This document shows, in pieces, positions 1-64,000 of a stretch of DNA of 64,000 nucleotides. Both the position numbers and the translations under genes were made by a program. The stretch's first letter is position 1. The number at the start of each line of letters is the position of its first letter. Below the pieces are notes generated by a model, which did no database searches, was not told where the DNA came from, and worked only from the letters and a program-made list of their open reading frames with translations. The stretch covers positions 1-64,000 of IMG/VR virus record IMGVR_UViG_3300042540_001399. The stretch is one strand, 5' to 3'.

Positions 1-3000
1 TCAGGAACTAACGGTACTGATGGAACTTCAGGTACTAATGGAACTTCAGGTACTAATGGAACAGATGGTACTAGCGGAACAAACGGAACAGATGGTACAA
101 GCGGTACGAATGGAACTTCAGGAACAAATGGTACAGATGGAACTTCAGGAACAAATGGTACAGATGGAACTTCAGGAACAAACGGAACTTCAGGAACAAA
201 TGGTACATCAGGAACAAATGGTACTAGCGGCACAAACGGAAGTTCAGGAACAAACGGAACAAACGGAAGTTCAGGAACAAACGGAACTTCAGGAACAAAT
301 GGAACAAACGGAAGCTCAGGAACAAATGGTACTAATGGGTCAAGTGGAACAAACGGTACAAGCGGCACAGGTGGAACTTCGGGGACAAATGGGACTAGCG
401 GGACTAACGGTACAGACGGGACTAGCGGTTTATCGGGTGTAAACGGAACATCAGGTACTAATGGTACAGACGGTTCGAGCGGAACTAATGGGACTGATGG
501 GTCAAGTGGAACTAATGGGACTAGTGGAACATCAGGTACTAACGGAACTTCAGGAACGAATGGAACTTCAGGAAGTAATGGTACTGATGGTACAAGTGGT
601 ACTGATGGTACTGATGGATCTTCAGGAACAAATGGTACAAGCGGTACGAATGGAACAGATGGGACAAGCGGAACTAATGGTACGGACGGGTCAAGTGGAA
701 CTAATGGTACGGACGGTACTAATGGAACAGATGGAACCTCAGGAACTAATGGTACTGATGGAACAAGTGGTACTGATGGTACTGATGGATCTTCAGGAAC
801 AGATGGGACAAGCGGAACTAATGGTACTGACGGCACTTCAGGTACAAACGGAACAGATGGGACAAGTGGAACTAATGGTACGGACGGTACATCAGGTACA
901 AACGGTACAGATGGAACTTCAGGTACTGACGGAACTAGCGGTACGAATGGAACGGATGGTACAAGCGGAACAGATGGTACAAGCGGTACGAATGGTACTG
1001 ACGGAACTAGCGGAACAAATGGTACGGACGGAACTAGCGGAACAAATGGTACGGACGGCACTTCAGGGACTAACGGTACTGATGGCACAAATGGAACAGA
1101 TGGATCTTCAGGTACAAATGGTACTGACGGAACAAGTGGTACTAATGGAACTGATGGATCTTCAGGAACAGATGGTACTAGTGGTTTATCTGGTGTAAAT
1201 GGTACATCAGGAACTAACGGGACATCAGGTACAAACGGTACTGATGGAACTTCAGGAACTAATGGTACTAGCGGCACAAATGGGACTGATGGTACTTCAG
1301 GAACTAATGGTACGGACGGTACAAGTGGAACAGATGGAACTTCAGGAACGGATGGGTCAAGTGGTACAGATGGAACAAGTGGGTCTTCAGGAACAAATGG
1401 AACGGACGGAACTTCAGGAACAAATGGAACTAACGGAACAGATGGTACTAGCGGAACAAATGGAACAGATGGTACTAGCGGAACAAATGGTACAGATGGT
1501 ACTAGCGGAACTAACGGAAGTGACGGAACTTCAGGAACTAATGGTACTAACGGCTCAAGTGGAACTGATGGTACAAATGGTTCTTCAGGTACAAATGGAA
1601 CGGATGGTTCTAGCGGTACAGATGGTTCAAGTGGTACTAATGGTACTGACGGTAGTAGCGGAACTGATGGAACTTCAGGTACCGATGGTACGAATGGATC
1701 AAGCGGAACAGATGGAACTAGTGGAACAGACGGAACAAATGGTTCAAGTGGTACTAATGGGACTTCAGGTACAGATGGGACTAATGGGACAGACGGAACC
1801 TCAGGAACTGACGGAACAAATGGTTCAAGCGGAACAGACGGGACTAGCGGTACTAATGGTACTAATGGTAGTTCAGGTACAGATGGTACTAGCGGAACAA
1901 ACGGTACTGATGGGACTTCAGGTACAGATGGTACTAATGGAACTTCAGGTACAGATGGTACTAGCGGTACTGACGGAACTAACGGGACAGATGGAACTAG
2001 CGGAACTAACGGAACAGATGGTACTAGCGGGACAGATGGAACTTCAGGTACGAATGGTACAGATGGAACTAGTGGAACAGATGGTACAAACGGAACTAGT
2101 GGAACAGATGGAACAAACGGAACTAGTGGAACAGATGGAACAAGTGGAACTAATGGTACTAATGGAACCTCAGGAACTAATGGTACGGATGGTACAAGCG
2201 GGACTAATGGGACTAACGGAACGGATGGAACTAGCGGTACCAATGGTACAAATGGTAGTTCAGGCACTAACGGAACTTCAGGAACAAATGGAACAGATGG
2301 TACTAGTGGAACTAATGGTACGGATGGAACTAGCGGTACTAACGGAACAAATGGTTCGAGTGGAACAAATGGTACAGATGGTACTAGCGGGACAGATGGT
2401 ACTAGCGGAACTGATGGAACAAATGGTTCTTCAGGTACTAATGGTACTAACGGATCAAGCGGAACTGATGGAACAAGTGGAACTAATGGTACAGATGGAA
2501 CTTCAGGTACAAATGGTACAGACGGGTCTTCAGGAACAAACGGAACTAATGGTACTAGTGGAACTAATGGTACAGACGGAACTAGCGGAACAGATGGTAC
2601 TTCAGGGACTAATGGTACTGATGGGTCAAGTGGAACTAACGGAACTTCGGGTACAAATGGAACAGATGGAACTTCAGGAACAAATGGAACAAGTGGGACA
2701 GATGGTACTAATGGTACTGACGGTAGTAGCGGAACTAATGGAACTGACGGAACATCAGGCACCAACGGTACAGATGGTTCAAGTGGTACTGATGGGACAA
2801 GTGGTTTGTCTGGTGTAAATGGAACATCAGGGACAAATGGAACTAACGGTACTAATGGGACTTCGGGAACTAACGGTACAGATGGTTCAAGTGGTACTAA
2901 TGGTACGGACGGTACTAGCGGAACTAATGGAACAGATGGAACGAGCGGAACTGATGGTACAAATGGAACGAGCGGAACTAATGGTACAAATGGAACGGAT

Positions 3001-6000
3001 GGTACTAGCGGCACAAATGGAACAGACGGAACGAGCGGAACTGATGGTACAAATGGATCAAGTGGTACAAACGGAACAGATGGTTCAAGTGGTACTAATG
3101 GTACGGACGGAACTTCAGGTACAAATGGGACTGATGGTACAAGTGGTACTAACGGAACAAATGGTACGGATGGTACTAGTGGAACTGATGGTACTTCAGG
3201 AACTAACGGAACAAACGGTTCAAGTGGTACAGATGGTACTAGCGGTTCAAATGGAACTAACGGTACTAATGGTACAAGTGGAACAAATGGTACCAACGGA
3301 ACTAGCGGAACAAATGGTACCAATGGTTCTTCAGGTACTAATGGAACTAATGGTACTTCAGGAACTAACGGTACAAATGGGACTTCAGGCACTAACGGAA
3401 CAAACGGATCATCAGGCACAAACGGTACTAATGGAACTTCAGGAACTGACGGTACGTCGGGAACTAATGGTTCAAGTGGTACCAACGGTACTAGCGGAAC
3501 TAATGGGACATCAGGTACGAATGGTACGAATGGTACTAGCGGAACTAATGGAACGTCAGGTACCAACGGAACATCAGGAACTAATGGTACGAATGGCACT
3601 AGCGGTACGAACGGAACTAATGGAACTTCAGGAACCAATGGTACGAATGGAACTAACGGTACAAATGGGACTTCGGGAACTAATGGTACAAATGGAACTT
3701 CAGGGACTAACGGTACCAATGGGACTTCAGGAACAAATGGAACCAACGGTACAAGCGGAACTGATGGAACTTCGGGTACAAATGGTACAAACGGTACTTC
3801 AGGTACTAATGGAACATCGGGAACAAACGGAACTTCCGGTACGAATGGAACAAATGGCTCAAGCGGCACTAATGGAACATCAGGTACAAACGGAACGGAC
3901 GGAACTTCAGGAACAAATGGAACTAGCGGAACCAATGGAACTTCGGGCACTAATGGAACAAATGGATCAAGTGGTACGAATGGAACTTCAGGAACGAATG
4001 GTACCAATGGAACATCAGGTACTAATGGGACTTCTGGTACAAACGGAACAAATGGTTCAAGTGGGACTAACGGTACATCAGGTACGAATGGAACTTCTGG
4101 CACTAATGGTACGAATGGGTCTAGCGGAACAAATGGAACTTCAGGTACAAACGGAACGAATGGTACAAACGGAACATCAGGTACGAACGGAACTAGTGGA
4201 ACAAACGGGACTAATGGTACTAGCGGAACAAATGGTACAAACGGAACATCAGGAACCAATGGAACCAATGGTACAAACGGAACTTCAGGTACAAATGGAA
4301 CCAATGGAACATCGGGCACTAACGGTACTTCAGGTACTAACGGTACGAATGGAACATCAGGTACTAACGGAACTAATGGTACTTCAGGTACGAATGGCAC
4401 AAGCGGAACCAATGGTACAAACGGAACAAATGGAACTTCGGGCACAAATGGATCAAGTGGTACGAATGGAACTTCAGGAACTAATGGTACTAACGGTACA
4501 AGTGGAACCAATGGTACAAACGGAACATCAGGTACGAATGGAACTTCAGGTACCAACGGAACAAATGGAACATCAGGAACGAATGGTACTTCGGGAACTA
4601 ACGGGACAAATGGTACGTCGGGCACAAATGGTACCGATGGGACTTCAGGTACAAATGGAACCAATGGTACTAGCGGGACTAATGGAACAAACGGGACTAG
4701 CGGGACCAATGGAACAAACGGGACTTCAGGTACGAACGGAACCAATGGATCAAGTGGGACAAACGGAACATCAGGTACTAACGGTACCAACGGAACATCA
4801 GGAACTAACGGGACAAATGGAACGTCAGGTACTAATGGGACATCTGGCACTAATGGTACTTCAGGAACCAACGGGACTAGTGGTACGAACGGAACAAATG
4901 GTTCAAGTGGAACTAATGGAACATCAGGCACCAACGGGACTTCAGGTACTAATGGTACTAACGGAACTTCGGGAACTAATGGGACTAGCGGTACTAACGG
5001 AACTAATGGAACTTCAGGTACAAATGGAACTTCGGGTACTAATGGGACAAGTGGTACAAATGGAACTAATGGTACATCAGGAACCAATGGCACTTCGGGA
5101 ACTAACGGTACATCAGGTACGAATGGAACAAATGGTAGTAGCGGAACAAACGGAACATCAGGAACTAACGGTACTAATGGGTCTTCGGGAACAAATGGTA
5201 CGAGTGGAACTAATGGTACTAGCGGAACTAATGGTACAAATGGTACGAGTGGAACTAATGGAACATCAGGGACTAATGGAACCAACGGAACCAATGGATC
5301 AAGTGGGACAAACGGAACATCAGGTACTAACGGTACCAACGGAACATCAGGAACTAACGGGACAAATGGAACGTCAGGTACTAATGGAACTAGCGGCACA
5401 AATGGAACTAGCGGCACAAATGGAACAAACGGTTCAAGTGGTACTAACGGGACAAATGGAACCTCAGGTACTAACGGCACAAACGGCACATCAGGAACCA
5501 ACGGTACTAGCGGCACAAATGGAACAAACGGAACTAGTGGAACAAACGGAACTTCAGGTACTAATGGTACAAATGGAACTAGCGGTACTAACGGAACTTC
5601 AGGTACTAATGGAACATCAGGTACTAACGGAACAAACGGAACTTCAGGTACGAATGGAACTTCGGGTACTAATGGAACAAATGGTTCAAGTGGAACTAAC
5701 GGTACTAGCGGAACGAATGGAACTAGTGGTACTAACGGTACAAATGGTACTAGTGGAACAAATGGGACATCAGGAACTAATGGTACGAACGGCACATCAG
5801 GTACCAATGGTACAAATGGAACATCAGGTACAAACGGAACTAGCGGTACGAATGGAACCAATGGAACTAATGGTACAAATGGGACTTCAGGAACTAACGG
5901 TACTAATGGTACGTCGGGTACAAATGGAACAAATGGAACTTCAGGTACCAACGGAACCAATGGATCAAGTGGTACAAACGGAACGTCAGGCACAAATGGT

Positions 6001-9000
6001 ACGAACGGTACAAATGGAACTTCAGGAACCAATGGAACTTCGGGCACAAACGGAACTAGTGGAACAAACGGAACTTCAGGTACAAATGGAACGAATGGAA
6101 CCTCAGGAACAAATGGTACTAACGGCACATCAGGAACAAACGGTACATCAGGTACAAATGGAACTAATGGCACATCAGGGACAAATGGTACTAACGGAAC
6201 TAGTGGAACAAACGGCACAAATGGTTCAAGTGGAACCAACGGTACTAATGGAACCTCAGGAACTAATGGTACGTCAGGAACTAATGGTACAAACGGATCA
6301 AGTGGAACAAACGGTACATCAGGAACTAACGGAACAAATGGTACATCGGGTACTAACGGCACAAACGGAACGTCAGGAACAAATGGTACTTCAGGCACTA
6401 ACGGAACCAATGGAACAAACGGAACTTCAGGTACGAATGGAACAAACGGTACTAGCGGAACTAATGGTACTTCAGGTACTAATGGAACTTCGGGAACGAA
6501 CGGAACAAATGGTACTAGCGGAACAAATGGTACTTCAGGTACAAATGGAACTAGTGGGACTAACGGTACTAATGGGACTTCAGGAACAAACGGAACTAAT
6601 GGTACATCAGGTACGAATGGAACTAGCGGAACAAACGGAACTTCAGGAACAAATGGAACCAATGGAACATCAGGGACTAATGGTACAAACGGCACTTCAG
6701 GTACTAATGGAACAAATGGAACCTCAGGGACTAATGGTACAAACGGCACTTCAGGTACTAATGGAACATCAGGAACAAATGGTACAAATGGAACTTCGGG
6801 GACAAACGGTACTTCAGGAACTAATGGTACAAACGGTACTTCGGGCACGAATGGAACCAGCGGAACAAATGGTACATCAGGAACTAACGGGACTAGCGGA
6901 ACTAATGGAACATCAGGTACAAATGGTACAAACGGATCTTCAGGGACTAACGGAACGAATGGAACCTCAGGAACTAACGGAACGAATGGAACCTCAGGAA
7001 CTAACGGAACAAATGGTACATCGGGTACGAATGGAACTAATGGTACATCGGGTACGAATGGAACAAATGGAACATCAGGTACTAATGGAACTTCAGGAAC
7101 AAACGGTACTAACGGAACTTCAGGTACAAACGGTACAAATGGGACTTCAGGTACAAACGGAACTAGCGGAACAAATGGAACAAATGGAACCTCAGGGACT
7201 AATGGAACTAGTGGGACAAACGGAACATCGGGTACAAACGGGACTAGTGGAACGAATGGTACTTCAGGGACAAATGGAACAAATGGATCAAGTGGTACAA
7301 ACGGAACATCCGGTACTAATGGAACAAACGGTACTTCAGGAACAAACGGTACTAACGGAACTTCAGGTACAAACGGTACAAATGGGACTTCAGGTACAAA
7401 CGGAACTAGCGGAACAAATGGAACAAATGGAACCTCAGGGACTAATGGAACTAGTGGTGTTAGTGGTTTAAATGGTACAAACGGAACTTCAGGAACCAAT
7501 GGGACTAATGGAACATCGGGTACTAGAGGTACTTCAGGTACTAATGGGACAAATGGTTCTTCAGGAACTAGTGGAGGTGGAGGTGGAGGCGCAATTTCTA
7601 TTTATGACGAAGGAATTTTAGTTCAATCAAGTGCCACAAGTTTAAATTTTGTCGGTGTGTGTACTACAGCATCATCAGGCACAAGCGGATCAGTCACAGT
7701 AAATATTGGTTGTGGATGTGAATACGAATATATTAATATAGCGTCAAACTCAGGTTATTTAGAATTAGACAAACCAACCGATTTTACTAAAATATGGATT
7801 GGTAATAAATTGGGTGGTTGGAATTGTTGTCCTTGGGATTATTTTGAACCAGGGGTTAATGGTAATTTGTCAAGAACAAGATATCCTTATTATGGTGTGC
7901 CATTACCAACATCTTTATATCCAGGAGATGTTGTTAGAATTTGTGGTTCAATAACACAAATAAATCAGGGTGGTAATCCATGTTTAACTTATGATGATAT
8001 AAGAGTTGGAGTGTCTTATATCAGTTGTTCTGATTCTAGTGCAATTATATTTGCAAATACATTGATACCGGCTACTGATCTTATTTTAAATGGTAATGGT
8101 ACGGCTTGTTTTAATTTAGAAGTTGGTATAGACGTTACCCTACCGGCTTGTGATACTATGTTAACAGTTAATATTTCAACAACACAAGAAAGTGAATGTG
8201 ATAGAACTTTACACTTCAGTTATACGCTTAACGCCGATAGATATTGTCCAACTTTTGATCCAACCCCAAATCTTGTAGCACAAAATTGTTGTGATCCTTT
8301 GATCAAAGAAGTAATTCCAAAAGGTACATTACAAGTCGGTGATTTTTATGCCGATAGTGAAGGAAACTGTTGGGAAATTTTACAAAAAACGGGTGATGCT
8401 CCTGACTATACAAGAATAGTTTCCGCGACTTATAATTCATGTTCGGCTTGTATAACAGCAAATCCATGTCCTCAAAATATAGTGTTTGAATCTTGTTGTG
8501 AACAGGCCCCTGAAACATTTACAGGTTCATTACCTGGTATTAATGTAGGTGATGTGTTTGTTGATACTTATGGATTCTGTTGGAGCGCAACATCATTGAC
8601 TGTATCACCAGTTTCTGGTATCGTATATGTTGACACTAATTATGGAAACGTAGATTGTTTGAATTGTTTAACAGGTAACCCATGTCCTAATGTTTTTGAA
8701 TTACAACCTTGTTGTAAGTTTTTGGGAGGTCCTTTCTTTGTAACTGCAGCATCTTTAGGATACACACCAGTTGTAGGTGAAGTATTTGTTGATACATGGG
8801 GTAATTGTTGGACAGTTTCGAAAGATCAAGCGACAGGTCAAAATGTGACCGCTCCGTGGATTGTTCATGATACAAGTTACACAAGTTGTGAGTTGTGTTT
8901 AGCTTCCAACCCATGTCAAGATGACACAATAATTTATGCCACAGTAAGAAATTGTTGTTCAGGTGACGTTGAAGTTGTTGCGGTACCTATGGTTTATTTA

Positions 9001-9372
9001 ACTGGTTTAGAAACCACGATATCTTTCAGTCAACCAGGAACACCTAATGTTTATGAGTGTTGGGAAGTTTTAGGTTGGGAATTAGTTGACACGCCAACGA
9101 TAACTTTCTATGCGTTAGGTGGGTTCTACATCGATTGTGTAAGATGTCTAATCGCGAATCCTTGTCCTGACTTTTACGAAGCAATAGATTGTTGTGGAAC
9201 TTTACCTAACGAAGTTGTTTTAAGCAATGGACCGACAGGAAGTGTTTTTGTTGATACTTTAGGACGTTGTTGGACTGTAGGTTTAGCAGTTGCCGGTCCT
9301 GCGACAATAACATCGAGTGGTAACTATTTAGATTGTACAGAATGTATAAACGTTAATCCATGTTCAGCATAA
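1..9372 (+). CDS. Giant collagen-like (G-X-Y) fibre protein with Cys-rich C-terminal head; 5' end lies outside the window
   Basis: Frame 1 reads SGTNGTDGTS... from base 1 and is the same frame as track ORF 2806..9372, so the TTG at 2806 is internal. Repeat region to 7572, then GGGGGG, an ISIYDEG...LNFVG motif typical of phage fibre junctions, a globular region and five Cys-rich repeats; stop TAA 9370-9372. Confidence 0.85.
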   Translation, partial: SGTNGTDGTSGTNGTSGTNGTDGTSGTNGTDGTSGTNGTSGTNGTDGTSGTNGTDGTSGTNGTSGTNGTSGTNGTSGTNGSSGTNGTNGSSGTNGTSGTNGTNGSSGTNGTNGSSGTNGTSGTGGTSGTNGTSGTNGTDGTSGLSGVNGTSGTNGTDGSSGTNGTDGSSGTNGTSGTSGTNGTSGTNGTSGSNGTDGTSGTDGTDGSSGTNGTSGTNGTDGTSGTNGTDGSSGTNGTDGTNGTDGTSGTNGTDGTSGTDGTDGSSGTDGTSGTNGTDGTSGTNGTDGTSGTNGTDGTSGTNGTDGTSGTDGTSGTNGTDGTSGTDGTSGTNGTDGTSGTNGTDGTSGTNGTDGTSGTNGTDGTNGTDGSSGTNGTDGTSGTNGTDGSSGTDGTSGLSGVNGTSGTNGTSGTNGTDGTSGTNGTSGTNGTDGTSGTNGTDGTSGTDGTSGTDGSSGTDGTSGSSGTNGTDGTSGTNGTNGTDGTSGTNGTDGTSGTNGTDGTSGTNGSDGTSGTNGTNGSSGTDGTNGSSGTNGTDGSSGTDGSSGTNGTDGSSGTDGTSGTDGTNGSSGTDGTSGTDGTNGSSGTNGTSGTDGTNGTDGTSGTDGTNGSSGTDGTSGTNGTNGSSGTDGTSGTNGTDGTSGTDGTNGTSGTDGTSGTDGTNGTDGTSGTNGTDGTSGTDGTSGTNGTDGTSGTDGTNGTSGTDGTNGTSGTDGTSGTNGTNGTSGTNGTDGTSGTNGTNGTDGTSGTNGTNGSSGTNGTSGTNGTDGTSGTNGTDGTSGTNGTNGSSGTNGTDGTSGTDGTSGTDGTNGSSGTNGTNGSSGTDGTSGTNGTDGTSGTNGTDGSSGTNGTNGTSGTNGTDGTSGTDGTSGTNGTDGSSGTNGTSGTNGTDGTSGTNGTSGTDGTNGTDGSSGTNGTDGTSGTNGTDGSSGTDGTSGLSGVNGTSGTNGTNGTNGTSGTNGTDGSSGTNGTDGTSGTNGTDGTSGTDGTNGTSGTNGTNGTDGTSGTNGTDGTSGTDGTNGSSGTNGTDGSSGTNGTDGTSGTNGTDGTSGTNGTNGTDGTSGTDGTSGTNGTNGSSGTDGTSGSNGTNGTNGTSGTNGTNGTSGTNGTNGSSGTNGTNGTSGTNGTNGTSGTNGTNGSSGTNGTNGTSGTDGTSGTNGSSGTNGTSGTNGTSGTNGTNGTSGTNGTSGTNGTSGTNGTNGTSGTNGTNGTSGTNGTNGTNGTNGTSGTNGTNGTSGTNGTNGTSGTNGTNGTSGTDGTSGTNGTNGTSGTNGTSGTNGTSGTNGTNGSSGTNGTSGTNGTDGTSGTNGTSGTNGTSGTNGTNGSSGTNGTSGTNGTNGTSGTNGTSGTNGTNGSSGTNGTSGTNGTSGTNGTNGSSGTNGTSGTNGTNGTNGTSGTNGTSGTNGTNGTSGTNGTNGTSGTNGTNGTNGTSGTNGTNGTSGTNGTSGTNGTNGTSGTNGTNGTSGTNGTSGTNGTNGTNGTSGTNGSSGTNGTSGTNGTNGTSGTNGTNGTSGTNGTSGTNGTNGTSGTNGTSGTNGTNGTSGTNGTDGTSGTNGTNGTSGTNGTNGTSGTNGTNGTSGTNGTNGSSGTNGTSGTNGTNGTSGTNGTNGTSGTNGTSGTNGTSGTNGTSGTNGTNGSSGTNGTSGTNGTSGTNGTNGTSGTNGTSGTNGTNGTSGTNGTSGTNGTSGTNGTNGTSGTNGTSGTNGTSGTNGTNGSSGTNGTSGTNGTNGSSGTNGTSGTNGTSGTNGTNGTSGTNGTSGTNGTNGTNGSSGTNGTSGTNGTNGTSGTNGTNGTSGTNGTSGTNGTSGTNGTNGSSGTNGTNGTSGTNGTNGTSGTNGTSGTNGTNGTSGTNGTSGTNGTNGTSGTNGTSGTNGTSGTNGTNGTSGTNGTSGTNGTNGSSGTNGTSGTNGTSGTNGTNGTSGTNGTSGTNGTNGTSGTNGTNGTSGTNGTSGTNGTNGTNGTNGTSGTNGTNGTSGTNGTNGTSGTNGTNGSSGTNGTSGTNGTNGTNGTSGTNGTSGTNGTSGTNGTSGTNGTNGTSGTNGTNGTSGTNGTSGTNGTNGTSGTNGTNGTSGTNGTNGSSGTNGTNGTSGTNGTSGTNGTNGSSGTNGTSGTNGTNGTSGTNGTNGTSGTNGTSGTNGTNGTNGTSGTNGTNGTSGTNGTSGTNGTSGTNGTNGTSGTNGTSGTNGTSGTNGTNGTSGTNGTNGTSGTNGTSGTNGTSGTNGTNGTSGTNGTNGTSGTNGTNGTSGTNGTNGTSGTNGTSGTNGTNGTSGTNGTSGTNGTNGTSGTNGTSGTNGTSGTNGTSGTNGTSGTNGTNGSSGTNGTNGTSGTNGTNGTSGTNGTNGTSGTNGTNGTSGTNGTNGTSGTNGTSGTNGTNGTSGTNGTNGTSGTNGTSGTNGTNGTSGTNGTSGTNGTSGTNGTSGTNGTSGTNGTNGSSGTNGTSGTNGTNGTSGTNGTNGTSGTNGTNGTSGTNGTSGTNGTNGTSGTNGTSGVSGLNGTNGTSGTNGTNGTSGTRGTSGTNGTNGSSGTSGGGGGGAISIYDEGILVQSSATSLNFVGVCTTASSGTSGSVTVNIGCGCEYEYINIASNSGYLELDKPTDFTKIWIGNKLGGWNCCPWDYFEPGVNGNLSRTRYPYYGVPLPTSLYPGDVVRICGSITQINQGGNPCLTYDDIRVGVSYISCSDSSAIIFANTLIPATDLILNGNGTACFNLEVGIDVTLPACDTMLTVNISTTQESECDRTLHFSYTLNADRYCPTFDPTPNLVAQNCCDPLIKEVIPKGTLQVGDFYADSEGNCWEILQKTGDAPDYTRIVSATYNSCSACITANPCPQNIVFESCCEQAPETFTGSLPGINVGDVFVDTYGFCWSATSLTVSPVSGIVYVDTNYGNVDCLNCLTGNPCPNVFELQPCCKFLGGPFFVTAASLGYTPVVGEVFVDTWGNCWTVSKDQATGQNVTAPWIVHDTSYTSCELCLASNPCQDDTIIYATVRNCCSGDVEVVAVPMVYLTGLETTISFSQPGTPNVYECWEVLGWELVDTPTITFYALGGFYIDCVRCLIANPCPDFYEAIDCCGTLPNEVVLSNGPTGSVFVDTLGRCWTVGLAVAGPATITSSGNYLDCTECINVNPCSA
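4..7572 (+). repeat. 9-nt / 3-aa G-X-Y coding repeat (GTN, GTS, GTD, GSS), 841 triplets
   Basis: 7569 nt = 841 x 9; Gly at every third residue wherever checked; synonymous codons heavily varied. Confidence 0.95.
8272..9369 (+). repeat. Five tandem 6-cysteine modules (CC...G-x-VFVD-x-x-G-x-CW...CxxC...NPC)
   Basis: Directly visible in the translation of the fibre C-terminus; units of about 65-85 aa. Confidence 0.9.
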
Positions 9373-9400
9373 AAAAACCCCACTTTAAAGGTGGGGTTTA
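9371..9400. terminator. Intrinsic terminator between convergent genes, probably bidirectional
   Basis: AAACCCCAC-tttaaag-GTGGGGTTT hairpin with an A-run on the left (U-tract on the minus strand). Confidence 0.8.
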
Positions 9401-9404
9401 AGTT

Positions 9405-12323
9405 TTATTTTCTATTATCAAAATAAAATATTACTTCACAATACCACTCTAAAAAATGATCATTAAATAAATCCCATTTAATATCAACACCATCAACAGA
9501 ATAAACTTCATAATTATCAAAGTTAGAAAGAACATTATCCCTAAACCATTTAAATTTACATTTATTAAAATGTTCGTCATCTCTTAAATGAAATTCGGTT
9601 ACAATCTTAGGAATTGTTTTTAAAAATTCTACGTTGCTTGGTTGAAAAACATCGTATTCCCCACCTTCACAATCACATTTTAAAAAATCAATTTTGTTAA
9701 TATTTTCATTTTCTAAAAATTCTTTAAAACTAAATGTAGGAACACTTTCAGTTATTCCATCCCAACTGATTTCAATTTTCTTTTTATCAGTAATTGCTCC
9801 CTGTATAATTTTTACATTATCTTCACCAACATTTTTATGAAGAACTTCAATCTGATATGATAATGGTTCAACTACATAACATTGTTTTGGATTTTTAGGT
9901 AATATTTTATATGTAAATGGACCTAAAGATGCGCCCAAATCTACAACAATATCTCCTTCTTCAACTTCAAAGAATCTTTCATATGTATTATTTTCAAATA
10001 TTTCTTTAGTTGCTTGATTAACATACCAATCACTTTTTTTACCCCAATCGAATGAAGTTTCTTCATTTTTTTCAATCATTAATTCTTTATTTATTATTTT
10101 GTTTATTTCCAAAATGACCATTTCTGAAGTAATTTCTTTCGTACACTCAAACATCCTATCTGTGTTTTTATGTAATGGACACCAATTCCAATCACCAGCA
10201 TCCAATCTTTCCGAATTGAAACATCCGTGACAAACATTTTCATTTATGACTCTGTATGTATTTAAAGTTGTTTCCGCCCATCTTTCACTAAAACCCGATA
10301 TTAAAACAATAGGTAATTCACAAGCCCAAGCCAACCAACTAAGACCTGAACCGAGACCAATAAAAAATTCACATGTTGATAAATCATCAACTACTTCTTG
10401 TAGATTTCCCCCTTTAAATAATTTTACACCTTCAGGATAGTTGTTATTCATGTATCCGTTACCTTCCTTTGAATATATGACACATTCATAACCAAGGGAT
10501 AAAAGGTAGTTCACAACTTCTTGCCATCCATTTGTGTTGTTCCAATATTTTGCCTGAGCAGTTGAATGAAAACCAATACCAACTTTTTTTTCTTTTTTTA
10601 TTTTAGGTAATTTTAATTTTGGTCTTATTTCATTGTATTGTAAACCTAATATATCTGAAGCCGTTTTTTGTAATGGTTGTTTTTTTACATCGACTTTGTG
10701 GATATTTGAATTGATAGTCCCATCTTCATTGTAAAACCAACCTAATCTATATTGTGCGTATATGTTTTGAACAATAACACCCGGTTCGACAAATTCAATT
10801 TCTGTATATTGTTCTTTGAACAAATAGTTCATGAAGGTAGAAACGATTAGTTTACATTTGTGTTTGATTCTAAATTCTTCACAATATGGTAACCATGCTA
10901 AGGTATCCCCTAAAGATTTTGAACCGAATGATATGTAGACTCTTTTATTTTCCAAGTTAAGTAAATTACTATAAATTAGTTGTCCATTTTCTTTTACTTC
11001 GGTTTTCCAAGGTACATAATATTCCGTATTGAGTCTTACCCAATGGTTGATTGGTAATTCGTTTGAATAAATTAAATTATTTTCATCATATATTTTTATA
11101 TCAAGTTTGTTTTCAGTACTACCCAATATTTCCAAAAAAGGATTAACAACAAAATGTTGATTAAACGTGTAATCATTTTTGTGTTTTTGGTTTTGTACTT
11201 TGTCATTTTCTAAAACTCTTTTATAAAATGAATATAATTGTTCCCCAAAATCTTGTTGGGTTTCTATTTCATATGAAGATTCTTTTTCAATTAAACTTAA
11301 TAATTGTTCTGATATTTTTTTATAATCATCATTTTCAATACTTGTGATGTATCTGTCGAACATCCCCATGTACTGAGGTAGGTTTCTGGTCAATATTTTC
11401 ATTCCGTAGTTGATTGCTTCTCTTACAACCAAAGGATTACATTCCCATGTTGAATTGAACATCAAAACATCACATGACTCCATGAATTTATCAACGTCAT
11501 TTCTTTCACCCCATACCGTAACATTTGAAGGTAAGTTTTCCATTATTGGTTTCCAATAAGATTCAAAATTGGGGGCTTGGTTTCCTATGAAGTGAAAATG
11601 TAAATCGGGATTAGTATGTTCCAATAATTTTGCAACTTCGATACCTTCTTTTTGATTTTTTCCTTCGGTCCAAAGACCAACATTAAGAATGTGTGTTTTC
11701 ATTGGGTCCAACCCAAGATTTTCTCTTTCTGTTATTTTTTTCAAAAGAGGTATTTTATGATGTTCATAATAGATTTGTAATTCTTCTAAAATAGGTTTGA
11801 CTTTGTTTTCATATGGGTACAAATGAAGTTCTTTAAGTGATCTTTCAGATTCAAAAGTGGTAAAATGAAAAGGACTAACGAATGAATATGCGTCAGGATG
11901 AAATTTTTTATTATTTGGGTTAAACCAAACATTGTGACACGTTTCAACAATATTCCAAGATCGTTGATTATCATAAAGTTCGTTCAAAATGTCCAATGTA
12001 ATTTTATTAAAACTTTCAAAGGCTTCGGGTATTTCTTCTGAATGAATGATATCTATTTTTAAATCCTTAATTATTTTTAAAAGTTCTTTTTTTCTACTTG
12101 ATTCTGTTGTTGATCCCAAAGTAAAAAAATGACCTACATCTAATAAATCAATGATTTTGTTTCTTTGTACGATATATGTGTCACTAAATTGAGAATATTC
12201 TACTAAAAAAATATCAAGTTTATCTTTGTATTTCAGAAGTGATTCAATTCTTTTTAGGACAAACTGTGGCATACCACCAGTTGATAAATGTGGCGTTAGA
12301 TATAGTATTTTAATTTTTTGCAT
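9405..12323 (-). CDS. Three-domain enzyme: GT4-type glycosyltransferase + TibC/Aah-like protein O-heptosyltransferase + FkbM-family methyltransferase
   Basis: N-term HLSTGG and E-CNPLVVR-E (GT4 EX7E); middle SKSLGDTLAWLPY, FFIGLGSGLSWLAW and CHGC...WCP...FECT iron-finger as in TibC/Aah; C-term VVDLGASLG, VEP, IDFLKCDCEGGE (FkbM). Confidence 0.8.
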   Translation of the reverse strand: MQKIKILYLTPHLSTGGMPQFVLKRIESLLKYKDKLDIFLVEYSQFSDTYIVQRNKIIDLLDVGHFFTLGSTTESSRKKELLKIIKDLKIDIIHSEEIPEAFESFNKITLDILNELYDNQRSWNIVETCHNVWFNPNNKKFHPDAYSFVSPFHFTTFESERSLKELHLYPYENKVKPILEELQIYYEHHKIPLLKKITERENLGLDPMKTHILNVGLWTEGKNQKEGIEVAKLLEHTNPDLHFHFIGNQAPNFESYWKPIMENLPSNVTVWGERNDVDKFMESCDVLMFNSTWECNPLVVREAINYGMKILTRNLPQYMGMFDRYITSIENDDYKKISEQLLSLIEKESSYEIETQQDFGEQLYSFYKRVLENDKVQNQKHKNDYTFNQHFVVNPFLEILGSTENKLDIKIYDENNLIYSNELPINHWVRLNTEYYVPWKTEVKENGQLIYSNLLNLENKRVYISFGSKSLGDTLAWLPYCEEFRIKHKCKLIVSTFMNYLFKEQYTEIEFVEPGVIVQNIYAQYRLGWFYNEDGTINSNIHKVDVKKQPLQKTASDILGLQYNEIRPKLKLPKIKKEKKVGIGFHSTAQAKYWNNTNGWQEVVNYLLSLGYECVIYSKEGNGYMNNNYPEGVKLFKGGNLQEVVDDLSTCEFFIGLGSGLSWLAWACELPIVLISGFSERWAETTLNTYRVINENVCHGCFNSERLDAGDWNWCPLHKNTDRMFECTKEITSEMVILEINKIINKELMIEKNEETSFDWGKKSDWYVNQATKEIFENNTYERFFEVEEGDIVVDLGASLGPFTYKILPKNPKQCYVVEPLSYQIEVLHKNVGEDNVKIIQGAITDKKKIEISWDGITESVPTFSFKEFLENENINKIDFLKCDCEGGEYDVFQPSNVEFLKTIPKIVTEFHLRDDEHFNKCKFKWFRDNVLSNFDNYEVYSVDGVDIKWDLFNDHFLEWYCEVIFYFDNRK

Positions 12324-12379
12324 AAATAAAAAATAAGTTTAGACTTAATAAATTAAAGTATTTATTTAATAAACAATAA

Positions 12380-13381
12380 ATGCCAAACTCAGTTAAATAT
12401 TCAACAACAGGGGATACTCGATCAATAAAAAAAGGAAATTTGTATTTTGGTGTTGGTGACGTTCCAAAAGGACCAAGTACCAACACATCTTATTTTAATG
12501 GTATTACACCTGTTACTGGTGGTTATACTGTATATAGGTACGAGCCAACACAAAGTAGTAAACTTGCTTTTTATACTAATCAAACAGGAACTGATCTTGT
12601 AAATTATACAAATAATTTTTTAGGACAAAACTTTTCAACATCAACACAATGTGTGAATTGGTTCAACACACAAACGAATTATGTTTGTGTAAATAAAGAC
12701 TATGACCCAATAATTACTTCAGGACTGACTCTATGTTTAGACGCGTCTTTCACCCCATCATATTCTACTTCTGGAAATTCTTGGTATGATTTATCATATA
12801 ATTCATTTACAACAACTTTAGTTAATGGACCAACATTTGATTCGGGAAATGGCGGATCAATACAGTTTGATGGAACCGACGATCAATGTGTAGTTACGTC
12901 AAATGGGTTTGGTACGTTCAATAATCAGAAATATACAATCGAGGCTTGGGTTAATTTTGCAAGTAATAGTGGGGATATTCCAATTTTTAGTTATGATTAT
13001 TCAAGTTTTAACAACCCATATTATTCTGCTCACCTTAGAAACACGGGTACGGGACAAATATTTTTAGGTTGGAACATGTCGGGATTTTATTACAATATAC
13101 AAACTACATCGACTGTGATTTTTCCCAATACTTGGTATTATGTTGTTGGTATTGTTGAAAGTGGAAGACAACAAATTTATGTTAATAGTAACTTGTGGGC
13201 TAGTGGGACTATATCAGGAACAATAACATTTTATAACACTCCTGTTTATGTTGGGTATTTTCCAAATGCACCTTTAGTCATGAATGGAAAAATTGCCGTG
13301 GTTAGAGTTTATAATAGAGCATTTTCTTCTTCAGAAGTAAGTCAAAATTGGAATGCACAAAAAACAAGATTCGGATATTAA
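12380..13381 (+). CDS. LamG/concanavalin A-like lectin domain virion protein
   Basis: LCLDAS..SY..SGNSWYDLS, FDGTDD, YTIEAWV, WYYVVG, GKIAVVRVYNRA, NWNAQKTRFG pattern of phage LamG proteins. Confidence 0.75.
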   Translation: MPNSVKYSTTGDTRSIKKGNLYFGVGDVPKGPSTNTSYFNGITPVTGGYTVYRYEPTQSSKLAFYTNQTGTDLVNYTNNFLGQNFSTSTQCVNWFNTQTNYVCVNKDYDPIITSGLTLCLDASFTPSYSTSGNSWYDLSYNSFTTTLVNGPTFDSGNGGSIQFDGTDDQCVVTSNGFGTFNNQKYTIEAWVNFASNSGDIPIFSYDYSSFNNPYYSAHLRNTGTGQIFLGWNMSGFYYNIQTTSTVIFPNTWYYVVGIVESGRQQIYVNSNLWASGTISGTITFYNTPVYVGYFPNAPLVMNGKIAVVRVYNRAFSSSEVSQNWNAQKTRFGY

Positions 13382-13422
13382 GGAATTAAATTTTGAAACA
13401 TAATATTTATTTAAAAAAAGTT

Positions 13423-14415
13423 ATGTCAACATCTAGACCTTTTTCATATAATACTGGCTCAACAATAAATGGTACAATACAAGTTGGAAGTTTGGCGGTA
13501 GGATTCCCAACCGTAGGATTTGATTCTACTGGTTTAGAATGGTGGAATGGTCCTGATGAAGATTTAGGTTATGTTATTGCACAACCCGTACCAAATGATA
13601 GTCAACCAACACCTGTGCTTGGACAAACCGCTTCTGTTGGTTTTTTTAGAACCAACGGTTTTGATGATAATGAATTTTTAGACATAACAAATATTTTGTT
13701 AGGAACAAATTATATAGATCCATTTTTAGCATCCTCTGCACTTACAGTAAATGGATTTTGGAATTCTTATCCTAATCCAGTTTTATATTTAGACGCTGGT
13801 GACCCTGCTAGTTATTCAGGAAGTGGTTCCGTTTGGATTGATACAATAGGAGGTAAAACTTTCAACTTAGTTAATGGACCATCTTACGGTCCTGGTTTTG
13901 GTGGAATTCTTAACTTCAACGCGTCAAGTGGTCAATACGCCCAATGTAACACGAGTTTACCAAATTTGAGTAATTGGACGGTTTCTGTTTGGAATTATTA
14001 TGATGGTACAAACGTCGGAGGAGCACCTTGTATTGTTACTGAAATTTATCCGGGTACTACAAGCAACATAAATTATTCAATTGGTGTGAATAATAGTGGA
14101 TTTAACGCCGGGTTTTTCAATGGGGCTTGGAGAGAAAGTGGAACCTATTCATTAAGTCCAAATAATTGGTATTTTATTGTTGGCACATATGATGGTAACA
14201 CATTGAAACTATATATTAATAATACTTTAGTTGGTACAGGAAATTACACTGGTACTCCTATATCATCTCAAGGAGGAATAAGGTTGATGAGAAGATGGGA
14301 TCTTCCCGATTATTGGGGCGGACTGTTAGGTACTGTTGGTATATATGACTTTGCACTCAATTCAGGACAAATATCTGCAATATGGAATACAACTAAATCA
14401 AGGTTTGGTTTGTAA
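13423..14415 (+). CDS. LamG/concanavalin A-like lectin domain virion protein
   Basis: LYLDAGDPASYSGSGSVW, WYFIVGTYDG..LKLYIN, IYDFALNS..WNTTKSRFGL. ATG 13423 after the TATTTAT motif is preferred to the track start at 13393. Confidence 0.75.
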   Translation: MSTSRPFSYNTGSTINGTIQVGSLAVGFPTVGFDSTGLEWWNGPDEDLGYVIAQPVPNDSQPTPVLGQTASVGFFRTNGFDDNEFLDITNILLGTNYIDPFLASSALTVNGFWNSYPNPVLYLDAGDPASYSGSGSVWIDTIGGKTFNLVNGPSYGPGFGGILNFNASSGQYAQCNTSLPNLSNWTVSVWNYYDGTNVGGAPCIVTEIYPGTTSNINYSIGVNNSGFNAGFFNGAWRESGTYSLSPNNWYFIVGTYDGNTLKLYINNTLVGTGNYTGTPISSQGGIRLMRRWDLPDYWGGLLGTVGIYDFALNSGQISAIWNTTKSRFGL

Positions 14416-14468
14416 AATCAAATATAAAATTTCTACATTTTATATTTCTTTAAGTTATATTTTAATTA

Positions 14469-15401
14469 ATGAAAGAAATTTGTATTGATGTTACAGGTTG
14501 TCGTGCTTTGGGCGACACTTTATGTGCAACACCTGTGGTTAAAAAAATAAGTAATACTTATAATAAAAAAGTTTCGGTAGTTTCTCACCACCCAAAATTA
14601 TTTACTAACTTATCATACGTTGAAAACAGTTTTGAATACAACCCAAAATTGTTTGATGATTTGAAAAAAGATTACGATATCTTTCCAACTTTTGATGTGT
14701 CATACAAAGACAATGGAATTTGTAACAAGCACAACTCTATGGATATAAGACAACTACACGCAATAAACTTAGGATTTATGTTGACTAAAGAAGAATCTTC
14801 TTTGGATTATGTACCAGATGCTTGTATCTTACCCATTTTACCAAAAAAATACGTTTTAATCCACCCCGTTCAAAATTGGAATTCAAGGACATGGCCGGCC
14901 AAAAATTGGCAAATATTAACAAAACTTTTAAATGAAAAAGGAATTTACGTTGTATCTGTTGGAAAAGATTCTTCTGAATTAGGTGGGTCTAATGTAGATA
15001 AACCCGTTTTCAATTTTGAAATAGAACTTGGATTAAATCTTATGAACAAAACAACTTTGGATGAAACATGGTATCTGTTAAATGGTTGTTCTTGTTTTGT
15101 AACTATGGACTCTGGACTATTACATTTAGCCGGTACAACAGATTGTGAAATACTACAACTTGGTAGCTCAATAGATCCTGAATTCAGAGCACCATATAGA
15201 CATGGTTCACAAGAATATAAGTATCATTATGTTAGAGGGGGTTGTGGTTTACATTGTGCTTCTGATATGAAGTATGGCGTTAGAGAATGGGGATCGATAC
15301 AAGGAATACCATCTTTAGTTAATTGTTTAGAAAGAAAAAAAACTTTTGAGTGTCATCCTTCTGTTTTACAGATTTATCAAAAAATCTTAGAAATAATATA
15401 A
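14469..15401 (+). CDS. GT9 (heptosyltransferase-like) glycosyltransferase
   Basis: ALGDTLCATP, YVLIHP...SRTWP..NW, FVTMDSGLLHLAG; C-terminal four-Cys cluster. Confidence 0.8.
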   Translation: MKEICIDVTGCRALGDTLCATPVVKKISNTYNKKVSVVSHHPKLFTNLSYVENSFEYNPKLFDDLKKDYDIFPTFDVSYKDNGICNKHNSMDIRQLHAINLGFMLTKEESSLDYVPDACILPILPKKYVLIHPVQNWNSRTWPAKNWQILTKLLNEKGIYVVSVGKDSSELGGSNVDKPVFNFEIELGLNLMNKTTLDETWYLLNGCSCFVTMDSGLLHLAGTTDCEILQLGSSIDPEFRAPYRHGSQEYKYHYVRGGCGLHCASDMKYGVREWGSIQGIPSLVNCLERKKTFECHPSVLQIYQKILEII

Positions 15402-15429
15402 GTTTGTATTTATTAAAAAAAACCAAACA

Positions 15430-15900
15430 GTGTCACAACAAATAACAATTACAGGAATAACAGGCACCCCACCATATGATATATATGTTTGTGATATAAC
15501 AAACACAATCTGTGTTTTTGTAACCGGATTAACTAGTTGTCCACCAACGTATAGTTTTTACGTCCCATCACCCTTAAATAATTCATCGTCTATTATTTTA
15601 AAGATAATTGATTCTGATGCTTGTGAAACCTTTCAACTTTTCAATTGTTTTACACCAACACCTACTCCAACACCTACCCCCACACCAAGTCCTTTACCCA
15701 CTTCTTGTAACTGTATTTCAGTAAGGTCAAACACAATGGATGGTGGAACATTTGATTTTATAGATTGTTTTGGAAATCTTAACACATTTGTCCCAGTACC
15801 TTTTGGTAGTACGTTGTATTTTTGTGGTTCGAACCCGTCCAATTTTAACAACGTAAATCTTACTGTTGGTTTACCATGTGTGCTTAATGTTTGTCCATAA
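15430..15900 (+). CDS. Small Cys-rich putative virion protein with a (PT)n linker
   Basis: Two beta-rich Cys-containing domains joined by TPTPTPTPTPTPSP; TATTTAT motif upstream. Confidence 0.55.
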   Translation: MSQQITITGITGTPPYDIYVCDITNTICVFVTGLTSCPPTYSFYVPSPLNNSSSIILKIIDSDACETFQLFNCFTPTPTPTPTPTPSPLPTSCNCISVRSNTMDGGTFDFIDCFGNLNTFVPVPFGSTLYFCGSNPSNFNNVNLTVGLPCVLNVCP

Positions 15901-15948
15901 AATTATTTATTTTGAATTTAAAAACCGTATTTTTATTCAAAAAACTAA

Positions 15949-17196
15949 ATGAAAATTTTTATACAAATTGCATCCTACAGAGATCCACAGTTATTACCCA
16001 CAATTAAAAACTGTATTGAAAATTCAAAACACCCCGAAAATTTAATTTTTTCAATTGCAAGACAATATCACATAGAAGATGGGTTTGATGATTTATCTGA
16101 ATTTGAAAACGACAATAGATTCAAAGTGATCAACATACCCTACACAGAATCCAAAGGGGTTTGTTGGGCAAGAAACATGACACAACAACAATACAATAAT
16201 GAAGAATATACCCTTCAAATTGACTCACACATGAGATTTGAAAAAAATTGGGATGAAACATTAATAGGTATGATTAAAGACTTACAGAAAAAAGGATTTA
16301 AAAAACCTTTACTAACAAGTTATGTTTCTTCATTCGATCCTGAAAACGATCCAACAGGAAGGGTAAATGAACCTTGGAGAATGGCTTTCGATAGATTCAC
16401 ACCCGAAGGTTGTGTTTTTTTCTTACCTGAAGTAATTCCTAATTGGAAAGAACTTGATGGTCCTGTACCATCAAGATTTTATTCCGCACATTTTTGTTTT
16501 ACCTTGGGTCAATTTTCTAAAGAAGTTCAGCACGATCCTGAATATTATTTTCATGGAGAAGAAATATCAATCGCCGTAAGAGCATTTACTCATGGATATG
16601 ATTTGTTTCACCCACACCGTGTGGTCATTTGGCATGAATACACAAGAAAGGGTAGAACAAAACAATGGGATGATGATAAAGAATGGTTTTTGAAAAATGA
16701 CTTTTCACACTCTAAAAACAGAAAACTATTAGGTGTTGACGGTGAAGAACTTGGGAATTTGTCAGACTCTTATGGATTTGGAAAACAAAGAACATTAAGA
16801 GATTATGAAAAATATTCAGGAATATTGTTTTCAAAAAGGGCGGTTCAAAAATATACTTTAGACAAAAATTACCCACCAAACCCAAACAATTTTTCTTCTG
16901 AAGAAGAATGGGAAAAAAGTTTCTCAATGATTTTCAAACACTGTATTGATGTATCATTTAATGACGTACCTGAAAATGATTATGAGTTTTGGGTTGTTGC
17001 CTTTCATAATGAAAAAGATGAAACATTATTTAGACATGATGCTGATGTAAAAGAAATAATTCAAATGAAAAAAGATCCTGATGGTTATTGTAAAGTATGG
17101 AGAGAATTTGATACAACTGAAAAACCCAAGTATTGGGTTGTTTGGCCCTATTCTAAATCCAAGGGATGGTGTAACAGATTAACAGGTAATTTATAA
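15949..17196 (+). CDS. GT60-family polypeptide alpha-GlcNAc transferase (Skp1 Gnt1-like)
   Basis: IFIQIASYRD, SKGVCWAR, LQIDSHMRF..NWD, FHGEEISIAVRAFTHGYDLFHP, WHEY motifs. Confidence 0.8.
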   Translation: MKIFIQIASYRDPQLLPTIKNCIENSKHPENLIFSIARQYHIEDGFDDLSEFENDNRFKVINIPYTESKGVCWARNMTQQQYNNEEYTLQIDSHMRFEKNWDETLIGMIKDLQKKGFKKPLLTSYVSSFDPENDPTGRVNEPWRMAFDRFTPEGCVFFLPEVIPNWKELDGPVPSRFYSAHFCFTLGQFSKEVQHDPEYYFHGEEISIAVRAFTHGYDLFHPHRVVIWHEYTRKGRTKQWDDDKEWFLKNDFSHSKNRKLLGVDGEELGNLSDSYGFGKQRTLRDYEKYSGILFSKRAVQKYTLDKNYPPNPNNFSSEEEWEKSFSMIFKHCIDVSFNDVPENDYEFWVVAFHNEKDETLFRHDADVKEIIQMKKDPDGYCKVWREFDTTEKPKYWVVWPYSKSKGWCNRLTGNL

Positions 17197-18200
17197 TGAT
17201 GGAACTTAACATTAGGCACGAATTTAGGGATCTCAGACTTGGTAACAATGAATTTTACGTTACAAGTTTTTTTAAAAAATTTTATGAAAGTTTAAAAACA
17301 AAATATCCTGAAATAAATTTTAGTATAAAAAATGAAACTTCTTTTGGGAAGTATGGTCAGGGGGGAATTTATAGCTGCATGAATTTTTCTATAGTGAACC
17401 CTATCAACAAAAAGTATGTCTTGATTTCTTTTTTTGATAATTGGAAATATCATTTCATGTCTCATTTAGGTTGGGAGGCTAATAAAATGGTTCAATTTTT
17501 TTATCCCGGCGGATTCAATTTTTATGATTATTTTACCTTTAAGGACACTTCAAAAAATAATTCTGACTTACAGTTTCCAAAAAACATGGACGATATTTTT
17601 ACCCCTTTTTATTATGGACCTTACTTTGATTGTTGTTATGAAGAAATTAATAACATATACAAACAAAATTTAAACAAGGAAAAAATCAATAAATTGTATT
17701 TCAGGGGTTGGATGTGGGATTTCAGAAAAGAAATGGTAAGTAAAATAAATCAAGAAGACATATTAATAATTGATAAAAATAAAAATAATCAGACTTTAAA
17801 TTACTTAGAATTTTTAGAAGATAGTTCCAAATATTCTGCGGTATTGAGTTTACCAGGTGGTAATGAAATGTGTAATAGAGATATAGAATGTTTTGGAATT
17901 GGAGTACCTGTAATAAGACCAGCAGTAAACGTAAAATACAAAGATCCTCTGATACCTAACTATCATTATATTAGTTGTTATGATTTTTGTGATTATTCAA
18001 TTGACGGAAATCCAAAATATATTTCCAACGAAGATTTTCAAAAAAATTTAATAAAAAAATGGAACTCAGTAAAAAATAATAAAGAATATTTAGATTTCGT
18101 TTCAAAAAATGCAAGATCTTGGTTTGAAAAAAATTGTAGGGTGGATAAAAATATAACGTGCGTTTTGGAACAATTAAACTTAGAAAAACTTTTTGAATAA
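17196..18200 (+). CDS. Putative GT-B glycosyltransferase (GT90/GT47-like C-terminal half)
   Basis: KLYFRG, LSLPGG...RDIE..GIGVPVIRP, LIPNYHYI, NARSWFEK; translationally coupled to its GT neighbours. Confidence 0.55.
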   Translation: MMELNIRHEFRDLRLGNNEFYVTSFFKKFYESLKTKYPEINFSIKNETSFGKYGQGGIYSCMNFSIVNPINKKYVLISFFDNWKYHFMSHLGWEANKMVQFFYPGGFNFYDYFTFKDTSKNNSDLQFPKNMDDIFTPFYYGPYFDCCYEEINNIYKQNLNKEKINKLYFRGWMWDFRKEMVSKINQEDILIIDKNKNNQTLNYLEFLEDSSKYSAVLSLPGGNEMCNRDIECFGIGVPVIRPAVNVKYKDPLIPNYHYISCYDFCDYSIDGNPKYISNEDFQKNLIKKWNSVKNNKEYLDFVSKNARSWFEKNCRVDKNITCVLEQLNLEKLFE

Positions 18201-19879
18201 TGATAACTTTAGTAACTGGATTGTGGGATATAGGTAGAGGTGACCTTAAAGAAGGGTGGTCAAGAAATTTTGATTTCTATTTAGAAAGATTTAGAGATAT
18301 TTTAAAAATAGATTGTAATCTTATTATTTTTGGTGATGAAGAATTACATAAGTTTGTATTATCAGAAAATAGGGACAAAACAAAAACAAAATTTATCACA
18401 AGAAACTTAGATTGGTTTAGAAACAACGAATATTTTGAAAAAATTCAAAACATAAGAAAAGACCCGAAATGGTTTAATCAAGTTGGGTGGTTAAAAGATT
18501 CGACCCAATCAACTTTAGAAATGTACAATCCTTTGGTCATGTCCAAAATGTTTTTATTACATGACGCGATGTTACTTGATCCATTCAATTCTGAAAAGTT
18601 ATATTGGATTGATGCGGGAATTACAAATACTGTAAATTTAGGTTATTTTACAAATGACGATGTTTTATCAAAAATTGACAAATTATTAAACAACTTTACT
18701 TTCTTAGCATTTCCTTATGAAACAGATACAGAAATACACGGATTTTCAATAAAAGGAATGACGGATTACATAGGAAAAAAACCAGATATGGTATGTAGGG
18801 GAGGATTTTTTGGTGGCCCAAAGCATTTAATTTCTGAAATGAATGTTAATTACTATCAAACATTAATTAGTACTCTTTCTGATGGATACATGGGAACAGA
18901 AGAAAGTATCTTTACTATTTTAACCTATAACTTACCTACCATAATAGATTTTTGTAAAATTGATTCTAATGGTTTAGTTTATAAATTTTTTGAAGACATA
19001 AAAAATAATCAAGTTGTTATAGAAAACACTTCGGTTACGAAGTTTGAAAAAAAACCAATATCATATTCTGGAGGCGTCGGATTATATGTTATAACATTTA
19101 ATTCACCAAAACAATTTGAAGTTTTGATTGAATCTATGTTAGAATACGATCCTTCGTTTTTAAGTAAAACTAAAAAGTTTTTATTGGATAATTCTACAGA
19201 TTTAACTACAAGTAAAGAATACAAAAATTTGTGTAGTTTATATGATTTTGAACATATCAAAAAAAATAATATAGGCATAACTGGTGGCAGACAATTTATC
19301 GCCGAACATTTTAACCAACAGGATGACTTGGATACTTATTATTTTTTTGAAGATGATATGGCTTTTTACAAAAAAGATTCCGGTGTTTGTAAAAATGGTT
19401 TTTCAAGATACATTAAACACATTTTTGATATTACTCAAGAAATAATAAAAAAAGAAAATTTTGATTTTTTAAAACTTAATTTTACCGAATTTTTTGGAAG
19501 TCATGATAAGCAGTGGGCTTGGTACAATGTACCTCAAACATTTAGGGAAAAACATTGGCCAAAAAACAAAAGTCTACCAAAACAAGGTTTGGACCCAAAT
19601 TCACCTAATTTAGAGTTCAAACATATAAAATCACATAGAGGTTTAGCATATGCATCAGGAGAAATTTATTTATCAAATTGGCCAATACTTATGACTAAAA
19701 ATGGTAATTATAATTGTTATCTGAAAACAAAATTTAAAAATCCTTATGAACAAACATTGATGAGCCATTGTTATCAAGAAACAATCAAAGGAAATATTTT
19801 TGGATCTGTTTTACTATTGACACCAACAGAACATAATAGATTTGACTTTTATGATTCTAAATTAAGAAAAGAATGTTGA
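18200..19879 (+). CDS. HtrL/YibB (WlaTC)-like glycosyltransferase fused to a GT2-like domain
   Basis: ITLVTGLWDIGR, YWIDAG, GGFFGG, GTEESIFT (HtrL); second half LYVITFN, LLDNS, NIGITGGRQ, FFEDD (GT-A). Confidence 0.7.
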   Translation: MITLVTGLWDIGRGDLKEGWSRNFDFYLERFRDILKIDCNLIIFGDEELHKFVLSENRDKTKTKFITRNLDWFRNNEYFEKIQNIRKDPKWFNQVGWLKDSTQSTLEMYNPLVMSKMFLLHDAMLLDPFNSEKLYWIDAGITNTVNLGYFTNDDVLSKIDKLLNNFTFLAFPYETDTEIHGFSIKGMTDYIGKKPDMVCRGGFFGGPKHLISEMNVNYYQTLISTLSDGYMGTEESIFTILTYNLPTIIDFCKIDSNGLVYKFFEDIKNNQVVIENTSVTKFEKKPISYSGGVGLYVITFNSPKQFEVLIESMLEYDPSFLSKTKKFLLDNSTDLTTSKEYKNLCSLYDFEHIKKNNIGITGGRQFIAEHFNQQDDLDTYYFFEDDMAFYKKDSGVCKNGFSRYIKHIFDITQEIIKKENFDFLKLNFTEFFGSHDKQWAWYNVPQTFREKHWPKNKSLPKQGLDPNSPNLEFKHIKSHRGLAYASGEIYLSNWPILMTKNGNYNCYLKTKFKNPYEQTLMSHCYQETIKGNIFGSVLLLTPTEHNRFDFYDSKLRKEC

Positions 19880-19906
19880 TTGATATATTTATAATAAAAA
19901 CAATTA

Positions 19907-20374
19907 ATGGAATTTTTTATTAAAAAGAATGCCACTCTCCCTTTGTTGAAAATGCAGGTTGTTAAGGATGGTAGGAGTGATTTTAACAAGATGATGGATC
20001 TAATTGAAAGCTCTGCTGTGTTTTTTTCTATGGTTGACATAGAAACAGGTATACCTAAAATTGTTACAAGACCGGCAGGATTTGTGTCCAAAAAATTGTT
20101 AGACCCAAACGCCGACCCTGAATATTATATATATTATCAATTTACAAACAAAGACACAAAAAAAGTCGGAAGATACGAAGGTCAATTTCTTTTTAGAAAT
20201 GATGACGGTGTATTAATTTTACCAATTAGAGAAAAGTTATTTATAAATGTACAAGAAAGTTTTATTGCTGATGACTTACCATATGATTCTTGTTATGTAA
20301 GTGAATTCCCTTGTTGTATTTCACCCAACCCATTTCCACCAAACACAACAACAACCACAACTTTATTTTTTTAA
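19907..20374 (+). CDS. BppU-like (baseplate upper protein N-domain-like) virion protein with Thr-rich tail
   Basis: FFIKKNATLPLLKMQV...YQFT..DT...GRYEGQF...LILP pattern; ends PPNTTTTTTLFF. Confidence 0.5.
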   Translation: MEFFIKKNATLPLLKMQVVKDGRSDFNKMMDLIESSAVFFSMVDIETGIPKIVTRPAGFVSKKLLDPNADPEYYIYYQFTNKDTKKVGRYEGQFLFRNDDGVLILPIREKLFINVQESFIADDLPYDSCYVSEFPCCISPNPFPPNTTTTTTLFF

Positions 20375-20391
20375 ATTTGTTTTATCATAAG

Positions 20392-20420
20392 TTGATAAAG
20401 GTAATTTTTACTTCTATATT
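20392..20420 (+). promoter_or_regulatory. sigma70-like promoter of the DNA polymerase gene
   Basis: TTGATA-17 nt-TATATT. Confidence 0.45.
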
Positions 20421-20479
20421 TATTTACGAAGGTAAATGCCGACCTTATTCGGTAGCTAATACACCAAAAGTAAATAATT

Positions 20480-23293
20480 ATGATATCACAAGAAGAAATT
20501 GAACAGTTTCTTCAGGGAAATGATCCTGAGGAATTTATCGTATCTGTAGAATACGACTATGTATCCGACAAAATTTTTAAAATTAAAGAAGTTCCAGGAA
20601 AGGGAAAACAAATCCAACGAGATACTTTAATATCATTTGCTTGGGTGGGGGATTTACGTAATCTTAACTTTTATTCAAAATCAAAGGCGTTACAAAAAGA
20701 AGCCATGACAAAACATGGTATCATTATAGAAAAACTACGAACTGACGGAAACGAACGATTAGAGAATGGTTTAACATTTCTTGTTAAGTCCATGAAAGGT
20801 TATAGAAACCTTATTCAGTTTTTTAGAGAAGGTGGTGTTGATCCTTGGGGTGATAATGTAAAGGATTTAATAATGGTTTTACCTCCCGTTGAACAATACC
20901 TCATCTCAAAGGAAAAACGACTATTCAAAGGATTTGAGGAATACAACGACATTACGAGAATGGTATTCGACTTGGAAACGACCTCACTTGAGCCCAAGGA
21001 TGGTCGTATCTTCATGATCGGAATCAAAACAAACAAAGGATTCAAAAAAGTTATTGAGTGTACAAACGAAGACGAAGAACGAAGAGGTATTACAGAGTTC
21101 TTTAATATTATAGAAGAACAAAAACCTTCAATCCTTTCAGGATACAACTCATTCAACTTCGACTGGTATTGGATTTATGAAAGATGTAAAATCCTAAACC
21201 TTGACATCAAAAGAGTTGCAAAATCTCTGAACCCTGAAAAATCCATTTCACAAAAGGAATCAATGTTGAAACTTGCTAACGAAGTTGAAAAGTTCACTCA
21301 AACACAAATGTGGGGTTATAATATCATTGACATTCTACATTCAGTTCGTAGAGCTCAAGCGATTAACTCAAACATTAAAGAGGCTGGTTTGAAGTATATT
21401 ACAAAGTATATCGAAGCTGAAGCTCCTGATCGTGTGTATGTTGATCACGACAAGATTGGTTCTATGTATCGTGAAAAGGAAGATTATTGGTTGAACATAG
21501 AAAATGGTAAGTACAAGAAGGTAGGTGTTGATCCTAAGATTGATGATGTTTGTTCAAGACATACAAATGTTTATATCAAAACAACGGGGGACGACATTAT
21601 CGAGCGTTATCTTGACGATGACCTTGAAGAAACCCTCTTGGTTGACGAAGAATTCAATCAAGGATCATTCTTGTTGGCATCACTTCTTCCAACAACGTAT
21701 GAAAGGGTTTCAACGATGGGTACCGCTACATTATGGAAAATGTTGATGTTAGCTTGGTCTTATAAACATGGATTAGCAATTCCTGCTAAGAACGACAAAG
21801 GGAACTTTGTAGGTGGGCTTTCTCGTCTTATACGAACAGGTTACTCTAAGAACGTATTAAAACTTGACTACTCGTCTCTATATCCGTCCATTCAGTTGGT
21901 TCACGATGTATTTCCCGAGTGTGATGTCACAGGTGCAATGAAAGGTTTATTATCTTACTTCCGTAACACTCGTATCAAATACAAACAACTTGCTGAGGAA
22001 TATGCGTCTATAGATAAAAAAAAGTCAACTTCTTACGACCGTAAACAATTACCGATTAAGATCTTCATCAACTCGATGTTCGGGGCGTTATCGGCACCAC
22101 AGGTATTTCATTGGGGTGATATGGATAAAGGTGAAATGATAACTTGTACGGGTCGTCAGTATCTTCGTATGATGATTCACTTTTTTATGGATCGTGGATA
22201 TACACCTCTTGTAATGGACACGGACGGTATTAACTTCTCGGTTCCTGAAGGTGTTGAGGAAAGAAAATATGTTGGTAAAGGTCTCAACTGGAAAGTAAAA
22301 GAAGGTAAGGAGTATGTAGGTGAGGAAGCAGATGTGATGGAGTTTAATGATCTTGCGATGAGAGGTGAGATGGCTCTTGATACTGATGGACAATGGCCAG
22401 CGTGTATTAACTTAGCTCGAAAAAACTACGCACTTATCACAGCTAAAGGTAAGATTAAACTTACAGGAAACTCAATCAAGTCTAAGAAAATGCCAATCTA
22501 TATTGAGAAGTTCTTAGATAAGGGGATCAAACTTTTACTTGATGGTAAAGGACAAGAGTTTGTTGAGTGGTATTATGAATACGTACAACAGATATTTGAT
22601 TTACAGATTCCGTTAATGGATATTGCAAACAAGGCAAAAGTGAAACAAAGTATTGACGATTATATTATTCGTAGTAAACAAACAACAAAGGCTGGGAGTT
22701 TAATGTCTCGTCAAGCACACATGGAATTAGCAATCAAAGAAGGTCTTAATGTTAATCTTGGCGATGTGATCTTTTATGTAAACAACGGTAGTAAGGCTTC
22801 ACACGGTGATGTACAAAAAGTTAATAAACCAAAGAAAGGTTGGTCTCAAGAACACATTGATACTTATGGTGGACCTATTCCTGAAAACTTAGATTCTATT
22901 ATACAACTTAATTGTTATCGTATTGATCCGTTAGATCTTGAAAGTAACCCTACCATGAAAGGTCAATACAACATACAACGAGCAATTGCAACATTCAACA
23001 AAAGAGTGGAACCATTACTTGTTGTTTTTAAACAAGAAGTACGAAATGGACTATTAGTTAAAAATCCTGAAGACAGACCTTTTTTCACAAAAGAACAGTG
23101 TGAGTTAATAAATGGTCAACCATTTGATGACGCCGATCAAGACAAGTTAGAAGATGTTATGGAAATATCTGCGGAAGAAATGTTATTTTGGAATCGTGTT
23201 GGTGAAACACCATACCACATGTATAAAATGGCAGATCCCTTTATGTTAAAATATCTTAAGGCCAATGATTTAGAACATTTTCAAACCGTCTGA
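20480..23293 (+). CDS. Family B DNA polymerase with 3'-5' exonuclease
   Basis: ExoI FDLETT, ExoII GYNSFNFD, motif A LDYSSLYPS, motif B KIFINSMFG, motif C MDTDG. Confidence 0.95.
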   Translation: MISQEEIEQFLQGNDPEEFIVSVEYDYVSDKIFKIKEVPGKGKQIQRDTLISFAWVGDLRNLNFYSKSKALQKEAMTKHGIIIEKLRTDGNERLENGLTFLVKSMKGYRNLIQFFREGGVDPWGDNVKDLIMVLPPVEQYLISKEKRLFKGFEEYNDITRMVFDLETTSLEPKDGRIFMIGIKTNKGFKKVIECTNEDEERRGITEFFNIIEEQKPSILSGYNSFNFDWYWIYERCKILNLDIKRVAKSLNPEKSISQKESMLKLANEVEKFTQTQMWGYNIIDILHSVRRAQAINSNIKEAGLKYITKYIEAEAPDRVYVDHDKIGSMYREKEDYWLNIENGKYKKVGVDPKIDDVCSRHTNVYIKTTGDDIIERYLDDDLEETLLVDEEFNQGSFLLASLLPTTYERVSTMGTATLWKMLMLAWSYKHGLAIPAKNDKGNFVGGLSRLIRTGYSKNVLKLDYSSLYPSIQLVHDVFPECDVTGAMKGLLSYFRNTRIKYKQLAEEYASIDKKKSTSYDRKQLPIKIFINSMFGALSAPQVFHWGDMDKGEMITCTGRQYLRMMIHFFMDRGYTPLVMDTDGINFSVPEGVEERKYVGKGLNWKVKEGKEYVGEEADVMEFNDLAMRGEMALDTDGQWPACINLARKNYALITAKGKIKLTGNSIKSKKMPIYIEKFLDKGIKLLLDGKGQEFVEWYYEYVQQIFDLQIPLMDIANKAKVKQSIDDYIIRSKQTTKAGSLMSRQAHMELAIKEGLNVNLGDVIFYVNNGSKASHGDVQKVNKPKKGWSQEHIDTYGGPIPENLDSIIQLNCYRIDPLDLESNPTMKGQYNIQRAIATFNKRVEPLLVVFKQEVRNGLLVKNPEDRPFFTKEQCELINGQPFDDADQDKLEDVMEISAEEMLFWNRVGETPYHMYKMADPFMLKYLKANDLEHFQTV

Positions 23294-23617
23294 AGATAGT
23301 ATATACCAGTTACCTTCTACAAATTGAAATTGTACACAAGCCCCTTTTTCTAAAAGTAATTCATCCCATTCTTCATCTATAGTCCCTACGTCAGATTTTA
23401 CCAAAACTGTCGTAAGGGATTTTATTATAATTCTTTTTGTTAATTTAGAATTTAGTGTTACTTCACAATTAGGTATACCTTTAACAATTAATAATGATTC
23501 ATCATTGGTATGGTATTGATCTTTGGAAATTATTATTGCCTTTTCCTTTTCTTTAGAACTTTCAACCAATGTTTGATATTTTATTATGTTTTTTCTTGTT
23601 GGTAAATTAGTCATCAT
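23270..23617 (-). CDS. Hypothetical beta-rich protein, possibly virion-associated
   Basis: 115-aa ORF coupled to the neck gene (ATGA overlap); 3' end overlaps the polymerase stop convergently. Confidence 0.6.
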   Translation of the reverse strand: MMTNLPTRKNIIKYQTLVESSKEKEKAIIISKDQYHTNDESLLIVKGIPNCEVTLNSKLTKRIIIKSLTTVLVKSDVGTIDEEWDELLLEKGACVQFQFVEGNWYILSSDGLKMF

Positions 23618-24738
23618 ATAACGTATATTTGTCTTGGCATGGCACGAAACTTTAATGTTTTGTTAAGATTTTCAGCAATTAAAGCTTCTCTTTCCATAAC
23701 TTTATCCGGCCTTAGTCTTGTTAATTTTCCTTCAGCGCCAATAAGTTCTTCAACTAATTTTACTTTTTCGTCCTTACCTTCAGTACCTAATGATTGCCAT
23801 TCCATTGTTAAATCACCATCAGGTGTTTTAAGATTACCGCTAAACTTACCCCTAACTTTGGACAATAATTCCTTAGCAGATGCAACCAACCATCTTCTTA
23901 CCCAAATTTGTGCCGGATTATTTAAATCATTCCACGATAACTTTTCATATGGTACGTCAGATGGTAACTTGATAATATCGGGATTGTCTTTAAGACACTT
24001 ATTTCTATCACCGTCTGTAGTGTCATAATACCAATACCAAACTTTTCCTTTCATCAAAGTTGAATTACCAAAGTCAAATTTACCACCTGGTGTATTCATC
24101 AAATGAACGGCTTTTTTACCATCAGGAAGTGCAGTTACTCTATAGGTCAAATCACCAGCAATTATTCTTCTTTGTATGTTTATTTCTTGCATTCTTAATA
24201 ACATGTCGAATGCCGGCATCAAAAAGTAACTACCTGAAACGTTTCCTACTTGTGCATAACCAGCGGGTCCTGATATTCCACCTCCTGCTATACCACCAAA
24301 AGCCCATGGATCAAAAAGTAAGTTATTCATTTCAGGTGGTGTGAACCAGAGCAATTCATTTAACTCTCTACCCGCAGGTATTTCATATATTTGTTGGCCC
24401 GCTTGTAACTGAATGTAGTCTTTTTTCATAACCCAATCACCACCAGCTTGTAAACCTACAATTTTAGAATACGCGTAAGTGTATCGTGTTTCATAATCTA
24501 AACTTTTGGTCATGAATGCCTTGGTTAAAGATTGGGTTTCGACGTTCAAACCCCAAAGACTTGTCCACTGACTTTCAGTTAACCAATCTTGTATATATTG
24601 TGAATAGTCTTCTATTGAAAATTCCAAAAGAGTGTCTAGTTGTTCATCTTCCAACTCAACCGATCTTAAAGGTGCTCCTAAAATGTGTCTGACTCTTGTG
24701 TATAGTCTTTCTCTTTCTTCATTACTTATAATTGACAT
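23614..24738 (-). CDS. Neck protein / head-tail adaptor (T4 gp13-like)
   Basis: LGAPLRSVELEDEQLD N-terminus and WVRRW..A.AKELL.KVRGKF...PDGDLT C-terminus, as in gp13 homologues. Confidence 0.75.
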   Translation of the reverse strand: MSIISNEERERLYTRVRHILGAPLRSVELEDEQLDTLLEFSIEDYSQYIQDWLTESQWTSLWGLNVETQSLTKAFMTKSLDYETRYTYAYSKIVGLQAGGDWVMKKDYIQLQAGQQIYEIPAGRELNELLWFTPPEMNNLLFDPWAFGGIAGGGISGPAGYAQVGNVSGSYFLMPAFDMLLRMQEINIQRRIIAGDLTYRVTALPDGKKAVHLMNTPGGKFDFGNSTLMKGKVWYWYYDTTDGDRNKCLKDNPDIIKLPSDVPYEKLSWNDLNNPAQIWVRRWLVASAKELLSKVRGKFSGNLKTPDGDLTMEWQSLGTEGKDEKVKLVEELIGAEGKLTRLRPDKVMEREALIAENLNKTLKFRAMPRQIYVI

Positions 24739-24765
24739 GATGATTGTTTTTTATATAAATATCTT

Positions 24766-26898
24766 TTATTGGGTAATAAGTTGATCAAGATTTTTTTTAT
24801 AAAATTTAATAATTTCATTAATATTTTCAGATTGACCTAATTCACGTAGTTTATTTTTGTAGTAATCTATTCTTTCTTTGTAATATTCAATTTCTTTATC
24901 CACATCCCTCACCAATTTAGGTTTTGATTCAGATTTAGTAGGTTCTAAAATTACATCTAATGAAAGGTTTGTACTTATAGGATTTTCATAATAAATGACA
25001 AAAAACTTAGGAAACGTAGATGGATTTGCAACAGTTTGTATTCTTGTGTAGTCATTTCTGAACATAATGTATTTTTCATTAGGTCTGTCCACATATAATA
25101 TAACGTCAACATTATCTTCTTTATATTTTGTGTGGTTATGCCAAGAAGGTACTTTGTAATAATAACCTCTTTCAGACCCAATTTTTTCGACCTTACTAAC
25201 GTCAACTGGTTTTACTTGAACAAAGTATGAAGTGTTTTCAATTATCAAATCGAAGTCTTGACCAAGTTTTCTATCTCTTATATCACCAGCACATCTTTCT
25301 TTAATTTGCCAAGTCATACCTTCTTCTTGTGGGTTAAGTTTGAAAGATTGTATTAAAACTGATTTGGCATAGTTTTCATTTTCCCTACCATCTATTATAG
25401 TTTGGCTATTCAAATTTACTAACCGTTCAGTAAATCTCCCATCGTTACCAACAAGGTCATCAATATTATTCATAATCCAAATCCTAAAATTTTCCAAACC
25501 ATCAGTTTCTTCGACCCATATTTTTTGGATTTCTTTGTGTACCGCACTGTTAGTGTCAAATCTATTTATAATAGACCAATTTCCTAAACCACCATAATTT
25601 TCTTCTGTAAATCTACCACCTATTATTCCATCTTCAGTTTGACATTCATCAGTTTGTATTTTACCTAAACAACCATTCGGATGAAACTCACCTTCACAAA
25701 AAGGATATGCTTTATTTATAATAAGCCTAAAGGATTTTGGTTTGATTGGAAAAACTTCTTTACTTTCATTTAAAACTTTTTTACGAACTGTAGATTCTTT
25801 TAAAGTTTTTTTTTCAATTTTTTTCTTATACAGATCGTTAACAAAGTCCCAATTTACGTGGTTCCAAAATTTTTTGATATAATCATCTTTTTTGTTTTGG
25901 TATTTCAAATAGTACGCGTGTTCCCAAAGATCTAATCCTAAAAGCGGATAACCACCATCTTTAACAATATTCATTAATGGGTTGTCTTGATTTGGTGTGG
26001 ACAATATTTTTAATTTTTTGTTCTTTCCTATCACTAACCAAACCCATCCAGATCCAAATCGTTTTTTTGCTTCTTCATTAAATTGGTCCTTCATTTTTTT
26101 TACATTACCAAAATCTTCGGTAATCTTATTGAAGATTTCATCTTTTGGTATTTGTTTTTTTGGTGACAACATTTTCCAAAATAAAGCGTGGTTAAAGGCT
26201 CCCCCTGCGTTATTTCTTACCGAGTCGTCAAATTTATTTATAGATATTATTATATCTTCTAAATCCATTTCCCCTTCTTTATTTTTTAACGCATCATTAA
26301 GTTTTTTTACATATCCTTTATAATGTTTATTATAATGTATGTTCATAGTCTTAGGATCTACAAACTGTTTCATTGCGGAATATGAATACGGGAGTTTTTC
26401 TATACCAATTTTTTTCATTTCCAAAATGAAGTTTTCTTGGATGTTGAATTTATCTTGAATAAGAATCTTTTCTTCCAATAATTGAATTTTGTCTTGGATT
26501 GGTTTCAATCCTTCAAAAATAATATTTTCTAAATCAGGATTTTCTTTTTCAAAAGTTTTAATAAGTGAACCTGCCAAAGAATTGGCTTCGTCTTCGTTTT
26601 GACCACCAATATCAGGTCCTCTTTTTCTACCTAAAACATTTCTTTGATGACTATGAACCCATTCGTGTGCTAATGTTCTAAGAATATCTCTGTTCATTCT
26701 ATTATTTACTAAAATTTTGATTCCCTTTTCTTTGTGTTGACTTCCTGTGGTCATTCTACCTTCACGTTGTCCCAACAGATGAATTACTAAGTCATCTTTT
26801 AGTGGATACTCTTTTTGTAAAAACTTACAAAAAGTTTTAAGTAGATCTTTTTCTTGCTTGCTTATGTCTGAATTTATATTTTTGAAAGTAACGTTCAT
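24766..26898 (-). CDS. sod: Fusion: HExxH metallopeptidase-like domain + Fe/Mn superoxide dismutase + PD-(D/E)xK nuclease-like domain
   Basis: LRTLAHEWVH...EDEAN; LPYSY, HYNKH, NNAGGAFNH, FGSGWVWL, NQD, DLWEHAYY; D..LGQDF...VQVKP. The SOD domain is clear; flanking domains are tentative. Confidence 0.8.
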   Translation of the reverse strand: MNVTFKNINSDISKQEKDLLKTFCKFLQKEYPLKDDLVIHLLGQREGRMTTGSQHKEKGIKILVNNRMNRDILRTLAHEWVHSHQRNVLGRKRGPDIGGQNEDEANSLAGSLIKTFEKENPDLENIIFEGLKPIQDKIQLLEEKILIQDKFNIQENFILEMKKIGIEKLPYSYSAMKQFVDPKTMNIHYNKHYKGYVKKLNDALKNKEGEMDLEDIIISINKFDDSVRNNAGGAFNHALFWKMLSPKKQIPKDEIFNKITEDFGNVKKMKDQFNEEAKKRFGSGWVWLVIGKNKKLKILSTPNQDNPLMNIVKDGGYPLLGLDLWEHAYYLKYQNKKDDYIKKFWNHVNWDFVNDLYKKKIEKKTLKESTVRKKVLNESKEVFPIKPKSFRLIINKAYPFCEGEFHPNGCLGKIQTDECQTEDGIIGGRFTEENYGGLGNWSIINRFDTNSAVHKEIQKIWVEETDGLENFRIWIMNNIDDLVGNDGRFTERLVNLNSQTIIDGRENENYAKSVLIQSFKLNPQEEGMTWQIKERCAGDIRDRKLGQDFDLIIENTSYFVQVKPVDVSKVEKIGSERGYYYKVPSWHNHTKYKEDNVDVILYVDRPNEKYIMFRNDYTRIQTVANPSTFPKFFVIYYENPISTNLSLDVILEPTKSESKPKLVRDVDKEIEYYKERIDYYKNKLRELGQSENINEIIKFYKKNLDQLITQ

Positions 26899-26921
26899 TG
26901 AAAATAAATATCATTTAAAAT

Positions 26922-26945
26922 AAAAAACCCCATTTTAGATGGGGT
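26922..26945 (-). terminator. Intrinsic terminator
   Basis: ACCCCAT/ATGGGGT stem followed by a U-run on the minus strand. Confidence 0.75.
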
Positions 26946-26969
26946 CAATTAGATGAGGTTATGTTTTTT

Positions 26970-27341
26970 TTATTTTTTGTGTTCTTTAATTTTTGCGTCT
27001 AATTTATCACAACGCGAATCTATATGACTTGACAGGTTTGAAATGTCAAATTTAGTTAGTCTTTCTAAATCTGTAAATCTTCTATCAACTTCGTCACTAT
27101 AGTTGTTTAAATTAATTGATAGATCTTTATGTAGATCATCAATACGATTGTTTATCTCACTAAGTGAGTGTCTTCTTTCCCTTTCTATATGATCAATATA
27201 ATCATGAAATGATTTAACTTCAGTAAAAAAAGTGTTTTTATCAACCTTAACTTTTAACTTTAAAAACGTGACCACAACTGATGTTACAACCGCAACCACA
27301 CCCAAAGTAGATAAAACTGATATTAATATAACTGTTTCCAT
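26970..27341 (-). CDS. Hypothetical membrane-anchored coiled-coil protein
   Basis: N-terminal hydrophobic helix (VILISVLSTLGVVAVVTSVVVTFL) then a charged helical region. Confidence 0.7.
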   Translation of the reverse strand: METVILISVLSTLGVVAVVTSVVVTFLKLKVKVDKNTFFTEVKSFHDYIDHIERERRHSLSEINNRIDDLHKDLSINLNNYSDEVDRRFTDLERLTKFDISNLSSHIDSRCDKLDAKIKEHKK

Positions 27342-27412
27342 AACTTTATTTTTTTTAATGTTTATTAAACCTCATCTTAAAACAAGATAGGTTATCAAAA
27401 ACTTAAATAAAT

Positions 27413-27436
27413 AAAAAACCCCACTATTGGTGGGGT
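27413..27436 (-). terminator. Intrinsic terminator
   Basis: ACCCCAC/GTGGGGT stem with U-run on the minus strand; same stem family as 9375 and 26927. Confidence 0.75.
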
Positions 27437-27454
27437 CTTAAGAAATTTTTTAGA

Positions 27455-27757
27455 TTAATATCTGTATCTACTTCTAAACCTTCTTGATTCATTCATATCC
27501 CCTATTTTTTCCATGGGATTTTCAAGTGGTTCATCTGATTGTTGAGATAACTTCTCAAACAATTTTACAAATTCAGGAGCTGGTAATGTTTTGAAAGCTT
27601 CAGTCGAACATTTTTGGAAATCTAATCTAGCAGGATCACATCCAGGTATGTTACTATGTGTCTTTAGAAGCTCCACATCCGCAGCAAGATTTATTTCTTC
27701 TTCTTTTAAAATTCTTCGAAGAACGTTTTCTATTCTTTTTTCACTATATCTGTTCAT
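27455..27757 (-). CDS. Hypothetical protein, possible internal head protein
   Basis: 100-aa ORF with TATTTAT motif upstream and terminator downstream; VLRRILKEEE leader. Confidence 0.6.
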   Translation of the reverse strand: MNRYSEKRIENVLRRILKEEEINLAADVELLKTHSNIPGCDPARLDFQKCSTEAFKTLPAPEFVKLFEKLSQQSDEPLENPMEKIGDMNESRRFRSRYRY

Positions 27758-27796
27758 AATTTTTTTATTTATAAATATGAAAGAAAAATAAAAAAA

Positions 27797-29557
27797 TTAT
27801 CTTTTATTGATGTGATTTAAAATTTCTTCAACAACGTCACCAATATTTTCTGAATCACCATCACCCATTACAGTACTTATTATTTTTTTCTTATGGTTTA
27901 ATATATCATAAATTGCACCTTCGATTGTGTTTTCGAATATAGGATAGTAAACCAAAACGTTGTTTTTTTGACCATATCTATATGCTCTGTCTTCGGCTTG
28001 AGAATGTTCTGCAGGCACAAAAGATAAGTCATTCATAATTACAACTTCCGCAGATGTTAATGTCAAACCAACACCAGCGGCTTTTAGATTACCTACAAAT
28101 ACTTTTATTTTTTCATCATTTTGAAAAGAATCAACCGCTTGTTGTCTTACTGAATTTGAACAACTTCCATCAAGGTAAACCGCTTGTTTTCCAAAATGTT
28201 GATATATGGATTGTAGGGTGTCAGTAAAGTTTGTAAAAATAATTACTTTTTTACCTTGGTCTAATATGTTTTCTGCAAATTCTATAGTTTGACTTATTTT
28301 TTCATTTGCTATGACTTTTCTAACTTTCATAAGTTTAGAAAATTGAACTGTAAGGGATGAAGATTCATTGGGGTTTTTATCGTACCAATCATAATACTCA
28401 CCCATAAGATTTTCATATTCTTTAGATCTCAATCGTAAATAAACGGGTGTTATAATTTTATCAGGTAAATCTAAAACATCTTCTTTTAGTCTTCTCAATA
28501 TTTGTTTAGACGTTCTGTCTTTTAATTCTTCTAAATTAGACGCACCAGTAACGTTCCAAACTTTTCTTTTACCCGCGTTAAATTGATACCCTTGACAATA
28601 TCTTATTGCGTAAGCCATCCAATTTTGGGCAACAGGACTTTCTATAATATTTAGAAGATTATAATAATTCATCGGTCTTGATGTCATTGGTGTACCCGTA
28701 AGTAACCAAACCCTTTTTATGTTTTTAACGAAACTATTTATAATTTTTGTTCTTTGGGCTTGTGCGTTTGACACCATATGTGCTTCATCTAAAATAACCA
28801 ACTCGAACTGTGACTTTAAAAGTAATGAATTTTCTTTTTCTTTGGGGTCGTGAAAATTTTTTAATATATCATAATTTACAATAACAAAATCAGATTCTGT
28901 TGAATATTTTTTTCCTTCTGATATAAAAACAGACCTTTCGGTGTAGTTTTGTATTTCCCTTTGCCAATTTATTTTCAAAGACGCAGGACAAATAATAAGA
29001 ATTTTTTTGGCACCTGTTTCTAGTGCCGCAATTATAGTTGATGTTGTTTTTCCAAGACCCATATCATCCGCCAAAATAAACCTTCTTGAACCTACTAATT
29101 TTTCTATTGCTTCTTTTTGATGTGAAAGTGGTGGTCTATGTGAATATTTATCATAACTAATTTCAACGATGTCAGTAGTGTGTGATTTTATTAGTGCGGA
29201 TTTAGGTACCCAAAATTCTGAAAGAACATCCTTTTCAAAAAATTTACCCCAAATATGGTAAGATTTTTCTTTTTCCACTAAAAGTTTTTCGACGTATATT
29301 TTATTAGGTACTTCTAAAAGATATCTTTCTTCCGAAAATTTTTTAGCAAAATACGTGTCCAAGTCCACCCACTTTCTTGCTACTTTTGGTTGTACATTAT
29401 AATAATTGTTTATATAGTCGGCTTGAGTTCTCGTTGGGTAAAACTTTTTATTATTTTCTTTTTTTGTTTTAAGAAACAAAATATAATTGTTGGCACCACT
29501 ATATGTATCTAATAGCTCTAATGCTTGGTGTTCTATTAATTGCTTACTGTTAGACAA
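27797..29557 (-). CDS. SNF2-family (SMARCAL1/HARP-like) helicase
   Basis: LADDMGLGKT, ICPASL..NW, ILDEAH, LTGTP, QAEDRAYRYGQ. TTG 29557 preferred to the track start 29599, which runs through the divergent promoter region. Confidence 0.9.
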   Translation of the reverse strand: MSNSKQLIEHQALELLDTYSGANNYILFLKTKKENNKKFYPTRTQADYINNYYNVQPKVARKWVDLDTYFAKKFSEERYLLEVPNKIYVEKLLVEKEKSYHIWGKFFEKDVLSEFWVPKSALIKSHTTDIVEISYDKYSHRPPLSHQKEAIEKLVGSRRFILADDMGLGKTTSTIIAALETGAKKILIICPASLKINWQREIQNYTERSVFISEGKKYSTESDFVIVNYDILKNFHDPKEKENSLLLKSQFELVILDEAHMVSNAQAQRTKIINSFVKNIKRVWLLTGTPMTSRPMNYYNLLNIIESPVAQNWMAYAIRYCQGYQFNAGKRKVWNVTGASNLEELKDRTSKQILRRLKEDVLDLPDKIITPVYLRLRSKEYENLMGEYYDWYDKNPNESSSLTVQFSKLMKVRKVIANEKISQTIEFAENILDQGKKVIIFTNFTDTLQSIYQHFGKQAVYLDGSCSNSVRQQAVDSFQNDEKIKVFVGNLKAAGVGLTLTSAEVVIMNDLSFVPAEHSQAEDRAYRYGQKNNVLVYYPIFENTIEGAIYDILNHKKKIISTVMGDGDSENIGDVVEEILNHINKR

Positions 29558-29611
29558 AACTTTTTTTAAAAAAATAAACAAAAAAAAGATATTTATCAAT
29601 AAAACATCAAA

Positions 29612-30124
29612 ATGGATAGTAAAGTTCCAATAACTAGATTAGGTAAATTTTTTGGTGAAAAAGATTTTTCACTTGAAGTATCTATGGGTCAAGAGTGGTT
29701 AAATGGTGATATGAATTATACTTGTGTACTTTATAGAGTTGATAGAACAAAAACAAAAACTGACGATGTTTATGGTGAAACTTTATCCGACAGTATAAAT
29801 TTTCATCCTCCTGTTGAATTTAATGCTTATGTTGCTATAGCGGCACCCGAAAATAAAATGATCGGATCTACTAAAATTGATCAAGTAGAACCAGGTAACA
29901 TTACAATGTCTGTTTACTTGAAAACTTTGGAAGATTTAAACATAGAAATAAGTTTTGGTGATTATGTGGGTTATTACGATAGCGAAAACTTTGTAAGATA
30001 TTATACAGTTGTCAATGATGGTCGTGTGATTTCTGATATAAAACATACATATAAAGGGTATAAGCCATTTTATAGAACAATAATTGCATCACCTGTTACA
30101 TCAAATGAGTTCAGAGGATTATAA
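29612..30124 (+). CDS. Head closure / neck protein (gp14-like)
   Basis: LYRVD..KTKTDDVYGE motif; lies before the tail completion and sheath genes. Confidence 0.55.
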   Translation: MDSKVPITRLGKFFGEKDFSLEVSMGQEWLNGDMNYTCVLYRVDRTKTKTDDVYGETLSDSINFHPPVEFNAYVAIAAPENKMIGSTKIDQVEPGNITMSVYLKTLEDLNIEISFGDYVGYYDSENFVRYYTVVNDGRVISDIKHTYKGYKPFYRTIIASPVTSNEFRGL

Positions 30125-30133
30125 TAAAAAGAT

Positions 30134-31165
30134 ATGGGATTACCTAAAAAAATAAAAAAATATATACCATTAGAAAATGGTGTAAGTCCGTTGGAAAGAA
30201 GACATCAGTTAGCAGACATGATTGCTGAACATGGTACTTTTTTACCAAAAGGTTTATTACATGCAGATTTAGATAAAGGTTTTTTGGAATTTGTAAAAGA
30301 TAACATGACAATATCCATCGAAGGAAAAAAAATATCTGTCGTTGATATTCTTATAACAACACAGAACTGGGCTCAGTTTACCGAAACTTGGGAATTCCAA
30401 AATATTGATAAAAATGCTGAACCTCCTTTTGTTACTGTTGTTAGACAACCCGAAGTTAAATTTGGTGATCCACAATTAAAATATAATATTCCTAACAAAA
30501 GATTATATCATTATGCTCAAGTTCCTACTTGGGACGGTCAAAGACATGGTATGGATATATATAAAATTCCCCAACCTGTACCAATCCAAATAAACTATAC
30601 TGTAGTGATTATTTGTAACCGTATGAGAGAGTTGAATGAGTTCAACAAAACAATAATGGAACTTTTTGCATCTAGACAAGCTTACCAAAAAATAAAAGGT
30701 CATTATATTCCGATTGTTATGGGTGACATAGCAGATGAATCAGTTTTAGATTTAGAAAAAAGAAAATACTATATTCAGAAATATCCAATGACATTACAGG
30801 GATTTTTACTTGATGAAGATGAATTTGTTGTACAACCTGCGATTGTAAGAACAATGCAGATTTATGAAACTGATACTTCCATAAAGAAACAAAAACCAAA
30901 AAAGAATCAAGAGTTACCAACAAATTTAACTTTTCCTTTTAAAGTTGGGGTAAACACGTTTTCAGACAAAATATTTTTTACTTCTGATATGACAGTTGCT
31001 GAAGTCGATAACATATCTACATATAGTGTTTATATAAATGATGACTTCTATGGTAATGATATTTCAGAAATCCAAATCAACACTAATGACATTTTAAAAA
31101 TAGATGTAACAAAAAATGATGGTACAAAAAACGCTAAGTTAGTATTACAACAAAAACTAATTTAA
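30134..31165 (+). CDS. Tail completion / sheath terminator protein (gp15-like)
   Basis: PQPVPIQINYTVVI...MRELNE pattern and position upstream of the sheath. Confidence 0.55.
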   Translation: MGLPKKIKKYIPLENGVSPLERRHQLADMIAEHGTFLPKGLLHADLDKGFLEFVKDNMTISIEGKKISVVDILITTQNWAQFTETWEFQNIDKNAEPPFVTVVRQPEVKFGDPQLKYNIPNKRLYHYAQVPTWDGQRHGMDIYKIPQPVPIQINYTVVIICNRMRELNEFNKTIMELFASRQAYQKIKGHYIPIVMGDIADESVLDLEKRKYYIQKYPMTLQGFLLDEDEFVVQPAIVRTMQIYETDTSIKKQKPKKNQELPTNLTFPFKVGVNTFSDKIFFTSDMTVAEVDNISTYSVYINDDFYGNDISEIQINTNDILKIDVTKNDGTKNAKLVLQQKLI

Positions 31166-31327
31166 CTATTCTCCGTATAAATCTTTTTTTTCTGAACATT
31201 TTTCTAAAATCAGGTTTTCCAAAAATCTATACATTTTAATCCCTCTTTTATCACAATACTTTTTAAGAACATCGTGAACTTTTGGATCAATTTTTAAATT
31301 TTTTATTTTTTTTGGTTCTTTATTCAT
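31166..31327 (-). CDS. Small ribbon-helix-helix-like DNA-binding protein (53 aa)
   Basis: KIKNLKIDPKVHDVLKKYCDKRGIKMYRFLENLILE fits beta-strand/helix/G/helix; ATG 31327 preferred to 31396. Confidence 0.7.
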   Translation of the reverse strand: MNKEPKKIKNLKIDPKVHDVLKKYCDKRGIKMYRFLENLILEKCSEKKDLYGE

Positions 31328-31328
31328 A

Positions 31329-31358
31329 GGTAGAAAAAAGGTAGAAAAAAAACCTACC
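31329..31358. promoter_or_regulatory. Candidate operator: GGTAG x2 (11-bp spacing) plus inverted CTACC
   Basis: GGTAG at 31329 and 31340, CTACC at 31354, in the otherwise A/T-rich leader of the RHH gene. Confidence 0.5.
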
Positions 31359-31450
31359 AAGATATAAATAGTTTTATATAAGTAAAGTTTTTGCATAAAA
31401 TCTCGGTATTTATATAAAAAATAAATTATAATAAACTAACATTAAAAAAT

Positions 31451-34400
31451 ATGGCAACTAACAGTAAAATTTTCGTTTCACCTGGTGTCTATACTTCTGA
31501 AGTAGATTTAAGTTTTGTGGCACAAAGCGTTGGTGTTACAACTTTAGGTATTGTCGGAGAAACACTTAAAGGTCCGGCCTTCGAACCTATTTTTATTAAA
31601 AACTATGATGAGTTCCAATCTTACTTTGGTCCTACTTCACCTGAAAAATTTGTAAATACTCAAATTCCTAAATATGAAGCGGCATACATCGCCAAATCAT
31701 ATTTACAACAATCTAATCAATTATTTGTAACTAGAGTTTTAGGTTTATCGGGATATGATGCGGGTCCTTCTTGGTCAATAATTACAAGCGCAAACTTAGA
31801 TCCTTCCACTTTGGCACCTTATTGTTTGAGTTCAGTAACAATAGATTGTCAGGATGTTTGTGTGTCAGCTAAGACATTACCTTTTCAAGTGGCATTTACA
31901 GGTTGTACTAACTCACCAAGTTCTGTTTCTTTCGGAGCCTTTCCTGCAGAAATAGAAGCGTTGTTAACATCACAATACGAACAGTTCAACGGTAATACTT
32001 CGACTTTATTAGAAGATTTACAGTTTTTTACATATCAAAGAATTTTAAATCCTCTTTCTCAAAATACATCTATTGCTTACTTCGGTACTATTGATGGTGA
32101 TGATTATGACATGTTGTCAAGTGGATATACAGCTTCTACAAATGTGTTTAATGTACCATCACCTTCTAGTAACTTAACAAACTTCTTATCACCATTTAAT
32201 GATACTTGGTACTATGCTTTGTTTGAAAACACAGGAAATAGTAATTATTCGGGTTATTCATTTTGGTCTGTTGTTTCAGGGTTAACATCAATTAATCCAA
32301 TAACTACAACTACAATTCCTCCAACAACTACGTCAACGACTACAAATCCTTGTATAACACCAACACCTGTGGTTCCTACTACAACAACTACTACTACTGT
32401 TGTTGATTGTTACTCAGGAACAGTTATAGGTATGATATATTATTATACCGGTAATTCATACACTCTTTATGATGACATGGTTATTGCAACACTAAGATCA
32501 AGAGGTATTGCGGATTACAGCGATGACGTGAACCCAAGATATGAAATAACTGGTTTGACTGATGTTACAATGGATTGTTCAGGTCAATATTCGGGCGTAT
32601 TAAAAAATCCATTTGCTAAATTTGCAATAAATGCGACTAACTACTTAGGTAACAACTTTACTTTTGTTACGTCGTTCGCAAATTCGGATTCAGAATATCT
32701 TACAAAAGTATTCGGAACAAGTAACTTTGGTAAACCAAGAAATGTGGTACCACTTTTTGTGGAAGAAAGATTCCAATCACTTTTAAGATGGGCGTATAAC
32801 AAAGGTTACATACGAGGTTTAAAATGTGGTTTAATATCATTACCTGAAGCACAAAGCGAAGATCCAACATCAATTGCTTGGTACTTAGAAAAGTATCAAT
32901 CACCTGAAAGTCCATGGGTTGTTTCTGAAGTTAGAGGTTCCAAAGTTTATAACTTATTTAAATTTTACACAATTTCTGACGGGAACAGTGCCAACACAGA
33001 AGTTAAAATATCTATATCTGATATATCTTTCGCAAATGAAACATTTACAGTTTTAATTCGTGATTACTACGATACAGATTCAAATCCTGTTGTGTTAGAA
33101 AAATTCACAAACTGTACTATGAATCCAAGCGAAAATAGTTTTATAGCCAAAAAAATTGGTACTTTGGACGGTGAGTTTGAATTGAAATCAAGATATGTAA
33201 TGGTTGAAATGAATGAAGACGCACCAATAGATTCATTACCTTGTGGATTTGAAGGATATAATTTCAGAGAATATGCAGGAGCAAAATCACCATTCCCTAT
33301 AATTAAAACTAAATATGATTACCCAGGTGAGTTAGTTTTCAATCCACCTTTTGGTACACCATCAGGTACAGACGATGCTGGATTATCATCAGGTGATAAT
33401 ATAAGAAAAACTTTCTTAGGGTTTTCTACAAGTGCCGATTACGGTTATGACCCAAGTTTCTTCGAATATAAAGGTAAAAGAAATCCTTCAAACATATGTT
33501 TTGCAACTGAATCATCTCCTTGGTTATATAGAACTAAAGGGTTCCACATGGACAAAAACGCAAGTGGTATTACAATTGCTAACGTTTTTGCAACAAGTGG
33601 CACTCCTCGTTTCTACGTAGGTGATGCGTCTTTCAGTTCTGAACCTACTGTTGAAACAAACCCTTACTACCGTTTATTTGCTCGTAAATTTACTTTACTT
33701 GTACAAGGTGGATTCGATGGTTGGGATATCTACAGAGAAAGAAGAACAAACGCAGATAAATACCAATTAGGTAGAACTGGTTACTTAAATGGGGCTTGTG
33801 CAACAACAAGATACCCTTCAGCAGTTGGTTGGGGAGCGTTTAAACAAATTACTGTTGGTGACGGTACAAGAGAATACGCAAACACTGACTATTACGCTTA
33901 CTTACTTGGTATCAGAACTTTTGCTAATCCTGAAGCGGTTAATATAAATGTATTTGTTACACCAGGAATTGACTATGTTAACAACAGTGACTTAGTAGAA
34001 GATACAATAGATATGATAGAAAACGAAAGAGCGGATTCTTTGTATATAACAACTACACCTGACTACAATTTGTTATTACCTACCACAACTGGTGTAGATG
34101 GTTTGATTTATCCACAAGAAGCGGTTGATAATCTTGATGGTACAGGAATCGATTCTAACTATACCGCCACTTACTATCCGTGGGTGTTAACAAGAGATAG
34201 TGTAAATAACACACAAATTTATCTACCACCAACGGCTGAAGTAACCAGAAATTTAGCATTAACAGACAACATTGCGTTTCCTTGGTTTGCTGCGGCGGGT
34301 TATACTCGTGGTATTGTAAACGCTATCAAAGCTCGTAAGAAGTTGACTCAAGAAGACAGAGATGTTCTTTATCTTGGTAGAATCAACCCTATTGCTACAT

Positions 34401-34774
34401 TCTCAGATGTGGGTACAGTAATATGGGGTAATAAAACCCTACAAGTAAGACAGTCAGCACTTGATAGAATAAACGTTCGAAGATTATTGTTACAAGCACG
34501 TAAGTTAATTTCGGCAGTTTCAGTAAGATTATTGTTTGATCAGAACGATGAAAAAGTAAGACAAGATTTCCTAAATGCGGTAAATCCAATATTAGATGGT
34601 ATCAGAAGGGATAGGGGTCTTTATGACTTTAGAGTTACCGTATCAAATGACACGGCTGATCTAGATAGAAATCAGATGACTGGTAAGATATATATCAAAC
34701 CAACAAGATCACTAGAATTTATAGATATTACATTCTACATTACACCAACAGGTGCTTCTTTCGAAGATGTATGA
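31451..34774 (+). CDS. Contractile tail sheath protein
   Basis: SPGVYTSEVDLS, GETLKGPAFEP, PWFAAAGYTRG, RINPI, WGNKTLQ, LDRINVRRLL, IKPTRSLEFI. Confidence 0.95.
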   Translation: MATNSKIFVSPGVYTSEVDLSFVAQSVGVTTLGIVGETLKGPAFEPIFIKNYDEFQSYFGPTSPEKFVNTQIPKYEAAYIAKSYLQQSNQLFVTRVLGLSGYDAGPSWSIITSANLDPSTLAPYCLSSVTIDCQDVCVSAKTLPFQVAFTGCTNSPSSVSFGAFPAEIEALLTSQYEQFNGNTSTLLEDLQFFTYQRILNPLSQNTSIAYFGTIDGDDYDMLSSGYTASTNVFNVPSPSSNLTNFLSPFNDTWYYALFENTGNSNYSGYSFWSVVSGLTSINPITTTTIPPTTTSTTTNPCITPTPVVPTTTTTTTVVDCYSGTVIGMIYYYTGNSYTLYDDMVIATLRSRGIADYSDDVNPRYEITGLTDVTMDCSGQYSGVLKNPFAKFAINATNYLGNNFTFVTSFANSDSEYLTKVFGTSNFGKPRNVVPLFVEERFQSLLRWAYNKGYIRGLKCGLISLPEAQSEDPTSIAWYLEKYQSPESPWVVSEVRGSKVYNLFKFYTISDGNSANTEVKISISDISFANETFTVLIRDYYDTDSNPVVLEKFTNCTMNPSENSFIAKKIGTLDGEFELKSRYVMVEMNEDAPIDSLPCGFEGYNFREYAGAKSPFPIIKTKYDYPGELVFNPPFGTPSGTDDAGLSSGDNIRKTFLGFSTSADYGYDPSFFEYKGKRNPSNICFATESSPWLYRTKGFHMDKNASGITIANVFATSGTPRFYVGDASFSSEPTVETNPYYRLFARKFTLLVQGGFDGWDIYRERRTNADKYQLGRTGYLNGACATTRYPSAVGWGAFKQITVGDGTREYANTDYYAYLLGIRTFANPEAVNINVFVTPGIDYVNNSDLVEDTIDMIENERADSLYITTTPDYNLLLPTTTGVDGLIYPQEAVDNLDGTGIDSNYTATYYPWVLTRDSVNNTQIYLPPTAEVTRNLALTDNIAFPWFAAAGYTRGIVNAIKARKKLTQEDRDVLYLGRINPIATFSDVGTVIWGNKTLQVRQSALDRINVRRLLLQARKLISAVSVRLLFDQNDEKVRQDFLNAVNPILDGIRRDRGLYDFRVTVSNDTADLDRNQMTGKIYIKPTRSLEFIDITFYITPTGASFEDV

Positions 34775-34794
34775 TGATATAAATGTGATTTTTT

Positions 34795-34823
34795 AAAAGA
34801 GGGATTCGTCCCTCTTTTTTTTT
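34795..34823 (+). terminator. Intrinsic terminator after the sheath gene
   Basis: AAAAGAGGGA-TTCG-TCCCTCTTTT followed by a T-run. Confidence 0.85.
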
Positions 34824-34846
34824 CATAATTAATATATTTATATGAT

Positions 34847-35746
34847 ATGAATTACTACAAATTTTTAGTTAAAAAAATTATTAAGGAAGTTGTTGAAGAA
34901 AACCCATCTTATGCAATGAAGTACTACGCTTTTGATTGGGATGATAATTTAATGAAAATGCCAACTTTAATTTATTTGAAAGATGAAGATGGTGACGTAA
35001 TAGGAATGAACACCGAAGATTTTGCTGAGTATCGTACTTTAGTTGGTAGTCAACCTTTTGATTACGAAGGTCACATGATAGTTGGTTTTGATGAAAGTCC
35101 ATTTAGGGATTTCAATGTAACTGGTGATCGTAAGTTTTTAGAAGATATAAAATATGCCCCTATAGCATCCGAAAAAGTGTGGAATGATTTTGTTGAAGCG
35201 ATAAATAGTGGATCTGTTTTTGCAATTATAACAGCAAGGGGTCATTCACCAGCAGCGTTAAAAAAGGCTGTCAAATATATAATAGAAAACAATATGCATG
35301 GTGTAGAAAAAGGACAACTTGTTAAACACCTTAAAGAATATCGTCGTATTGCCGGCCTAAAACAAATAGAAAATGAAAATTGGTTAATTAATGATTATTT
35401 AGATAGATGTCAATTTTCACCCGTTTCACACGGTAAGGGGTCTGCTGCGAACCCTGAAGAAGAAAAATATAACGAATTATTAAGATTTTATAATAGAATG
35501 ACTAGATCATCCAAAAAATTTCAAAAATCACAATTTATAAATCACGTAAATACTGGAAGTGAGTCAATTGGTGGTGGATTGTTTAAATTTAAAAAACCTT
35601 CATTTGGTTTTTCAGATGATGATGAAAGAAATGTTAAATCAATTAAGAAAAGATTTTCAGATATAGGAAAAGATTTAAATATTTATTATACTAAAGGAGG
35701 AGAAAAACAACTATATGAAAACCGGTCTAGTAGAAGAATATTTTAA
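34847..35746 (+). CDS. HAD-superfamily hydrolase-like protein
   Basis: Motif I AFDWDDNL, motif II IITARG, motif IV GFSDDD. Confidence 0.65.
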   Translation: MNYYKFLVKKIIKEVVEENPSYAMKYYAFDWDDNLMKMPTLIYLKDEDGDVIGMNTEDFAEYRTLVGSQPFDYEGHMIVGFDESPFRDFNVTGDRKFLEDIKYAPIASEKVWNDFVEAINSGSVFAIITARGHSPAALKKAVKYIIENNMHGVEKGQLVKHLKEYRRIAGLKQIENENWLINDYLDRCQFSPVSHGKGSAANPEEEKYNELLRFYNRMTRSSKKFQKSQFINHVNTGSESIGGGLFKFKKPSFGFSDDDERNVKSIKKRFSDIGKDLNIYYTKGGEKQLYENRSSRRIF

Positions 35747-35830
35747 AAAAAGATGGAAGTAAATAGAAAAATTTTTTCATCGATATATTTATAATAAAAT
35801 AAAAATAAACTAAAACAAAAAAATAATAAC

Positions 35831-36319
35831 ATGGCTGATCTTTTAATGAAAATGCCGATACCGTATGAACCAAAAAAACAGAATAGGTTTATTCTACGGT
35901 TTCCAACTGATTTAGGAATTAATGAATGGTTTGTACAAACCGCATCAAGACCTAAAATAACTATTACATCAAACACAATCAAATTTTTGAACACTGAAAC
36001 ATACGTAGCGGGTTCTTTTAACTGGGGTGATATAAGTGTAAAAATGTTAGACCCTATTGGACCATCAAATGCTCAGGCGGTTATGGAATGGGTACGATTA
36101 GTTGCCGAATCAGTTACAGGTCGTATGGGTTACGCCGCGGGTTATAAAAGAAACGTTGACTTGGAAATGTTAGACCCAACAGGTGTTGTTATCGAAAGAT
36201 GGATATTAGTTAATGCATTTCCAATAAGTGCTGACTTTGGTTCAGTCGGATACGGAACTGATAGTCCTACTGAAATTACAATGAACCTAAAAATGGACAG
36301 AGCAATTTTAGTTTATTAA
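35831..36319 (+). CDS. Tail tube protein (gp19-like)
   Basis: YEPKKQNRFIL, WGDISV..LDPI, GYKRNV.LEMLDP.G..IERW.L..AFP. Confidence 0.9.
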   Translation: MADLLMKMPIPYEPKKQNRFILRFPTDLGINEWFVQTASRPKITITSNTIKFLNTETYVAGSFNWGDISVKMLDPIGPSNAQAVMEWVRLVAESVTGRMGYAAGYKRNVDLEMLDPTGVVIERWILVNAFPISADFGSVGYGTDSPTEITMNLKMDRAILVY

Positions 36320-36346
36320 AATCTAAAATTTAATTTCCAAAATATC

Positions 36347-36379
36347 AAATCCATATTGTCAAGTACAGTATGGATTTTT
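36347..36379 (+). terminator. Hairpin/terminator after the tube gene
   Basis: 13-bp stem AAATCCATATTGT / ACAGTATGGATTT followed by Ts. Confidence 0.6.
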
Positions 36380-36422
36380 ATTTACTATCAAACAATTAGA
36401 ATTATTTTTATAGAAAAAAAAT

Positions 36423-37178
36423 ATGGAAAACGAAATACTTTACGGTCAAATGAATTTTACATTACCACACGATGTGGTAGAATTACCATCTAAAGGTCTT
36501 TATTATAAAAGTAAAAAATCAAGTATTAAGGTAGGTTACTTAAATGCCGCAGATGAAGATATTTTATCATCAGGTATTAAAAACAATAATTTGTTAATTA
36601 CCCTTTTAAGAAACAAAATTTATGAACCTGATTTGAAACCAGAAGAATTATTGGATGGTGATATTGAAGCGATTTTAATTTTTTTAAGAAACACATCTTT
36701 TGGCCCTGAATATACTTTGAATTTGACGGACCCATTAACAGGTAATTTATTTCAACACACTTTTATTTTGGACGAAATAAATTTTAAAAGTCCAAAAAAT
36801 AAACCAAATGATGATGGAACATTTACTGCCATTTTACCTAGAAGTAATGCTAACGTAAAATTAAAACTGTTAAACTTGGGTGATAAAAGTAAGATAACAA
36901 ATCAAGAATCAAGTTACCCAAAAGGTAGAGTTGCTCCTACTACATTGTGGACTTTACAAGAACAAATTGTTGAATTAAATGGGGATACCGACAAAGGTAA
37001 AATTATTGAATTTGTTCAGAATATGCCGATAATGGATTCCAAGTATATCAAAAAATTTATTTCAGAAAACGAACCTGGTTTAGACTTAAAAGTAAATGCA
37101 ATAGCCCCGTCAGGAGAAAACGTGTCGACCTCGATAACGTTTGGGGTTGAATTTTTTCGCCCTTTCTTCGACATATAA
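36423..37178 (+). CDS. Tail/baseplate hub assembly chaperone (gp26-like)
   Basis: VELPSKG.YY, DEDIL, GDIEAILIFLR..SFG.EY, EPGLD, ends FFRP; lies between tube and tape measure genes. Confidence 0.7.
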   Translation: MENEILYGQMNFTLPHDVVELPSKGLYYKSKKSSIKVGYLNAADEDILSSGIKNNNLLITLLRNKIYEPDLKPEELLDGDIEAILIFLRNTSFGPEYTLNLTDPLTGNLFQHTFILDEINFKSPKNKPNDDGTFTAILPRSNANVKLKLLNLGDKSKITNQESSYPKGRVAPTTLWTLQEQIVELNGDTDKGKIIEFVQNMPIMDSKYIKKFISENEPGLDLKVNAIAPSGENVSTSITFGVEFFRPFFDI

Positions 37179-37314
37179 ACAATATATAATTGATCAATAT
37201 ATATTTCTTGCTAAATTTTTAAGAATACCATATTCGGATTTTTGGAAAATACCTACATACCAAAGAAACTACATAATCGATAAGGTCATTGAAATGAACA
37301 ACCCAAAACAATAA
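37153..37314 (+). CDS. Unannotated C-terminal chaperone extension in the +1 frame (FFALSSTYKQYIIDQYIFLAKFLRIPYSDFWKIPTYQRNYIIDKVIEMNNPKQ)
   Basis: Frame open from 37138 to TAA 37312-37314, overlapping the upstream gene at TTTTTTC; no ATG until 6 codons before the stop. Confidence 0.65.
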   Translation, partial: FFALSSTYKQYIIDQYIFLAKFLRIPYSDFWKIPTYQRNYIIDKVIEMNNPKQ

Positions 37315-37320
37315 AATAGG

Positions 37321-37327
37321 TATTTAT
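37321..37327 (+). promoter_or_regulatory. TATTTAT putative late promoter (representative of about 19 copies)
   Basis: Same 7-mer on the sense strand shortly upstream of most structural genes; positions listed in findings. Confidence 0.65.
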
Positions 37328-37342
37328 TATTAAAAAAGAATT

Positions 37343-39337
37343 ATGGTTGTATCAGGAACAACTTTTGGTACAGATACTCTTAAAAACGTATCTGAAGCTT
37401 TAAAAAAGAATATCACCGGTATTCAAGCAATGGTTGAAGACATAGACAAACAGTTTTCAACGCTAGCAAAAACTATAGGGGCAGGAAGGGAACAGGCGTT
37501 TTTACTAAAACAAACACTTACAGAAGGTCTTACAGAAATAACAAGATTAGGAGGTAGTGTTGCTGATATAGTAAAACAACAAGAAGCTCTTTTTGCTACA
37601 TTTGGAACACAACTAGTTCTTAATAAGAATGCAACAGATGAATTGTTTGCGACAACACAGGCAACTGGTATAGAATCAAAAGACTTATTTACAAGTTACG
37701 CTAATCTAGGAAAATCAATTTACGAAGCTAATTCTGAAATGGCATCAATAATGGAAAATGCTAACCTAATTGGTGTTAACGCAAAAGAAGTTGCAAAGTC
37801 GGTTAATGCTAACATGTCGGCACTTTCTAAAATTAACTTTAAAGATGGTGTCATGGGATTAGCCGACATGGCAGCTAAATCCGCGATGTTACGTGTAGAT
37901 ATGTCTACAGCACTTAAATCTGCTGAAGATTTATACAAACCAGAAAAGGCACAGTCATTTGTCAATACTTTACAACGATTGGGGGCAACAGGATCTTCAG
38001 AATTAATGAACGTTGAAAGAGTCAGATTTTTAGCAAGAAATGAACCGGCAAAGTTACAAGAAGAAATTGCTAAGATGGCATCTAAATTTGTTGACGAAAC
38101 GGGTAAAATGTCTGCAATTGGAATGGACTTCTTAAAGGAAATTGCTTCTGAGTCGGGTTACAGTGCGGATGAGTTATCAAAAATGGGTATATCAATGTCT
38201 CAGTTGAAAGACAAACAAGATCTTATCAATCAAACCGGACTACAATTAACCGATCCAAAAGAAATGGAAAAACTTACCAATTTACTTACAAAAGGTAAAG
38301 ATGGTAAATTTGAAGTAACTTATGAACAAGATGGTCAACAGGTAACAAAGGCTCTTGAAGATATGAATTCTTACGAGAGAGATCAACTTCAGAAATTTCT
38401 TCAGTCACAAAATGATCAAATTAAAAATACATTCCAAGCAAAACCAGGTGAAGACAAAAATTTAGTAAAACTTATAGAGCAACAGATGGATGTAAATACA
38501 AAATTTACACAAGCCATAAAAGCTTTAGAAACTGTAATACCATCACAAATTGCAGGTTCAAAGACCGGAGAAAAAATGATACAAAGTATCATCGACAACA
38601 CAAATAAACTTTCAACCACTGCACTTACAAAATTAGATGAGTTAAGCGATGAAGCGGGAAAGGCCGTAGACATGAAAATCAAAATAATAGAAAGTGCGGT
38701 AGACGCTATGAAACCAACACTCCAAACAGTTGTTGATACTATGGAAACTTTAGCTACCAATACCATGCCAAGTCTTACAAGCGCAGCAAACAGATTTACA
38801 ACAGCTCTTGGTAACGTGGGGACCTTTTTGACCAATACTTTTAAATTAGATGACTTTGTGAGTTTACCAGGGAACGACAGATTAATCATGGGTCCTGAAG
38901 GTTCTATAGGTAGAATAAATAGTAATGATACAATAATATCATCAACTGATGGACCAAAAACTGAAGAAGAAGTTGCTAAAATGATGGAATTAATTAAATC
39001 ACCACAAACACCATTAGTTTCTTCGCCAATAGAAACAAAACCAATCTTAACTTCAGAAAATTTGGGAACTAAATCTATGATGGAAATAGAAAGAGAAAAG
39101 GCCTTGACGGATATAATGATGTCTCAAACTCCCAAAACAAGTGAAACACCAACAGAAATTAAAACCACAAATGATATCAATCATAAATTAGACATTGTTG
39201 TTGATCTAAAAAACGTACCAACTAACATCAATCAAAATGAATTGAAAGGGGTTATTGAAAACGTTGTGTTGAAACCTGAATTTGTTAATAACATCAAAAT
39301 GGGATTAGAAAAAATTAAAGGTGTTAATTACTATTAA
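37343..39337 (+). CDS. Tape measure protein
   Basis: Ala/Met/Lys-rich helical protein directly after the tube and chaperone genes. Confidence 0.7.
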   Translation: MVVSGTTFGTDTLKNVSEALKKNITGIQAMVEDIDKQFSTLAKTIGAGREQAFLLKQTLTEGLTEITRLGGSVADIVKQQEALFATFGTQLVLNKNATDELFATTQATGIESKDLFTSYANLGKSIYEANSEMASIMENANLIGVNAKEVAKSVNANMSALSKINFKDGVMGLADMAAKSAMLRVDMSTALKSAEDLYKPEKAQSFVNTLQRLGATGSSELMNVERVRFLARNEPAKLQEEIAKMASKFVDETGKMSAIGMDFLKEIASESGYSADELSKMGISMSQLKDKQDLINQTGLQLTDPKEMEKLTNLLTKGKDGKFEVTYEQDGQQVTKALEDMNSYERDQLQKFLQSQNDQIKNTFQAKPGEDKNLVKLIEQQMDVNTKFTQAIKALETVIPSQIAGSKTGEKMIQSIIDNTNKLSTTALTKLDELSDEAGKAVDMKIKIIESAVDAMKPTLQTVVDTMETLATNTMPSLTSAANRFTTALGNVGTFLTNTFKLDDFVSLPGNDRLIMGPEGSIGRINSNDTIISSTDGPKTEEEVAKMMELIKSPQTPLVSSPIETKPILTSENLGTKSMMEIEREKALTDIMMSQTPKTSETPTEIKTTNDINHKLDIVVDLKNVPTNINQNELKGVIENVVLKPEFVNNIKMGLEKIKGVNYY

Positions 39338-39377
39338 AAAAACATTCCTAAAATCTATTTATTAATAAAATTGAATA

Positions 39378-42300
39378 ATGCCTGAAACAAGTTTAAGTTT
39401 TCAAAATAGTGCAACTTTTAGGGATAAGTTAATTGCAAAAACATTACCCCCATATAATGTGTCAGGTTTTTATAGTGCTCCTTTGGGTCCTGTTAATTAT
39501 GAAAAAACCCTATCTGAAATCCCGAACATAAATTCACCTAATATTGGTTCCACTAATGAAGCTGATAATTTTTATGTTTTAAATAAGTACGGACCTAACG
39601 GTGGATTTGTAAATGTTATTGGTACACAACAAGATCCGATTATATCTTCATCAAATGATGGTGAATACAATCCATCAAGTACCAATCTTGACATTGTTAA
39701 TGAATTTTTCATTGATAGTGCATATAACAAAAACAAGTACGGACCGGTTGGGGGATTCAACGAAATGTTTGATGTTACGGAATATACTGTGGCAAATCAA
39801 GTACACCAACCTTATTTTGACCCAATATTTTTTACACCATCAAACTACGATGCTTATTCTTTATATACACAAAACAATCCTGTAGGAAGTGACGGTTCCT
39901 TATCAAGTGATTCATATTTAGCAAGACTTTCTGCCACTAAACTTTCTACTAATTTTGATGCAAGCTCTGCAGCAGAACAAGAAAGACAACTTTTTAGAGA
40001 AACTAATACAAATTTAACTTCACCTTCGGCTTTAGCCGGTAGTGGTTTTGGAGGAAGTAGAGATTATCGAATTACAGTTACTGATAGTAATGTTAGTTTC
40101 TTAGATAGATTAAGAGGGGACTTTAGTCCTTCATCACCTTTAGAAGGACCTTTGTTTATCGATGAAGATACAAATAGAAATCCTACAACAGGAAATCAAA
40201 TCGCAAACGTTTTACAAAATACTGCCGCAGGTTCGTTTAATTTGTTAGCAGACGGCTCGAGTAGATTCTTACAACCATCAAAGGCTCTATTAAGTCAAAC
40301 AGGGGCTGGACAAATTTCTACACTTTATGCATTGTTAAACAAAAACCAATTTAGACCATCTTACCAAATAGGGGGATTAGGAAACGTTGCAATAGCAGGT
40401 GTTAACACTATTTTAAGAAGTGTTGGTGCAGAAATTACAGGGGGTTATTATTTAGGATCTGACGCAAACAACCCTGAATTTATAACATCTCCTGTGAACG
40501 CTGTTCCTGTAAATTCACTTGGAAAACTTACAAATGCTATAGTTTTTGGACCGGATGAAATGGGTAACCAATATGAAGGTATTGGAATGGAACAGGCAAA
40601 ATTTGGATTGAATGGATTTGCAACAGAAAACGGCGGAAAACCTGACGGTGGTTTTGTTTGGACATCACCAAGATTCAAAGACAACGCTGGATTCAAAGTA
40701 AAACAGGGAGGAGATGCGGTATCAGTTGACGATGACTTCAACCAAATCAGTACATCTTACCTATTCAACGAATCAACTAATTTTGGACTTAAACAAGGTT
40801 CAATACTTGATAATACACAAAGATTAGTAAATTCTGCTGACAACCTATTCGGAAAAAGAAGATTAAAACACGCCGGAAATGCTATCAATCAAGTCAGTAA
40901 AGTATTTCATGACGGTTACCGTGAAATAACCAAAGGTTCAAAAATAATGTCATACTTGGATAATTCTACTGGTGAAGAAGCTGGTATTGAATACTGTAGA
41001 GTTTTTACAAAAGACACACCATACTACACATTTAATGACTTACAAAAGTCGGAAGGTATGACAACTCAAAATAGAAGATTTTCATATTCTGTTTTAGATA
41101 GTACATACAATCTTAATATTGCACCTATCAAAGGAATTGGGTCGACAAATGTTACGTCTAAGGGTGCAAAAAAATACATGATATCAATTGAAAACTTGGC
41201 GTGGAGAACTTCTGATAGACCAGGATACACCGTAGATGAACTTCCCCTTTGTGAAAGGGGACCAAACGGTGGTAGAATAATGTGGTTTCCACCATATGAT
41301 GTTGAATTCAGTGATGGAAGTACTGCAAATTTTGATGAAGTTCCTTTTTTAGGTCGACCTGAACCTGTTTATTCTTATAAAAATACAACAAGAGCAGGAA
41401 AACTAGGTTTCAAAATTGTTGTTGACCACCCATCGATCATTAATTTAATTGCAAACAAACAATTAGAAAAATTAGGAAAAGAAAAATTTGATCAAGTAGT
41501 TAAGTCCTTTATTGCGGGTTGTACTAAATACGACTTGTATGAATTAGCGGCTAAATTTAACACACTTCCATTAAGAGAATTGGAAATGTACCAAAACTTA
41601 CTTAATGACCCAAGGTTAACACCGGAAGAACTAGCACAAATCCAAAATGAAATTCCTGCGGAAAATACTTCATCTGAAAACGCTTCGACTATTGGTAATA
41701 CACCTGAAGAAGAAAATAATTTTATTACTAGGTATGAAGGTTTAGGATTCTTTTTTGGGCCAAATACACAAGATTTTAATTTTCAATCTCAATACAACAG
41801 CTATGTTTCGAATGTTGCAACAATTACGGCTAACTGTCCGCCAGCTGTAGAAGTACAAGGAAATACACAGTATGTTTATATTCCTGATGACACAACTTTG
41901 TTTATTAATAAAGTTGTTCAAAATAATTTTGATACAATAAATAATGATTTTGTTGAAGGTGTAAAAAGTATTGTATCAAACAAAAATATTGTTGATATAA
42001 AAATAGAAGGAAAAACACAAGAGTATGCCGATTCGGCAAAAAACTTTTTAACTGAAAAACTTAAATCTGAAATCGACAACAAAAAACTAACAATACAATC
42101 AAGCGGCACTTTAGGTAAAATTACAATAAAGGATTACTCCAATAAAACTAATCCCGTAAACGGTAGTGATTTTTTAACAACACAAACTATAGTAAGTCCT
42201 GCCAATCAACCAACAGTTCCGGCAACATCAATTCCTTATTCCTATCCTAGTTTAGCGGTTAACGCGGCAATTATAAGTAAAATAACAATTGTTGATGATT

Positions 42301-44216
42301 TAAGTGCTCAAGACCCAACAGACGCAAACGATATCAATCAAAGTGCGCCCGATCAAGTTAATTCACAAGCGGTTAAACCACAACCACTTACTGACATTCA
42401 AGAAAGACTTAAACAAGCGATTGGTAAAAAAATAATAAGAAGATTGTTAACAGAATGTGATTACTTCGAATTGTTGAAAGATAGTGATCCTATGGTGTTT
42501 GAAACACTTAAAGACAAATTGAAATTTTTTAATCCTGCTTTCCATTCAATAACACCTGAAGGACTGAACGCAAGATTGACATTTTTAAATCAGTGTGTAA
42601 GACCTGGGCAAACTATACCTGTCATAGGAAGTGATGGTAGACCAAAATATGATGATGCGTTAAACACGTCTTTTGGCGCTCCCCCTGTGTTAGTTATTAG
42701 GGTTGGGGATTTTTATCATACAAAGGCAATACCAGGAAACTTATCAATAACTTATGAAACACCATTCTTTGATATAAACCCTGAAGGTATAGGTATTCAA
42801 CCTATGATTGCTAAAGTAAGTTTAGATTTGAAATTTATAGGTGGTCATGGTTTATCAAGACCTGTAGAATCTTTACAAAATGCTTTGTCTTTTAATTTCT
42901 ACGCAAATACTGAAATGTATGATGAAAGAGCTGAAGAAACTGAATTAAATTATGCCCTACTTGATTTGGTAGATAAAGCAATTGAAAATGCAACACAAAA
43001 TAATGAACAAACAAATGATGGTGGGGAAACAATTGGTACTGTGTTGACTACTGTTAAAAGTGGTGATACTGAAAGTGGTGATATTGATTATACTAAGATT
43101 TACACTCAACTATCTGATCAAACAAAAGAATATATTAATATAAGTACAAACCAATATAGTACTATTGTTGATCAAACAAATTTCAGTATGTTACAACTTA
43201 TTTCTTACGAAAGAAACTACAATTCTGGTTTTACAATTATAAATACCGCAAGCGCGATCGATACTAAAATTTACGGTAAACCAAATGATTATGAAAAAAG
43301 AATTAATAAATTGAGTAGTAAAATTAAAGAAGATATAGACAATGAAACTAATCCTATAATTAAAATTTTTAGAAGTGTTCAGCAAGTAAAAGATCAAGAA
43401 AACATAATCAGGGATACTAAAAGAAAGTTAAAGGCGTATGTTGAAAGTGTTGAAAGGGAAATTATAAGAGATATGGCACAACCCATAAATACTATTGTTG
43501 ATAGTGAACAAAACTTGATTAAAGTTTTCAATAAATTGAATGTTGTAACAACCAAAAAATTAGGTAATGTCCAAACCATTACAGGTATTGACGGAAAAAT
43601 ATTACCTGACGGGAATGTAAAAGTTTATAATTTAACGGGTACCACTTCAGTTTTTGACAAAATGATTACTGATTATTTGCAAATTGCAAAAAACCTAAAT
43701 GATGTTGCAAAACAAAAAAGTGTAAATAAAATTGTCCCGTTACAAAACGAAAAGTTTTATGATAATGAAAAATGTTTTCAAACTTGTGTACCCATGACAG
43801 AACTACCCGATGATGAAGATAAAAGATTTTATACTTTACTTTCTCAAACATTTACAAATAATGATAAATATCAACTTTTATTTATTGAGTTTATTTCTAC
43901 ACCACAGGTAGAACAAATACCAGGGGCTAAGACCGAATTGACAAGTAGGTTTGACGAGTTGAAGAAAAATTTTGACGAAACATATGGAAGGGATAAAGAA
44001 AAAATAAAATCAGATTCTGAAGACCAAGAATTTATTAGATTAAAAGATTTTGTATTGGAGGATAGTACCGATAGAAGATTATTATATAACACTATACCTT
44101 TAAATAACAACGATAGTCTGACCAAAGACAAAAAAACACAAATAAGTCAAATATACAGTCAAACAAACTGGAATAACCAAAAAAATACCTTTGATGGTAA
44201 AGTAAAATTAAATTGA
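39378..44216 (+). CDS. Large baseplate protein containing tube-initiator-like segments
   Basis: WFPPYD..FS......F....FLGRPEPVYSY.NT.R and APPVLVIRVGDFY...LSITYE segments; position after the tape measure gene. Confidence 0.5.
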   Translation: MPETSLSFQNSATFRDKLIAKTLPPYNVSGFYSAPLGPVNYEKTLSEIPNINSPNIGSTNEADNFYVLNKYGPNGGFVNVIGTQQDPIISSSNDGEYNPSSTNLDIVNEFFIDSAYNKNKYGPVGGFNEMFDVTEYTVANQVHQPYFDPIFFTPSNYDAYSLYTQNNPVGSDGSLSSDSYLARLSATKLSTNFDASSAAEQERQLFRETNTNLTSPSALAGSGFGGSRDYRITVTDSNVSFLDRLRGDFSPSSPLEGPLFIDEDTNRNPTTGNQIANVLQNTAAGSFNLLADGSSRFLQPSKALLSQTGAGQISTLYALLNKNQFRPSYQIGGLGNVAIAGVNTILRSVGAEITGGYYLGSDANNPEFITSPVNAVPVNSLGKLTNAIVFGPDEMGNQYEGIGMEQAKFGLNGFATENGGKPDGGFVWTSPRFKDNAGFKVKQGGDAVSVDDDFNQISTSYLFNESTNFGLKQGSILDNTQRLVNSADNLFGKRRLKHAGNAINQVSKVFHDGYREITKGSKIMSYLDNSTGEEAGIEYCRVFTKDTPYYTFNDLQKSEGMTTQNRRFSYSVLDSTYNLNIAPIKGIGSTNVTSKGAKKYMISIENLAWRTSDRPGYTVDELPLCERGPNGGRIMWFPPYDVEFSDGSTANFDEVPFLGRPEPVYSYKNTTRAGKLGFKIVVDHPSIINLIANKQLEKLGKEKFDQVVKSFIAGCTKYDLYELAAKFNTLPLRELEMYQNLLNDPRLTPEELAQIQNEIPAENTSSENASTIGNTPEEENNFITRYEGLGFFFGPNTQDFNFQSQYNSYVSNVATITANCPPAVEVQGNTQYVYIPDDTTLFINKVVQNNFDTINNDFVEGVKSIVSNKNIVDIKIEGKTQEYADSAKNFLTEKLKSEIDNKKLTIQSSGTLGKITIKDYSNKTNPVNGSDFLTTQTIVSPANQPTVPATSIPYSYPSLAVNAAIISKITIVDDLSAQDPTDANDINQSAPDQVNSQAVKPQPLTDIQERLKQAIGKKIIRRLLTECDYFELLKDSDPMVFETLKDKLKFFNPAFHSITPEGLNARLTFLNQCVRPGQTIPVIGSDGRPKYDDALNTSFGAPPVLVIRVGDFYHTKAIPGNLSITYETPFFDINPEGIGIQPMIAKVSLDLKFIGGHGLSRPVESLQNALSFNFYANTEMYDERAEETELNYALLDLVDKAIENATQNNEQTNDGGETIGTVLTTVKSGDTESGDIDYTKIYTQLSDQTKEYINISTNQYSTIVDQTNFSMLQLISYERNYNSGFTIINTASAIDTKIYGKPNDYEKRINKLSSKIKEDIDNETNPIIKIFRSVQQVKDQENIIRDTKRKLKAYVESVEREIIRDMAQPINTIVDSEQNLIKVFNKLNVVTTKKLGNVQTITGIDGKILPDGNVKVYNLTGTTSVFDKMITDYLQIAKNLNDVAKQKSVNKIVPLQNEKFYDNEKCFQTCVPMTELPDDEDKRFYTLLSQTFTNNDKYQLLFIEFISTPQVEQIPGAKTELTSRFDELKKNFDETYGRDKEKIKSDSEDQEFIRLKDFVLEDSTDRRLLYNTIPLNNNDSLTKDKKTQISQIYSQTNWNNQKNTFDGKVKLN

Positions 44217-44217
44217 T

Positions 44218-44541
44218 ATGGCTCTACAATACTTCAATAGATACAATCAGTTTTTGGTAAACGGTGAACAAATTATTGTTCCTTTTGTTAAATTGGATAC
44301 AAAACCTTCAGATAAGAACTATATTTATAAAGTTGGTCAGTCAAGGTTGGACAAGATTTCCCAACAATATTATGGAACTCCTTTTTTTGGCTGGTTAATA
44401 TTGGCCGCAAATCCACAATTTGGTGGAGAAGAATGGAATATTCCTGATGGATCAATTTTAAAAGTACCATTTCCTTTGGTTGGTTCTTTACAAGATTATA
44501 AAAATGCAATAGAAAATTATTATTTTTATTATGGCGATTGA
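44218..44541 (+). CDS. LysM-like baseplate wedge protein (gp53/P2 gpX-like)
   Basis: RLDKISQQYYG....WLILAANP...IPDGSILKVP. Confidence 0.7.
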   Translation: MALQYFNRYNQFLVNGEQIIVPFVKLDTKPSDKNYIYKVGQSRLDKISQQYYGTPFFGWLILAANPQFGGEEWNIPDGSILKVPFPLVGSLQDYKNAIENYYFYYGD

Positions 44542-47500
44542 CAATGAAAATATTTTAGTAGACTTTGATTACCAAAATATCATTATTATTGACCCTAATA
44601 AAATTATTGATAATGATGGAAATGTAAAAGAACGTGCAGTCAAACATGAAAACTTGGTAATGTATGCCAATTTGGAATGTAAAGTTCTACCAAGGACCAA
44701 ATTAATAATTGGTGCAACACCAAATAACACAGACCTACAAACACTATCAATTGCTTCTATCAATTTCCTTAATCCTGGACAAAAAAAATTTTTAGATAAT
44801 AGTTATACAGATCAACATACAGGAAAAGGAACTCTTAAAGGTGAAGGAGTTAATCAACCAAGTCAAACTGCGGTTGTGAACCCTAAAAACTCAAACGAAT
44901 TTTATCTCAACCAAACTTTTTTAAGTGAAGGTAAAAATCAAGTTACTGACACAGGTTTAATGGGTATTAAAAGTATTCGAGTTTCTACAGAAATGAGTTT
45001 GAAAACAATGGTAGATATTTCGTTGGTTGATATTAGAGGTAGGGCATTATTTGAATTGGCCGATGCTTCACCATATGGAGTGTTTTTTCAATTCCCATAT
45101 CCACCATTTACGTTAACAATCAAAGGGTGGTATGGTAAGGCCGTTAGGTACAAACTTCAACTTTTGGATTTCAAAAGTAAGTTTGATGCCGAAACGGGAA
45201 ATTTTAATATTGATTTAAAATTTCAACCATATCAATTTACAGTTATTAATGAAATAAAGTTATCCGATACTCTTGCTTTACCACATATGTATGAGGCTAA
45301 TACAACTTTAGTATCTACGCCGAATACAGTAACACAAAACAATGTTTCTACAAATGCAAAATTAACAAGGGGATATCAAAAAATAAGGGAAGTATATAAG
45401 GAATATAAAAAGAAAAAATTGATTGATGAAAATCTACCTGAGTATACTGTTTATGAATTTAAAGAAAAATTAAAAACGTTTATCACTGATATTCTTAACA
45501 ATTATCAAAATCAAGAATCATTAAGCGCTTTAACAAATTGTGAAGTTTATTTAAACCAATTAAGTGAATTCAAAAACACAATATATTATAATAAAGATTC
45601 ATGGTATAACACAAATTTATATGTACAAGCGCCTATAGTTTTAAGTTCATATACTTCAAATAATACAGTAACATATGTTAAAAACTTCAGGTATAAAAAA
45701 GAAATAGAAGATGATACTGGATTAAAAAATGCTGCTTTTGCAAAATTGAATAGTATTATATCTGAAAATTTAGATAAATTAAGTAAAAACCCGACATTTG
45801 GTACTAGTCAAACCTGTAATTATACTATAAAAGGTGTACCAACTAATTCTAGTATCCCATTGAACATAAGTATAAAGGATTTTTATTATGATAAAACTGA
45901 TAATACTATATTAACAAGTGATCCTATTGATTATAAAATATCGTATCAGTACGCTTATAATACTTCACCAAGTGGAAGTACTGACCCAAATTTTATAAAG
46001 TTTAAAACAGACTTACAAACTTCTTTACCAAGTCAAAGTTACTTTGTTTTTGATGGTATAACCGAAGGGGACAAATCTTTTATAGAAAAAATAAATGATT
46101 TAGAAAAAGAATTAAAAACCAAAAAAACCCAAATTGAAAATGATTTAACAAATGCGCTGAAGGATACCCTTGAATTAAATTTAGGGTTCAAACCCACAAT
46201 TAAAAACATGGCGGGTATTTTGATGGCCAGCGCCGAAGCCTTTTTAAGAATTTTGGATGAAGTACATAAAAACGCATGGAACAAAAGGGATGATCCAACA
46301 AGAAGACGGGCAATACTAGATAGTGTATCAAATAGTGCTTCGGTTGACAGACCTAAAATTGCAAGAGCAAATTCTCCAGTATTTCCATGGCCACAATTTA
46401 TAGTTGAAGACAATTCAAATCCTTCCAAAACAACATATCAAGTTAAATATCCTGGTGACTATCCCGCAGAAACTGGATCAAATGATTATACAATTTGGCC
46501 TGAAGTAGAATTTGTTGAAGAATATTTATACGGGTTTACTCAAAGAAATACCAATACAAACTTTATAACAACTCAAAACCAAAGAATTAATTTACCATAC
46601 ACTTCTTTGAATTCTGTTGAGTACCCACTTACGTTCGAATTGTTTTCAAGTACTGAAGATGTTAAATTTATATATGAAATATATGAAAGGGTTCTTACAT
46701 ACGCTTTTTATTCTAAACTAAACCGACAAGGTAGTGATGAAAATTCTGTGTATAATGTTATCATGGACATGGAAACACAGAATATAAAAAACGCTTTGAG
46801 TACAGATAATCCTTTTCTAATACAACTTCTGAAAAGTTATAATTTTAACGCATTAAATTTTGAATTGATATTAAAACATATTTCAAATGATGGTAACGGT
46901 GAAAGTTGGCAAAACTTCAGAAGGGGTATATATAACACACCATACTTGAAAAGTGTTACAGAAACTCCATTTTATTTATCATCCTTCGAACCACCAACAC
47001 AACCTGTTGTTGGGGATTCTTCTAAAATAACAAGTTTTTTGGCCACAACAAAAAATAATGATTTTGACAACACAGACATTTATCCATATGTAAATGTTGA
47101 TTGGATTAATAAAAACTTGGCGAATTCCCTTAGTGTACAAAATGACGCAAAAAACGCTTTTAACACTAACCAAACTATATTTTATAATACGGATATAGTA
47201 CAGACTGCCAACTTTAAACAAAACAGTGATTCTGATTTTGTAAGACCATTCACGTATTTTTATAAGACAGCACCTTCTGATCCATCTAACACTGTCACAA
47301 GTAGGGACACATTGTATGCTTTATATGAAGATAGAAGTAAAAACTATGATAAACAATATTTCACTGAAGGTAATGTAAATTATATACAGTATGAAAATGA
47401 ACTGTTATATAATCAAACAACTTCATTGTTGAACACACCTTATTTTGCTAATGCAATATCTGTAGGTGTACAGAATTTTAGAAATAAAAATTTGTACCCA

Positions 47501-50500
47501 TACAAGGAGGCGGCATACCTATTTTTAAACTCGTTACCACTAACAACACTTAGGGAAAAATACAAAACTCTTGATGGACCCGCAGTAAAAGAATTGGACT
47601 ACATGTTTGCTGCGTTTAAAAAGTTTGGGTCGGTTCACAGGTTACCATACGCTTGGGTTTTAAAATATGGGTCTATTTGGCACAGATATAAAAATTGGAT
47701 TGAAACAGGATTTGACTTTATGACAACTCCTTGGGACAATTTTAACGCAAACGAAAACTTTGACCCAATAACACAAAATCCCGCAAAAATATATAACTTA
47801 TCTGGTTTTACATCAATATCAAATCAACCTGTTGAAATATCATTACAAAGAGATATAACTTCAGGGTTTTTGACGGCAACCAAAATGGATTTAGGGTTTT
47901 ATCCAAAATTGGCAAATGACTTCAATTTATTTTACAATGGATTAGAACTATATGACACATATACAGATTTAGAAATACAAGAAACTATTGATAGTAAAAA
48001 ATTATATCTGAACTTGTCGGACAATTCCTTACTTAACTATGATTTTGGATTTGATCCGGCAGATCCAAATAGAGCTTTGAATATATCAACCTTGTCAACT
48101 TTAGTAAAGGACGATTTAAGTGGAGACTATTTTATTACACCTTCTTTTGGTTTGAGTTTTAATCAGACAAAATACGAATGTTTTTCAGGGCCCGCAGGAC
48201 AAGAAAAAATTAAGACGGAAGTTAAAAACAATCCCGCGGTGTTCAATGGATCGGTGAGAATGTTTTGGTCAATGCCTAATTATGGATATTTTGACAACAA
48301 TAGATTAGGTATCAATTCACCTGATGAATATCTTAAAAGTATGATTCTTGACAAACCAAACCAAGAAAATTTTTCATTAAACGGTGACATAACAAAGTAC
48401 ACAAAAATCGATGAAGTATTTTCTATTTTTGAAAAAAGAGTTTTGGACCTTTTTGAAGAACACTTTTTAAATTTTTCAAAATGTAAGTACGACTACGTAA
48501 ATATAATTAAAAGACCTGAAGGTAGTCCAGCATCAGAAGATTCTATTTTGATAAAATATAGAAATTTTCAGTTATTGGCAACGGAAATGTTTAGAATTAA
48601 TAAAACAAACTTTTTGACAGAAAATGTAAGTGATGTTGCAATTGAACAGGTTAAGGCAAGCCAGTTAGTTTCAATACATGATTTAATAGAAAAATTTATT
48701 AACTATGATGTTTTATTTGATAATGGTAACCCATCATTTTATAACAAAAGAGTTTTTTACAGTTTAACCAACCTTCCATTAGTTGATAAAATTGTTCCCA
48801 AATCATACTTTGTTGATACACCATATTCACTACCATCATTAAATGGTACCACAACTTTAGCACAATCACAAAATGCTTATCCTGATGAATGGAGAGCCTT
48901 AGAAACATATGTAGGGTTTTCAACCATACCTAATTTAGTTTATACCGATCAAGGTTCATTTATAACAGATTTTTTTATTGATCTAGATATTGCTTTTTCA
49001 GTAGACAATATTCGTGATTTTGCACCAATTATAAAAATATTTGCAACACAAAAGTTAACTGACAATACTTTTAATGAATTCAAACTAAGAAACTACTTAA
49101 TAAATTACTTTGAAAAATGTAATTTGTTTAAGAATAATATTATTAATACTTTGATGCCTGAAGTACTAAAAAGTTTACCAAACCAAATTATTACACCACA
49201 ACCTAACAAGGCAAACTACACAGGTAACATAGGTAGAATTGAAACATGGGAAAAAATAAAGGCACTTAATGACAAGTGGATTGCTGGAAATGATTATAAA
49301 GAAAATTCATTATTTGAAGATTTTTTATTTTTAGATAGAGCGTCAAGAAATATTGGTGGTGAAGTTTATTGTGACGTTGTTCTTTGGAAAGATAAATTGG
49401 AAGAATCAATATTAAAAGTACCTGATCGTCCATTATGGTTGATATTAAGAGAATTAATTGAAGCGTCTGGATTTACTGTTTTGGATTACGCAGGATACGT
49501 AAACTATTATGATGTAAATGATGTTACGGTAAGACCTAATCCATCTAACCAAGGCTCAACTTCCATTGCTAATGACATATTTGGAACTTTTTTGAATGTT
49601 GATTTTAGAAATTCGAAAAGTAAAATAGTTTGTACATTCGCTAACGAAGCTAGTAAAAACTTAGATATCCCTAATAGTGATTTTAGAAACGACGTTTTCC
49701 AACTTAACAGACAATCTGAAAATCCACTTATTGAAAATCAAAGTAAAAAACAAGATTGGGGTCAGTCGAACAAGTTAGTTGCATTCAACTTGGACATCGG
49801 AAGACAAAACCAAGGGGTTTTTACAAGTTTTGATGTAAACATGAATTCGGGTCAAAAAACTGCCGAAGAAATACGGATGTTAGAATATACCGCAAATCAA
49901 GCAGGAGGTATAAATGTAACACCTCAAAGTCAATCTATGTACAATTTTTACAAATATAGAGTTTATACTTGTGACGTTTCTATGTTTGGAAACGCACTTA
50001 TTCAACCAAAAATGTACTTCAATTTGAGAAATGTACCAATGTTTTCGGGACCATATCAAATATTAAATGTTTCTCACACAATTGGAGTTGGAAGTTTCAC
50101 AACAACATTTTCAGGAACAAGACAACCCGTATATGAAATTTCGGCTCAAGATTCTTATTTACAAACTATATATAAAAACTTTGTTACTCCACTATTAAAC
50201 AAGGCGAAAACTAGTACAAGTTCAAACATAACAACAAATATTATTGGACAACAGACATCTAAAATGGCTACTGTAACAGGACCAAATACACCATCATCAT
50301 CTCAGTGTGGTCAAAGTTTGGTGTCACCGTTTGATACTTTTGTTTATAGTGCATCAACACAAACAAGTATTGCAACAAGTACAGTTGTAAGTAATATTAA
50401 AAGTGTTGTTAATTTAATACCTAATAATAATTTACTTACTACAAATCAAAAAATAGCTTTAAGATACATGACATTCATTATTGGATATATTTCTAACTAT

Positions 50501-50938
50501 GATGGTACCACATTTAAGATAGATTCTAATAACTTTGGTAATGTCCCACTTAACCAATCACTATTAGGTGACAACGATACTTATGTAAAAAGTAAAACAA
50601 ACAACTATTTCTGTCAGACTAATTCAAGTAATCAAGTTATTCCTGTTGGATATTTTAATAACGTACAAGACCCAATTTACGTTATTGCTAACAAATTTAT
50701 CAATTTATCTAAATCAGGTGGGGACCCATTCTTGTCTAATCTACAAACAACACAAATATTGGCAAGTAATATACCACAAACAACACTTCAAGAGTTTTCC
50801 AAGTTGTACATCACACAGTGGCCAAATATTGTTGACCAAAATGTTTACAATCAACTACAACCATCTGATAAAGCAACATTGGAATCGAAAATTAAAGCAG
50901 CAATATTATTGGCGAACGCAAATGGTTTGAGTTCTTAA
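44531..50938 (+). CDS. Large baseplate hub-like structural protein
   Basis: Late segment YTCDVSMFGNALIQP...SGPYQILNVSHTI...FTTTFSG resembles hub (gp27/P2 gpD) C-terminal strands; position after the LysM gene. Confidence 0.55.
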   Translation: MAIDNENILVDFDYQNIIIIDPNKIIDNDGNVKERAVKHENLVMYANLECKVLPRTKLIIGATPNNTDLQTLSIASINFLNPGQKKFLDNSYTDQHTGKGTLKGEGVNQPSQTAVVNPKNSNEFYLNQTFLSEGKNQVTDTGLMGIKSIRVSTEMSLKTMVDISLVDIRGRALFELADASPYGVFFQFPYPPFTLTIKGWYGKAVRYKLQLLDFKSKFDAETGNFNIDLKFQPYQFTVINEIKLSDTLALPHMYEANTTLVSTPNTVTQNNVSTNAKLTRGYQKIREVYKEYKKKKLIDENLPEYTVYEFKEKLKTFITDILNNYQNQESLSALTNCEVYLNQLSEFKNTIYYNKDSWYNTNLYVQAPIVLSSYTSNNTVTYVKNFRYKKEIEDDTGLKNAAFAKLNSIISENLDKLSKNPTFGTSQTCNYTIKGVPTNSSIPLNISIKDFYYDKTDNTILTSDPIDYKISYQYAYNTSPSGSTDPNFIKFKTDLQTSLPSQSYFVFDGITEGDKSFIEKINDLEKELKTKKTQIENDLTNALKDTLELNLGFKPTIKNMAGILMASAEAFLRILDEVHKNAWNKRDDPTRRRAILDSVSNSASVDRPKIARANSPVFPWPQFIVEDNSNPSKTTYQVKYPGDYPAETGSNDYTIWPEVEFVEEYLYGFTQRNTNTNFITTQNQRINLPYTSLNSVEYPLTFELFSSTEDVKFIYEIYERVLTYAFYSKLNRQGSDENSVYNVIMDMETQNIKNALSTDNPFLIQLLKSYNFNALNFELILKHISNDGNGESWQNFRRGIYNTPYLKSVTETPFYLSSFEPPTQPVVGDSSKITSFLATTKNNDFDNTDIYPYVNVDWINKNLANSLSVQNDAKNAFNTNQTIFYNTDIVQTANFKQNSDSDFVRPFTYFYKTAPSDPSNTVTSRDTLYALYEDRSKNYDKQYFTEGNVNYIQYENELLYNQTTSLLNTPYFANAISVGVQNFRNKNLYPYKEAAYLFLNSLPLTTLREKYKTLDGPAVKELDYMFAAFKKFGSVHRLPYAWVLKYGSIWHRYKNWIETGFDFMTTPWDNFNANENFDPITQNPAKIYNLSGFTSISNQPVEISLQRDITSGFLTATKMDLGFYPKLANDFNLFYNGLELYDTYTDLEIQETIDSKKLYLNLSDNSLLNYDFGFDPADPNRALNISTLSTLVKDDLSGDYFITPSFGLSFNQTKYECFSGPAGQEKIKTEVKNNPAVFNGSVRMFWSMPNYGYFDNNRLGINSPDEYLKSMILDKPNQENFSLNGDITKYTKIDEVFSIFEKRVLDLFEEHFLNFSKCKYDYVNIIKRPEGSPASEDSILIKYRNFQLLATEMFRINKTNFLTENVSDVAIEQVKASQLVSIHDLIEKFINYDVLFDNGNPSFYNKRVFYSLTNLPLVDKIVPKSYFVDTPYSLPSLNGTTTLAQSQNAYPDEWRALETYVGFSTIPNLVYTDQGSFITDFFIDLDIAFSVDNIRDFAPIIKIFATQKLTDNTFNEFKLRNYLINYFEKCNLFKNNIINTLMPEVLKSLPNQIITPQPNKANYTGNIGRIETWEKIKALNDKWIAGNDYKENSLFEDFLFLDRASRNIGGEVYCDVVLWKDKLEESILKVPDRPLWLILRELIEASGFTVLDYAGYVNYYDVNDVTVRPNPSNQGSTSIANDIFGTFLNVDFRNSKSKIVCTFANEASKNLDIPNSDFRNDVFQLNRQSENPLIENQSKKQDWGQSNKLVAFNLDIGRQNQGVFTSFDVNMNSGQKTAEEIRMLEYTANQAGGINVTPQSQSMYNFYKYRVYTCDVSMFGNALIQPKMYFNLRNVPMFSGPYQILNVSHTIGVGSFTTTFSGTRQPVYEISAQDSYLQTIYKNFVTPLLNKAKTSTSSNITTNIIGQQTSKMATVTGPNTPSSSQCGQSLVSPFDTFVYSASTQTSIATSTVVSNIKSVVNLIPNNNLLTTNQKIALRYMTFIIGYISNYDGTTFKIDSNNFGNVPLNQSLLGDNDTYVKSKTNNYFCQTNSSNQVIPVGYFNNVQDPIYVIANKFINLSKSGGDPFLSNLQTTQILASNIPQTTLQEFSKLYITQWPNIVDQNVYNQLQPSDKATLESKIKAAILLANANGLSS

Positions 50939-50979
50939 ACATTTTACTAAATTGATATATTTATAAATAAACAATTACT

Positions 50980-51207
50980 ATGAGTAACACAAAATTAATT
51001 TTAGACAACTATTTAGGTAAAAATACTAGAATTTCTGAAAAAGACATGGGAGATGGAACTAAACAAGTTTGTGACTTGGATACAAACGAATGTTACGTTT
51101 TAAGAATGAAAGATGGTCTTATAGAAAGAGTAGATAATACTATGAATAAATTTAAAAAAATCCAGGTTGAAACAAAATCAGGAATAAAAACATTATTAAA
51201 CGGTTAA
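50980..51207 (+). CDS. Hypothetical protein
   Basis: 75-aa ORF with the TATTTAT motif 15 nt upstream. Confidence 0.65.
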   Translation: MSNTKLILDNYLGKNTRISEKDMGDGTKQVCDLDTNECYVLRMKDGLIERVDNTMNKFKKIQVETKSGIKTLLNG

Positions 51208-51210
51208 GAA

Positions 51211-51933
51211 ATGGGATTAGACAAAAAAATCTTGGAAGAAATTAGAAGGGTAAATTATATTACAAATTATATAACCGAACAAGGGGCTCCTGAAGATCCT
51301 TTGGCTGATTTAGCAGGAGCGCCAGAAGATCCAGCAGCAGGTGGAGTACCAACAGATCCGGCAGCAGGTGGAGCACCAACAGATCCGGCAGCAGGCGGAG
51401 CACCAACAGATCCGGCAGCAGGTGGAGCACCAACAGATCCGGCAGCAGGTGGAGCACCAGCGGCAGGTGGAGCACCAACTCCTGTTGATACGGCAACAGA
51501 TCCTGATGTTGAAGAAGTTGGTAAAGAAGGTGAAGAAGAAGACGAAGAATTGGATATCACCGATTTAGTAACGGCACAAAAAAATATTGAAGACAAACAA
51601 GAAGAATATTTCCAAAACTTGTTCAAACAATTAGAGGCTATGGATGCTAAACTAAAGGAAATGGATGGACTAACAAGTAAAATATCTTCAATAGAAGATA
51701 AAATTGAAAGGTACAAACCAAAAACACCACAAGAAAAATTAGAACTTAGAAGTTTGGATTCAGGACCCTTCAAACAAAAACTTTCTGATTTCTTTGTAGA
51801 CAAACAACAAGAAATGGAAAAATCAGGAAAAAATGAATATGTTTTGACAACTGATGAGGTAAAACAATTTTCACCTGGTCAAATCGAAGATTCATTTAAT
51901 GAATACGGACAAGACGACGACGATATGATGTAA
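51211..51933 (+). CDS. Acidic low-complexity/coiled-coil protein, possible prohead core or scaffold-type protein
   Basis: ILEEIRR..YITEQ leader, DPAAGGAPT repeats, acidic stretch, coiled coil. Confidence 0.6.
   Translation: MGLDKKILEEIRRVNYITNYITEQGAPEDPLADLAGAPEDPAAGGVPTDPAAGGAPTDPAAGGAPTDPAAGGAPTDPAAGGAPAAGGAPTPVDTATDPDVEEVGKEGEEEDEELDITDLVTAQKNIEDKQEEYFQNLFKQLEAMDAKLKEMDGLTSKISSIEDKIERYKPKTPQEKLELRSLDSGPFKQKLSDFFVDKQQEMEKSGKNEYVLTTDEVKQFSPGQIEDSFNEYGQDDDDMM
51328..51480 (+). repeat. 27-bp tandem repeat (DPAAGGAPT) x about 5.5
   Basis: GATCCGGCAGCAGGTGGAGCACCAACA units at 51328, 51355, 51382, 51409, 51436 plus a partial copy. Confidence 0.95.
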
Positions 51934-51939
51934 TTTGAA

Positions 51940-51957
51940 AGGGACATTCGTGTCCCT
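51940..51957 (+). terminator. Hairpin, probable terminator
   Basis: AGGGACA-TTCG-TGTCCCT; weak U-tract. Confidence 0.55.
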
Positions 51958-51978
51958 CTCAAAATTTTTAAATGATTA

Positions 51979-52007
51979 TTGACTGCGACACAAATTTTAA
52001 TTATACT
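51979..52007 (+). promoter_or_regulatory. sigma70-type promoter of the replication/recombination operon
   Basis: TTGACT-17 nt-TATACT, 31 nt before the SSB start. Confidence 0.7.
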
Positions 52008-52038
52008 TTCTATTGTAAACTTTTAATAAATAATATAT

Positions 52039-52902
52039 ATGGCGACAAACAATGTTTTAGATGCGGTTTTGGCTCAGTATGAGAACTCAAAACAAAGTGG
52101 TTCTTCTTCCACTTCAAAAATGTCACAAGAAGAAAGAATGAAAAAGTATTTTGCGGCTTTACTTAAAGATAATGAAAAACAAGCCCAAAAAAGAATCAGA
52201 ATTTTACCTACAACCGATGGATCGTCACCCTTCAAAGAAGTGTGGTTCCATGAAATCTTAGTTGATGGTAAATGGCAAAAGTTTTACGATCCAGGAAAAA
52301 ATGACAACGAAAGATCACCACTAAATGAAGTGTATGATGAATTGATGTCAACAGGGAAAGAATCGGACAAAGAACTTGCAAAACAATACAAACCAAGAAA
52401 GTTTTATATTGTTAAAGTTATTGACCGTGATAATGAACAAGATGGACCAAAGTTTTGGAGATTCAAACACAACTACAAACAAGAAGGGATATTTGATAAA
52501 ATTATACCAATCTATAAAGCTAAAGGTGACGTTGCCGACGCTAGTAACGGAAGGGACTTAATTCTTGAACTTACAAAGGCAAAAACCCCAAAAGGTGCGT
52601 TCTATACAGTAATACAAACTGTTATGTACGATGATCCGTCTCCTGTTCATTCAGAACAAGAAACTATGGATGAATGGATTAATGATGAGTTGACTTGGGA
52701 AGACGTTTATTCAAAAAAACCTACTGAGTATCTTGAAGCAATTGCAAGAGGTGAAACACCAAGATGGGATTCAGAAGCGGGTAAGTATGTTTATTCAAAT
52801 GATGAAGAATCAAGTGTATCTATTGGTGGAAATAAAACAAGTGTTAATGATGTACAAGATCCACAAGTGAATGATGAAGTGGATGAAGAATTACCATTTT
52901 AA
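52039..52902 (+). CDS. Single-stranded DNA-binding protein (gp32-like)
   Basis: RIRILP, VWFH, FYIVKVIDRD...GPKFWRF, GRDLIL; acidic tail ending DEELPF. Confidence 0.8.
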   Translation: MATNNVLDAVLAQYENSKQSGSSSTSKMSQEERMKKYFAALLKDNEKQAQKRIRILPTTDGSSPFKEVWFHEILVDGKWQKFYDPGKNDNERSPLNEVYDELMSTGKESDKELAKQYKPRKFYIVKVIDRDNEQDGPKFWRFKHNYKQEGIFDKIIPIYKAKGDVADASNGRDLILELTKAKTPKGAFYTVIQTVMYDDPSPVHSEQETMDEWINDELTWEDVYSKKPTEYLEAIARGETPRWDSEAGKYVYSNDEESSVSIGGNKTSVNDVQDPQVNDEVDEELPF

Positions 52903-52918
52903 TTTCGTAAAAAAATGT

Positions 52919-52949
52919 AACGGGAGCAGTTTATTGTTCCCGTTTTTTT
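52919..52949 (+). terminator. Intrinsic terminator
   Basis: AACGGGAGCAG-ttta-TTGTTCCCGTT plus T-run. Confidence 0.75.
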
Positions 52950-52974
52950 ATCTATATTTTTTAAAAAAAATAAT

Positions 52975-53193
52975 ATGAATCCATTTATTGCAGAAAAACT
53001 TAAAGAAGCCCTTGTAAAAAAATACGAAGCAGAAATTGCCGATGCTGAAGCAAGATTGTATGTTTATTTTACTAATTCAGTTGGTATTGGAGAACATCCA
53101 CAACATACTGAAGAAATGGACAAACTTGTTGAACAACTTACAAATTCAAATGACAAATTGAAAACCATTACAAAATTTAAAATTTACGAATAA
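52975..53193 (+). CDS. Small phage hypothetical protein (VGIGEHP motif)
   Basis: 72-aa helical hairpin with NSVGIGEHP, a motif I recognise from T4-like phages. Confidence 0.65.
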   Translation: MNPFIAEKLKEALVKKYEAEIADAEARLYVYFTNSVGIGEHPQHTEEMDKLVEQLTNSNDKLKTITKFKIYE

Positions 53194-53195
53194 AA

Positions 53196-54203
53196 ATGGC
53201 ACTTAAAAAAAACGACTTTAGTTCGATAAAGAAAAAGTTTTCATCGGACGCAAAATACAAACCACAAAGATTTTTTGACTTAGGATCTGAATTTCTAGAT
53301 GCGGTTGGATTGCCAGGTCCGGCAATTGGTCACTTAAATATGTTACTTGGTCACTCGGACACAGGAAAAACAACCGCACTTATCAAAACCGCAGTAGACG
53401 CACAAAAGAAAGGTATTCTTCCTGTCTTTATTATCACTGAACAGAAATGGTCTTTTGAACACTCAAAACTTATGGGATTTGAATGTGAGGAAGTTGTGGA
53501 TGAAGAAACAGGTGAATTGACATGGGATGGATTTTTCCTTTTCAACAATAACTTTGATTATATTGAACAAATCACGGAATACATTAATGATTTATTAGAC
53601 GCCCAAGAAAAGGGTGAATTAGATTATTCCCTTTGTATCATGTGGGATTCAGTAGGATCGGTTCCTTGTAAAATGACTTACGAGGGTAAAGGAGGTAAAC
53701 AACACAATGCAAGTGTTTTAGCTGACAAAATTGGTATGGGTATCAACCAACGTATTTCAGGATCTCGTAAGGCGGATTCTAAATACGAAAATACCTTAAT
53801 CATTGTTAACCAACCTTGGGTAGAATTACCTGATAATCCATTTGGTCAACCTAAGATCAAAGCAAAAGGTGGTGAAGCAATTTGGTTAAACTCTTCTTTG
53901 GTATTCTTATTTGGTAATCAAAAAGGTGCGGGAACAACAAAGATCACGGCAACAAAAGATAAGAGAACTGTGAAGTTCGCTTCAAGAACAAAAGTGTCGG
54001 TTATGAAAAACCACATTAATGGTCTTGGTTTTGAAGACGGAAGAATTATTGTAACTCCACACGGATTTTTACCGGGTAAAGATACAACAGAAGAAAAGGC
54101 ATCAATAGAAAAGTATAAAAAAGAATACGCTGACTATTGGAAGGATATTATCGGAGTAGATGGTGACTTTGATCTGAAAACAGAAAAAGAAGAAACTGAG
54201 TAA
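53196..54203 (+). CDS. uvsX: RecA/UvsX-like recombinase
   Basis: Walker A GHSDTGKTT, WDSVG, IVNQPW, KAKGGEA, KNHING. Confidence 0.85.
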   Translation: MALKKNDFSSIKKKFSSDAKYKPQRFFDLGSEFLDAVGLPGPAIGHLNMLLGHSDTGKTTALIKTAVDAQKKGILPVFIITEQKWSFEHSKLMGFECEEVVDEETGELTWDGFFLFNNNFDYIEQITEYINDLLDAQEKGELDYSLCIMWDSVGSVPCKMTYEGKGGKQHNASVLADKIGMGINQRISGSRKADSKYENTLIIVNQPWVELPDNPFGQPKIKAKGGEAIWLNSSLVFLFGNQKGAGTTKITATKDKRTVKFASRTKVSVMKNHINGLGFEDGRIIVTPHGFLPGKDTTEEKASIEKYKKEYADYWKDIIGVDGDFDLKTEKEETE

Positions 54204-54225
54204 CAACAATTTAAGTTATTTTTAA

Positions 54226-55242
54226 ATGACAAAAACACTTTTGGTGGATGGGAATAACCTATTGAAAATAGGATTCCACGGAGTAAAAGATTTTTTTAAC
54301 GGGACACAACACGTTGGTGGTATTTGGCATTTTTTGAATACACTTAGGAAGTTCTTGGAAGAAACAAACTTTAACAAGGTAGTTGTTTTTTGGGATAGTG
54401 AAACATCTTCATCAGAAAGAAGAATTATTTATCCCAAATATAAACTCAATAGAAAAGAAAAAAACGAGCAAGACTTCAAAGAACAGTCATTTGGGGTACA
54501 AAAGTTAAGAGTAAAACAGTATCTTGAAGAAATGTTTGTTAGACAGTTAGAAATAGATAGATCTGAAGCTGACGATCTTATCGCTTATTACTGTCAAATA
54601 TCTAATGACGAAGAAAAAACAATATTTTCAAGTGACCGTGACTTGACTCAACTTATTTCTGAACACGTTACAATTTATTCCCCATCTACAAAACAATACT
54701 ATAAAAATGGTGACAAAATAAAACTTTATGATGCTGAAATACCACACTTTAATATTAAAACATACAAGATACTTACAGGTGATATTTCAGATAATATTGA
54801 TGGTATTTTTTACTTGGGTGAAAAAACATTCATAAAGTTATTTCCAGAAATACTTGAAAGTAAAGTTGAATATACCGATATTTTAACTAAAGCTGAAAAG
54901 TTGTTATCAGAGGAAAAAGGGAATGTTGCAATACAAAATCTACTTAGTGGTAAAACAAAAGAAGGAATATTTGGTGAAGAATTTTTTACAGTAAATGAAA
55001 AAATTGTAGATTTGTCAAATCCTCTTATTACTGATGAAGGTAAAGAACTTGTTAAATTATACTATTCAGAGTCGATGGATCCCGACGGTAGAGGGTATAG
55101 AAATTTAATAAGGATGATGATGGAAGATGGGTTTTTTAAGTACCTCCCCAAAAATGATGACGCTTGGGTAAATTTTTTAAAACCATTTTTAAAGTTAACA
55201 AGAAAAGAAAAAACAAAATTTAGAAACAGAACAAAAAAGTAA
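54226..55242 (+). CDS. 5'-3' exonuclease / flap endonuclease (T4 RNase H-like)
   Basis: LLVDGNNL, YPKYKLNR, EADDLIA, SSDRDLTQL, LTGDISDNIDGI..LGEKT. Confidence 0.9.
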   Translation: MTKTLLVDGNNLLKIGFHGVKDFFNGTQHVGGIWHFLNTLRKFLEETNFNKVVVFWDSETSSSERRIIYPKYKLNRKEKNEQDFKEQSFGVQKLRVKQYLEEMFVRQLEIDRSEADDLIAYYCQISNDEEKTIFSSDRDLTQLISEHVTIYSPSTKQYYKNGDKIKLYDAEIPHFNIKTYKILTGDISDNIDGIFYLGEKTFIKLFPEILESKVEYTDILTKAEKLLSEEKGNVAIQNLLSGKTKEGIFGEEFFTVNEKIVDLSNPLITDEGKELVKLYYSESMDPDGRGYRNLIRMMMEDGFFKYLPKNDDAWVNFLKPFLKLTRKEKTKFRNRTKK

Positions 55243-55244
55243 AA

Positions 55245-55694
55245 ATGAAAGAACAAGAAGTAACAAAAGTAGAATTTTTGTTGATGTGTAATGATAACAT
55301 AGTCGTACAAAGATTTTTTAATGTGAAAGGGTTTAATAAAAATGCCCACAAATCAGAAGAATTTTTCAACTACATAAGAACATTTTGTAATGAACTTAAG
55401 TATGATTTGAAAATGAGATCCGTTGTCTACATGTTGGAAAATCAATATGAAATAACGGAAAATCCAGAAGTTCTAAACACATCAATAACCGATGGTGAAG
55501 AAAACTTTAACCTTTATATTAAGGTAGAAAACATGACAATTTGTCAGAGAACCTTTGACGCTAAAGTATACCCTCCAAAGGTAAGATATACTGTAGATTT
55601 ACGCCCAAGGTTAAAACAGGTACTAAGTGACCTTACTGACATTTTTTCAGGTAAAAAATTTAATTATTTTTATCCTCAATTTATTCAAAATTAG
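55245..55694 (+). CDS. Hypothetical protein in the replication operon
   Basis: 149-aa ORF tightly packed between the exonuclease and helicase genes. Confidence 0.7.
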   Translation: MKEQEVTKVEFLLMCNDNIVVQRFFNVKGFNKNAHKSEEFFNYIRTFCNELKYDLKMRSVVYMLENQYEITENPEVLNTSITDGEENFNLYIKVENMTICQRTFDAKVYPPKVRYTVDLRPRLKQVLSDLTDIFSGKKFNYFYPQFIQN

Positions 55695-55728
55695 TAGTAT
55701 TTATCATTACTAACAGAAAGAAAAAAAT

Positions 55729-57117
55729 ATGGCGACAAACAAAAATTTTGAATATCTCGGTAATAATTTTCAGATTCAATTACTAAATCAAATCATTTTA
55801 GACAAAGACTTTTCTCATTCAATTATTGACGTTATTGAAAATAGTTATTTTGAAAATAAGTACTTTAAAATAATCATTCAAATGGTGAAGGAGTATTATA
55901 AAAAATATGATCACACACCATCGTTTGATACATTAGAACAAGTTGCCAAATCCGAATTACAACAAGAAACTGCGGTCAAAATCGTTTTGGACACGATTAA
56001 AAAAATTAAGGATGCACCTATCGACGGGGTCGATTTTGTACAAGAAAAAGCTTTGAAGTTCTGTAAACAACAAGAGTTACAGAAAGTCATGAAAAAGGCT
56101 CAAAAAATTATAGATGGTGGTGAGTTTGAAAACTATGACACACTTGAAGAACTAGTAAGGGACGCACTTTTAGTCGGTACAAAAGATACAAGTATGATGG
56201 ATGTGTTTTCAAACTTGGACCAAGTCTTAGAAGAAGATTATAGACACCCAATCCCTATGGGAATACCTGGTATCGATAGACTTCTGAAAGGTGGTTTGGC
56301 AAAAGGTGAAATTGGTGTTATATTAGCACCTACAGGTGTTGGTAAATCAACAGTACTGACCAAAATTTCGAACCACGCATTTAATTTAGGTTTTAATGTC
56401 TTACAAGTGTTTTTTGAAGACAACCCAAAAGTTATTCAAAGAAAACATTTTACACTATGGACAAAGATTCATCCTGACGAATTGTCAGAAAAAAAAGACC
56501 AAGTAATGCAAAAAGTTAAGGAAATTAAAGAAACTATGCCAAACGAATTAATTTTGAAAAAGTTACCGTCTGATACTAAAACAATGTTACAAATCAAAAA
56601 CGAAATCAGAAAAATGATCGCTGATGGTGTTAAAATTGATATGGTTGTTTTAGATTATATTGACTGTATTGTCCCTGATAAAAACTTGGGTGATGAATGG
56701 AAAAGTGAAGGTTCTGTAATGCGAGGATTTGAAGCAATGTGTCACGAATTGAACATCGTTGGGTGGACTGCAACACAAGGTAATAGATCTTCTATATCGT
56801 CAGAAGTTGTAACTACCGATCAAATGGGTGGATCAATTAAAAAGGCACAAGTAGGACACGTAATTATATCAGTAGCCAAAACATTACAACAAAAAGAAAT
56901 GAAGTTAGCCACAATTGCAATTACCAAGTCCCGTATAGGGGATGATGGTGTGGTTTTTGAAAATTGTAAATTTGATAATGCAATGATTGATATAGATACA
57001 GAATCAACAACAACCTTTCTCGGTTTGGAAGAACAAAAAGAAGAAAGACAACGACAAAGAGTAAAAGAATTACTTGAAAAAAGAAAAGAACGAGAACAAA
57101 AACAAAAATCTGAATAA
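55729..57117 (+). CDS. Replicative DnaB-family helicase (gp41-like)
   Basis: GGLAKGE, APTGVGKST, VVLDYID, WTATQGNR, KSRIG. Confidence 0.9.
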   Translation: MATNKNFEYLGNNFQIQLLNQIILDKDFSHSIIDVIENSYFENKYFKIIIQMVKEYYKKYDHTPSFDTLEQVAKSELQQETAVKIVLDTIKKIKDAPIDGVDFVQEKALKFCKQQELQKVMKKAQKIIDGGEFENYDTLEELVRDALLVGTKDTSMMDVFSNLDQVLEEDYRHPIPMGIPGIDRLLKGGLAKGEIGVILAPTGVGKSTVLTKISNHAFNLGFNVLQVFFEDNPKVIQRKHFTLWTKIHPDELSEKKDQVMQKVKEIKETMPNELILKKLPSDTKTMLQIKNEIRKMIADGVKIDMVVLDYIDCIVPDKNLGDEWKSEGSVMRGFEAMCHELNIVGWTATQGNRSSISSEVVTTDQMGGSIKKAQVGHVIISVAKTLQQKEMKLATIAITKSRIGDDGVVFENCKFDNAMIDIDTESTTTFLGLEEQKEERQRQRVKELLEKRKEREQKQKSE

Positions 57118-57143
57118 AATAAAATAATTAAATTTTTTTAAAA

Positions 57144-59003
57144 ATGGATATATCACAAAGAATATTAAGTGACATTACAGTGTACATGAAATACGCTAAG
57201 TTTCTCCCTGAAAAAAACAGACGAGAAACGTGGGAAGAATTGGTGACAAGAAACAAAGAAATGCACCAAAAAAAATACCCACAAATCAAAGACGAAATTG
57301 AAGAAGTTTATCAAATGGTATACGATAAAAAAATCCTTCCTTCAATGAGGTCTTTACAATTCGGTGGAAAACCAATTGAAATTTCACCAAACCGAGTTTA
57401 TAACTGTGCTTACATGCCAATTGACCACCCTGACGCTTTTTCAGAAACAATGTTTCTATTGTTAGGTGGTACTGGTGTAGGATTTTCAGTTCAAAAACAC
57501 CACGTAGAAAAACTTCCTGAAATCAAAAGACCAAACCCAAGTAGAACAAGAAGATACTTGATTGGTGATAGTATTGAAGGATGGGCTGACGCAATCAAAG
57601 TATTGATCGAATCATACTTAGGTGTTAAATCATCAACTCCTGTATTTGATTTTTCTGATATTCGTCAGAAAGGAGCGTTGTTGGTTACTTCAGGCGGAAA
57701 AGCACCAGGACCTCAACCATTAAAAGATTGTATTCATAACATTACTAAAGTATTTGAAAACAAAGTTGACGGTGAAAAACTTTCACCTATTGAAACCCAC
57801 GACATCGTTTGTCATATCGCAGATGCGGTATTGGCAGGTGGTATTCGTAGAGCGGCTTTGATTTCATTATTTTCTGCTGATGATGATGAAATGATTTCTT
57901 GTAAATCAGGAAGTTGGTGGGAATCAAATCCACAAAGAGGTAGGGCGAATAACTCAGCGGTTTTACTTCGTCACAAAGTTACCAAAGAATACTTTATGGA
58001 TCTTTGGAAAAGAATTGAATTGTCAGGGGCAGGGGAACCTGGTATCTATTTGTCAAATGACAAAGATTGGGGAACAAACCCATGTTGTGAGATCGGTCTT
58101 CGCCCATATCAATTCTGTAACTTGTGTGAGGTAAATGCTTCTGATATTGAGTCTCAAGAAGATTTTGAAAAAAGAGTTAAAGGAGCTGCGTTTATCGGAA
58201 CACTTCAAGCGGGATACACTGACTTCCATTATCTTCGTGATGTTTGGAAAAGAACCACTGAAAAAGACGCTCTTATTGGGGTTGGTATGACAGGTATCGG
58301 TTCAGGTGTTGTATTGGGTTATGATATGAAAGCGGCGGCAGTTGCGGTTAAAGAAGAAAACGAACGTGTTGCAAATCTCATCGGAATTAATAAAGCAGCA
58401 AGAACAACTACAGTTAAACCATCAGGAACATCATCTTTGGTTTTAGGTACATCTTCAGGTATTCACGCATGGCATAACGACTACTACTTGCGAAGAATTC
58501 GTGTGGGTAAAAATGAGGCGATTTACTCTTACTTGGCAATTAACCACCCTGAGTTAGTTGAAGATGAATTTTTCAGACCACATGATACCGCAGTAATTAC
58601 AATTCCACAGAAAGCACCTGAAGGGTCAATTCTTCGTCACGAGTCTGTATTCCAAATGTTAGAACGTGTAAAGAAAGTATCACAAGAATGGATTAAGTTT
58701 GGACATAGAGGTGGTCAAAATTCACATAATGTATCTGCAACAGTTTCAATTAAAGAAGATGAATGGGAATTAGTTGGTGATTGGATGTGGAGTAACAGAA
58801 AATTCTACAATGGACTTTCAGTTCTTCCTTACAACGGTGGAACATATACTCAAGCACCATTTGAAGATTGTACACAAGAAGACTTTGAACGATTAATCAA
58901 AACTTTATCAGATGTTGATTTAACTAAAGTTATCGAGTTACAAGATAATACTAATTTAAGTGGTGAAGCCGCATGTGCCGGTGGAGCTTGTGAAATAGTA
59001 TAA
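57144..59003 (+). CDS. nrdJ: Class II (adenosylcobalamin-dependent) ribonucleotide reductase
   Basis: YNCA, GTGVGFSV, GGIRRAA, TNPCCEI, FCNL, TTVKPSGT, C-terminal CAGGAC; no ATP cone and no nrdB nearby. Confidence 0.85.
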   Translation: MDISQRILSDITVYMKYAKFLPEKNRRETWEELVTRNKEMHQKKYPQIKDEIEEVYQMVYDKKILPSMRSLQFGGKPIEISPNRVYNCAYMPIDHPDAFSETMFLLLGGTGVGFSVQKHHVEKLPEIKRPNPSRTRRYLIGDSIEGWADAIKVLIESYLGVKSSTPVFDFSDIRQKGALLVTSGGKAPGPQPLKDCIHNITKVFENKVDGEKLSPIETHDIVCHIADAVLAGGIRRAALISLFSADDDEMISCKSGSWWESNPQRGRANNSAVLLRHKVTKEYFMDLWKRIELSGAGEPGIYLSNDKDWGTNPCCEIGLRPYQFCNLCEVNASDIESQEDFEKRVKGAAFIGTLQAGYTDFHYLRDVWKRTTEKDALIGVGMTGIGSGVVLGYDMKAAAVAVKEENERVANLIGINKAARTTTVKPSGTSSLVLGTSSGIHAWHNDYYLRRIRVGKNEAIYSYLAINHPELVEDEFFRPHDTAVITIPQKAPEGSILRHESVFQMLERVKKVSQEWIKFGHRGGQNSHNVSATVSIKEDEWELVGDWMWSNRKFYNGLSVLPYNGGTYTQAPFEDCTQEDFERLIKTLSDVDLTKVIELQDNTNLSGEAACAGGACEIV

Positions 59004-59006
59004 GTT

Positions 59007-59231
59007 ATGAATGTTGGGGCATCTAAAGATTGGGTACAAGAACTGTTTGTAAAAGAATTTATAACACCTAAACTTCTTCCTACAGATTTTTATTATGATA
59101 ATCAAGGTAGGATGGTAATGACAGAATCTTATCATAAAAGAAGAGGTAGTTGTTGTGGTTCAGGTTGTTTACATTGTCCTTATGACCCAAGAAATAAAAA
59201 AGGTACAAAGACCTTACAAGAAAATCACTGA
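59007..59231 (+). CDS. Small Cys-rich protein (DUF5522-like)
   Basis: FYY...GRMVMT..YH.RRG.CCGSGC.HCPY. Confidence 0.7.
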   Translation: MNVGASKDWVQELFVKEFITPKLLPTDFYYDNQGRMVMTESYHKRRGSCCGSGCLHCPYDPRNKKGTKTLQENH

Positions 59232-59249
59232 GAAATCAGTGATTTTTTT
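59221..59249 (+). terminator. Intrinsic terminator ending the replication operon
   Basis: AAAATCACTGA-GAAA-TCAGTGATTTT plus Ts. Confidence 0.8.
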
Positions 59250-59286
59250 ATTTATATAAAAAACCCAAATAGTATATTTATTGAAT

Positions 59287-59745
59287 ATGGCAAACGGTAT
59301 AACTTATGGTATAACCTTCCCCTTTAGAGATTCTTTTGATGGGAAGTATTTAGACTTGACTGACTATGCGTCCGAAGAAGTTAGAACGGACCTTATTCAT
59401 TTATTATTGACCAGAAAAGGGAGTAGGTATTATTTACCTGATTTCGGAACAAGGTTGTATGAATATATTTTCGAACCACTTGATGGACCAACTTTTGCTG
59501 AAATAGAAGCTGAAATTAGAGACTCTGTTGAAGAATTTATGCCGGGGGTACTTATTACAAACATAACAATTACAGACGCATCCATGGATGAAGAAAATAA
59601 AGGTACGTTTATAAATGGTGATGATCAAAGAGAATTTACAGTACCTAACATATCACAAAAAGAACATACGGCAAGAGTTAAAATTGATTACAAAATAACT
59701 TCAGATTCGTTCAATAGTTCTGATTTCATTATTTTGAATATTTAA
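59287..59745 (+). CDS. Baseplate wedge subunit gp25-like
   Basis: GITFPF, LLLTRKGSRY..PDFGT.L..YIFEP; ATG 59287 preferred to TTG 59281. Confidence 0.9.
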   Translation: MANGITYGITFPFRDSFDGKYLDLTDYASEEVRTDLIHLLLTRKGSRYYLPDFGTRLYEYIFEPLDGPTFAEIEAEIRDSVEEFMPGVLITNITITDASMDEENKGTFINGDDQREFTVPNISQKEHTARVKIDYKITSDSFNSSDFIILNI

Positions 59746-59750
59746 TATAT

Positions 59751-61592
59751 ATGGCAGAAAAGAAAATTTCATACACGGTAAGGGACTTCCAAGGAGTAAG
59801 GACTGAATTAGTCAACTACGTCAAAACTTACTATCCTGAATTAATTCAAAACTTTAATGATGCATCTGTTTTTTCAGTTTTGATGGACTTGAATGCTGCG
59901 GTCGCGGATAACCTTAATTTTCAAATTGATAGGAGTATCCAAGAAACAGTTTTACAGTACGCTCAACAAAAAACATCACTTTTTAATATCGCTAGAACCT
60001 ACGGATTAAAAATACCGGGACAAAGACCTTCGATATCTTTGGTTGATTTTTCAATCACTGTTCCTGCCTTTGGTGACAAAGAAGATATAAGATATTGTGG
60101 TATTTTAAGACGTGGAACACAAGTCAACGGTGCTGGACAGTCTTTCGAAACGGTATATGATATTGATTTTTCTTCGCAATATAATGGCGAAGGACAACCT
60201 AATTCCCGAATTGTTAGACCTAACGTTGATGCAAATGGTACGATAATTAATTATACAGTAACTAAACGTGAAGTTGTGTTAAATGGTTTAACCAAAGTTT
60301 TCAAAAGAGTAATTACCCCTAATGATGTAAGACCATTTTTTGAACTTTTCTTACCCGAAAGAAATGTTTTAGGTGTTACAAGTGTTATTGTTAAAGATGG
60401 TTCACAATATAGTAACGTTCCTTCGGATCAAGAGTTTTTATCACCAAATGGTAGATGGTATGAAGTAAGAGCTCTTGTTGACGACAGAGTTTTTGTTGAA
60501 GACCCAACAAAACCTTCTGACGCGCCAGGAATAAAAATTGGTAGATATATAAGTACAAGTGACAAGTTTATAACAGAATATACACCCCAAGGGTTTTTAA
60601 AACTTACATTTGGTGGTGGTAATAATTCCGCAGAAGATCAATTGCGTGAATTTGCAAGGAACGGACAATCAATAAACATAAATAAGTATGTTAATAATTT
60701 AGGGTTAGGAAACACTTTAAAATCCAATTCAACCTTGTTTATACAATATCGAGTTGGGGGTGGTGTTGCAAGTAATGTTGGAATTGGTGTTATAACACAA
60801 GTTCAGAGAAGCAACTTTTTTGTAAACGGTCCATCTGAAAACATAAATACAAGTGTGGTTAATTCCCTAAGTTGTACAAACCCAATAGCCGCGGTTGGTG
60901 GGGCGGGAGCACCAACATTGGAAGAAATCAGAAACTTTGTTTCATTCAACTTTTCAGCTCAAAACAGAGCGGTTACAGTTAATGACTATGATTCAATATT
61001 AAGAAACATGCCTTCCCAATTTGGAGCACCATCTAAAGTATCGATAGTTGAAGAAAATAATAAAATAAAAATCAAACTTCTATCTTACGATTCTAACGGA
61101 ACGTTAACATCTATTGTACCTAACGCACTTAAAACTAACATCGCTAATTACCTGTCAAATTATAGAATGATAAATGATTATGTTTCTGTAGAAAGTGCTA
61201 ATGTTATTGATTTAGGGTTTGACATATCTGTGGTTTTAGATTCATCACAAAGTCAAGGATCAATTATTGCAAAAATAGTTGACATAGTATCAACATATAT
61301 GTCACCGACATCAAGACAACTAGGTCAAAACGTTAATGTATCTGAACTAAGAAGACAAATTCAAACAGAAAACGGGGTGTTGTCTATATCTGATATTCAA
61401 GTTTTTAATAAAGTTGGAGGACAATATTCATCATCACAAACTTCACAACCATATTCAAATCAAGCGACAAAACAGATTGAACTTATTTCAGATACTATCT
61501 TTGCAGAACCAACTCAAATCTACCAAGTAAGATTCCCAAATAAAGATATTAGAGTAAGTGTGGTCAATTTATCTACAGTTACATTCTCTTGA
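59751..61592 (+). CDS. Baseplate wedge protein (gp6 / baseplate J-like)
   Basis: RDFQGVR.ELV, YRVGGG..SNV, AAVGGA...TLEEIR, AQNRAVTVNDY. Confidence 0.85.
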   Translation: MAEKKISYTVRDFQGVRTELVNYVKTYYPELIQNFNDASVFSVLMDLNAAVADNLNFQIDRSIQETVLQYAQQKTSLFNIARTYGLKIPGQRPSISLVDFSITVPAFGDKEDIRYCGILRRGTQVNGAGQSFETVYDIDFSSQYNGEGQPNSRIVRPNVDANGTIINYTVTKREVVLNGLTKVFKRVITPNDVRPFFELFLPERNVLGVTSVIVKDGSQYSNVPSDQEFLSPNGRWYEVRALVDDRVFVEDPTKPSDAPGIKIGRYISTSDKFITEYTPQGFLKLTFGGGNNSAEDQLREFARNGQSININKYVNNLGLGNTLKSNSTLFIQYRVGGGVASNVGIGVITQVQRSNFFVNGPSENINTSVVNSLSCTNPIAAVGGAGAPTLEEIRNFVSFNFSAQNRAVTVNDYDSILRNMPSQFGAPSKVSIVEENNKIKIKLLSYDSNGTLTSIVPNALKTNIANYLSNYRMINDYVSVESANVIDLGFDISVVLDSSQSQGSIIAKIVDIVSTYMSPTSRQLGQNVNVSELRRQIQTENGVLSISDIQVFNKVGGQYSSSQTSQPYSNQATKQIELISDTIFAEPTQIYQVRFPNKDIRVSVVNLSTVTFS

Positions 61593-61664
61593 TAATTTCC
61601 TTTTCTCATAAAACGATTATTTTTCTAAAATAGGAAATAAACTATTTATCAAGAAAAGAAATTA

Positions 61665-64000
61665 ATGCCACATTCATATAGAATTAGAACCAATATAGGT
61701 GTTGATAAAGCTGTAAATTTGAAGTTCGAACAAGATTTTGATTTTATAGAAATTTTATCGTTAAAGTTAACACAAGCCGAAGTTTATGAAAGAAGATGTT
61801 CAGACTACGGGGTAATTGCTGGAAGGGTTTCTGTGAATGGTGGTTTCGGTTTAGCAAATGCTAAATTATCTGTCTTCATACCGTTAACTAATGAAGATGA
61901 ATTAAATCCTATAATTAGTGAATTATATCCCTATAAAACATTAAATAGTAGAAATGAAGACGGGTATAAATACAATCTACTACCTAAATCACCAGAGTAT
62001 CCTGGCCACGTACCTACAGGTAGTTTTTTCGATAGGGATGAGGTAATTTTAGAAAAATCTATAATAGAAGTTTACGATAAGTATTATAAATATACTGTAA
62101 CTACAAACGAAAGTGGTGACTTCATGATTTTTGGAGTACCAACAGGGCAACAAACATTGGTTTTAAATCTTGACTTGTCCAATATCGGTTGTTTTTCTTT
62201 GACACCCCAAGACTTGATAGATAGTGGTTTTGCAGTTGAAAGCCAATTTAATGGATCACAATTTAAATCTTCAAACAATTTAAATGAATTACCACAAATT
62301 ATTACTTTAGTTAAGCAAGTCAATGTTGAACCCCTTTGGGGTGAACCTGATATTTGTTTTATTGGTATCACAAGACAAGATTTTGATCTTTCACAAGAAA
62401 TCAATTTAACAATCAAACCAAGTGCTGTATTCATGGGGTCAATAGCGTCAACCCAAGATGATCAGGCACTTAAAACTACCTGTAGAGTACCAAGTGCTGC
62501 CGGTAGTTTTTGTTCATTAAAGGCAGGACAAGGAAGAATATCCGCAGTCAGACAAACTATTGCTGTTGATGGTAATGGTTATCCTATTTTGGAAGAATAT
62601 CAAATTGAACAAGGGGGTAAAGTTATAGACGGGGACGGAACTTATCTTTTAAAAGTACCTATGAATTTGGATTACATAACTACTGATGAATTTGGTAATC
62701 AAGTTATATCATTAGACCCAACAGTTGGTATACCTACTAAAGGAAAATATAGATTTAAAATTAGTTGGCAAAATGATGGAGGAGCTCAAAGCGATGTCTT
62801 AAGAGCTAATTTTTTAGTTCCGAACATCAAAGAATATGGTTGGGCATCAACAACACCTAATGCAGACCCAACTTTGGGTGTACCTTTGAATTACTCTGTA
62901 TCAATACCGGGTACAACGACAAGTCAACCATCCGCATTAGTTTTACCAGCACAAACAGGGGGACTTATTCTTCAATCTTTTGTTAATACAGGTGACGTAT
63001 CGGTAACAATAAACGGTGTTCCTTACACAGGTAGTTTAACATCAATTCCTATAAACTCACCAGGTTCAGTGATAGGGATAAATTCTACTGCGGTTGACAC
63101 AACCCAAACACAAGATTTCCAATTCACGTTTTATGATCAGGCAACTTATGACTCTTTAAGGTCTTATGCTTTTAGTTTGGATTGGGACGATTATGGTGAT
63201 TCGTCTATGATTCAAGAAGCAATTAATTGTGAAGACAGATTTTATGAATTTAACTATAATAAAGTTTACACAACGGCCATGTTCTTGGATAGATACAAAA
63301 ATGGTATTTGGAAAGCAAGACATTTAGGTATTAAAGAAATTGACGACAGAGAATGTATATCAACAAGCAATCCATTTCCAGTCAATGATGCAGTACAAAA
63401 GTTTGATTTTATTTATTTTTTGGGGATGTTGTTGTTAAACATACTCACATTTCCAATACTTGTTCTACTTTTTGTCGCTCACTTTGTAGCTTGGATATGG
63501 CCTGTTATTAAGTGGGTTTTAGTTATTCTGTGTATATATTTTCTCTATATCCAAGTTCGTGAAACTATAGACGCAATAAATTCAGCACTTGAAACTGCCG
63601 CTGCGGCAATTCCTGGTGGACCAATAGTGAATATAGGTGCAATTCTTAGAGCTGCTTGGCAAATATTACAGGCCGTTTTTAAGTTAGCGTTGTATTTGGT
63701 TTTCTTTGCGTTTGTAATAGTATTCATAATAAGATTGAAAGGATTTCCAAGAATCGGATTACCAATGATATCTTATCCAGAATGTAACGCTTGTGATTGT
63801 GCGTGTAATAACGCCGAACTTGATGATGATTTTGATATCAGTTCCGTCACTCAACAAATAAATAATGAATACAACAATCAACAAACACAAGCCGGTAGTC
63901 CCGCTCAAACAACAACAGATAATACTTTTTTAGCCCCGTTGAGTTCACCAGCAACCTATTCCTTGGCTGAACACCCAAACTACCTTCAGAACGACCCTAA
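61665..64000 (+). CDS. Large putative structural protein with an internal multi-helix hydrophobic segment; runs off the 3' end, absent from the ORF track
   Basis: ATG 61665 after TATTTAT; reads MPHSYRIRTNIG...; same frame is open at 63360-63800 and at the window end. Confidence 0.75.
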   Translation, partial: MPHSYRIRTNIGVDKAVNLKFEQDFDFIEILSLKLTQAEVYERRCSDYGVIAGRVSVNGGFGLANAKLSVFIPLTNEDELNPIISELYPYKTLNSRNEDGYKYNLLPKSPEYPGHVPTGSFFDRDEVILEKSIIEVYDKYYKYTVTTNESGDFMIFGVPTGQQTLVLNLDLSNIGCFSLTPQDLIDSGFAVESQFNGSQFKSSNNLNELPQIITLVKQVNVEPLWGEPDICFIGITRQDFDLSQEINLTIKPSAVFMGSIASTQDDQALKTTCRVPSAAGSFCSLKAGQGRISAVRQTIAVDGNGYPILEEYQIEQGGKVIDGDGTYLLKVPMNLDYITTDEFGNQVISLDPTVGIPTKGKYRFKISWQNDGGAQSDVLRANFLVPNIKEYGWASTTPNADPTLGVPLNYSVSIPGTTTSQPSALVLPAQTGGLILQSFVNTGDVSVTINGVPYTGSLTSIPINSPGSVIGINSTAVDTTQTQDFQFTFYDQATYDSLRSYAFSLDWDDYGDSSMIQEAINCEDRFYEFNYNKVYTTAMFLDRYKNGIWKARHLGIKEIDDRECISTSNPFPVNDAVQKFDFIYFLGMLLLNILTFPILVLLFVAHFVAWIWPVIKWVLVILCIYFLYIQVRETIDAINSALETAAAAIPGGPIVNIGAILRAAWQILQAVFKLALYLVFFAFVIVFIIRLKGFPRIGLPMISYPECNACDCACNNAELDDDFDISSVTQQINNEYNNQQTQAGSPAQTTTDNTFLAPLSSPATYSLAEHPNYLQNDP

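What the first reader, a model, noticed from the sequence alone, without database searches (positions are those of the whole stretch)
24766..26898. Superoxide dismutase sandwiched between peptidase-like and nuclease-like domains, possibly a packaged polyprotein
Seen: an intact SOD with all four metal ligands and Mn-type signatures (GG before the second His ligand, NQD), an N-terminal HExxH domain and a C-terminal D...D..QVK domain. Linkers contain (I/L)-x-E sites (FILE, TLKE, VLNE), and the gene has the TATTTAT motif. Known: T4 prohead protease cuts after (L/I)-x-E. Inference: cargo loaded into the head and cut into separate enzymes, for example protecting DNA or the newly infected cell from superoxide.
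Basis: partly seen in the sequence, partly recalled or inferred. Interest (0 to 1): 0.65.

Follow-up and report, generated by a model that had tools for sequence, protein, structure and literature searches.

The report
Phage superoxide dismutase polyprotein with cut sites
A lake-water jumbo phage related to T4 encodes one 710-residue protein that strings together a small zinc-protease-like domain, an intact manganese-type superoxide dismutase and a nuclease-like domain. Every joint between the parts carries conserved sequence marks of the kind the T4 head-maturation protease cuts, so it is probably chopped into separate enzymes inside the phage head.

Summary
Window 24766-26898 (-) is one intact 710-aa ORF with three parts:
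- a zincin-fold HExxH domain (residues 1-129);
- a complete Mn-type Fe/Mn superoxide dismutase (161-368), with all four metal ligands invariant;
- a C-terminal module (379-710) whose core has the PD-(D/E)xK nuclease fold.

The fusion is not a frameshift. It recurs in more than 100 viral contigs and over 1,300 proteins, and independent lake assemblies span both junctions without gaps.

The genome is a 291-kb jumbo phage from lake water with a T4-type head module: a gp21-family prohead protease, a gp23-like capsid protein and T4 gene order.

Among 120 relatives the modules are shuffled, duplicated or dropped in about ten architectures. Yet 167 of 168 distinct inter-module linkers carry (L/I)-x-E sites, usually as a doublet. 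That is 7.3 sites per 100 residues against 0.84 inside modules. Outside the catalytic and structural cores, the invariant Glu residues are E129, E160, E368 and E378, all at module borders.

Best reading: a head-packaged polyprotein processed by the prohead protease, a new SOD-bearing variant of phage "polyvalent" or internal cargo proteins. Packaging, cleavage and enzyme activities are inferred, not shown.

The parts
24766..26898 (-). Whole ORF, 710 aa plus stop (P0001): zincin-like domain, linker helix, Mn-type SOD, spacer, nuclease-like module
   Evidence: The intact ORF recurs in independent contigs.
26904..26910 (-). TATTTAT promoter-like element, 12 nt upstream of the ATG
   Evidence: Genome-wide, 90 of 292 copies lie within 45 nt upstream of genes, at spacings of 11-14 or 19-23 nt. 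It also precedes the TerL, protease, scaffold and gp13-like genes. Its temporal class is not established.
26917..26944 (-). Hairpin (4-bp G/C stem ends, 26928-26944) followed by a T-run. It looks like a terminator for the upstream 123-aa gene, so the SOD gene appears to have its own promoter.
   Evidence: Read directly from the sequence.
26512..26898 (-). Residues 1-129: zincin-fold metallopeptidase-like domain. HExxH is at 78-82 (window 26653-26667); N-E-D-E-A-N is at 101-106 (window 26581-26598).
   Evidence: Invariant H78, E79, H82, E102 and E104. AF2 pLDDT 89. VIA Z 9.8 to 1oz9 (YbeY-like), 9.7 to lugdulysin, 9.3 to the ERAP1 catalytic domain and 8.2 to Wss1. All Foldseek top hits are HExxH enzymes. 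The family has 1,789 clusters, mostly stand-alone proteins of 125-135 aa.
26419..26511 (-). Residues 130-160: long linker helix bounded by candidate cut sites. I127-F-E129 is at window 26512-26520, L141-E-E143 lies inside, and I158-L-E160 is at window 26419-26427. Possible propeptide or targeting segment.
   Evidence: AF2 helix 131-164. E129 is invariant in 106/106, E143 is present in 95% and E160 in 116/116, with aliphatic P3 in 100%. In relatives that lack the zincin domain, this segment is the N-terminal leader and carries 3 sites.
25795..26418 (-). Residues 161-368: Mn-type Fe/Mn superoxide dismutase module. The Pfam domains span 167-355 (window 25834-26400).
   Evidence: The nearest cellular SODs are 47-53% identical and almost all from Bacteroidota.
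25765..25803 (-). Junction doublet: L366-K-E368 (window 25795-25803), a 7-residue variable stretch between the two motifs (residues 369-378 would be released if both sites are cut), then L376-N-E378 (window 25765-25773)
   Evidence: E368 in 119/119 and E378 in 114/115 sequences, P3 L/I in 93-100%, flanking columns 40-56% conserved. The same doublet sits at every other junction type in relatives.
25408..25764 (-). Residues 379-497: Cys-rich plus helical subdomain of the C module. C401, C410 and C419 are invariant, and C536 lies in the core.
   Evidence: Confidently modelled but not matched by any solved fold. The searches were dominated by the nuclease core, so this part is barely tested.
24964..25407 (-). 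Residues 498-645: PD-(D/E)xK nuclease-fold core with invariant E508, D542, D548 and Q561-x-K563
   Evidence: I-Ssp6803I at Z 8.0 (rmsd 3.3, 110 aligned) and Foldseek prob 1.0; Hjc at Z 6.7; also EcoRV, MspI and the SPARDA nuclease. BFVD finds PD(D/E)XK proteins; the Atlas finds PDDEXK_5.
24769..24924 (-). Residues 659-710: conserved helical hairpin tail of the C module
   Evidence: Only generic coiled-coil matches.
23614..24738 (-). Downstream co-oriented gene, 374 aa: T4 gp13-like neck (head-tail adaptor) protein, always adjacent to the SOD gene
   Evidence: phrog_211 at 1.8e-9. Both termini align co-linearly with T4 gp13. Synteny holds in all 76 related loci.

Best explanation
The gene encodes a modular polyprotein that is loaded into the T4-type prohead. 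There the phage's gp21-family maturation protease cuts it after Glu at conserved (L/I/V/M)-x-E sites at the module borders.

Expected products are:
- a ~15-kDa zincin-like metallohydrolase (1-129);
- small peptides from the linker helix (130-160);
- a native-sized Mn-SOD (161-368);
- a 10-residue spacer (369-378);
- a ~39-kDa PD-(D/E)xK-fold nuclease-like protein (379-710).

The pieces would stay in the head as internal (ejection) proteins and enter the host with the DNA. The host is probably a freshwater Bacteroidota bacterium. The SOD would remove superoxide at the start of infection or protect the packaged genome. The nuclease-like and zincin-like parts would act on host nucleic acid and protein.

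Shown: the domain identities, intact catalytic residues, the T4-type protease and capsid, the site conservation, and the module shuffling at the sites.

Inferred: packaging, cleavage, all enzyme activities and the biological role.
For: 1. Three bona fide modules, each also found as a stand-alone gene in other phages.

2. The genome (291 kb, 99% complete) has a T4-type head module in T4 gene order: portal, two small ORFs, protease, scaffold-like ORF, capsid. The protease scores 80.7 bits on PF03420 and is 33% identical to gp21. The capsid protein is homologous to gp23, and its N-terminal region aligns so that an I-N-E site sits where T4 has its L-T-E cut (the position of the T4 cut after residue 65 is from PMC5694885).

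3. T4 gp21 cuts after L/I-X-E (PMC9026906). In this phage the motif is enriched in the scaffold-like protein (18 vs 8.0 expected, p<0.0005), a 240-aa core ORF (12 vs 6.3) and the capsid protein (11 vs 5.2), but not in the portal (5 vs 7.9). The protease has L-I-E near its N-terminus, as gp21 does.

4. In the part shared by 106-120 relatives there are ten invariant Glu columns. Six are catalytic or structural. The other four (E129, E160, E368, E378) all sit at module borders with an aliphatic P3 and poorly conserved flanks.

5. The 120 relatives show about ten architectures: N-SOD-C, N-SOD only, SOD-C-C, N-SOD plus two unrelated C modules, and one or two copies of a ~100-aa small module before or after C. 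Their 168 distinct linkers hold 425 sites against 188 +/- 11 after shuffling. 151 linkers hold two or more sites (shuffle maximum 71). Density is 7.3 per 100 aa against 0.84 inside modules.

6. Relatives without the zincin domain keep the sites. They start with a ~24-residue leader carrying three sites, which resembles a cleavable targeting peptide.

7. The gene always lies directly upstream of, and co-oriented with, a gp13-like neck gene.

8. An unrelated 1,547-aa marine protein combines SOD, the same zincin family and a zeta-toxin-like kinase, again with site doublets at its junctions.

9. Precedents exist. PBCV-1 packages a Cu/Zn SOD (PMC7019647). T4, phiKZ and SPN3US head proteins are cut at multiple X-E sites (PMC5694885).
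Against: - No proteomic, transcript-timing or biochemical evidence exists.
- The 710-aa architecture has no N-terminal capsid-targeting propeptide: the zincin fold starts at residue 3.
- No other ORF of the genome shares the linker helix, so there is no common targeting tag as in the T4 internal proteins.
- The gene lies about 50 kb from the head module, between a SNF2 helicase and polB. The stand-alone zincin homologue of cyanophage S-SRM01 sits in a replication cluster.
- The promoter-like motif is not specific to structural genes as far as could be told.
- The related sequences are not independent, so the linker statistics overstate significance.
- Part of the conservation in the 130-160 helix could be structural.
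- The nuclease motif has Gln where the family has Asp or Glu, so activity is uncertain.
- A packaged active nuclease would have to spare the phage's own DNA.
Confidence: 0.6

Rival explanations
1. A "polyvalent protein" in the sense of Iyer et al. 2017 that is processed by its own N-terminal zincin-like peptidase, or not at all. It would be delivered or act as one chain, and the prohead protease would play no part.
For: The zincin-like MPTase is the commonest domain of polyvalent proteins and is proposed to autoprocess them (PMC5512222). The N domain has exactly that core: strands, a helix, the HExxH helix and a Glu helix. The same zincin family occurs inside other large multidomain phage proteins with kinase, exonuclease or SOD domains.
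Against: Nine SOD-C-C relatives lack the zincin domain, and none was found in two of their ~10-14 kb loci, yet they keep all junction sites. The sites match the specificity expected of the phage's own gp21-type protease and the motif enriched in its scaffold proteins. The zincin family is mostly stand-alone 130-aa proteins with nothing to process in cis.
Confidence: 0.17
2. An uncleaved, cytoplasmic multidomain enzyme made during infection, for example for host DNA breakdown or repair with local superoxide protection. The SOD would also serve as a dimerisation scaffold, and the conserved Glu sites would be structural linker features.
For: The gene sits among DNA-metabolism genes (polB, SNF2 helicase). 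Fe/Mn SODs are obligate oligomers and PD-(D/E)xK nucleases usually work as dimers (general knowledge). The stand-alone zincin homologue lies in a replication module. Four invariant Cys in the C module could bind a metal or cluster that superoxide would damage; this is speculation and was not tested.
Against: This does not explain why the same (L/I)-x-E doublet recurs at nine different junction types whose linkers otherwise differ in sequence and length. It also does not explain why modules are swapped, duplicated or lost exactly there, or why each predicted product has the size of a natural stand-alone protein.
Confidence: 0.13
3. Separate proteins are made from one gene by internal translation starts, for example at the nearly invariant M161 just before the SOD.
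For: M161 is present in 111 of 117 sequences, and the segment from M161 resembles a normal SOD N-terminus.
Against: M161 is replaced by Ala or Thr in several relatives, while E160 is invariant. The other junctions have Ser, Asn or Ala, not Met, after the Glu.
Confidence: 0.04
4. Assembly or sequencing artefact: three genes fused by frameshifts.
For: None found.
Against: Five contigs are 99-100% identical and more than 70 diverged contigs keep one ORF. There are 1,310 related proteins. Contigs of three independent lake runs from 2016-2024 span both junctions with no gaps.
Confidence: 0.01

Closest known systems
T4 internal/cargo head proteins (IPI-III, Alt) processed by the gp21 prohead protease
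   Same: The phage has a gp21-family protease, a gp23-like capsid and T4 head gene order. The candidate cut sites have the T4 L/I-X-E form. The sites are enriched in its scaffold and core proteins.
   Different: T4 cargo proteins are single-function proteins with a 10-20-residue N-terminal targeting peptide cut once. Here three or more enzymes would be released from one chain by internal cuts, and the main architecture has no N-terminal propeptide. T4 has no homologue of the zincin domain and no SOD.
Polyvalent proteins of phages and conjugative elements (Iyer, Burroughs, Anand, de Souza, Aravind 2017, PMC5512222)
   Same: Unrelated enzymatic domains sit in one polypeptide of a portal/terminase phage. 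A zincin-like MPTase domain is present. Domain make-up varies among relatives. Delivery with the DNA is predicted.
   Different: That paper does not mention superoxide dismutase (0 occurrences). It proposes processing by the embedded MPTase. Here the junctions carry prohead-protease-type sites, and these persist without the MPTase.
Multiply processed head and ejection proteins of giant phages phiKZ, 201phi2-1 and SPN3US
   Same: In those jumbo phages, gp21-related proteases cut many inner-head proteins after Glu at several sites, and the propeptides are thought to target proteins to the prohead (PMC5694885).
   Different: Those phages use A/S/G-X-E, not L/I-X-E. Their capsids and genomes are unrelated to this lake clade. 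The known substrates lose propeptides rather than being split into several enzymes.
Virion-packaged Cu/Zn SOD of chlorovirus PBCV-1 (and other giant viruses of eukaryotes)
   Same: A virus-encoded SOD is made late, packaged and thought to lower superoxide early in infection (PMC7019647).
   Different: It belongs to a different SOD family (Cu/Zn vs Fe/Mn), is a stand-alone protein and comes from a virus of a eukaryotic host.
Stand-alone Fe/Mn SOD genes of phages (e.g. Pseudomonas phage PA5oct sodB, Vibrio phage 2.275.O)
   Same: Same enzyme family in large phages.
   Different: Those are single-domain genes only 25-47% identical to this SOD module. None carries the flanking modules.

Membership tests
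Fe/Mn superoxide dismutase (PF00081 + PF02777) | Both Pfam domains above the curated cut-offs | tested here: met
   74.2 bits (cut-off 27) and 134.6 bits (cut-off 20.9). Best PDB hit E 1e-63.
Fe/Mn superoxide dismutase (PF00081 + PF02777) | Four metal ligands (His, His, Asp, His) and second-sphere His/Tyr/Gln | tested here: met
   H188, H237, D323 and H327, plus H192, Y196, Q304, W325 and E326, are invariant in 117-120 of 120 relatives.
Fe/Mn superoxide dismutase (PF00081 + PF02777) | Mn-type signature: Gly-Gly before the second His ligand and the active-site Gln from the C-terminal domain | tested here: met
   G232-G233 and Q304 (N-Q-D) are invariant, and the top solved relatives are Mn-SODs. 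Actual metal use cannot be read from sequence.
Fe/Mn superoxide dismutase (PF00081 + PF02777) | Superoxide dismutation activity | not testable with these tools
   Needs an enzyme assay.
Zincin-like metallopeptidase (gluzincin type; MPTase of polyvalent proteins) | HExxH on a helix | tested here: met
   H78-E79-x-x-H82 is invariant in 54 sequences and lies in helix 70-87.
Zincin-like metallopeptidase (gluzincin type; MPTase of polyvalent proteins) | Third ligand Glu on the following helix | tested here: inconclusive
   E102 and E104 are invariant at the start of helix 100-119. Which one, if either, binds metal was not determined.
Zincin-like metallopeptidase (gluzincin type; MPTase of polyvalent proteins) | Zincin fold (mixed sheet, N-terminal helix, two C-terminal helices) | tested here: met
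   VIA Z 8.2-9.8 over 107-116 residues to YbeY-like, M30, M1 and Wss1 catalytic domains. Nearly all of the top 50 rows are HExxH-type metallohydrolases. Foldseek E values are only 0.02-0.1.
Zincin-like metallopeptidase (gluzincin type; MPTase of polyvalent proteins) | Membership of a curated sequence family | tested here: not met
   Only sub-threshold DUF6055 (18.7 bits, cut-off 27) and DUF3920. PHROGs gives nothing significant. No PDB sequence match.
PD-(D/E)xK nuclease superfamily | Restriction-endonuclease-like alpha/beta core | tested here: met
   Residues 498-645: I-Ssp6803I at Z 8.0, Hjc at Z 6.7 and 6.2; Foldseek prob 1.0 at E 1.4e-3. PDDEXK_5 and PD(D/E)XK proteins appear in the Atlas and BFVD.
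PD-(D/E)xK nuclease superfamily | Catalytic motif: Glu on the first helix, Asp at the start of strand 2, (D/E)-x-K on strand 3 | tested here: inconclusive
   E508, D548 and K563 are invariant and lie in the expected secondary-structure elements, but the third acidic position is Gln561 in all 47 sequences. No superposition of side chains was possible.
PD-(D/E)xK nuclease superfamily | Nuclease activity | not testable with these tools
   Needs an assay.
Substrates of the T4-type (gp21, Peptidase_S77) prohead protease / head-internal cargo | The phage encodes a gp21-family protease within a T4-like head module | tested here: met
Substrates of the T4-type (gp21, Peptidase_S77) prohead protease / head-internal cargo | Conserved L/I-X-E sites in exposed segments | tested here: met
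   The motif definition is from PMC9026906.
Substrates of the T4-type (gp21, Peptidase_S77) prohead protease / head-internal cargo | N-terminal capsid-targeting propeptide | tested here: not met
   The 710-aa form starts directly with the zincin fold. Only the zincin-less relatives have an N-terminal leader with sites. No shared tag was found elsewhere in the genome.
Substrates of the T4-type (gp21, Peptidase_S77) prohead protease / head-internal cargo | Presence in virions as cleaved fragments | not testable with these tools
   Needs virion proteomics.
Polyvalent proteins (Iyer et al. 2017) | Two or more unrelated effector-type domains in one chain of a phage, with variable architecture and often a zincin MPTase | tested here: met
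   Definition from PMC5512222.
Polyvalent proteins (Iyer et al. 2017) | Delivery into the host with the DNA | not testable with these tools
   No experimental data.

The most novel reading that the evidence does not exclude
T4-related jumbo phages of lakes, and probably of the sea, may use the prohead protease's short L/I-X-E motif as punctuation for plug-and-play cargo polyproteins. Whole enzymes would be gained, duplicated or swapped between conserved cut-site doublets, loaded into the head as one chain, released there as separate proteins and injected with the DNA. An active Mn-SOD would be the constant injected module. That would imply that superoxide is a significant barrier in the first moments of infection of freshwater Bacteroidota, or a threat to the packaged genome.
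Probability: 0.4. Interest if true: 0.8.

Novelty: new variant of a known kind. Interest (0 to 1): 0.68.

Why it matters
Polyprotein processing is a hallmark of many eukaryotic RNA viruses. It is not a recognised way for tailed phages to deliver several enzymes. If the reading holds, three things follow.

1. A simple sequence rule, a doublet of aliphatic-x-Glu between folded modules in a phage with a gp21-type protease, would let head cargo be predicted from metagenomes.

2. It would show how cargo repertoires evolve by module exchange at cut sites.

3. It would add an antioxidant enzyme to the list of proteins a phage may inject. The parallel is the packaged Cu/Zn SOD of chloroviruses, and it points to oxidative stress as a factor at phage entry.

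The clade is abundant and recurrent in lakes: more than 595 related capsid genes, and the same gene in at least 14 runs from many studies. It is therefore ecologically relevant. The ~130-aa zincin family (about 1,800 clusters) and the nuclease-like module are uncharacterised phage protein families worth biochemical study.

Tried and rejected
- **Frameshift or assembly artefact:** rejected.
- **Internal start at M161:** unlikely, because M is replaced by A or T in relatives while E160 is invariant.
- **Sequence searches for the flanking domains:** Pfam, PHROGs and PDB found nothing significant for the N and C domains or for the alternative C modules. tblastn of the C module against cultured phages found nothing.
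- **Relationship of the alternative C modules (A3, A4) to this C module:** hhalign gave probability below 1%. The Atlas feature search for A3 gave only leads, SmaI and HinP1I restriction enzymes at 0.88-0.89. Its R-G-x-D-F-E ... P-Y-D ...
- **The ~100-aa small module:** no Atlas hit and no Pfam hit.
- **A shared targeting helix elsewhere in the genome:** hmmsearch of the 130-166 profile against all ORFs found only the gene itself.
- **Using the TATTTAT element to date expression:** it precedes head genes, but also many unannotated genes, so this is inconclusive.
- **Second copies of the modules in the genome:** none.
- **T4 homologue of the zincin domain:** none.
- **Geometry of the four invariant Cys:** could not be checked because model coordinates are not exposed. 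The idea of a metal or Fe-S site stays untested.
Full report
**What is there**

Window 24766-26898 on the minus strand is a single open frame of 710 residues, P0001. Pfam finds the two domains of an Fe/Mn superoxide dismutase at residues 167-245 and 252-355, far above the curated cut-offs. It finds nothing significant on either side. PHROGs adds nothing.

The window is the first 64 kb of a 290,887-bp IMG/VR virus record rated 99% complete. GC content is about 32%. The genome has no close cultured relative.

**The three modules**

*SOD.* The best solved relatives are manganese SODs (E 1e-63). In an alignment of 120 relatives the four metal ligands (H188, H237, D323, H327) are invariant. So are the gateway His and Tyr (H192, Y196), the Gly-Gly before the second ligand, and the Gln of N-Q-D that marks Mn-type enzymes. 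The nearest cellular SODs are 47-53% identical and come almost entirely from Bacteroidota: Chitinophagaceae, Flavobacterium and Pedobacter. Together with the capsid's nearest cultured relative, Flavobacterium phage immuto, this suggests a freshwater Bacteroidota host.

*N domain.* H78-E79-x-x-H82 and N101-E102-D-E104 are invariant in 54 non-redundant sequences.
- The AF2 model (pLDDT 89) has strands, a helix, the HExxH helix and a second helix starting at the conserved Glu residues. A 34-residue helix follows.
- VIA-align gives Z 8.2-9.8 to the catalytic domains of a YbeY-like protein, lugdulysin, M1 aminopeptidases and Wss1. Nearly all the top rows are HExxH-type metallohydrolases. Foldseek E-values are weak but list the same enzymes.
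- A profile search of 1.84 billion representatives finds 1,789 clusters. Most are stand-alone proteins of 125-135 residues that match profile positions 1-129. One is a 132-aa ORF in the replication cluster of cyanophage S-SRM01.
- Some hits lie inside large multidomain proteins that also carry AAA_33/zeta-toxin-like kinase, RNase T or SOD domains.

*C module.* C401, C410, C419, C536, E508, D542, G546-Q547-D548 and Q561-x-K563 are invariant in 47 sequences.
- The model (pLDDT 88.6) has a core at residues 498-645 that matches I-Ssp6803I (Z 8.0, Foldseek probability 1.0), Hjc resolvases, EcoRV, MspI and other PD-(D/E)xK enzymes.
- BFVD and the ESM Atlas return PD(D/E)XK proteins, a 501-aa phage "SOD" with the same module, and stand-alone 300-360-aa phage proteins.
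- The third acidic position of the motif is Gln, so catalytic competence is open.
- The Cys-rich part (379-497) and the helical tail (659-710) have no match.

**Not an artefact**

The same ORF is found at 99-100% identity in five other viral contigs and at 45-76% identity in some 70 more. The word-index search returns 1,310 related proteins. Contigs from three independent lake-water runs dated 2016-2024 cover both junctions without a gap or frameshift. A riverine metatranscriptome holds two 151-nt contigs from the SOD part. This is weak evidence of transcription, since DNA carry-over is possible.

**A T4-type head**

The genome encodes a Peptidase_S77 prohead protease (80.7 bits) that is 33% identical to T4 gp21 across the catalytic region. 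It lies in a module ordered as in T4: large terminase, portal, two small ORFs, protease, an acidic repetitive 585-aa scaffold-like ORF, capsid protein.

The 629-aa capsid protein is a gp23 homologue (E 9e-26). Its N-terminal region aligns with the gp23 propeptide, so that an I-N-E site (residue 60) falls where T4 has L-T-E. T4 removes a 65-residue propeptide there (PMC5694885).

According to PMC9026906, gp21 cuts after the short motif L/I-X-E. Its giant-phage homologues cut after A/S/G-X-E, often at several sites per protein. In this phage the L/I-X-E motif behaves as expected for that specificity:

| Protein | Observed | Expected | Note |
|---|---|---|---|
| Scaffold-like ORF (585 aa) | 18 | 8.0 | none of 2,000 shuffles reach it |
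| Core ORF (240 aa) | 12 | 6.3 | often followed by Ser |
| Capsid protein | 11 | 5.2 | |
| Portal | 5 | 7.9 | not over-represented; T4's portal is also not processed |

The protease itself has L-I-E near its N-terminus, as gp21 does.

**The junctions**

This is the key result. In P0001 the motif is not over-represented overall (14 observed, 9.9 expected). Position and conservation are what stand out.

In the part shared by 106-120 relatives only ten columns are invariant Glu. Three are zincin residues and one is the SOD active-site Glu. Two are inside the folds. The other four are E129, E160, E368 and E378. All four have Leu, Ile, Val or Met two residues upstream in 98-100% of sequences (L/I/V/M: 100% at E129, E160 and E378, 98% at E368), and all lie in otherwise variable segments.

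They fall exactly at the module borders:
- the end of the zincin unit, matching the length of its stand-alone relatives;
- just before an M-K-K-I-G start that looks like a native SOD N-terminus;
- twice, ten residues apart, after the last SOD helix.

The relatives then supply a natural experiment. Parsing them with module HMMs gives these architectures:

| Architecture | Count |
|---|---|
| N-SOD-C | 71 |
| N-SOD plus a different C module, D1 | 19 |
| SOD-C-C | 9 |
| N-SOD plus small module | 5 |
| SOD-C | 4 |
| N-SOD | 3 |
| N-SOD plus another C module, D2 | 3 |
| N-SOD-small-C | 2 |
| N-SOD-small-small-C | 2 |
| N-SOD-C-small-small | 1 |

Whatever is joined, the linker carries the motif, usually as a doublet 5-10 residues apart. 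This includes the linker between the two C copies and both sides of every small module. Over 168 distinct linkers there are 425 sites, against 188 +/- 11 after shuffling each linker. 167 linkers have at least one site, and 151 have at least two (shuffle mean 53, maximum 71). The density is 7.3 per 100 residues, against 0.84 inside modules. The sequences are related, so these numbers are not independent trials. The pattern nevertheless holds across nine junction types with dissimilar linkers.

The SOD-C-C proteins have no zincin domain. None was found elsewhere in two such ~10-14 kb loci. They begin instead with a ~24-residue peptide carrying three sites directly before the SOD. That looks like a cleavable leader.

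An unrelated 1,547-aa protein from a marine scaffold combines a nucleotidyltransferase-like N-terminus, SOD, the same zincin family and a zeta-toxin-like kinase. It again has site doublets at the junctions.

**Context**

In all 76 related loci the gene sits between a SNF2 helicase and a 374-aa gene, on the same strand, with polB convergent downstream. The 374-aa protein aligns at both termini with the T4 neck protein gp13 and hits its PHROG.

Upstream of the ATG there is a hairpin plus T-run, and then T-A-T-T-T-A-T 12 nt before the start. The heptamer is a real genome-wide signal: 90 of 292 copies lie within 45 nt upstream of genes, at two preferred spacings. It precedes the terminase, protease, scaffold-like and gp13-like genes. 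Most other genes that carry it have no annotation, so I cannot call it a late promoter.

**Interpretation**

The chain is taken into the prohead and cut by the gp21-type protease at the border sites. That releases a zincin-like protein, an Mn-SOD and a nuclease-like protein of native sizes, plus small linker peptides that can leave the shell. T4-type proteases are known to act inside assembled proheads, so cutting at these sites implies head location. This last step is inference from T4 biology.

The protein also fits the "polyvalent protein" concept of Iyer et al. (PMC5512222), in which the zincin MPTase is the commonest domain. That paper does not report SOD. Its proposed self-processing fits less well here, because the sites persist without the zincin.

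A packaged SOD has a precedent in chlorovirus PBCV-1 (PMC7019647).

What the three enzymes do after entry is speculative. Options are removal of superoxide, attack on host DNA (the phage encodes methyl- and glycosyltransferase-like genes nearby, which might protect its own DNA), and proteolysis of a host factor.

**Weaknesses**

- There are no experimental data.
- The main architecture has no N-terminal targeting peptide.
- No shared tag exists in other ORFs of the genome.
- The gene is far from the head module.
- The nuclease motif is a variant.
- Part of the conservation in the 130-160 helix may be structural.

I put the processed-cargo model at about 0.6. Rivals are a self-processed or unprocessed polyvalent protein at about 0.17 and an uncleaved cytoplasmic enzyme at about 0.13.

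**Verdict**

This is a new, SOD-bearing, cut-site-punctuated variant of known phage cargo and polyvalent proteins, widespread in lake jumbo phages.

Noticed in passing
window 1-9372 (+), running off the 5' end: A giant ORF of more than 3,100 residues. Most of it is Gly-Thr-Asn / Gly-Thr-Ser triplets, which is collagen-like (a 9-nt period with about 776 copies). It accounts for the 46% GC content and the strong purine skew of the first 8 kb. It ends in a Cys-rich domain with repeated F-V-D-T-x-G-x-C-W units. Several frames are open across the repeat, so mechanical ORF lists there mislead. It is probably a fibre or whisker protein.
   Followed up: partly
G000 252234-263652 (outside the window; L079:8235-19653): A T4-like head module: large terminase, portal, 240-aa and 155-aa ORFs, gp21-like protease, capsid, and a 358-aa ORF. 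It also holds a 585-aa scaffold-like protein that is extremely acidic, with tandem L-D-E-E-M-Y-E-D repeats.
   Followed up: partly
L164:1831-6474 (TARA marine scaffold, protein P0256): A 1,547-aa protein combining a nucleotidyltransferase-like N-terminus, Fe/Mn SOD, the same zincin family and a zeta-toxin/AAA_33-like kinase. It has (L/I)-x-E doublets at the junctions. This is a second, independent SOD-plus-zincin polyprotein.
   Followed up: partly
genome-wide; e.g. window 26904-26910, 24761-24755 region upstream of the gp13-like gene: An A-T-A-T-T-T-A-T element lies upstream of about 28% of genes, at two sharp spacings from the ATG (11-14 nt and 19-23 nt). The short spacing often follows a terminator hairpin and would give almost leaderless mRNAs.
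   Followed up: partly
L176 (contig binned as an uncultured Polynucleobacter MAG): This contig carries the phage SNF2 helicase followed by a 517-aa leader-SOD-divergent nuclease-like ORF. It is a phage fragment mis-binned into a bacterial MAG, so it should not be used as host evidence.
   Followed up: partly
G000 229792-231549 (outside the window; L172): A 585-aa phage ORF with an N-terminal membrane segment, a PAS/GAF-like middle part, and C-terminal His-kinase-like H, N and G boxes (PHROG 'kinase' hit). It is a possible phage-encoded sensor kinase.
   Followed up: no
window 9405-12323 (-), 12380-14415 (+), 15949-17196 (+): A 972-aa ORF with a C-terminal methyltransferase-like domain, two ORFs matching a virion structural protein family (phrog_8510), and a glycosyltransferase (phrog_24687, E 1e-164). 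The transferases hint at DNA or virion modification.
   Followed up: no
window 26970-27757 (-): The two small ORFs between the SNF2 helicase and the SOD gene are present in only some related loci. One is 123 aa with a membrane segment and coiled coil; the other is 100 aa. Together they form a small variable spot just upstream of the polyprotein.
   Followed up: no

What the first reader, a model, noticed from the sequence alone, without database searches (positions are those of the whole stretch)
32297..32410. Mucin-like Thr/Pro insert in the tail sheath, echoed in two other genes
Seen: the 1107-aa sheath contains PITTTTIPPTTTSTTTNPCITPTPVVPTTTTTTTVVDC; similar tracts occur at about 15652-15693 (TPTPTP...) and 20336-20364 (PPNTTTTTT). 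Known: trypanosome GT60 enzymes glycosylate Pro-flanked poly-Thr peptides. Inference: these are portable glycosylation tags for the GT60 gene at 15949, which would coat the tail in a glycan brush.
Basis: partly seen in the sequence, partly recalled or inferred. Interest (0 to 1): 0.7.

Follow-up and report, generated by a model that had tools for sequence, protein, structure and literature searches.

The report
Thr/Pro-rich loop in phage tail sheath
A jumbo phage of freshwater Bacteroidota carries a disordered, threonine-rich loop in the non-core part of its tail sheath, similar tracts in at least ten other large proteins, and a conserved GT60-type sugar transferase, so a sugar-coated tail is plausible but not shown.

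Summary
The gene at 15949-17196 is a strong PF11397 (GT60-type) match.

- The 290.9-kb genome has about 15 Thr-run or (Thr-Pro)n tracts in 11 large modular proteins.
- It also has a large glycosylation island around a giant collagen-like Gly-Thr-X gene. The island includes an Aah/TibC-type protein O-heptosyltransferase.

In the sheath the tract is a low-confidence coil between two long strands. It lies outside the conserved core, at a junction where relatives carry different or extra domains. Its composition is conserved; its sequence is not.

The co-occurrence evidence is mixed:
- GT60 is a core gene, kept even where the sheath tract has been replaced by a folded domain.
- Poly-Thr tracts are common in viral contigs without GT60.
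- All seven GT60-positive phage genomes tested are rich in (TP)n. Four GT60-negative large phages have none.
- The cultured phage XacN1, which carries the same GT60/HtrL-like module, has Schiff-positive virion proteins.

Glycosylation of the sheath loop is therefore plausible (about 0.45) but unproven. The tracts are not copy-and-paste cassettes.

The parts
31451..34774 (+). Tail sheath gene, 1107 aa. The conserved core is about aa 28-100 plus about 800-1107. About 700 residues of extra domains lie between.
   Evidence: PF17482, PF04984 and phrog_23. AF2 model: pLDDT 87.3, pTM 0.80. Z 35 to a T4-like sheath and Z 31-34 to minimal sheaths over about 310-325 residues.
32297..32410 (+). Thr/Pro-rich tract, sheath aa 283-320. 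Two T-rich halves flank a conserved (N/D)PC motif, and the tract ends at a conserved Cys in DCYSG.
   Evidence: Translation. Coil with pLDDT 51-68 between strands 265-281 and 320-336. Across 113 homologues the tract is T 48%, P 21%, S 5%. 88% of Thr positions stay T, S or P despite saturated synonymous change.
15949..17196 (+). GT60-type (PF11397) glycosyltransferase, 415 aa, soluble. It has a D92-S93-H94 motif and a C-terminal beta-sandwich at aa 327-415.
   Evidence: PF11397 at E 5e-70 and phrog_24687 at E 1.4e-164. 73-99% identity in thousands of metagenome relatives. The motif is invariant in 23 of 23 sequences. GT-A fold at Z 11.6; FN3-like C-terminal domain at Z about 7.5.
15430..15900 (+). 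156-aa Cys-rich protein with a (TP)6 linker (15652-15693) between two small domains.
   Evidence: Relatives keep the TP linker and carry C-terminal parts of up to about 1,500 aa.
19907..20374 (+). 155-aa protein with a conserved 138-aa core ending in FPCC, then a PPNT6 tail (20336-20362).
   Evidence: In relatives the tail is absent, is a T run, or is a TP linker carrying extra domains.
18200..19879 (+). HtrL/YibB-like protein, 559 aa, co-conserved with GT60.
   Evidence: PF09612 at E 3.4e-18 and TIGR02192. Found in 78 of 80 GT60 loci. 39-40% identical over its full length in XacN1 and RAS14, next to their GT60.
17196..18200 (+). 334-aa ORF of unknown function between GT60 and HtrL-like.
   Evidence: No Pfam, PHROG or NCBIfam hit. 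Found in only 13 of 80 related loci.
14469..15401 (+). GT9-like (heptosyltransferase fold) protein, 310 aa.
   Evidence: PF01075 at E 1.6e-16. NCBIfam hits fall below the cut-offs.
12380..14415 (+). Two adjacent ConA-like or Laminin_G_3 domain proteins (12380-13381 and 13393-14415).
   Evidence: PF13385 at E 5.6e-22 and 1.5e-18.
9405..12323 (-). 972-aa fusion protein: GT4 (aa 197-362), Aah/TibC-type protein O-heptosyltransferase (aa 400-743) and FkbM methyltransferase (aa 793-912).
   Evidence: PF00534 and PF05050. TIGR04414 at 281 bits against an equivalog cut-off of 200; TIGR01444.
1..9372 (+). 3' part of a giant collagen-like ORF: more than 2,500 aa of G-T-(N/S/D) triplets (27% Thr), followed by a Cys-rich C-terminal region. 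It is another possible substrate of the island.
   Evidence: Translation and composition. 649 pattern matches, found in this genome only. The same repeat lies at the other contig end.
35831..36319 (+). Tail tube gene. It gives the context that identifies the sheath.
   Evidence: phrog_4542 at E 3.3e-22.

Best explanation
The tract is a disordered, hydrophilic loop or linker in the non-core part of the tail sheath of a roughly 290-kb freshwater phage. That non-core part is presumably the outer side. The phage probably infects Bacteroidota. The tract sits at the junction between a variable N-proximal extra domain (about aa 105-281) and the more widely conserved domains (aa 320 onward).

It is one of about 15 Thr-run or (Thr-Pro)n tracts in 11 large modular proteins of this genome.

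The most likely mechanism is as follows. The tracts act as extended spacers, and the phage's own soluble enzymes O-glycosylate them in the host cytoplasm before assembly. The GT60-type enzyme would add the first sugar, probably GlcNAc from UDP-GlcNAc, to Thr. The co-conserved HtrL-like protein and other island transferases would extend it. The result would be mucin-like patches on the tail and on other virion or surface proteins.

Shown: the tract, its conserved composition, the predicted disorder and position in the chain, the GT60-family membership, and the size of the glycosylation island.

Inferred: surface exposure, donor and acceptor specificity, and that any modification takes place.
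For: Position and conservation of the tract:
- It is a coil with pLDDT 51-68 in an otherwise confident model.
- Only about 310-325 residues (the N and C ends) align with minimal sheaths, so the tract lies outside the core. In solved sheaths such extra domains project outward (textbook knowledge, not tested here).
- Distant sheath homologues start to align only at about aa 313-330.
- A sub-clade replaces the first T run with one or two folded domains of about 85 aa.
- Composition is conserved but sequence is not. The tract is T 48%, P 21%, S 5%; the rest of the protein is T 8.9%, S 8.2%. 88% of Thr positions stay T, S or P.

The enzyme and the island:
- PF11397 at 237 bits. No signal peptide and an invariant D-S-H motif. 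It is a core gene.
- The characterised family members add alpha-GlcNAc to Thr in Pro-flanked T-rich peptides (PMC3769586; PMC8724618).
- The island holds an Aah/TibC-type protein O-glycosyltransferase above its equivalog cut-off and many further GT domains.
- ThyA is canonical, so nothing points to hydroxymethyl-pyrimidine DNA as the sugar acceptor.

Co-occurrence:
- (TP)3 is present 14-43 times in all 7 GT60-positive genomes tested, with 0-1 hits in controls. It is absent from 4 GT60-negative large phages.
- 8 of 26 TP5-bearing IMG/VR contigs carry PF11397, with 30-75% identity to this GT60, so they come from several lineages.
- XacN1 shares the GT60 and HtrL-like module and has at least two Schiff-positive virion proteins (PMC5852040).
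Against: - There is no direct evidence that the tract is modified.
- GT60 is retained in genomes whose sheath lacks the tract (G001, G003, G004, G009, G010, G013, G079, G081).
- GT60 is also retained in genomes with almost no Thr6 runs: G003, G004, XacN1 and RAS14.
- Thr8 and (TP)5 tracts occur in many viral contigs without PF11397. Only 1 of 19 Thr8 contigs has it, and 4 of 5 complete TP5 genomes lack it.
- TP linkers are a generic device of secreted multidomain proteins.
- Two fragments with tract-bearing sheaths (G019, G084) show no GT60 where synteny predicts it. Both are incomplete.
- No phage or bacterial member of PF11397 has a known acceptor, and the family also includes a hydroxyproline-specific enzyme.
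- The GT60 model was poor (pLDDT 59.5).
- I could not read model coordinates, so outward orientation is topological inference only.
Confidence: 0.45

Rival explanations
1. The tracts are unmodified spacers. Thr/Pro-rich segments are stiff, extended, hydrophilic and protease-resistant linkers that join shuffled domains. The sheath tract would simply be the linker, or hinge, left at a domain-swap junction. The GT60 and the other transferases would act on something else: the collagen-like fibre, other phage or host proteins, or host envelope glycans.
For: - Tracts sit at domain junctions in modular proteins whose C-terminal parts vary from none to more than 1,000 aa.
- The sheath junction coincides with the limit of homology to distant relatives.
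- The non-synonymous rate in the tract is twice that of the rest of the gene.
- GT60 presence does not depend on the sheath tract or on Thr runs.
- T and TP tracts are common in viral contigs without GT60.
- SprB, PKD and CHU_C domains in tract-bearing proteins point to a Bacteroidota-like surface-protein architecture, in which TP linkers are ordinary.
Against: - Pure spacers usually tolerate Ser, Gly and Ala freely. Here Thr outnumbers Ser about 9 to 1 in the tract but 1 to 1 elsewhere. No other residue forms runs to a comparable extent.
- (TP)n abundance follows GT60 across divergent phage lineages: 7 of 7 against 0 of 4, plus 8 of 26 TP5 contigs.
- A soluble enzyme from a family known for Thr-rich acceptors would meet these disordered tracts in the same cytoplasm.
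- A phage with the same gene module has glycosylated virion proteins.
Confidence: 0.4
2. The tracts are glycosylated, but not by the GT60. Another island enzyme would start the glycan: the Aah/TibC-type O-heptosyltransferase fusion, the GT9-like protein or one of the GT2 enzymes. GT60 would then serve a different acceptor.
For: - TIGR04414 scores 281 bits against a cut-off of 200 for a known cytoplasmic protein O-glycosyltransferase family.
- At least a dozen GT domains lie around the collagen-like gene.
- GT60 is retained without Thr runs.
Against: - Aah/TibC enzymes are known for Ser in beta-helical autotransporter repeats, not for disordered Thr runs (textbook knowledge, not tested here).
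- The GT9-like gene and ORF334 are present in only 12-13 of 80 related loci, whereas GT60 and HtrL-like are in 78-80.
Confidence: 0.1
3. The tract is a chance low-complexity run, an assembly artefact or a slippage artefact with no function.
For: TRF reports a weak 3-nt periodicity over the T7 run.
Against: - The tract is in frame and present in hundreds of independent metagenome contigs.
- Codons are mixed.
- Expected Thr runs are 0.08 against 9 seen.
- Composition is conserved at 60-92% sheath identity.
Confidence: 0.02

Closest known systems
Protist mucin-type O-glycosylation started by GT60 pp-alpha-GlcNAc transferases (T. cruzi TcOGNT, Dictyostelium pp-alpha-GlcNAcT2); the cytosolic relative Gnt1 acts on Skp1 hydroxyproline.
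   Same: The phage enzyme matches the same Pfam family (PF11397). It has a GT-A fold and a D-x-H motif. The candidate acceptors, Pro-flanked Thr runs and TP repeats, resemble the KPP-T8-KPP acceptor.
   Different: The phage enzyme is soluble and would act in a bacterial cytoplasm on virion proteins. It carries an extra C-terminal beta-sandwich. The genome has no PF13640-type prolyl hydroxylase, so the Skp1-type route is unlikely. Its activity and acceptor are untested.
Mycobacteriophage virion glycosylation (Freeman et al. 2023, cited in PMC12619734): phage glycosyltransferases decorate the C-termini of capsid and tail-tube subunits.
   Same: A phage-encoded cytoplasmic glycosyltransferase would modify its own structural proteins at flexible segments (as summarised by the citing paper).
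   Different: The enzyme families and the host phylum differ. Here the candidate site is an internal loop of the sheath, plus linkers in many other proteins, rather than C-terminal extensions. I could not read the original paper.
Xanthomonas jumbo phage XacN1 and its relatives Xoo-sp13, Stenotrophomonas CM1 and RAS14.
   Same: They have GT60 homologues (43-45% identity). XacN1 and RAS14 also have HtrL-like homologues (39-40%). XacN1 has a GT9-like gene and a giant 3,313-aa neighbour with PT linkers. XacN1 virions contain at least two Schiff-positive proteins.
   Different: Their host phylum differs. The XacN1 pattern hits listed do not fall in its sheath gene, and Thr6 runs are absent from its genome. 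The stained proteins were not identified.
Pro/Thr-rich interdomain linkers of secreted bacterial and fungal enzymes and surface proteins ('PT boxes').
   Same: The composition, the position at domain junctions, the variable length and the low sequence conservation all match.
   Different: Here one such segment sits inside a contractile sheath subunit, and homopolymeric Thr runs occur beside TP repeats. Whether such linkers are glycosylated depends on the organism (textbook knowledge).
'Moraphages', large freshwater phages of Bacteroidota (PMC12619734).
   Same: They have 200-307-kb genomes, come from freshwater metagenomes, have predicted Bacteroidota hosts, sometimes carry glutamine synthetase, and have four core glycosyltransferase groups. 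This genome is 290.9 kb, has SprB and CHU_C domains, and has a GS-like gene.
   Different: Membership was not tested by phylogeny. In the passages I searched, the paper does not mention Thr/Pro tracts, GT60 or the sheath insert.

Membership tests
Contractile tail sheath (T4 gp18 / PF04984 + PF17482) | Sequence match to the sheath C-terminal domain | tested here: met
   PF17482 at 36 bits against a cut-off of 26.9. phrog_23 at E 1.4e-58. PF04984 at 28.1 bits is just under its cut-off of 31.4.
Contractile tail sheath (T4 gp18 / PF04984 + PF17482) | Sheath fold, with the conserved core formed by the N- and C-terminal segments | tested here: met
   AF2 model pLDDT 87.3. Foldseek E 3e-20 to T4. VIA Z 35 to the KP1 sheath and Z 31-34 to pyocin, AFP and CIS sheaths, spanning model residues about 27-1086.
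Contractile tail sheath (T4 gp18 / PF04984 + PF17482) | Adjacent tail tube gene | tested here: met
   35831-36319, phrog_4542 at E 3.3e-22.
GT60 / PF11397 polypeptide alpha-GlcNAc transferase | Profile match above the curated threshold | tested here: met
   237 bits against a cut-off of 21, E 5e-70. The mapping of PF11397 to CAZy GT60 rests on my own knowledge and on PMC8724618.
GT60 / PF11397 polypeptide alpha-GlcNAc transferase | GT-A fold with a D-x-H or D-x-D metal site | tested here: inconclusive
   D92-S93-H94 is invariant in 23 of 23 sequences. The N-terminal half matches GT-A enzymes at Z 8-11.6, including GalNAc-T1 and T3. However, the model's middle third is unreliable (pLDDT 59.5), and no PDB sequence match was found.
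GT60 / PF11397 polypeptide alpha-GlcNAc transferase | Transfers alpha-GlcNAc from UDP-GlcNAc to Thr (or Hyp) of a polypeptide | not testable with these tools
   This needs an enzyme assay. A complex prediction with the sheath peptide gave no verdict.
GT60 / PF11397 polypeptide alpha-GlcNAc transferase | For the Skp1-type branch: a partner prolyl 4-hydroxylase | tested here: not met
   No PF13640 match in the 290.9-kb genome. Other 2OG-oxygenase families were not searched.
Mucin-like (PTS) domain | High Thr/Ser/Pro content in a disordered segment | tested here: met
   28 of 38 residues are T, S or P. Coil with pLDDT 51-68.
Mucin-like (PTS) domain | Dense O-glycosylation | not testable with these tools
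   There is no proteomic or glycan data for this uncultured phage.
Mucin-like (PTS) domain | Tandem repeat organisation | tested here: not met
   TRF finds only a 3-nt array over the T7 run. The tract has two T-rich halves around a conserved NPC motif.
Phage virion self-glycosylation (mycobacteriophage type) | Phage-encoded glycosyltransferases together with glycosylated structural proteins | tested here: inconclusive
   Many GT genes are present. Glycoproteins are shown only in the distant relative XacN1.
Aah/TibC autotransporter O-heptosyltransferases (for the neighbouring gene 9405-12323) | Equivalog-level profile match | tested here: met
   TIGR04414 at 281.4 bits against a cut-off of 200, over aa 400-743.

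The most novel reading that the evidence does not exclude
Several lineages of jumbo phages carry a complete, self-encoded mucin-type O-glycosylation system. It would be homologous to the protist GT60 pathway, working in the bacterial cytoplasm. It would coat the tail sheath, fibres and other virion proteins with alpha-GlcNAc-initiated glycans on Thr-run and (TP)n tracts. This would be the first mucin-type system in a bacterial virus and the first glycosylated contractile sheath.
Probability: 0.3. Interest if true: 0.8.

Novelty: new variant of a known kind. Interest (0 to 1): 0.55.

Why it matters
Glycosylation of phage structural proteins is rarely documented. [quoted passage not shown]

If the Thr/Pro tracts are acceptors for a phage GT60, several things follow:
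- A very abundant freshwater phage clade, with thousands of metagenome relatives, would carry mucin-like glycan patches on a moving machine part.
- Such patches could affect virion stability, protease resistance, adhesion to particles or host surfaces, and recognition by grazers or immune systems.
- An enzyme family known only from protists would gain a prokaryotic-virus branch with a predicted substrate.
- The claim would become directly testable, either in the cultured relative XacN1 or by co-expression in E. coli.

If the tracts are bare linkers, the finding is an ordinary feature of modular surface proteins.

Tried and rejected
- Complex prediction of GT60 with sheath aa 268-334: no verdict (score 0.00). 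It counts neither for nor against.
- AF2 model of GT60 from a shallow alignment: poor (pLDDT 59.5). It was used only to assign the GT-A fold and a weak FN3-like C-terminal domain.
- Sequence searches of GT60 against the PDB, as a single sequence and as a profile: no true hit. The T7 RNA polymerase hits at E about 0.2 are noise.
- Skp1-type hydroxyproline route: no PF13640 hydroxylase in the genome.
- DNA glycosylation as the purpose of the island: the thymidylate-synthase homologue is a canonical ThyA above its equivalog cut-offs, so there is no sign of hydroxymethyl pyrimidines. This is not excluded for other chemistries.
- 'Portable cassette' idea: an all-against-all blastn of tract regions with 90-nt flanks gives only 15-51-nt low-complexity matches inside the tracts.
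- Collagen-like giant protein as the universal GT60 substrate: the G-T-x repeat is absent from six other GT60-positive genomes, although such repeats may break assemblies.
- Pfam on the sheath extra domains and on the sub-clade's inserted domain: only sub-threshold hits, DUF5018 and a cadherin-like domain.
- PHROG annotation of the neighbours of tract-bearing genes at 64-91 kb: uninformative.
- Two papers were not held: Freeman 2023 and Heise 2009.
- Literature searches for GT60 in phages and for glycosylated tail sheaths found nothing relevant.
- I could not obtain model coordinates, so no radial-position calculation was possible.
Full report
**1. What is there**

The window is the first 64 kb of a single 290,887-bp contig with 31% G+C. 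Several genes mark it as a large myophage:
- a 1107-aa tail sheath (31451-34774), a tail tube (35831-36319), and baseplate hub and wedge genes;
- a family-B DNA polymerase, helicases and a ribonucleotide reductase.

SprB, PKD and CHU_C (type IX secretion) domains in several proteins point to a Bacteroidota host. I did not test membership.

**2. The observation**

Window 32297-32410 translates in frame to the quoted 38-residue peptide (P0001): 20 Thr, 7 Pro, 1 Ser.
- (TP)6 in ORF 15430-15900;
- PPNT6 at the C-terminus of ORF 19907-20374.

The gene at 15949-17196 matches PF11397 at 237 bits, against a cut-off of 21.

The tracts are far from chance.
- Thr is the only residue far above expectation for runs of 5 or more: 9 seen, 0.08 expected. 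Asp (4), Pro (2) and Leu (1) are the only others with any.
- Pro-Thr is the only dipeptide repeat.
- Ser, Asn and Lys, which are at least as frequent, form no runs.
- Codons are mixed, so the tracts are kept at the protein level and are not DNA microsatellites.

The whole genome has about 15, in 11 proteins. Besides the sheath, they include:
- Hoc-like, SprB-repeat proteins;
- a papain-like peptidase;
- a protein with a type IX secretion sorting domain;
- several large proteins of unknown function.

No replication enzyme examined carries one.

**3. Anatomy of the sheath tract**

The AF2 model is confident (pLDDT 87.3, pTM 0.80). Residues 282-319 are the exception: a coil with pLDDT 51-68 between two 17-residue strands, 265-281 and 320-336.

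The model matches T4-like sheaths at Z 35. It matches the roughly 350-residue minimal sheaths of pyocins, AFP and other contractile injection systems at Z 31-34, over about 310-325 residues drawn from both ends of the chain. About 700 residues between roughly aa 100 and 800 are therefore additions to the core. In solved sheaths such additions project away from the tube.

Three comparisons place the tract at a domain junction that tolerates large changes.
- Among 150 representatives at 65% identity or less, homology typically begins at aa 313-330, just after the tract. Only one representative has a comparable tract at this site.
- Within the close clade (60-92% identity), the tract is always framed by a conserved (N/D)PC and a C-Y-S-G motif. 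Inside that frame it switches freely between Thr runs and TP repeats.
- A sub-clade (1185-1274 aa) replaces the first Thr run with one or two beta-rich domains of about 85 aa, and replaces the second run with non-Thr sequence.

Across 113 homologues the tract is 48% Thr, 21% Pro and 5% Ser. The rest of the protein is 8.9% Thr and 8.2% Ser. The non-synonymous rate in the tract is twice that of the rest. Even so, 88% of Thr positions remain Thr, Ser or Pro, while synonymous changes are saturated. Selection therefore acts on composition, not on sequence.

**4. The enzyme and its neighbourhood**

The GT60-type protein has these features:
- It starts directly in the first Rossmann strand, with no signal or membrane segment.
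- It keeps an invariant D92-S93-H94 motif.
- It is 73-99% identical in thousands of metagenome relatives, so it is a core gene of the clade.
- My model of it was poor. Its confident parts give a GT-A fold (Z up to 11.6) and a C-terminal FN3-like sandwich.

The gene lies in a large glycosylation island:
- a 972-aa fusion of a GT4 domain, an Aah/TibC-type protein O-heptosyltransferase (TIGR04414, 281 bits against a cut-off of 200) and an FkbM methyltransferase (9405-12323, minus strand);
- two ConA-like proteins, a GT9-like protein and the TP-linker protein ORF156;
- GT60, an unknown ORF, an HtrL/YibB-like protein and ORF155.

Across the contig ends the island continues with a GT2 cluster at 271.7-282.4 kb and two TP-rich proteins. 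In its centre is a giant collagen-like gene: more than 2,500 aa of Gly-Thr-(Asn/Ser/Asp) triplets, 27% Thr.

Two alternative uses of the enzymes find no support:
- The genome's thymidylate synthase is canonical, so nothing points to sugar-modified hydroxymethyl bases.
- There is no PF13640 prolyl hydroxylase, so the Skp1-type hydroxyproline route of GT60 is unlikely.

**5. Does the tract go with GT60?**

Within the clade GT60 is essentially invariant, while the sheath tract is not. Of twelve contigs that hold both genes, six have the tract and six have the folded-domain variant. The variant group includes a complete 304-kb genome and a 91%-complete 272-kb genome. More distant GT60-positive contigs also have tract-less sheaths. 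GT60 therefore does not depend on the sheath tract.

The hypothesis really predicts the reverse: tract implies enzyme. That prediction holds in every adequately covered contig. Two fragments (G019, G084) are the exceptions. They lack GT60 where synteny predicts it, but they are only 31-34% complete.

A sister lineage with a 978-988-aa sheath and no tract shows no GT60 in six fragments, two of which cover at least 17 kb upstream of the sheath.

Across phages the result depends on the motif.
- Thr6 runs are enriched in this genome (10 hits) and in G002 (11). They are more weakly enriched in G006 (9, against 3 in the control). They are near background in G003, G004, XacN1 and RAS14, all GT60-positive.
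- Only 1 of 19 viral contigs with a coding Thr8 run has PF11397.
- (TP)3 occurs 14-43 times in all seven GT60-positive genomes, against 0-1 in the control pattern. It is absent from four GT60-negative large phages of 166-484 kb.
- Of 26 IMG/VR contigs of at least 43 kb picked only for a (TP)5 match, 8 carry PF11397. Their enzymes are 30-75% identical to this GT60, so they come from several lineages.
- All of the roughly ten contigs whose estimated genome is under 100 kb lack it, including four of the five complete genomes in the set.

The samples are small and confounded by host, genome size and the abundance of this clade. They suggest an association of GT60 with TP-rich proteins in certain jumbo phages. 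They do not show a strict link, and poly-Thr alone shows no link.

**6. An experimental anchor**

GT60 and the HtrL-like protein form a conserved pair. It is present in 78-80 of 80 related loci. It is also present, at 39-45% identity over the full length, in the Xanthomonas and Stenotrophomonas jumbo phages XacN1 and RAS14.

In XacN1 the pair lies near a GT9-like gene and a 3,313-aa protein that follows the baseplate wedge genes and has PT linkers. The XacN1 authors detected at least two Schiff-positive virion proteins and proposed that the two phage transferases make them (PMC5852040). The bands were not identified.

**7. Interpretation**

Firm:
- The tract is real and conserved in composition. 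It is predicted to be disordered, and it sits at a variable domain junction outside the sheath core.
- The genome has a specific excess of Thr-run and TP tracts.
- It encodes a soluble, conserved GT60-family enzyme and at least one enzyme of a bona fide protein O-glycosyltransferase family.

Inferred:
- The loop faces outward.
- The GT60 uses UDP-GlcNAc and Thr-rich acceptors, as its protist relatives do (PMC3769586, PMC8724618).
- The sheath loop is one of its substrates.

My estimates are about 0.45 that the tract is glycosylated with GT60 as the initiating enzyme, about 0.40 that it is a bare spacer, and about 0.10 that it is glycosylated by another enzyme.

The 'portable tag' wording is not supported at the DNA level. 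The tracts behave like linkers that arise, or are retained, wherever domains are joined.

**8. Comparison and novelty**

The nearest known systems are:
- the protist GT60 mucin-type pathway, which shares the enzyme family and the acceptor style;
- mycobacteriophage virion glycosylation, which shares the logic but uses different enzymes and sites;
- XacN1, which shares the gene module and has glycoproteins that were seen but not mapped;
- ordinary PT linkers.

I found no paper that links GT60 to phages or that reports a glycosylated sheath. The moraphage paper lists four core glycosyltransferase groups without substrates.

If confirmed, this would be a new variant of phage self-glycosylation. 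As it stands it is a well-founded, testable hypothesis and not a result.

Noticed in passing
window 1-9372 (+), and the last ~1.2 kb or more of the contig (genome ~289.7-290.9 kb): A giant collagen-like ORF: more than 2,500 aa of Gly-Thr-(Asn/Ser/Asp) triplets, 29% Gly and 27% Thr, with many N-G-T motifs. The repeat lies at both contig ends and the frames do not join, so the assembly breaks inside the gene. The opposite strand is also open because of the repeat. The repeat was not found in six other GT60-positive genomes.
   Followed up: partly
window ~8340-9372 (+), C-terminal part of the giant ORF: A Cys-rich region with five repeats of a C-x2-C-x4-N-P-C module. The conserved NPC in the sheath tract and the Cys-rich small proteins ORF155 and ORF156 suggest that many virion proteins are disulphide-bonded.
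   Followed up: no
window 9405-12323 (-): A 972-aa fusion of a GT4 domain, an Aah/TibC-type protein O-heptosyltransferase (TIGR04414, above its equivalog cut-off) and an FkbM methyltransferase. It is convergent with the collagen-like gene. A protein O-heptosyltransferase in a phage looks unusual.
   Followed up: partly
window 24766-26898 (-): A 710-aa protein with complete Fe/Mn superoxide dismutase domains (aa 167-355) inside a larger protein of otherwise unknown function. It is conserved in relatives (57-73% identity).
   Followed up: no
genome 200373-202892 (L003:1374-3893, +): A phage protein with SprB repeats, a PKD domain, a TP linker and a C-terminal CHU_C type IX secretion sorting domain. 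It may be exported by the host's T9SS.
   Followed up: no
genome 271701-282447 (-), 218992-219342 and 220284-220652 (+): Further GT2 and GT1-like genes. With the window's island, this phage has a dozen or more glycosyltransferase domains.
   Followed up: partly
genome 147452-149659 (L423, L178): A glutamine-synthetase-like ORF directly upstream of a canonical thymidylate synthase.
   Followed up: partly
genome 286256-289132 (L002:6257-9133, +): A 958-aa protein with a (PT)6 linker, a Thr5 run and a C-terminal papain-like peptidase domain (phrog_16701, E 2.3e-53). It lies just upstream of a 262-aa protein that is one third TP repeats.
   Followed up: no
relatives L170-L175 (sheath genes of G001, G003, G004, G009, G010, G013); proteins P0023, P0077: A sheath sub-clade with one or two extra beta-rich domains of about 85 aa inserted exactly where this phage has its first Thr run. 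The site acts as a display position on the sheath.
   Followed up: partly
L527 (G019:C1:81500-91109) and L529 (G084:C1:1-5600): In two close relatives, the region beyond the DNA polymerase gene, where this phage has ORF155, HtrL-like and GT60, holds 5-10 kb with no homologue in this genome. This looks like a hot spot of gene replacement.
   Followed up: partly
window 12380-14415 (+): Two tandem ConA-like (Laminin_G_3) proteins inside the glycosylation island. They could be lectin-like or fibre proteins. They are present in only 14-23 of 80 related loci.
   Followed up: no
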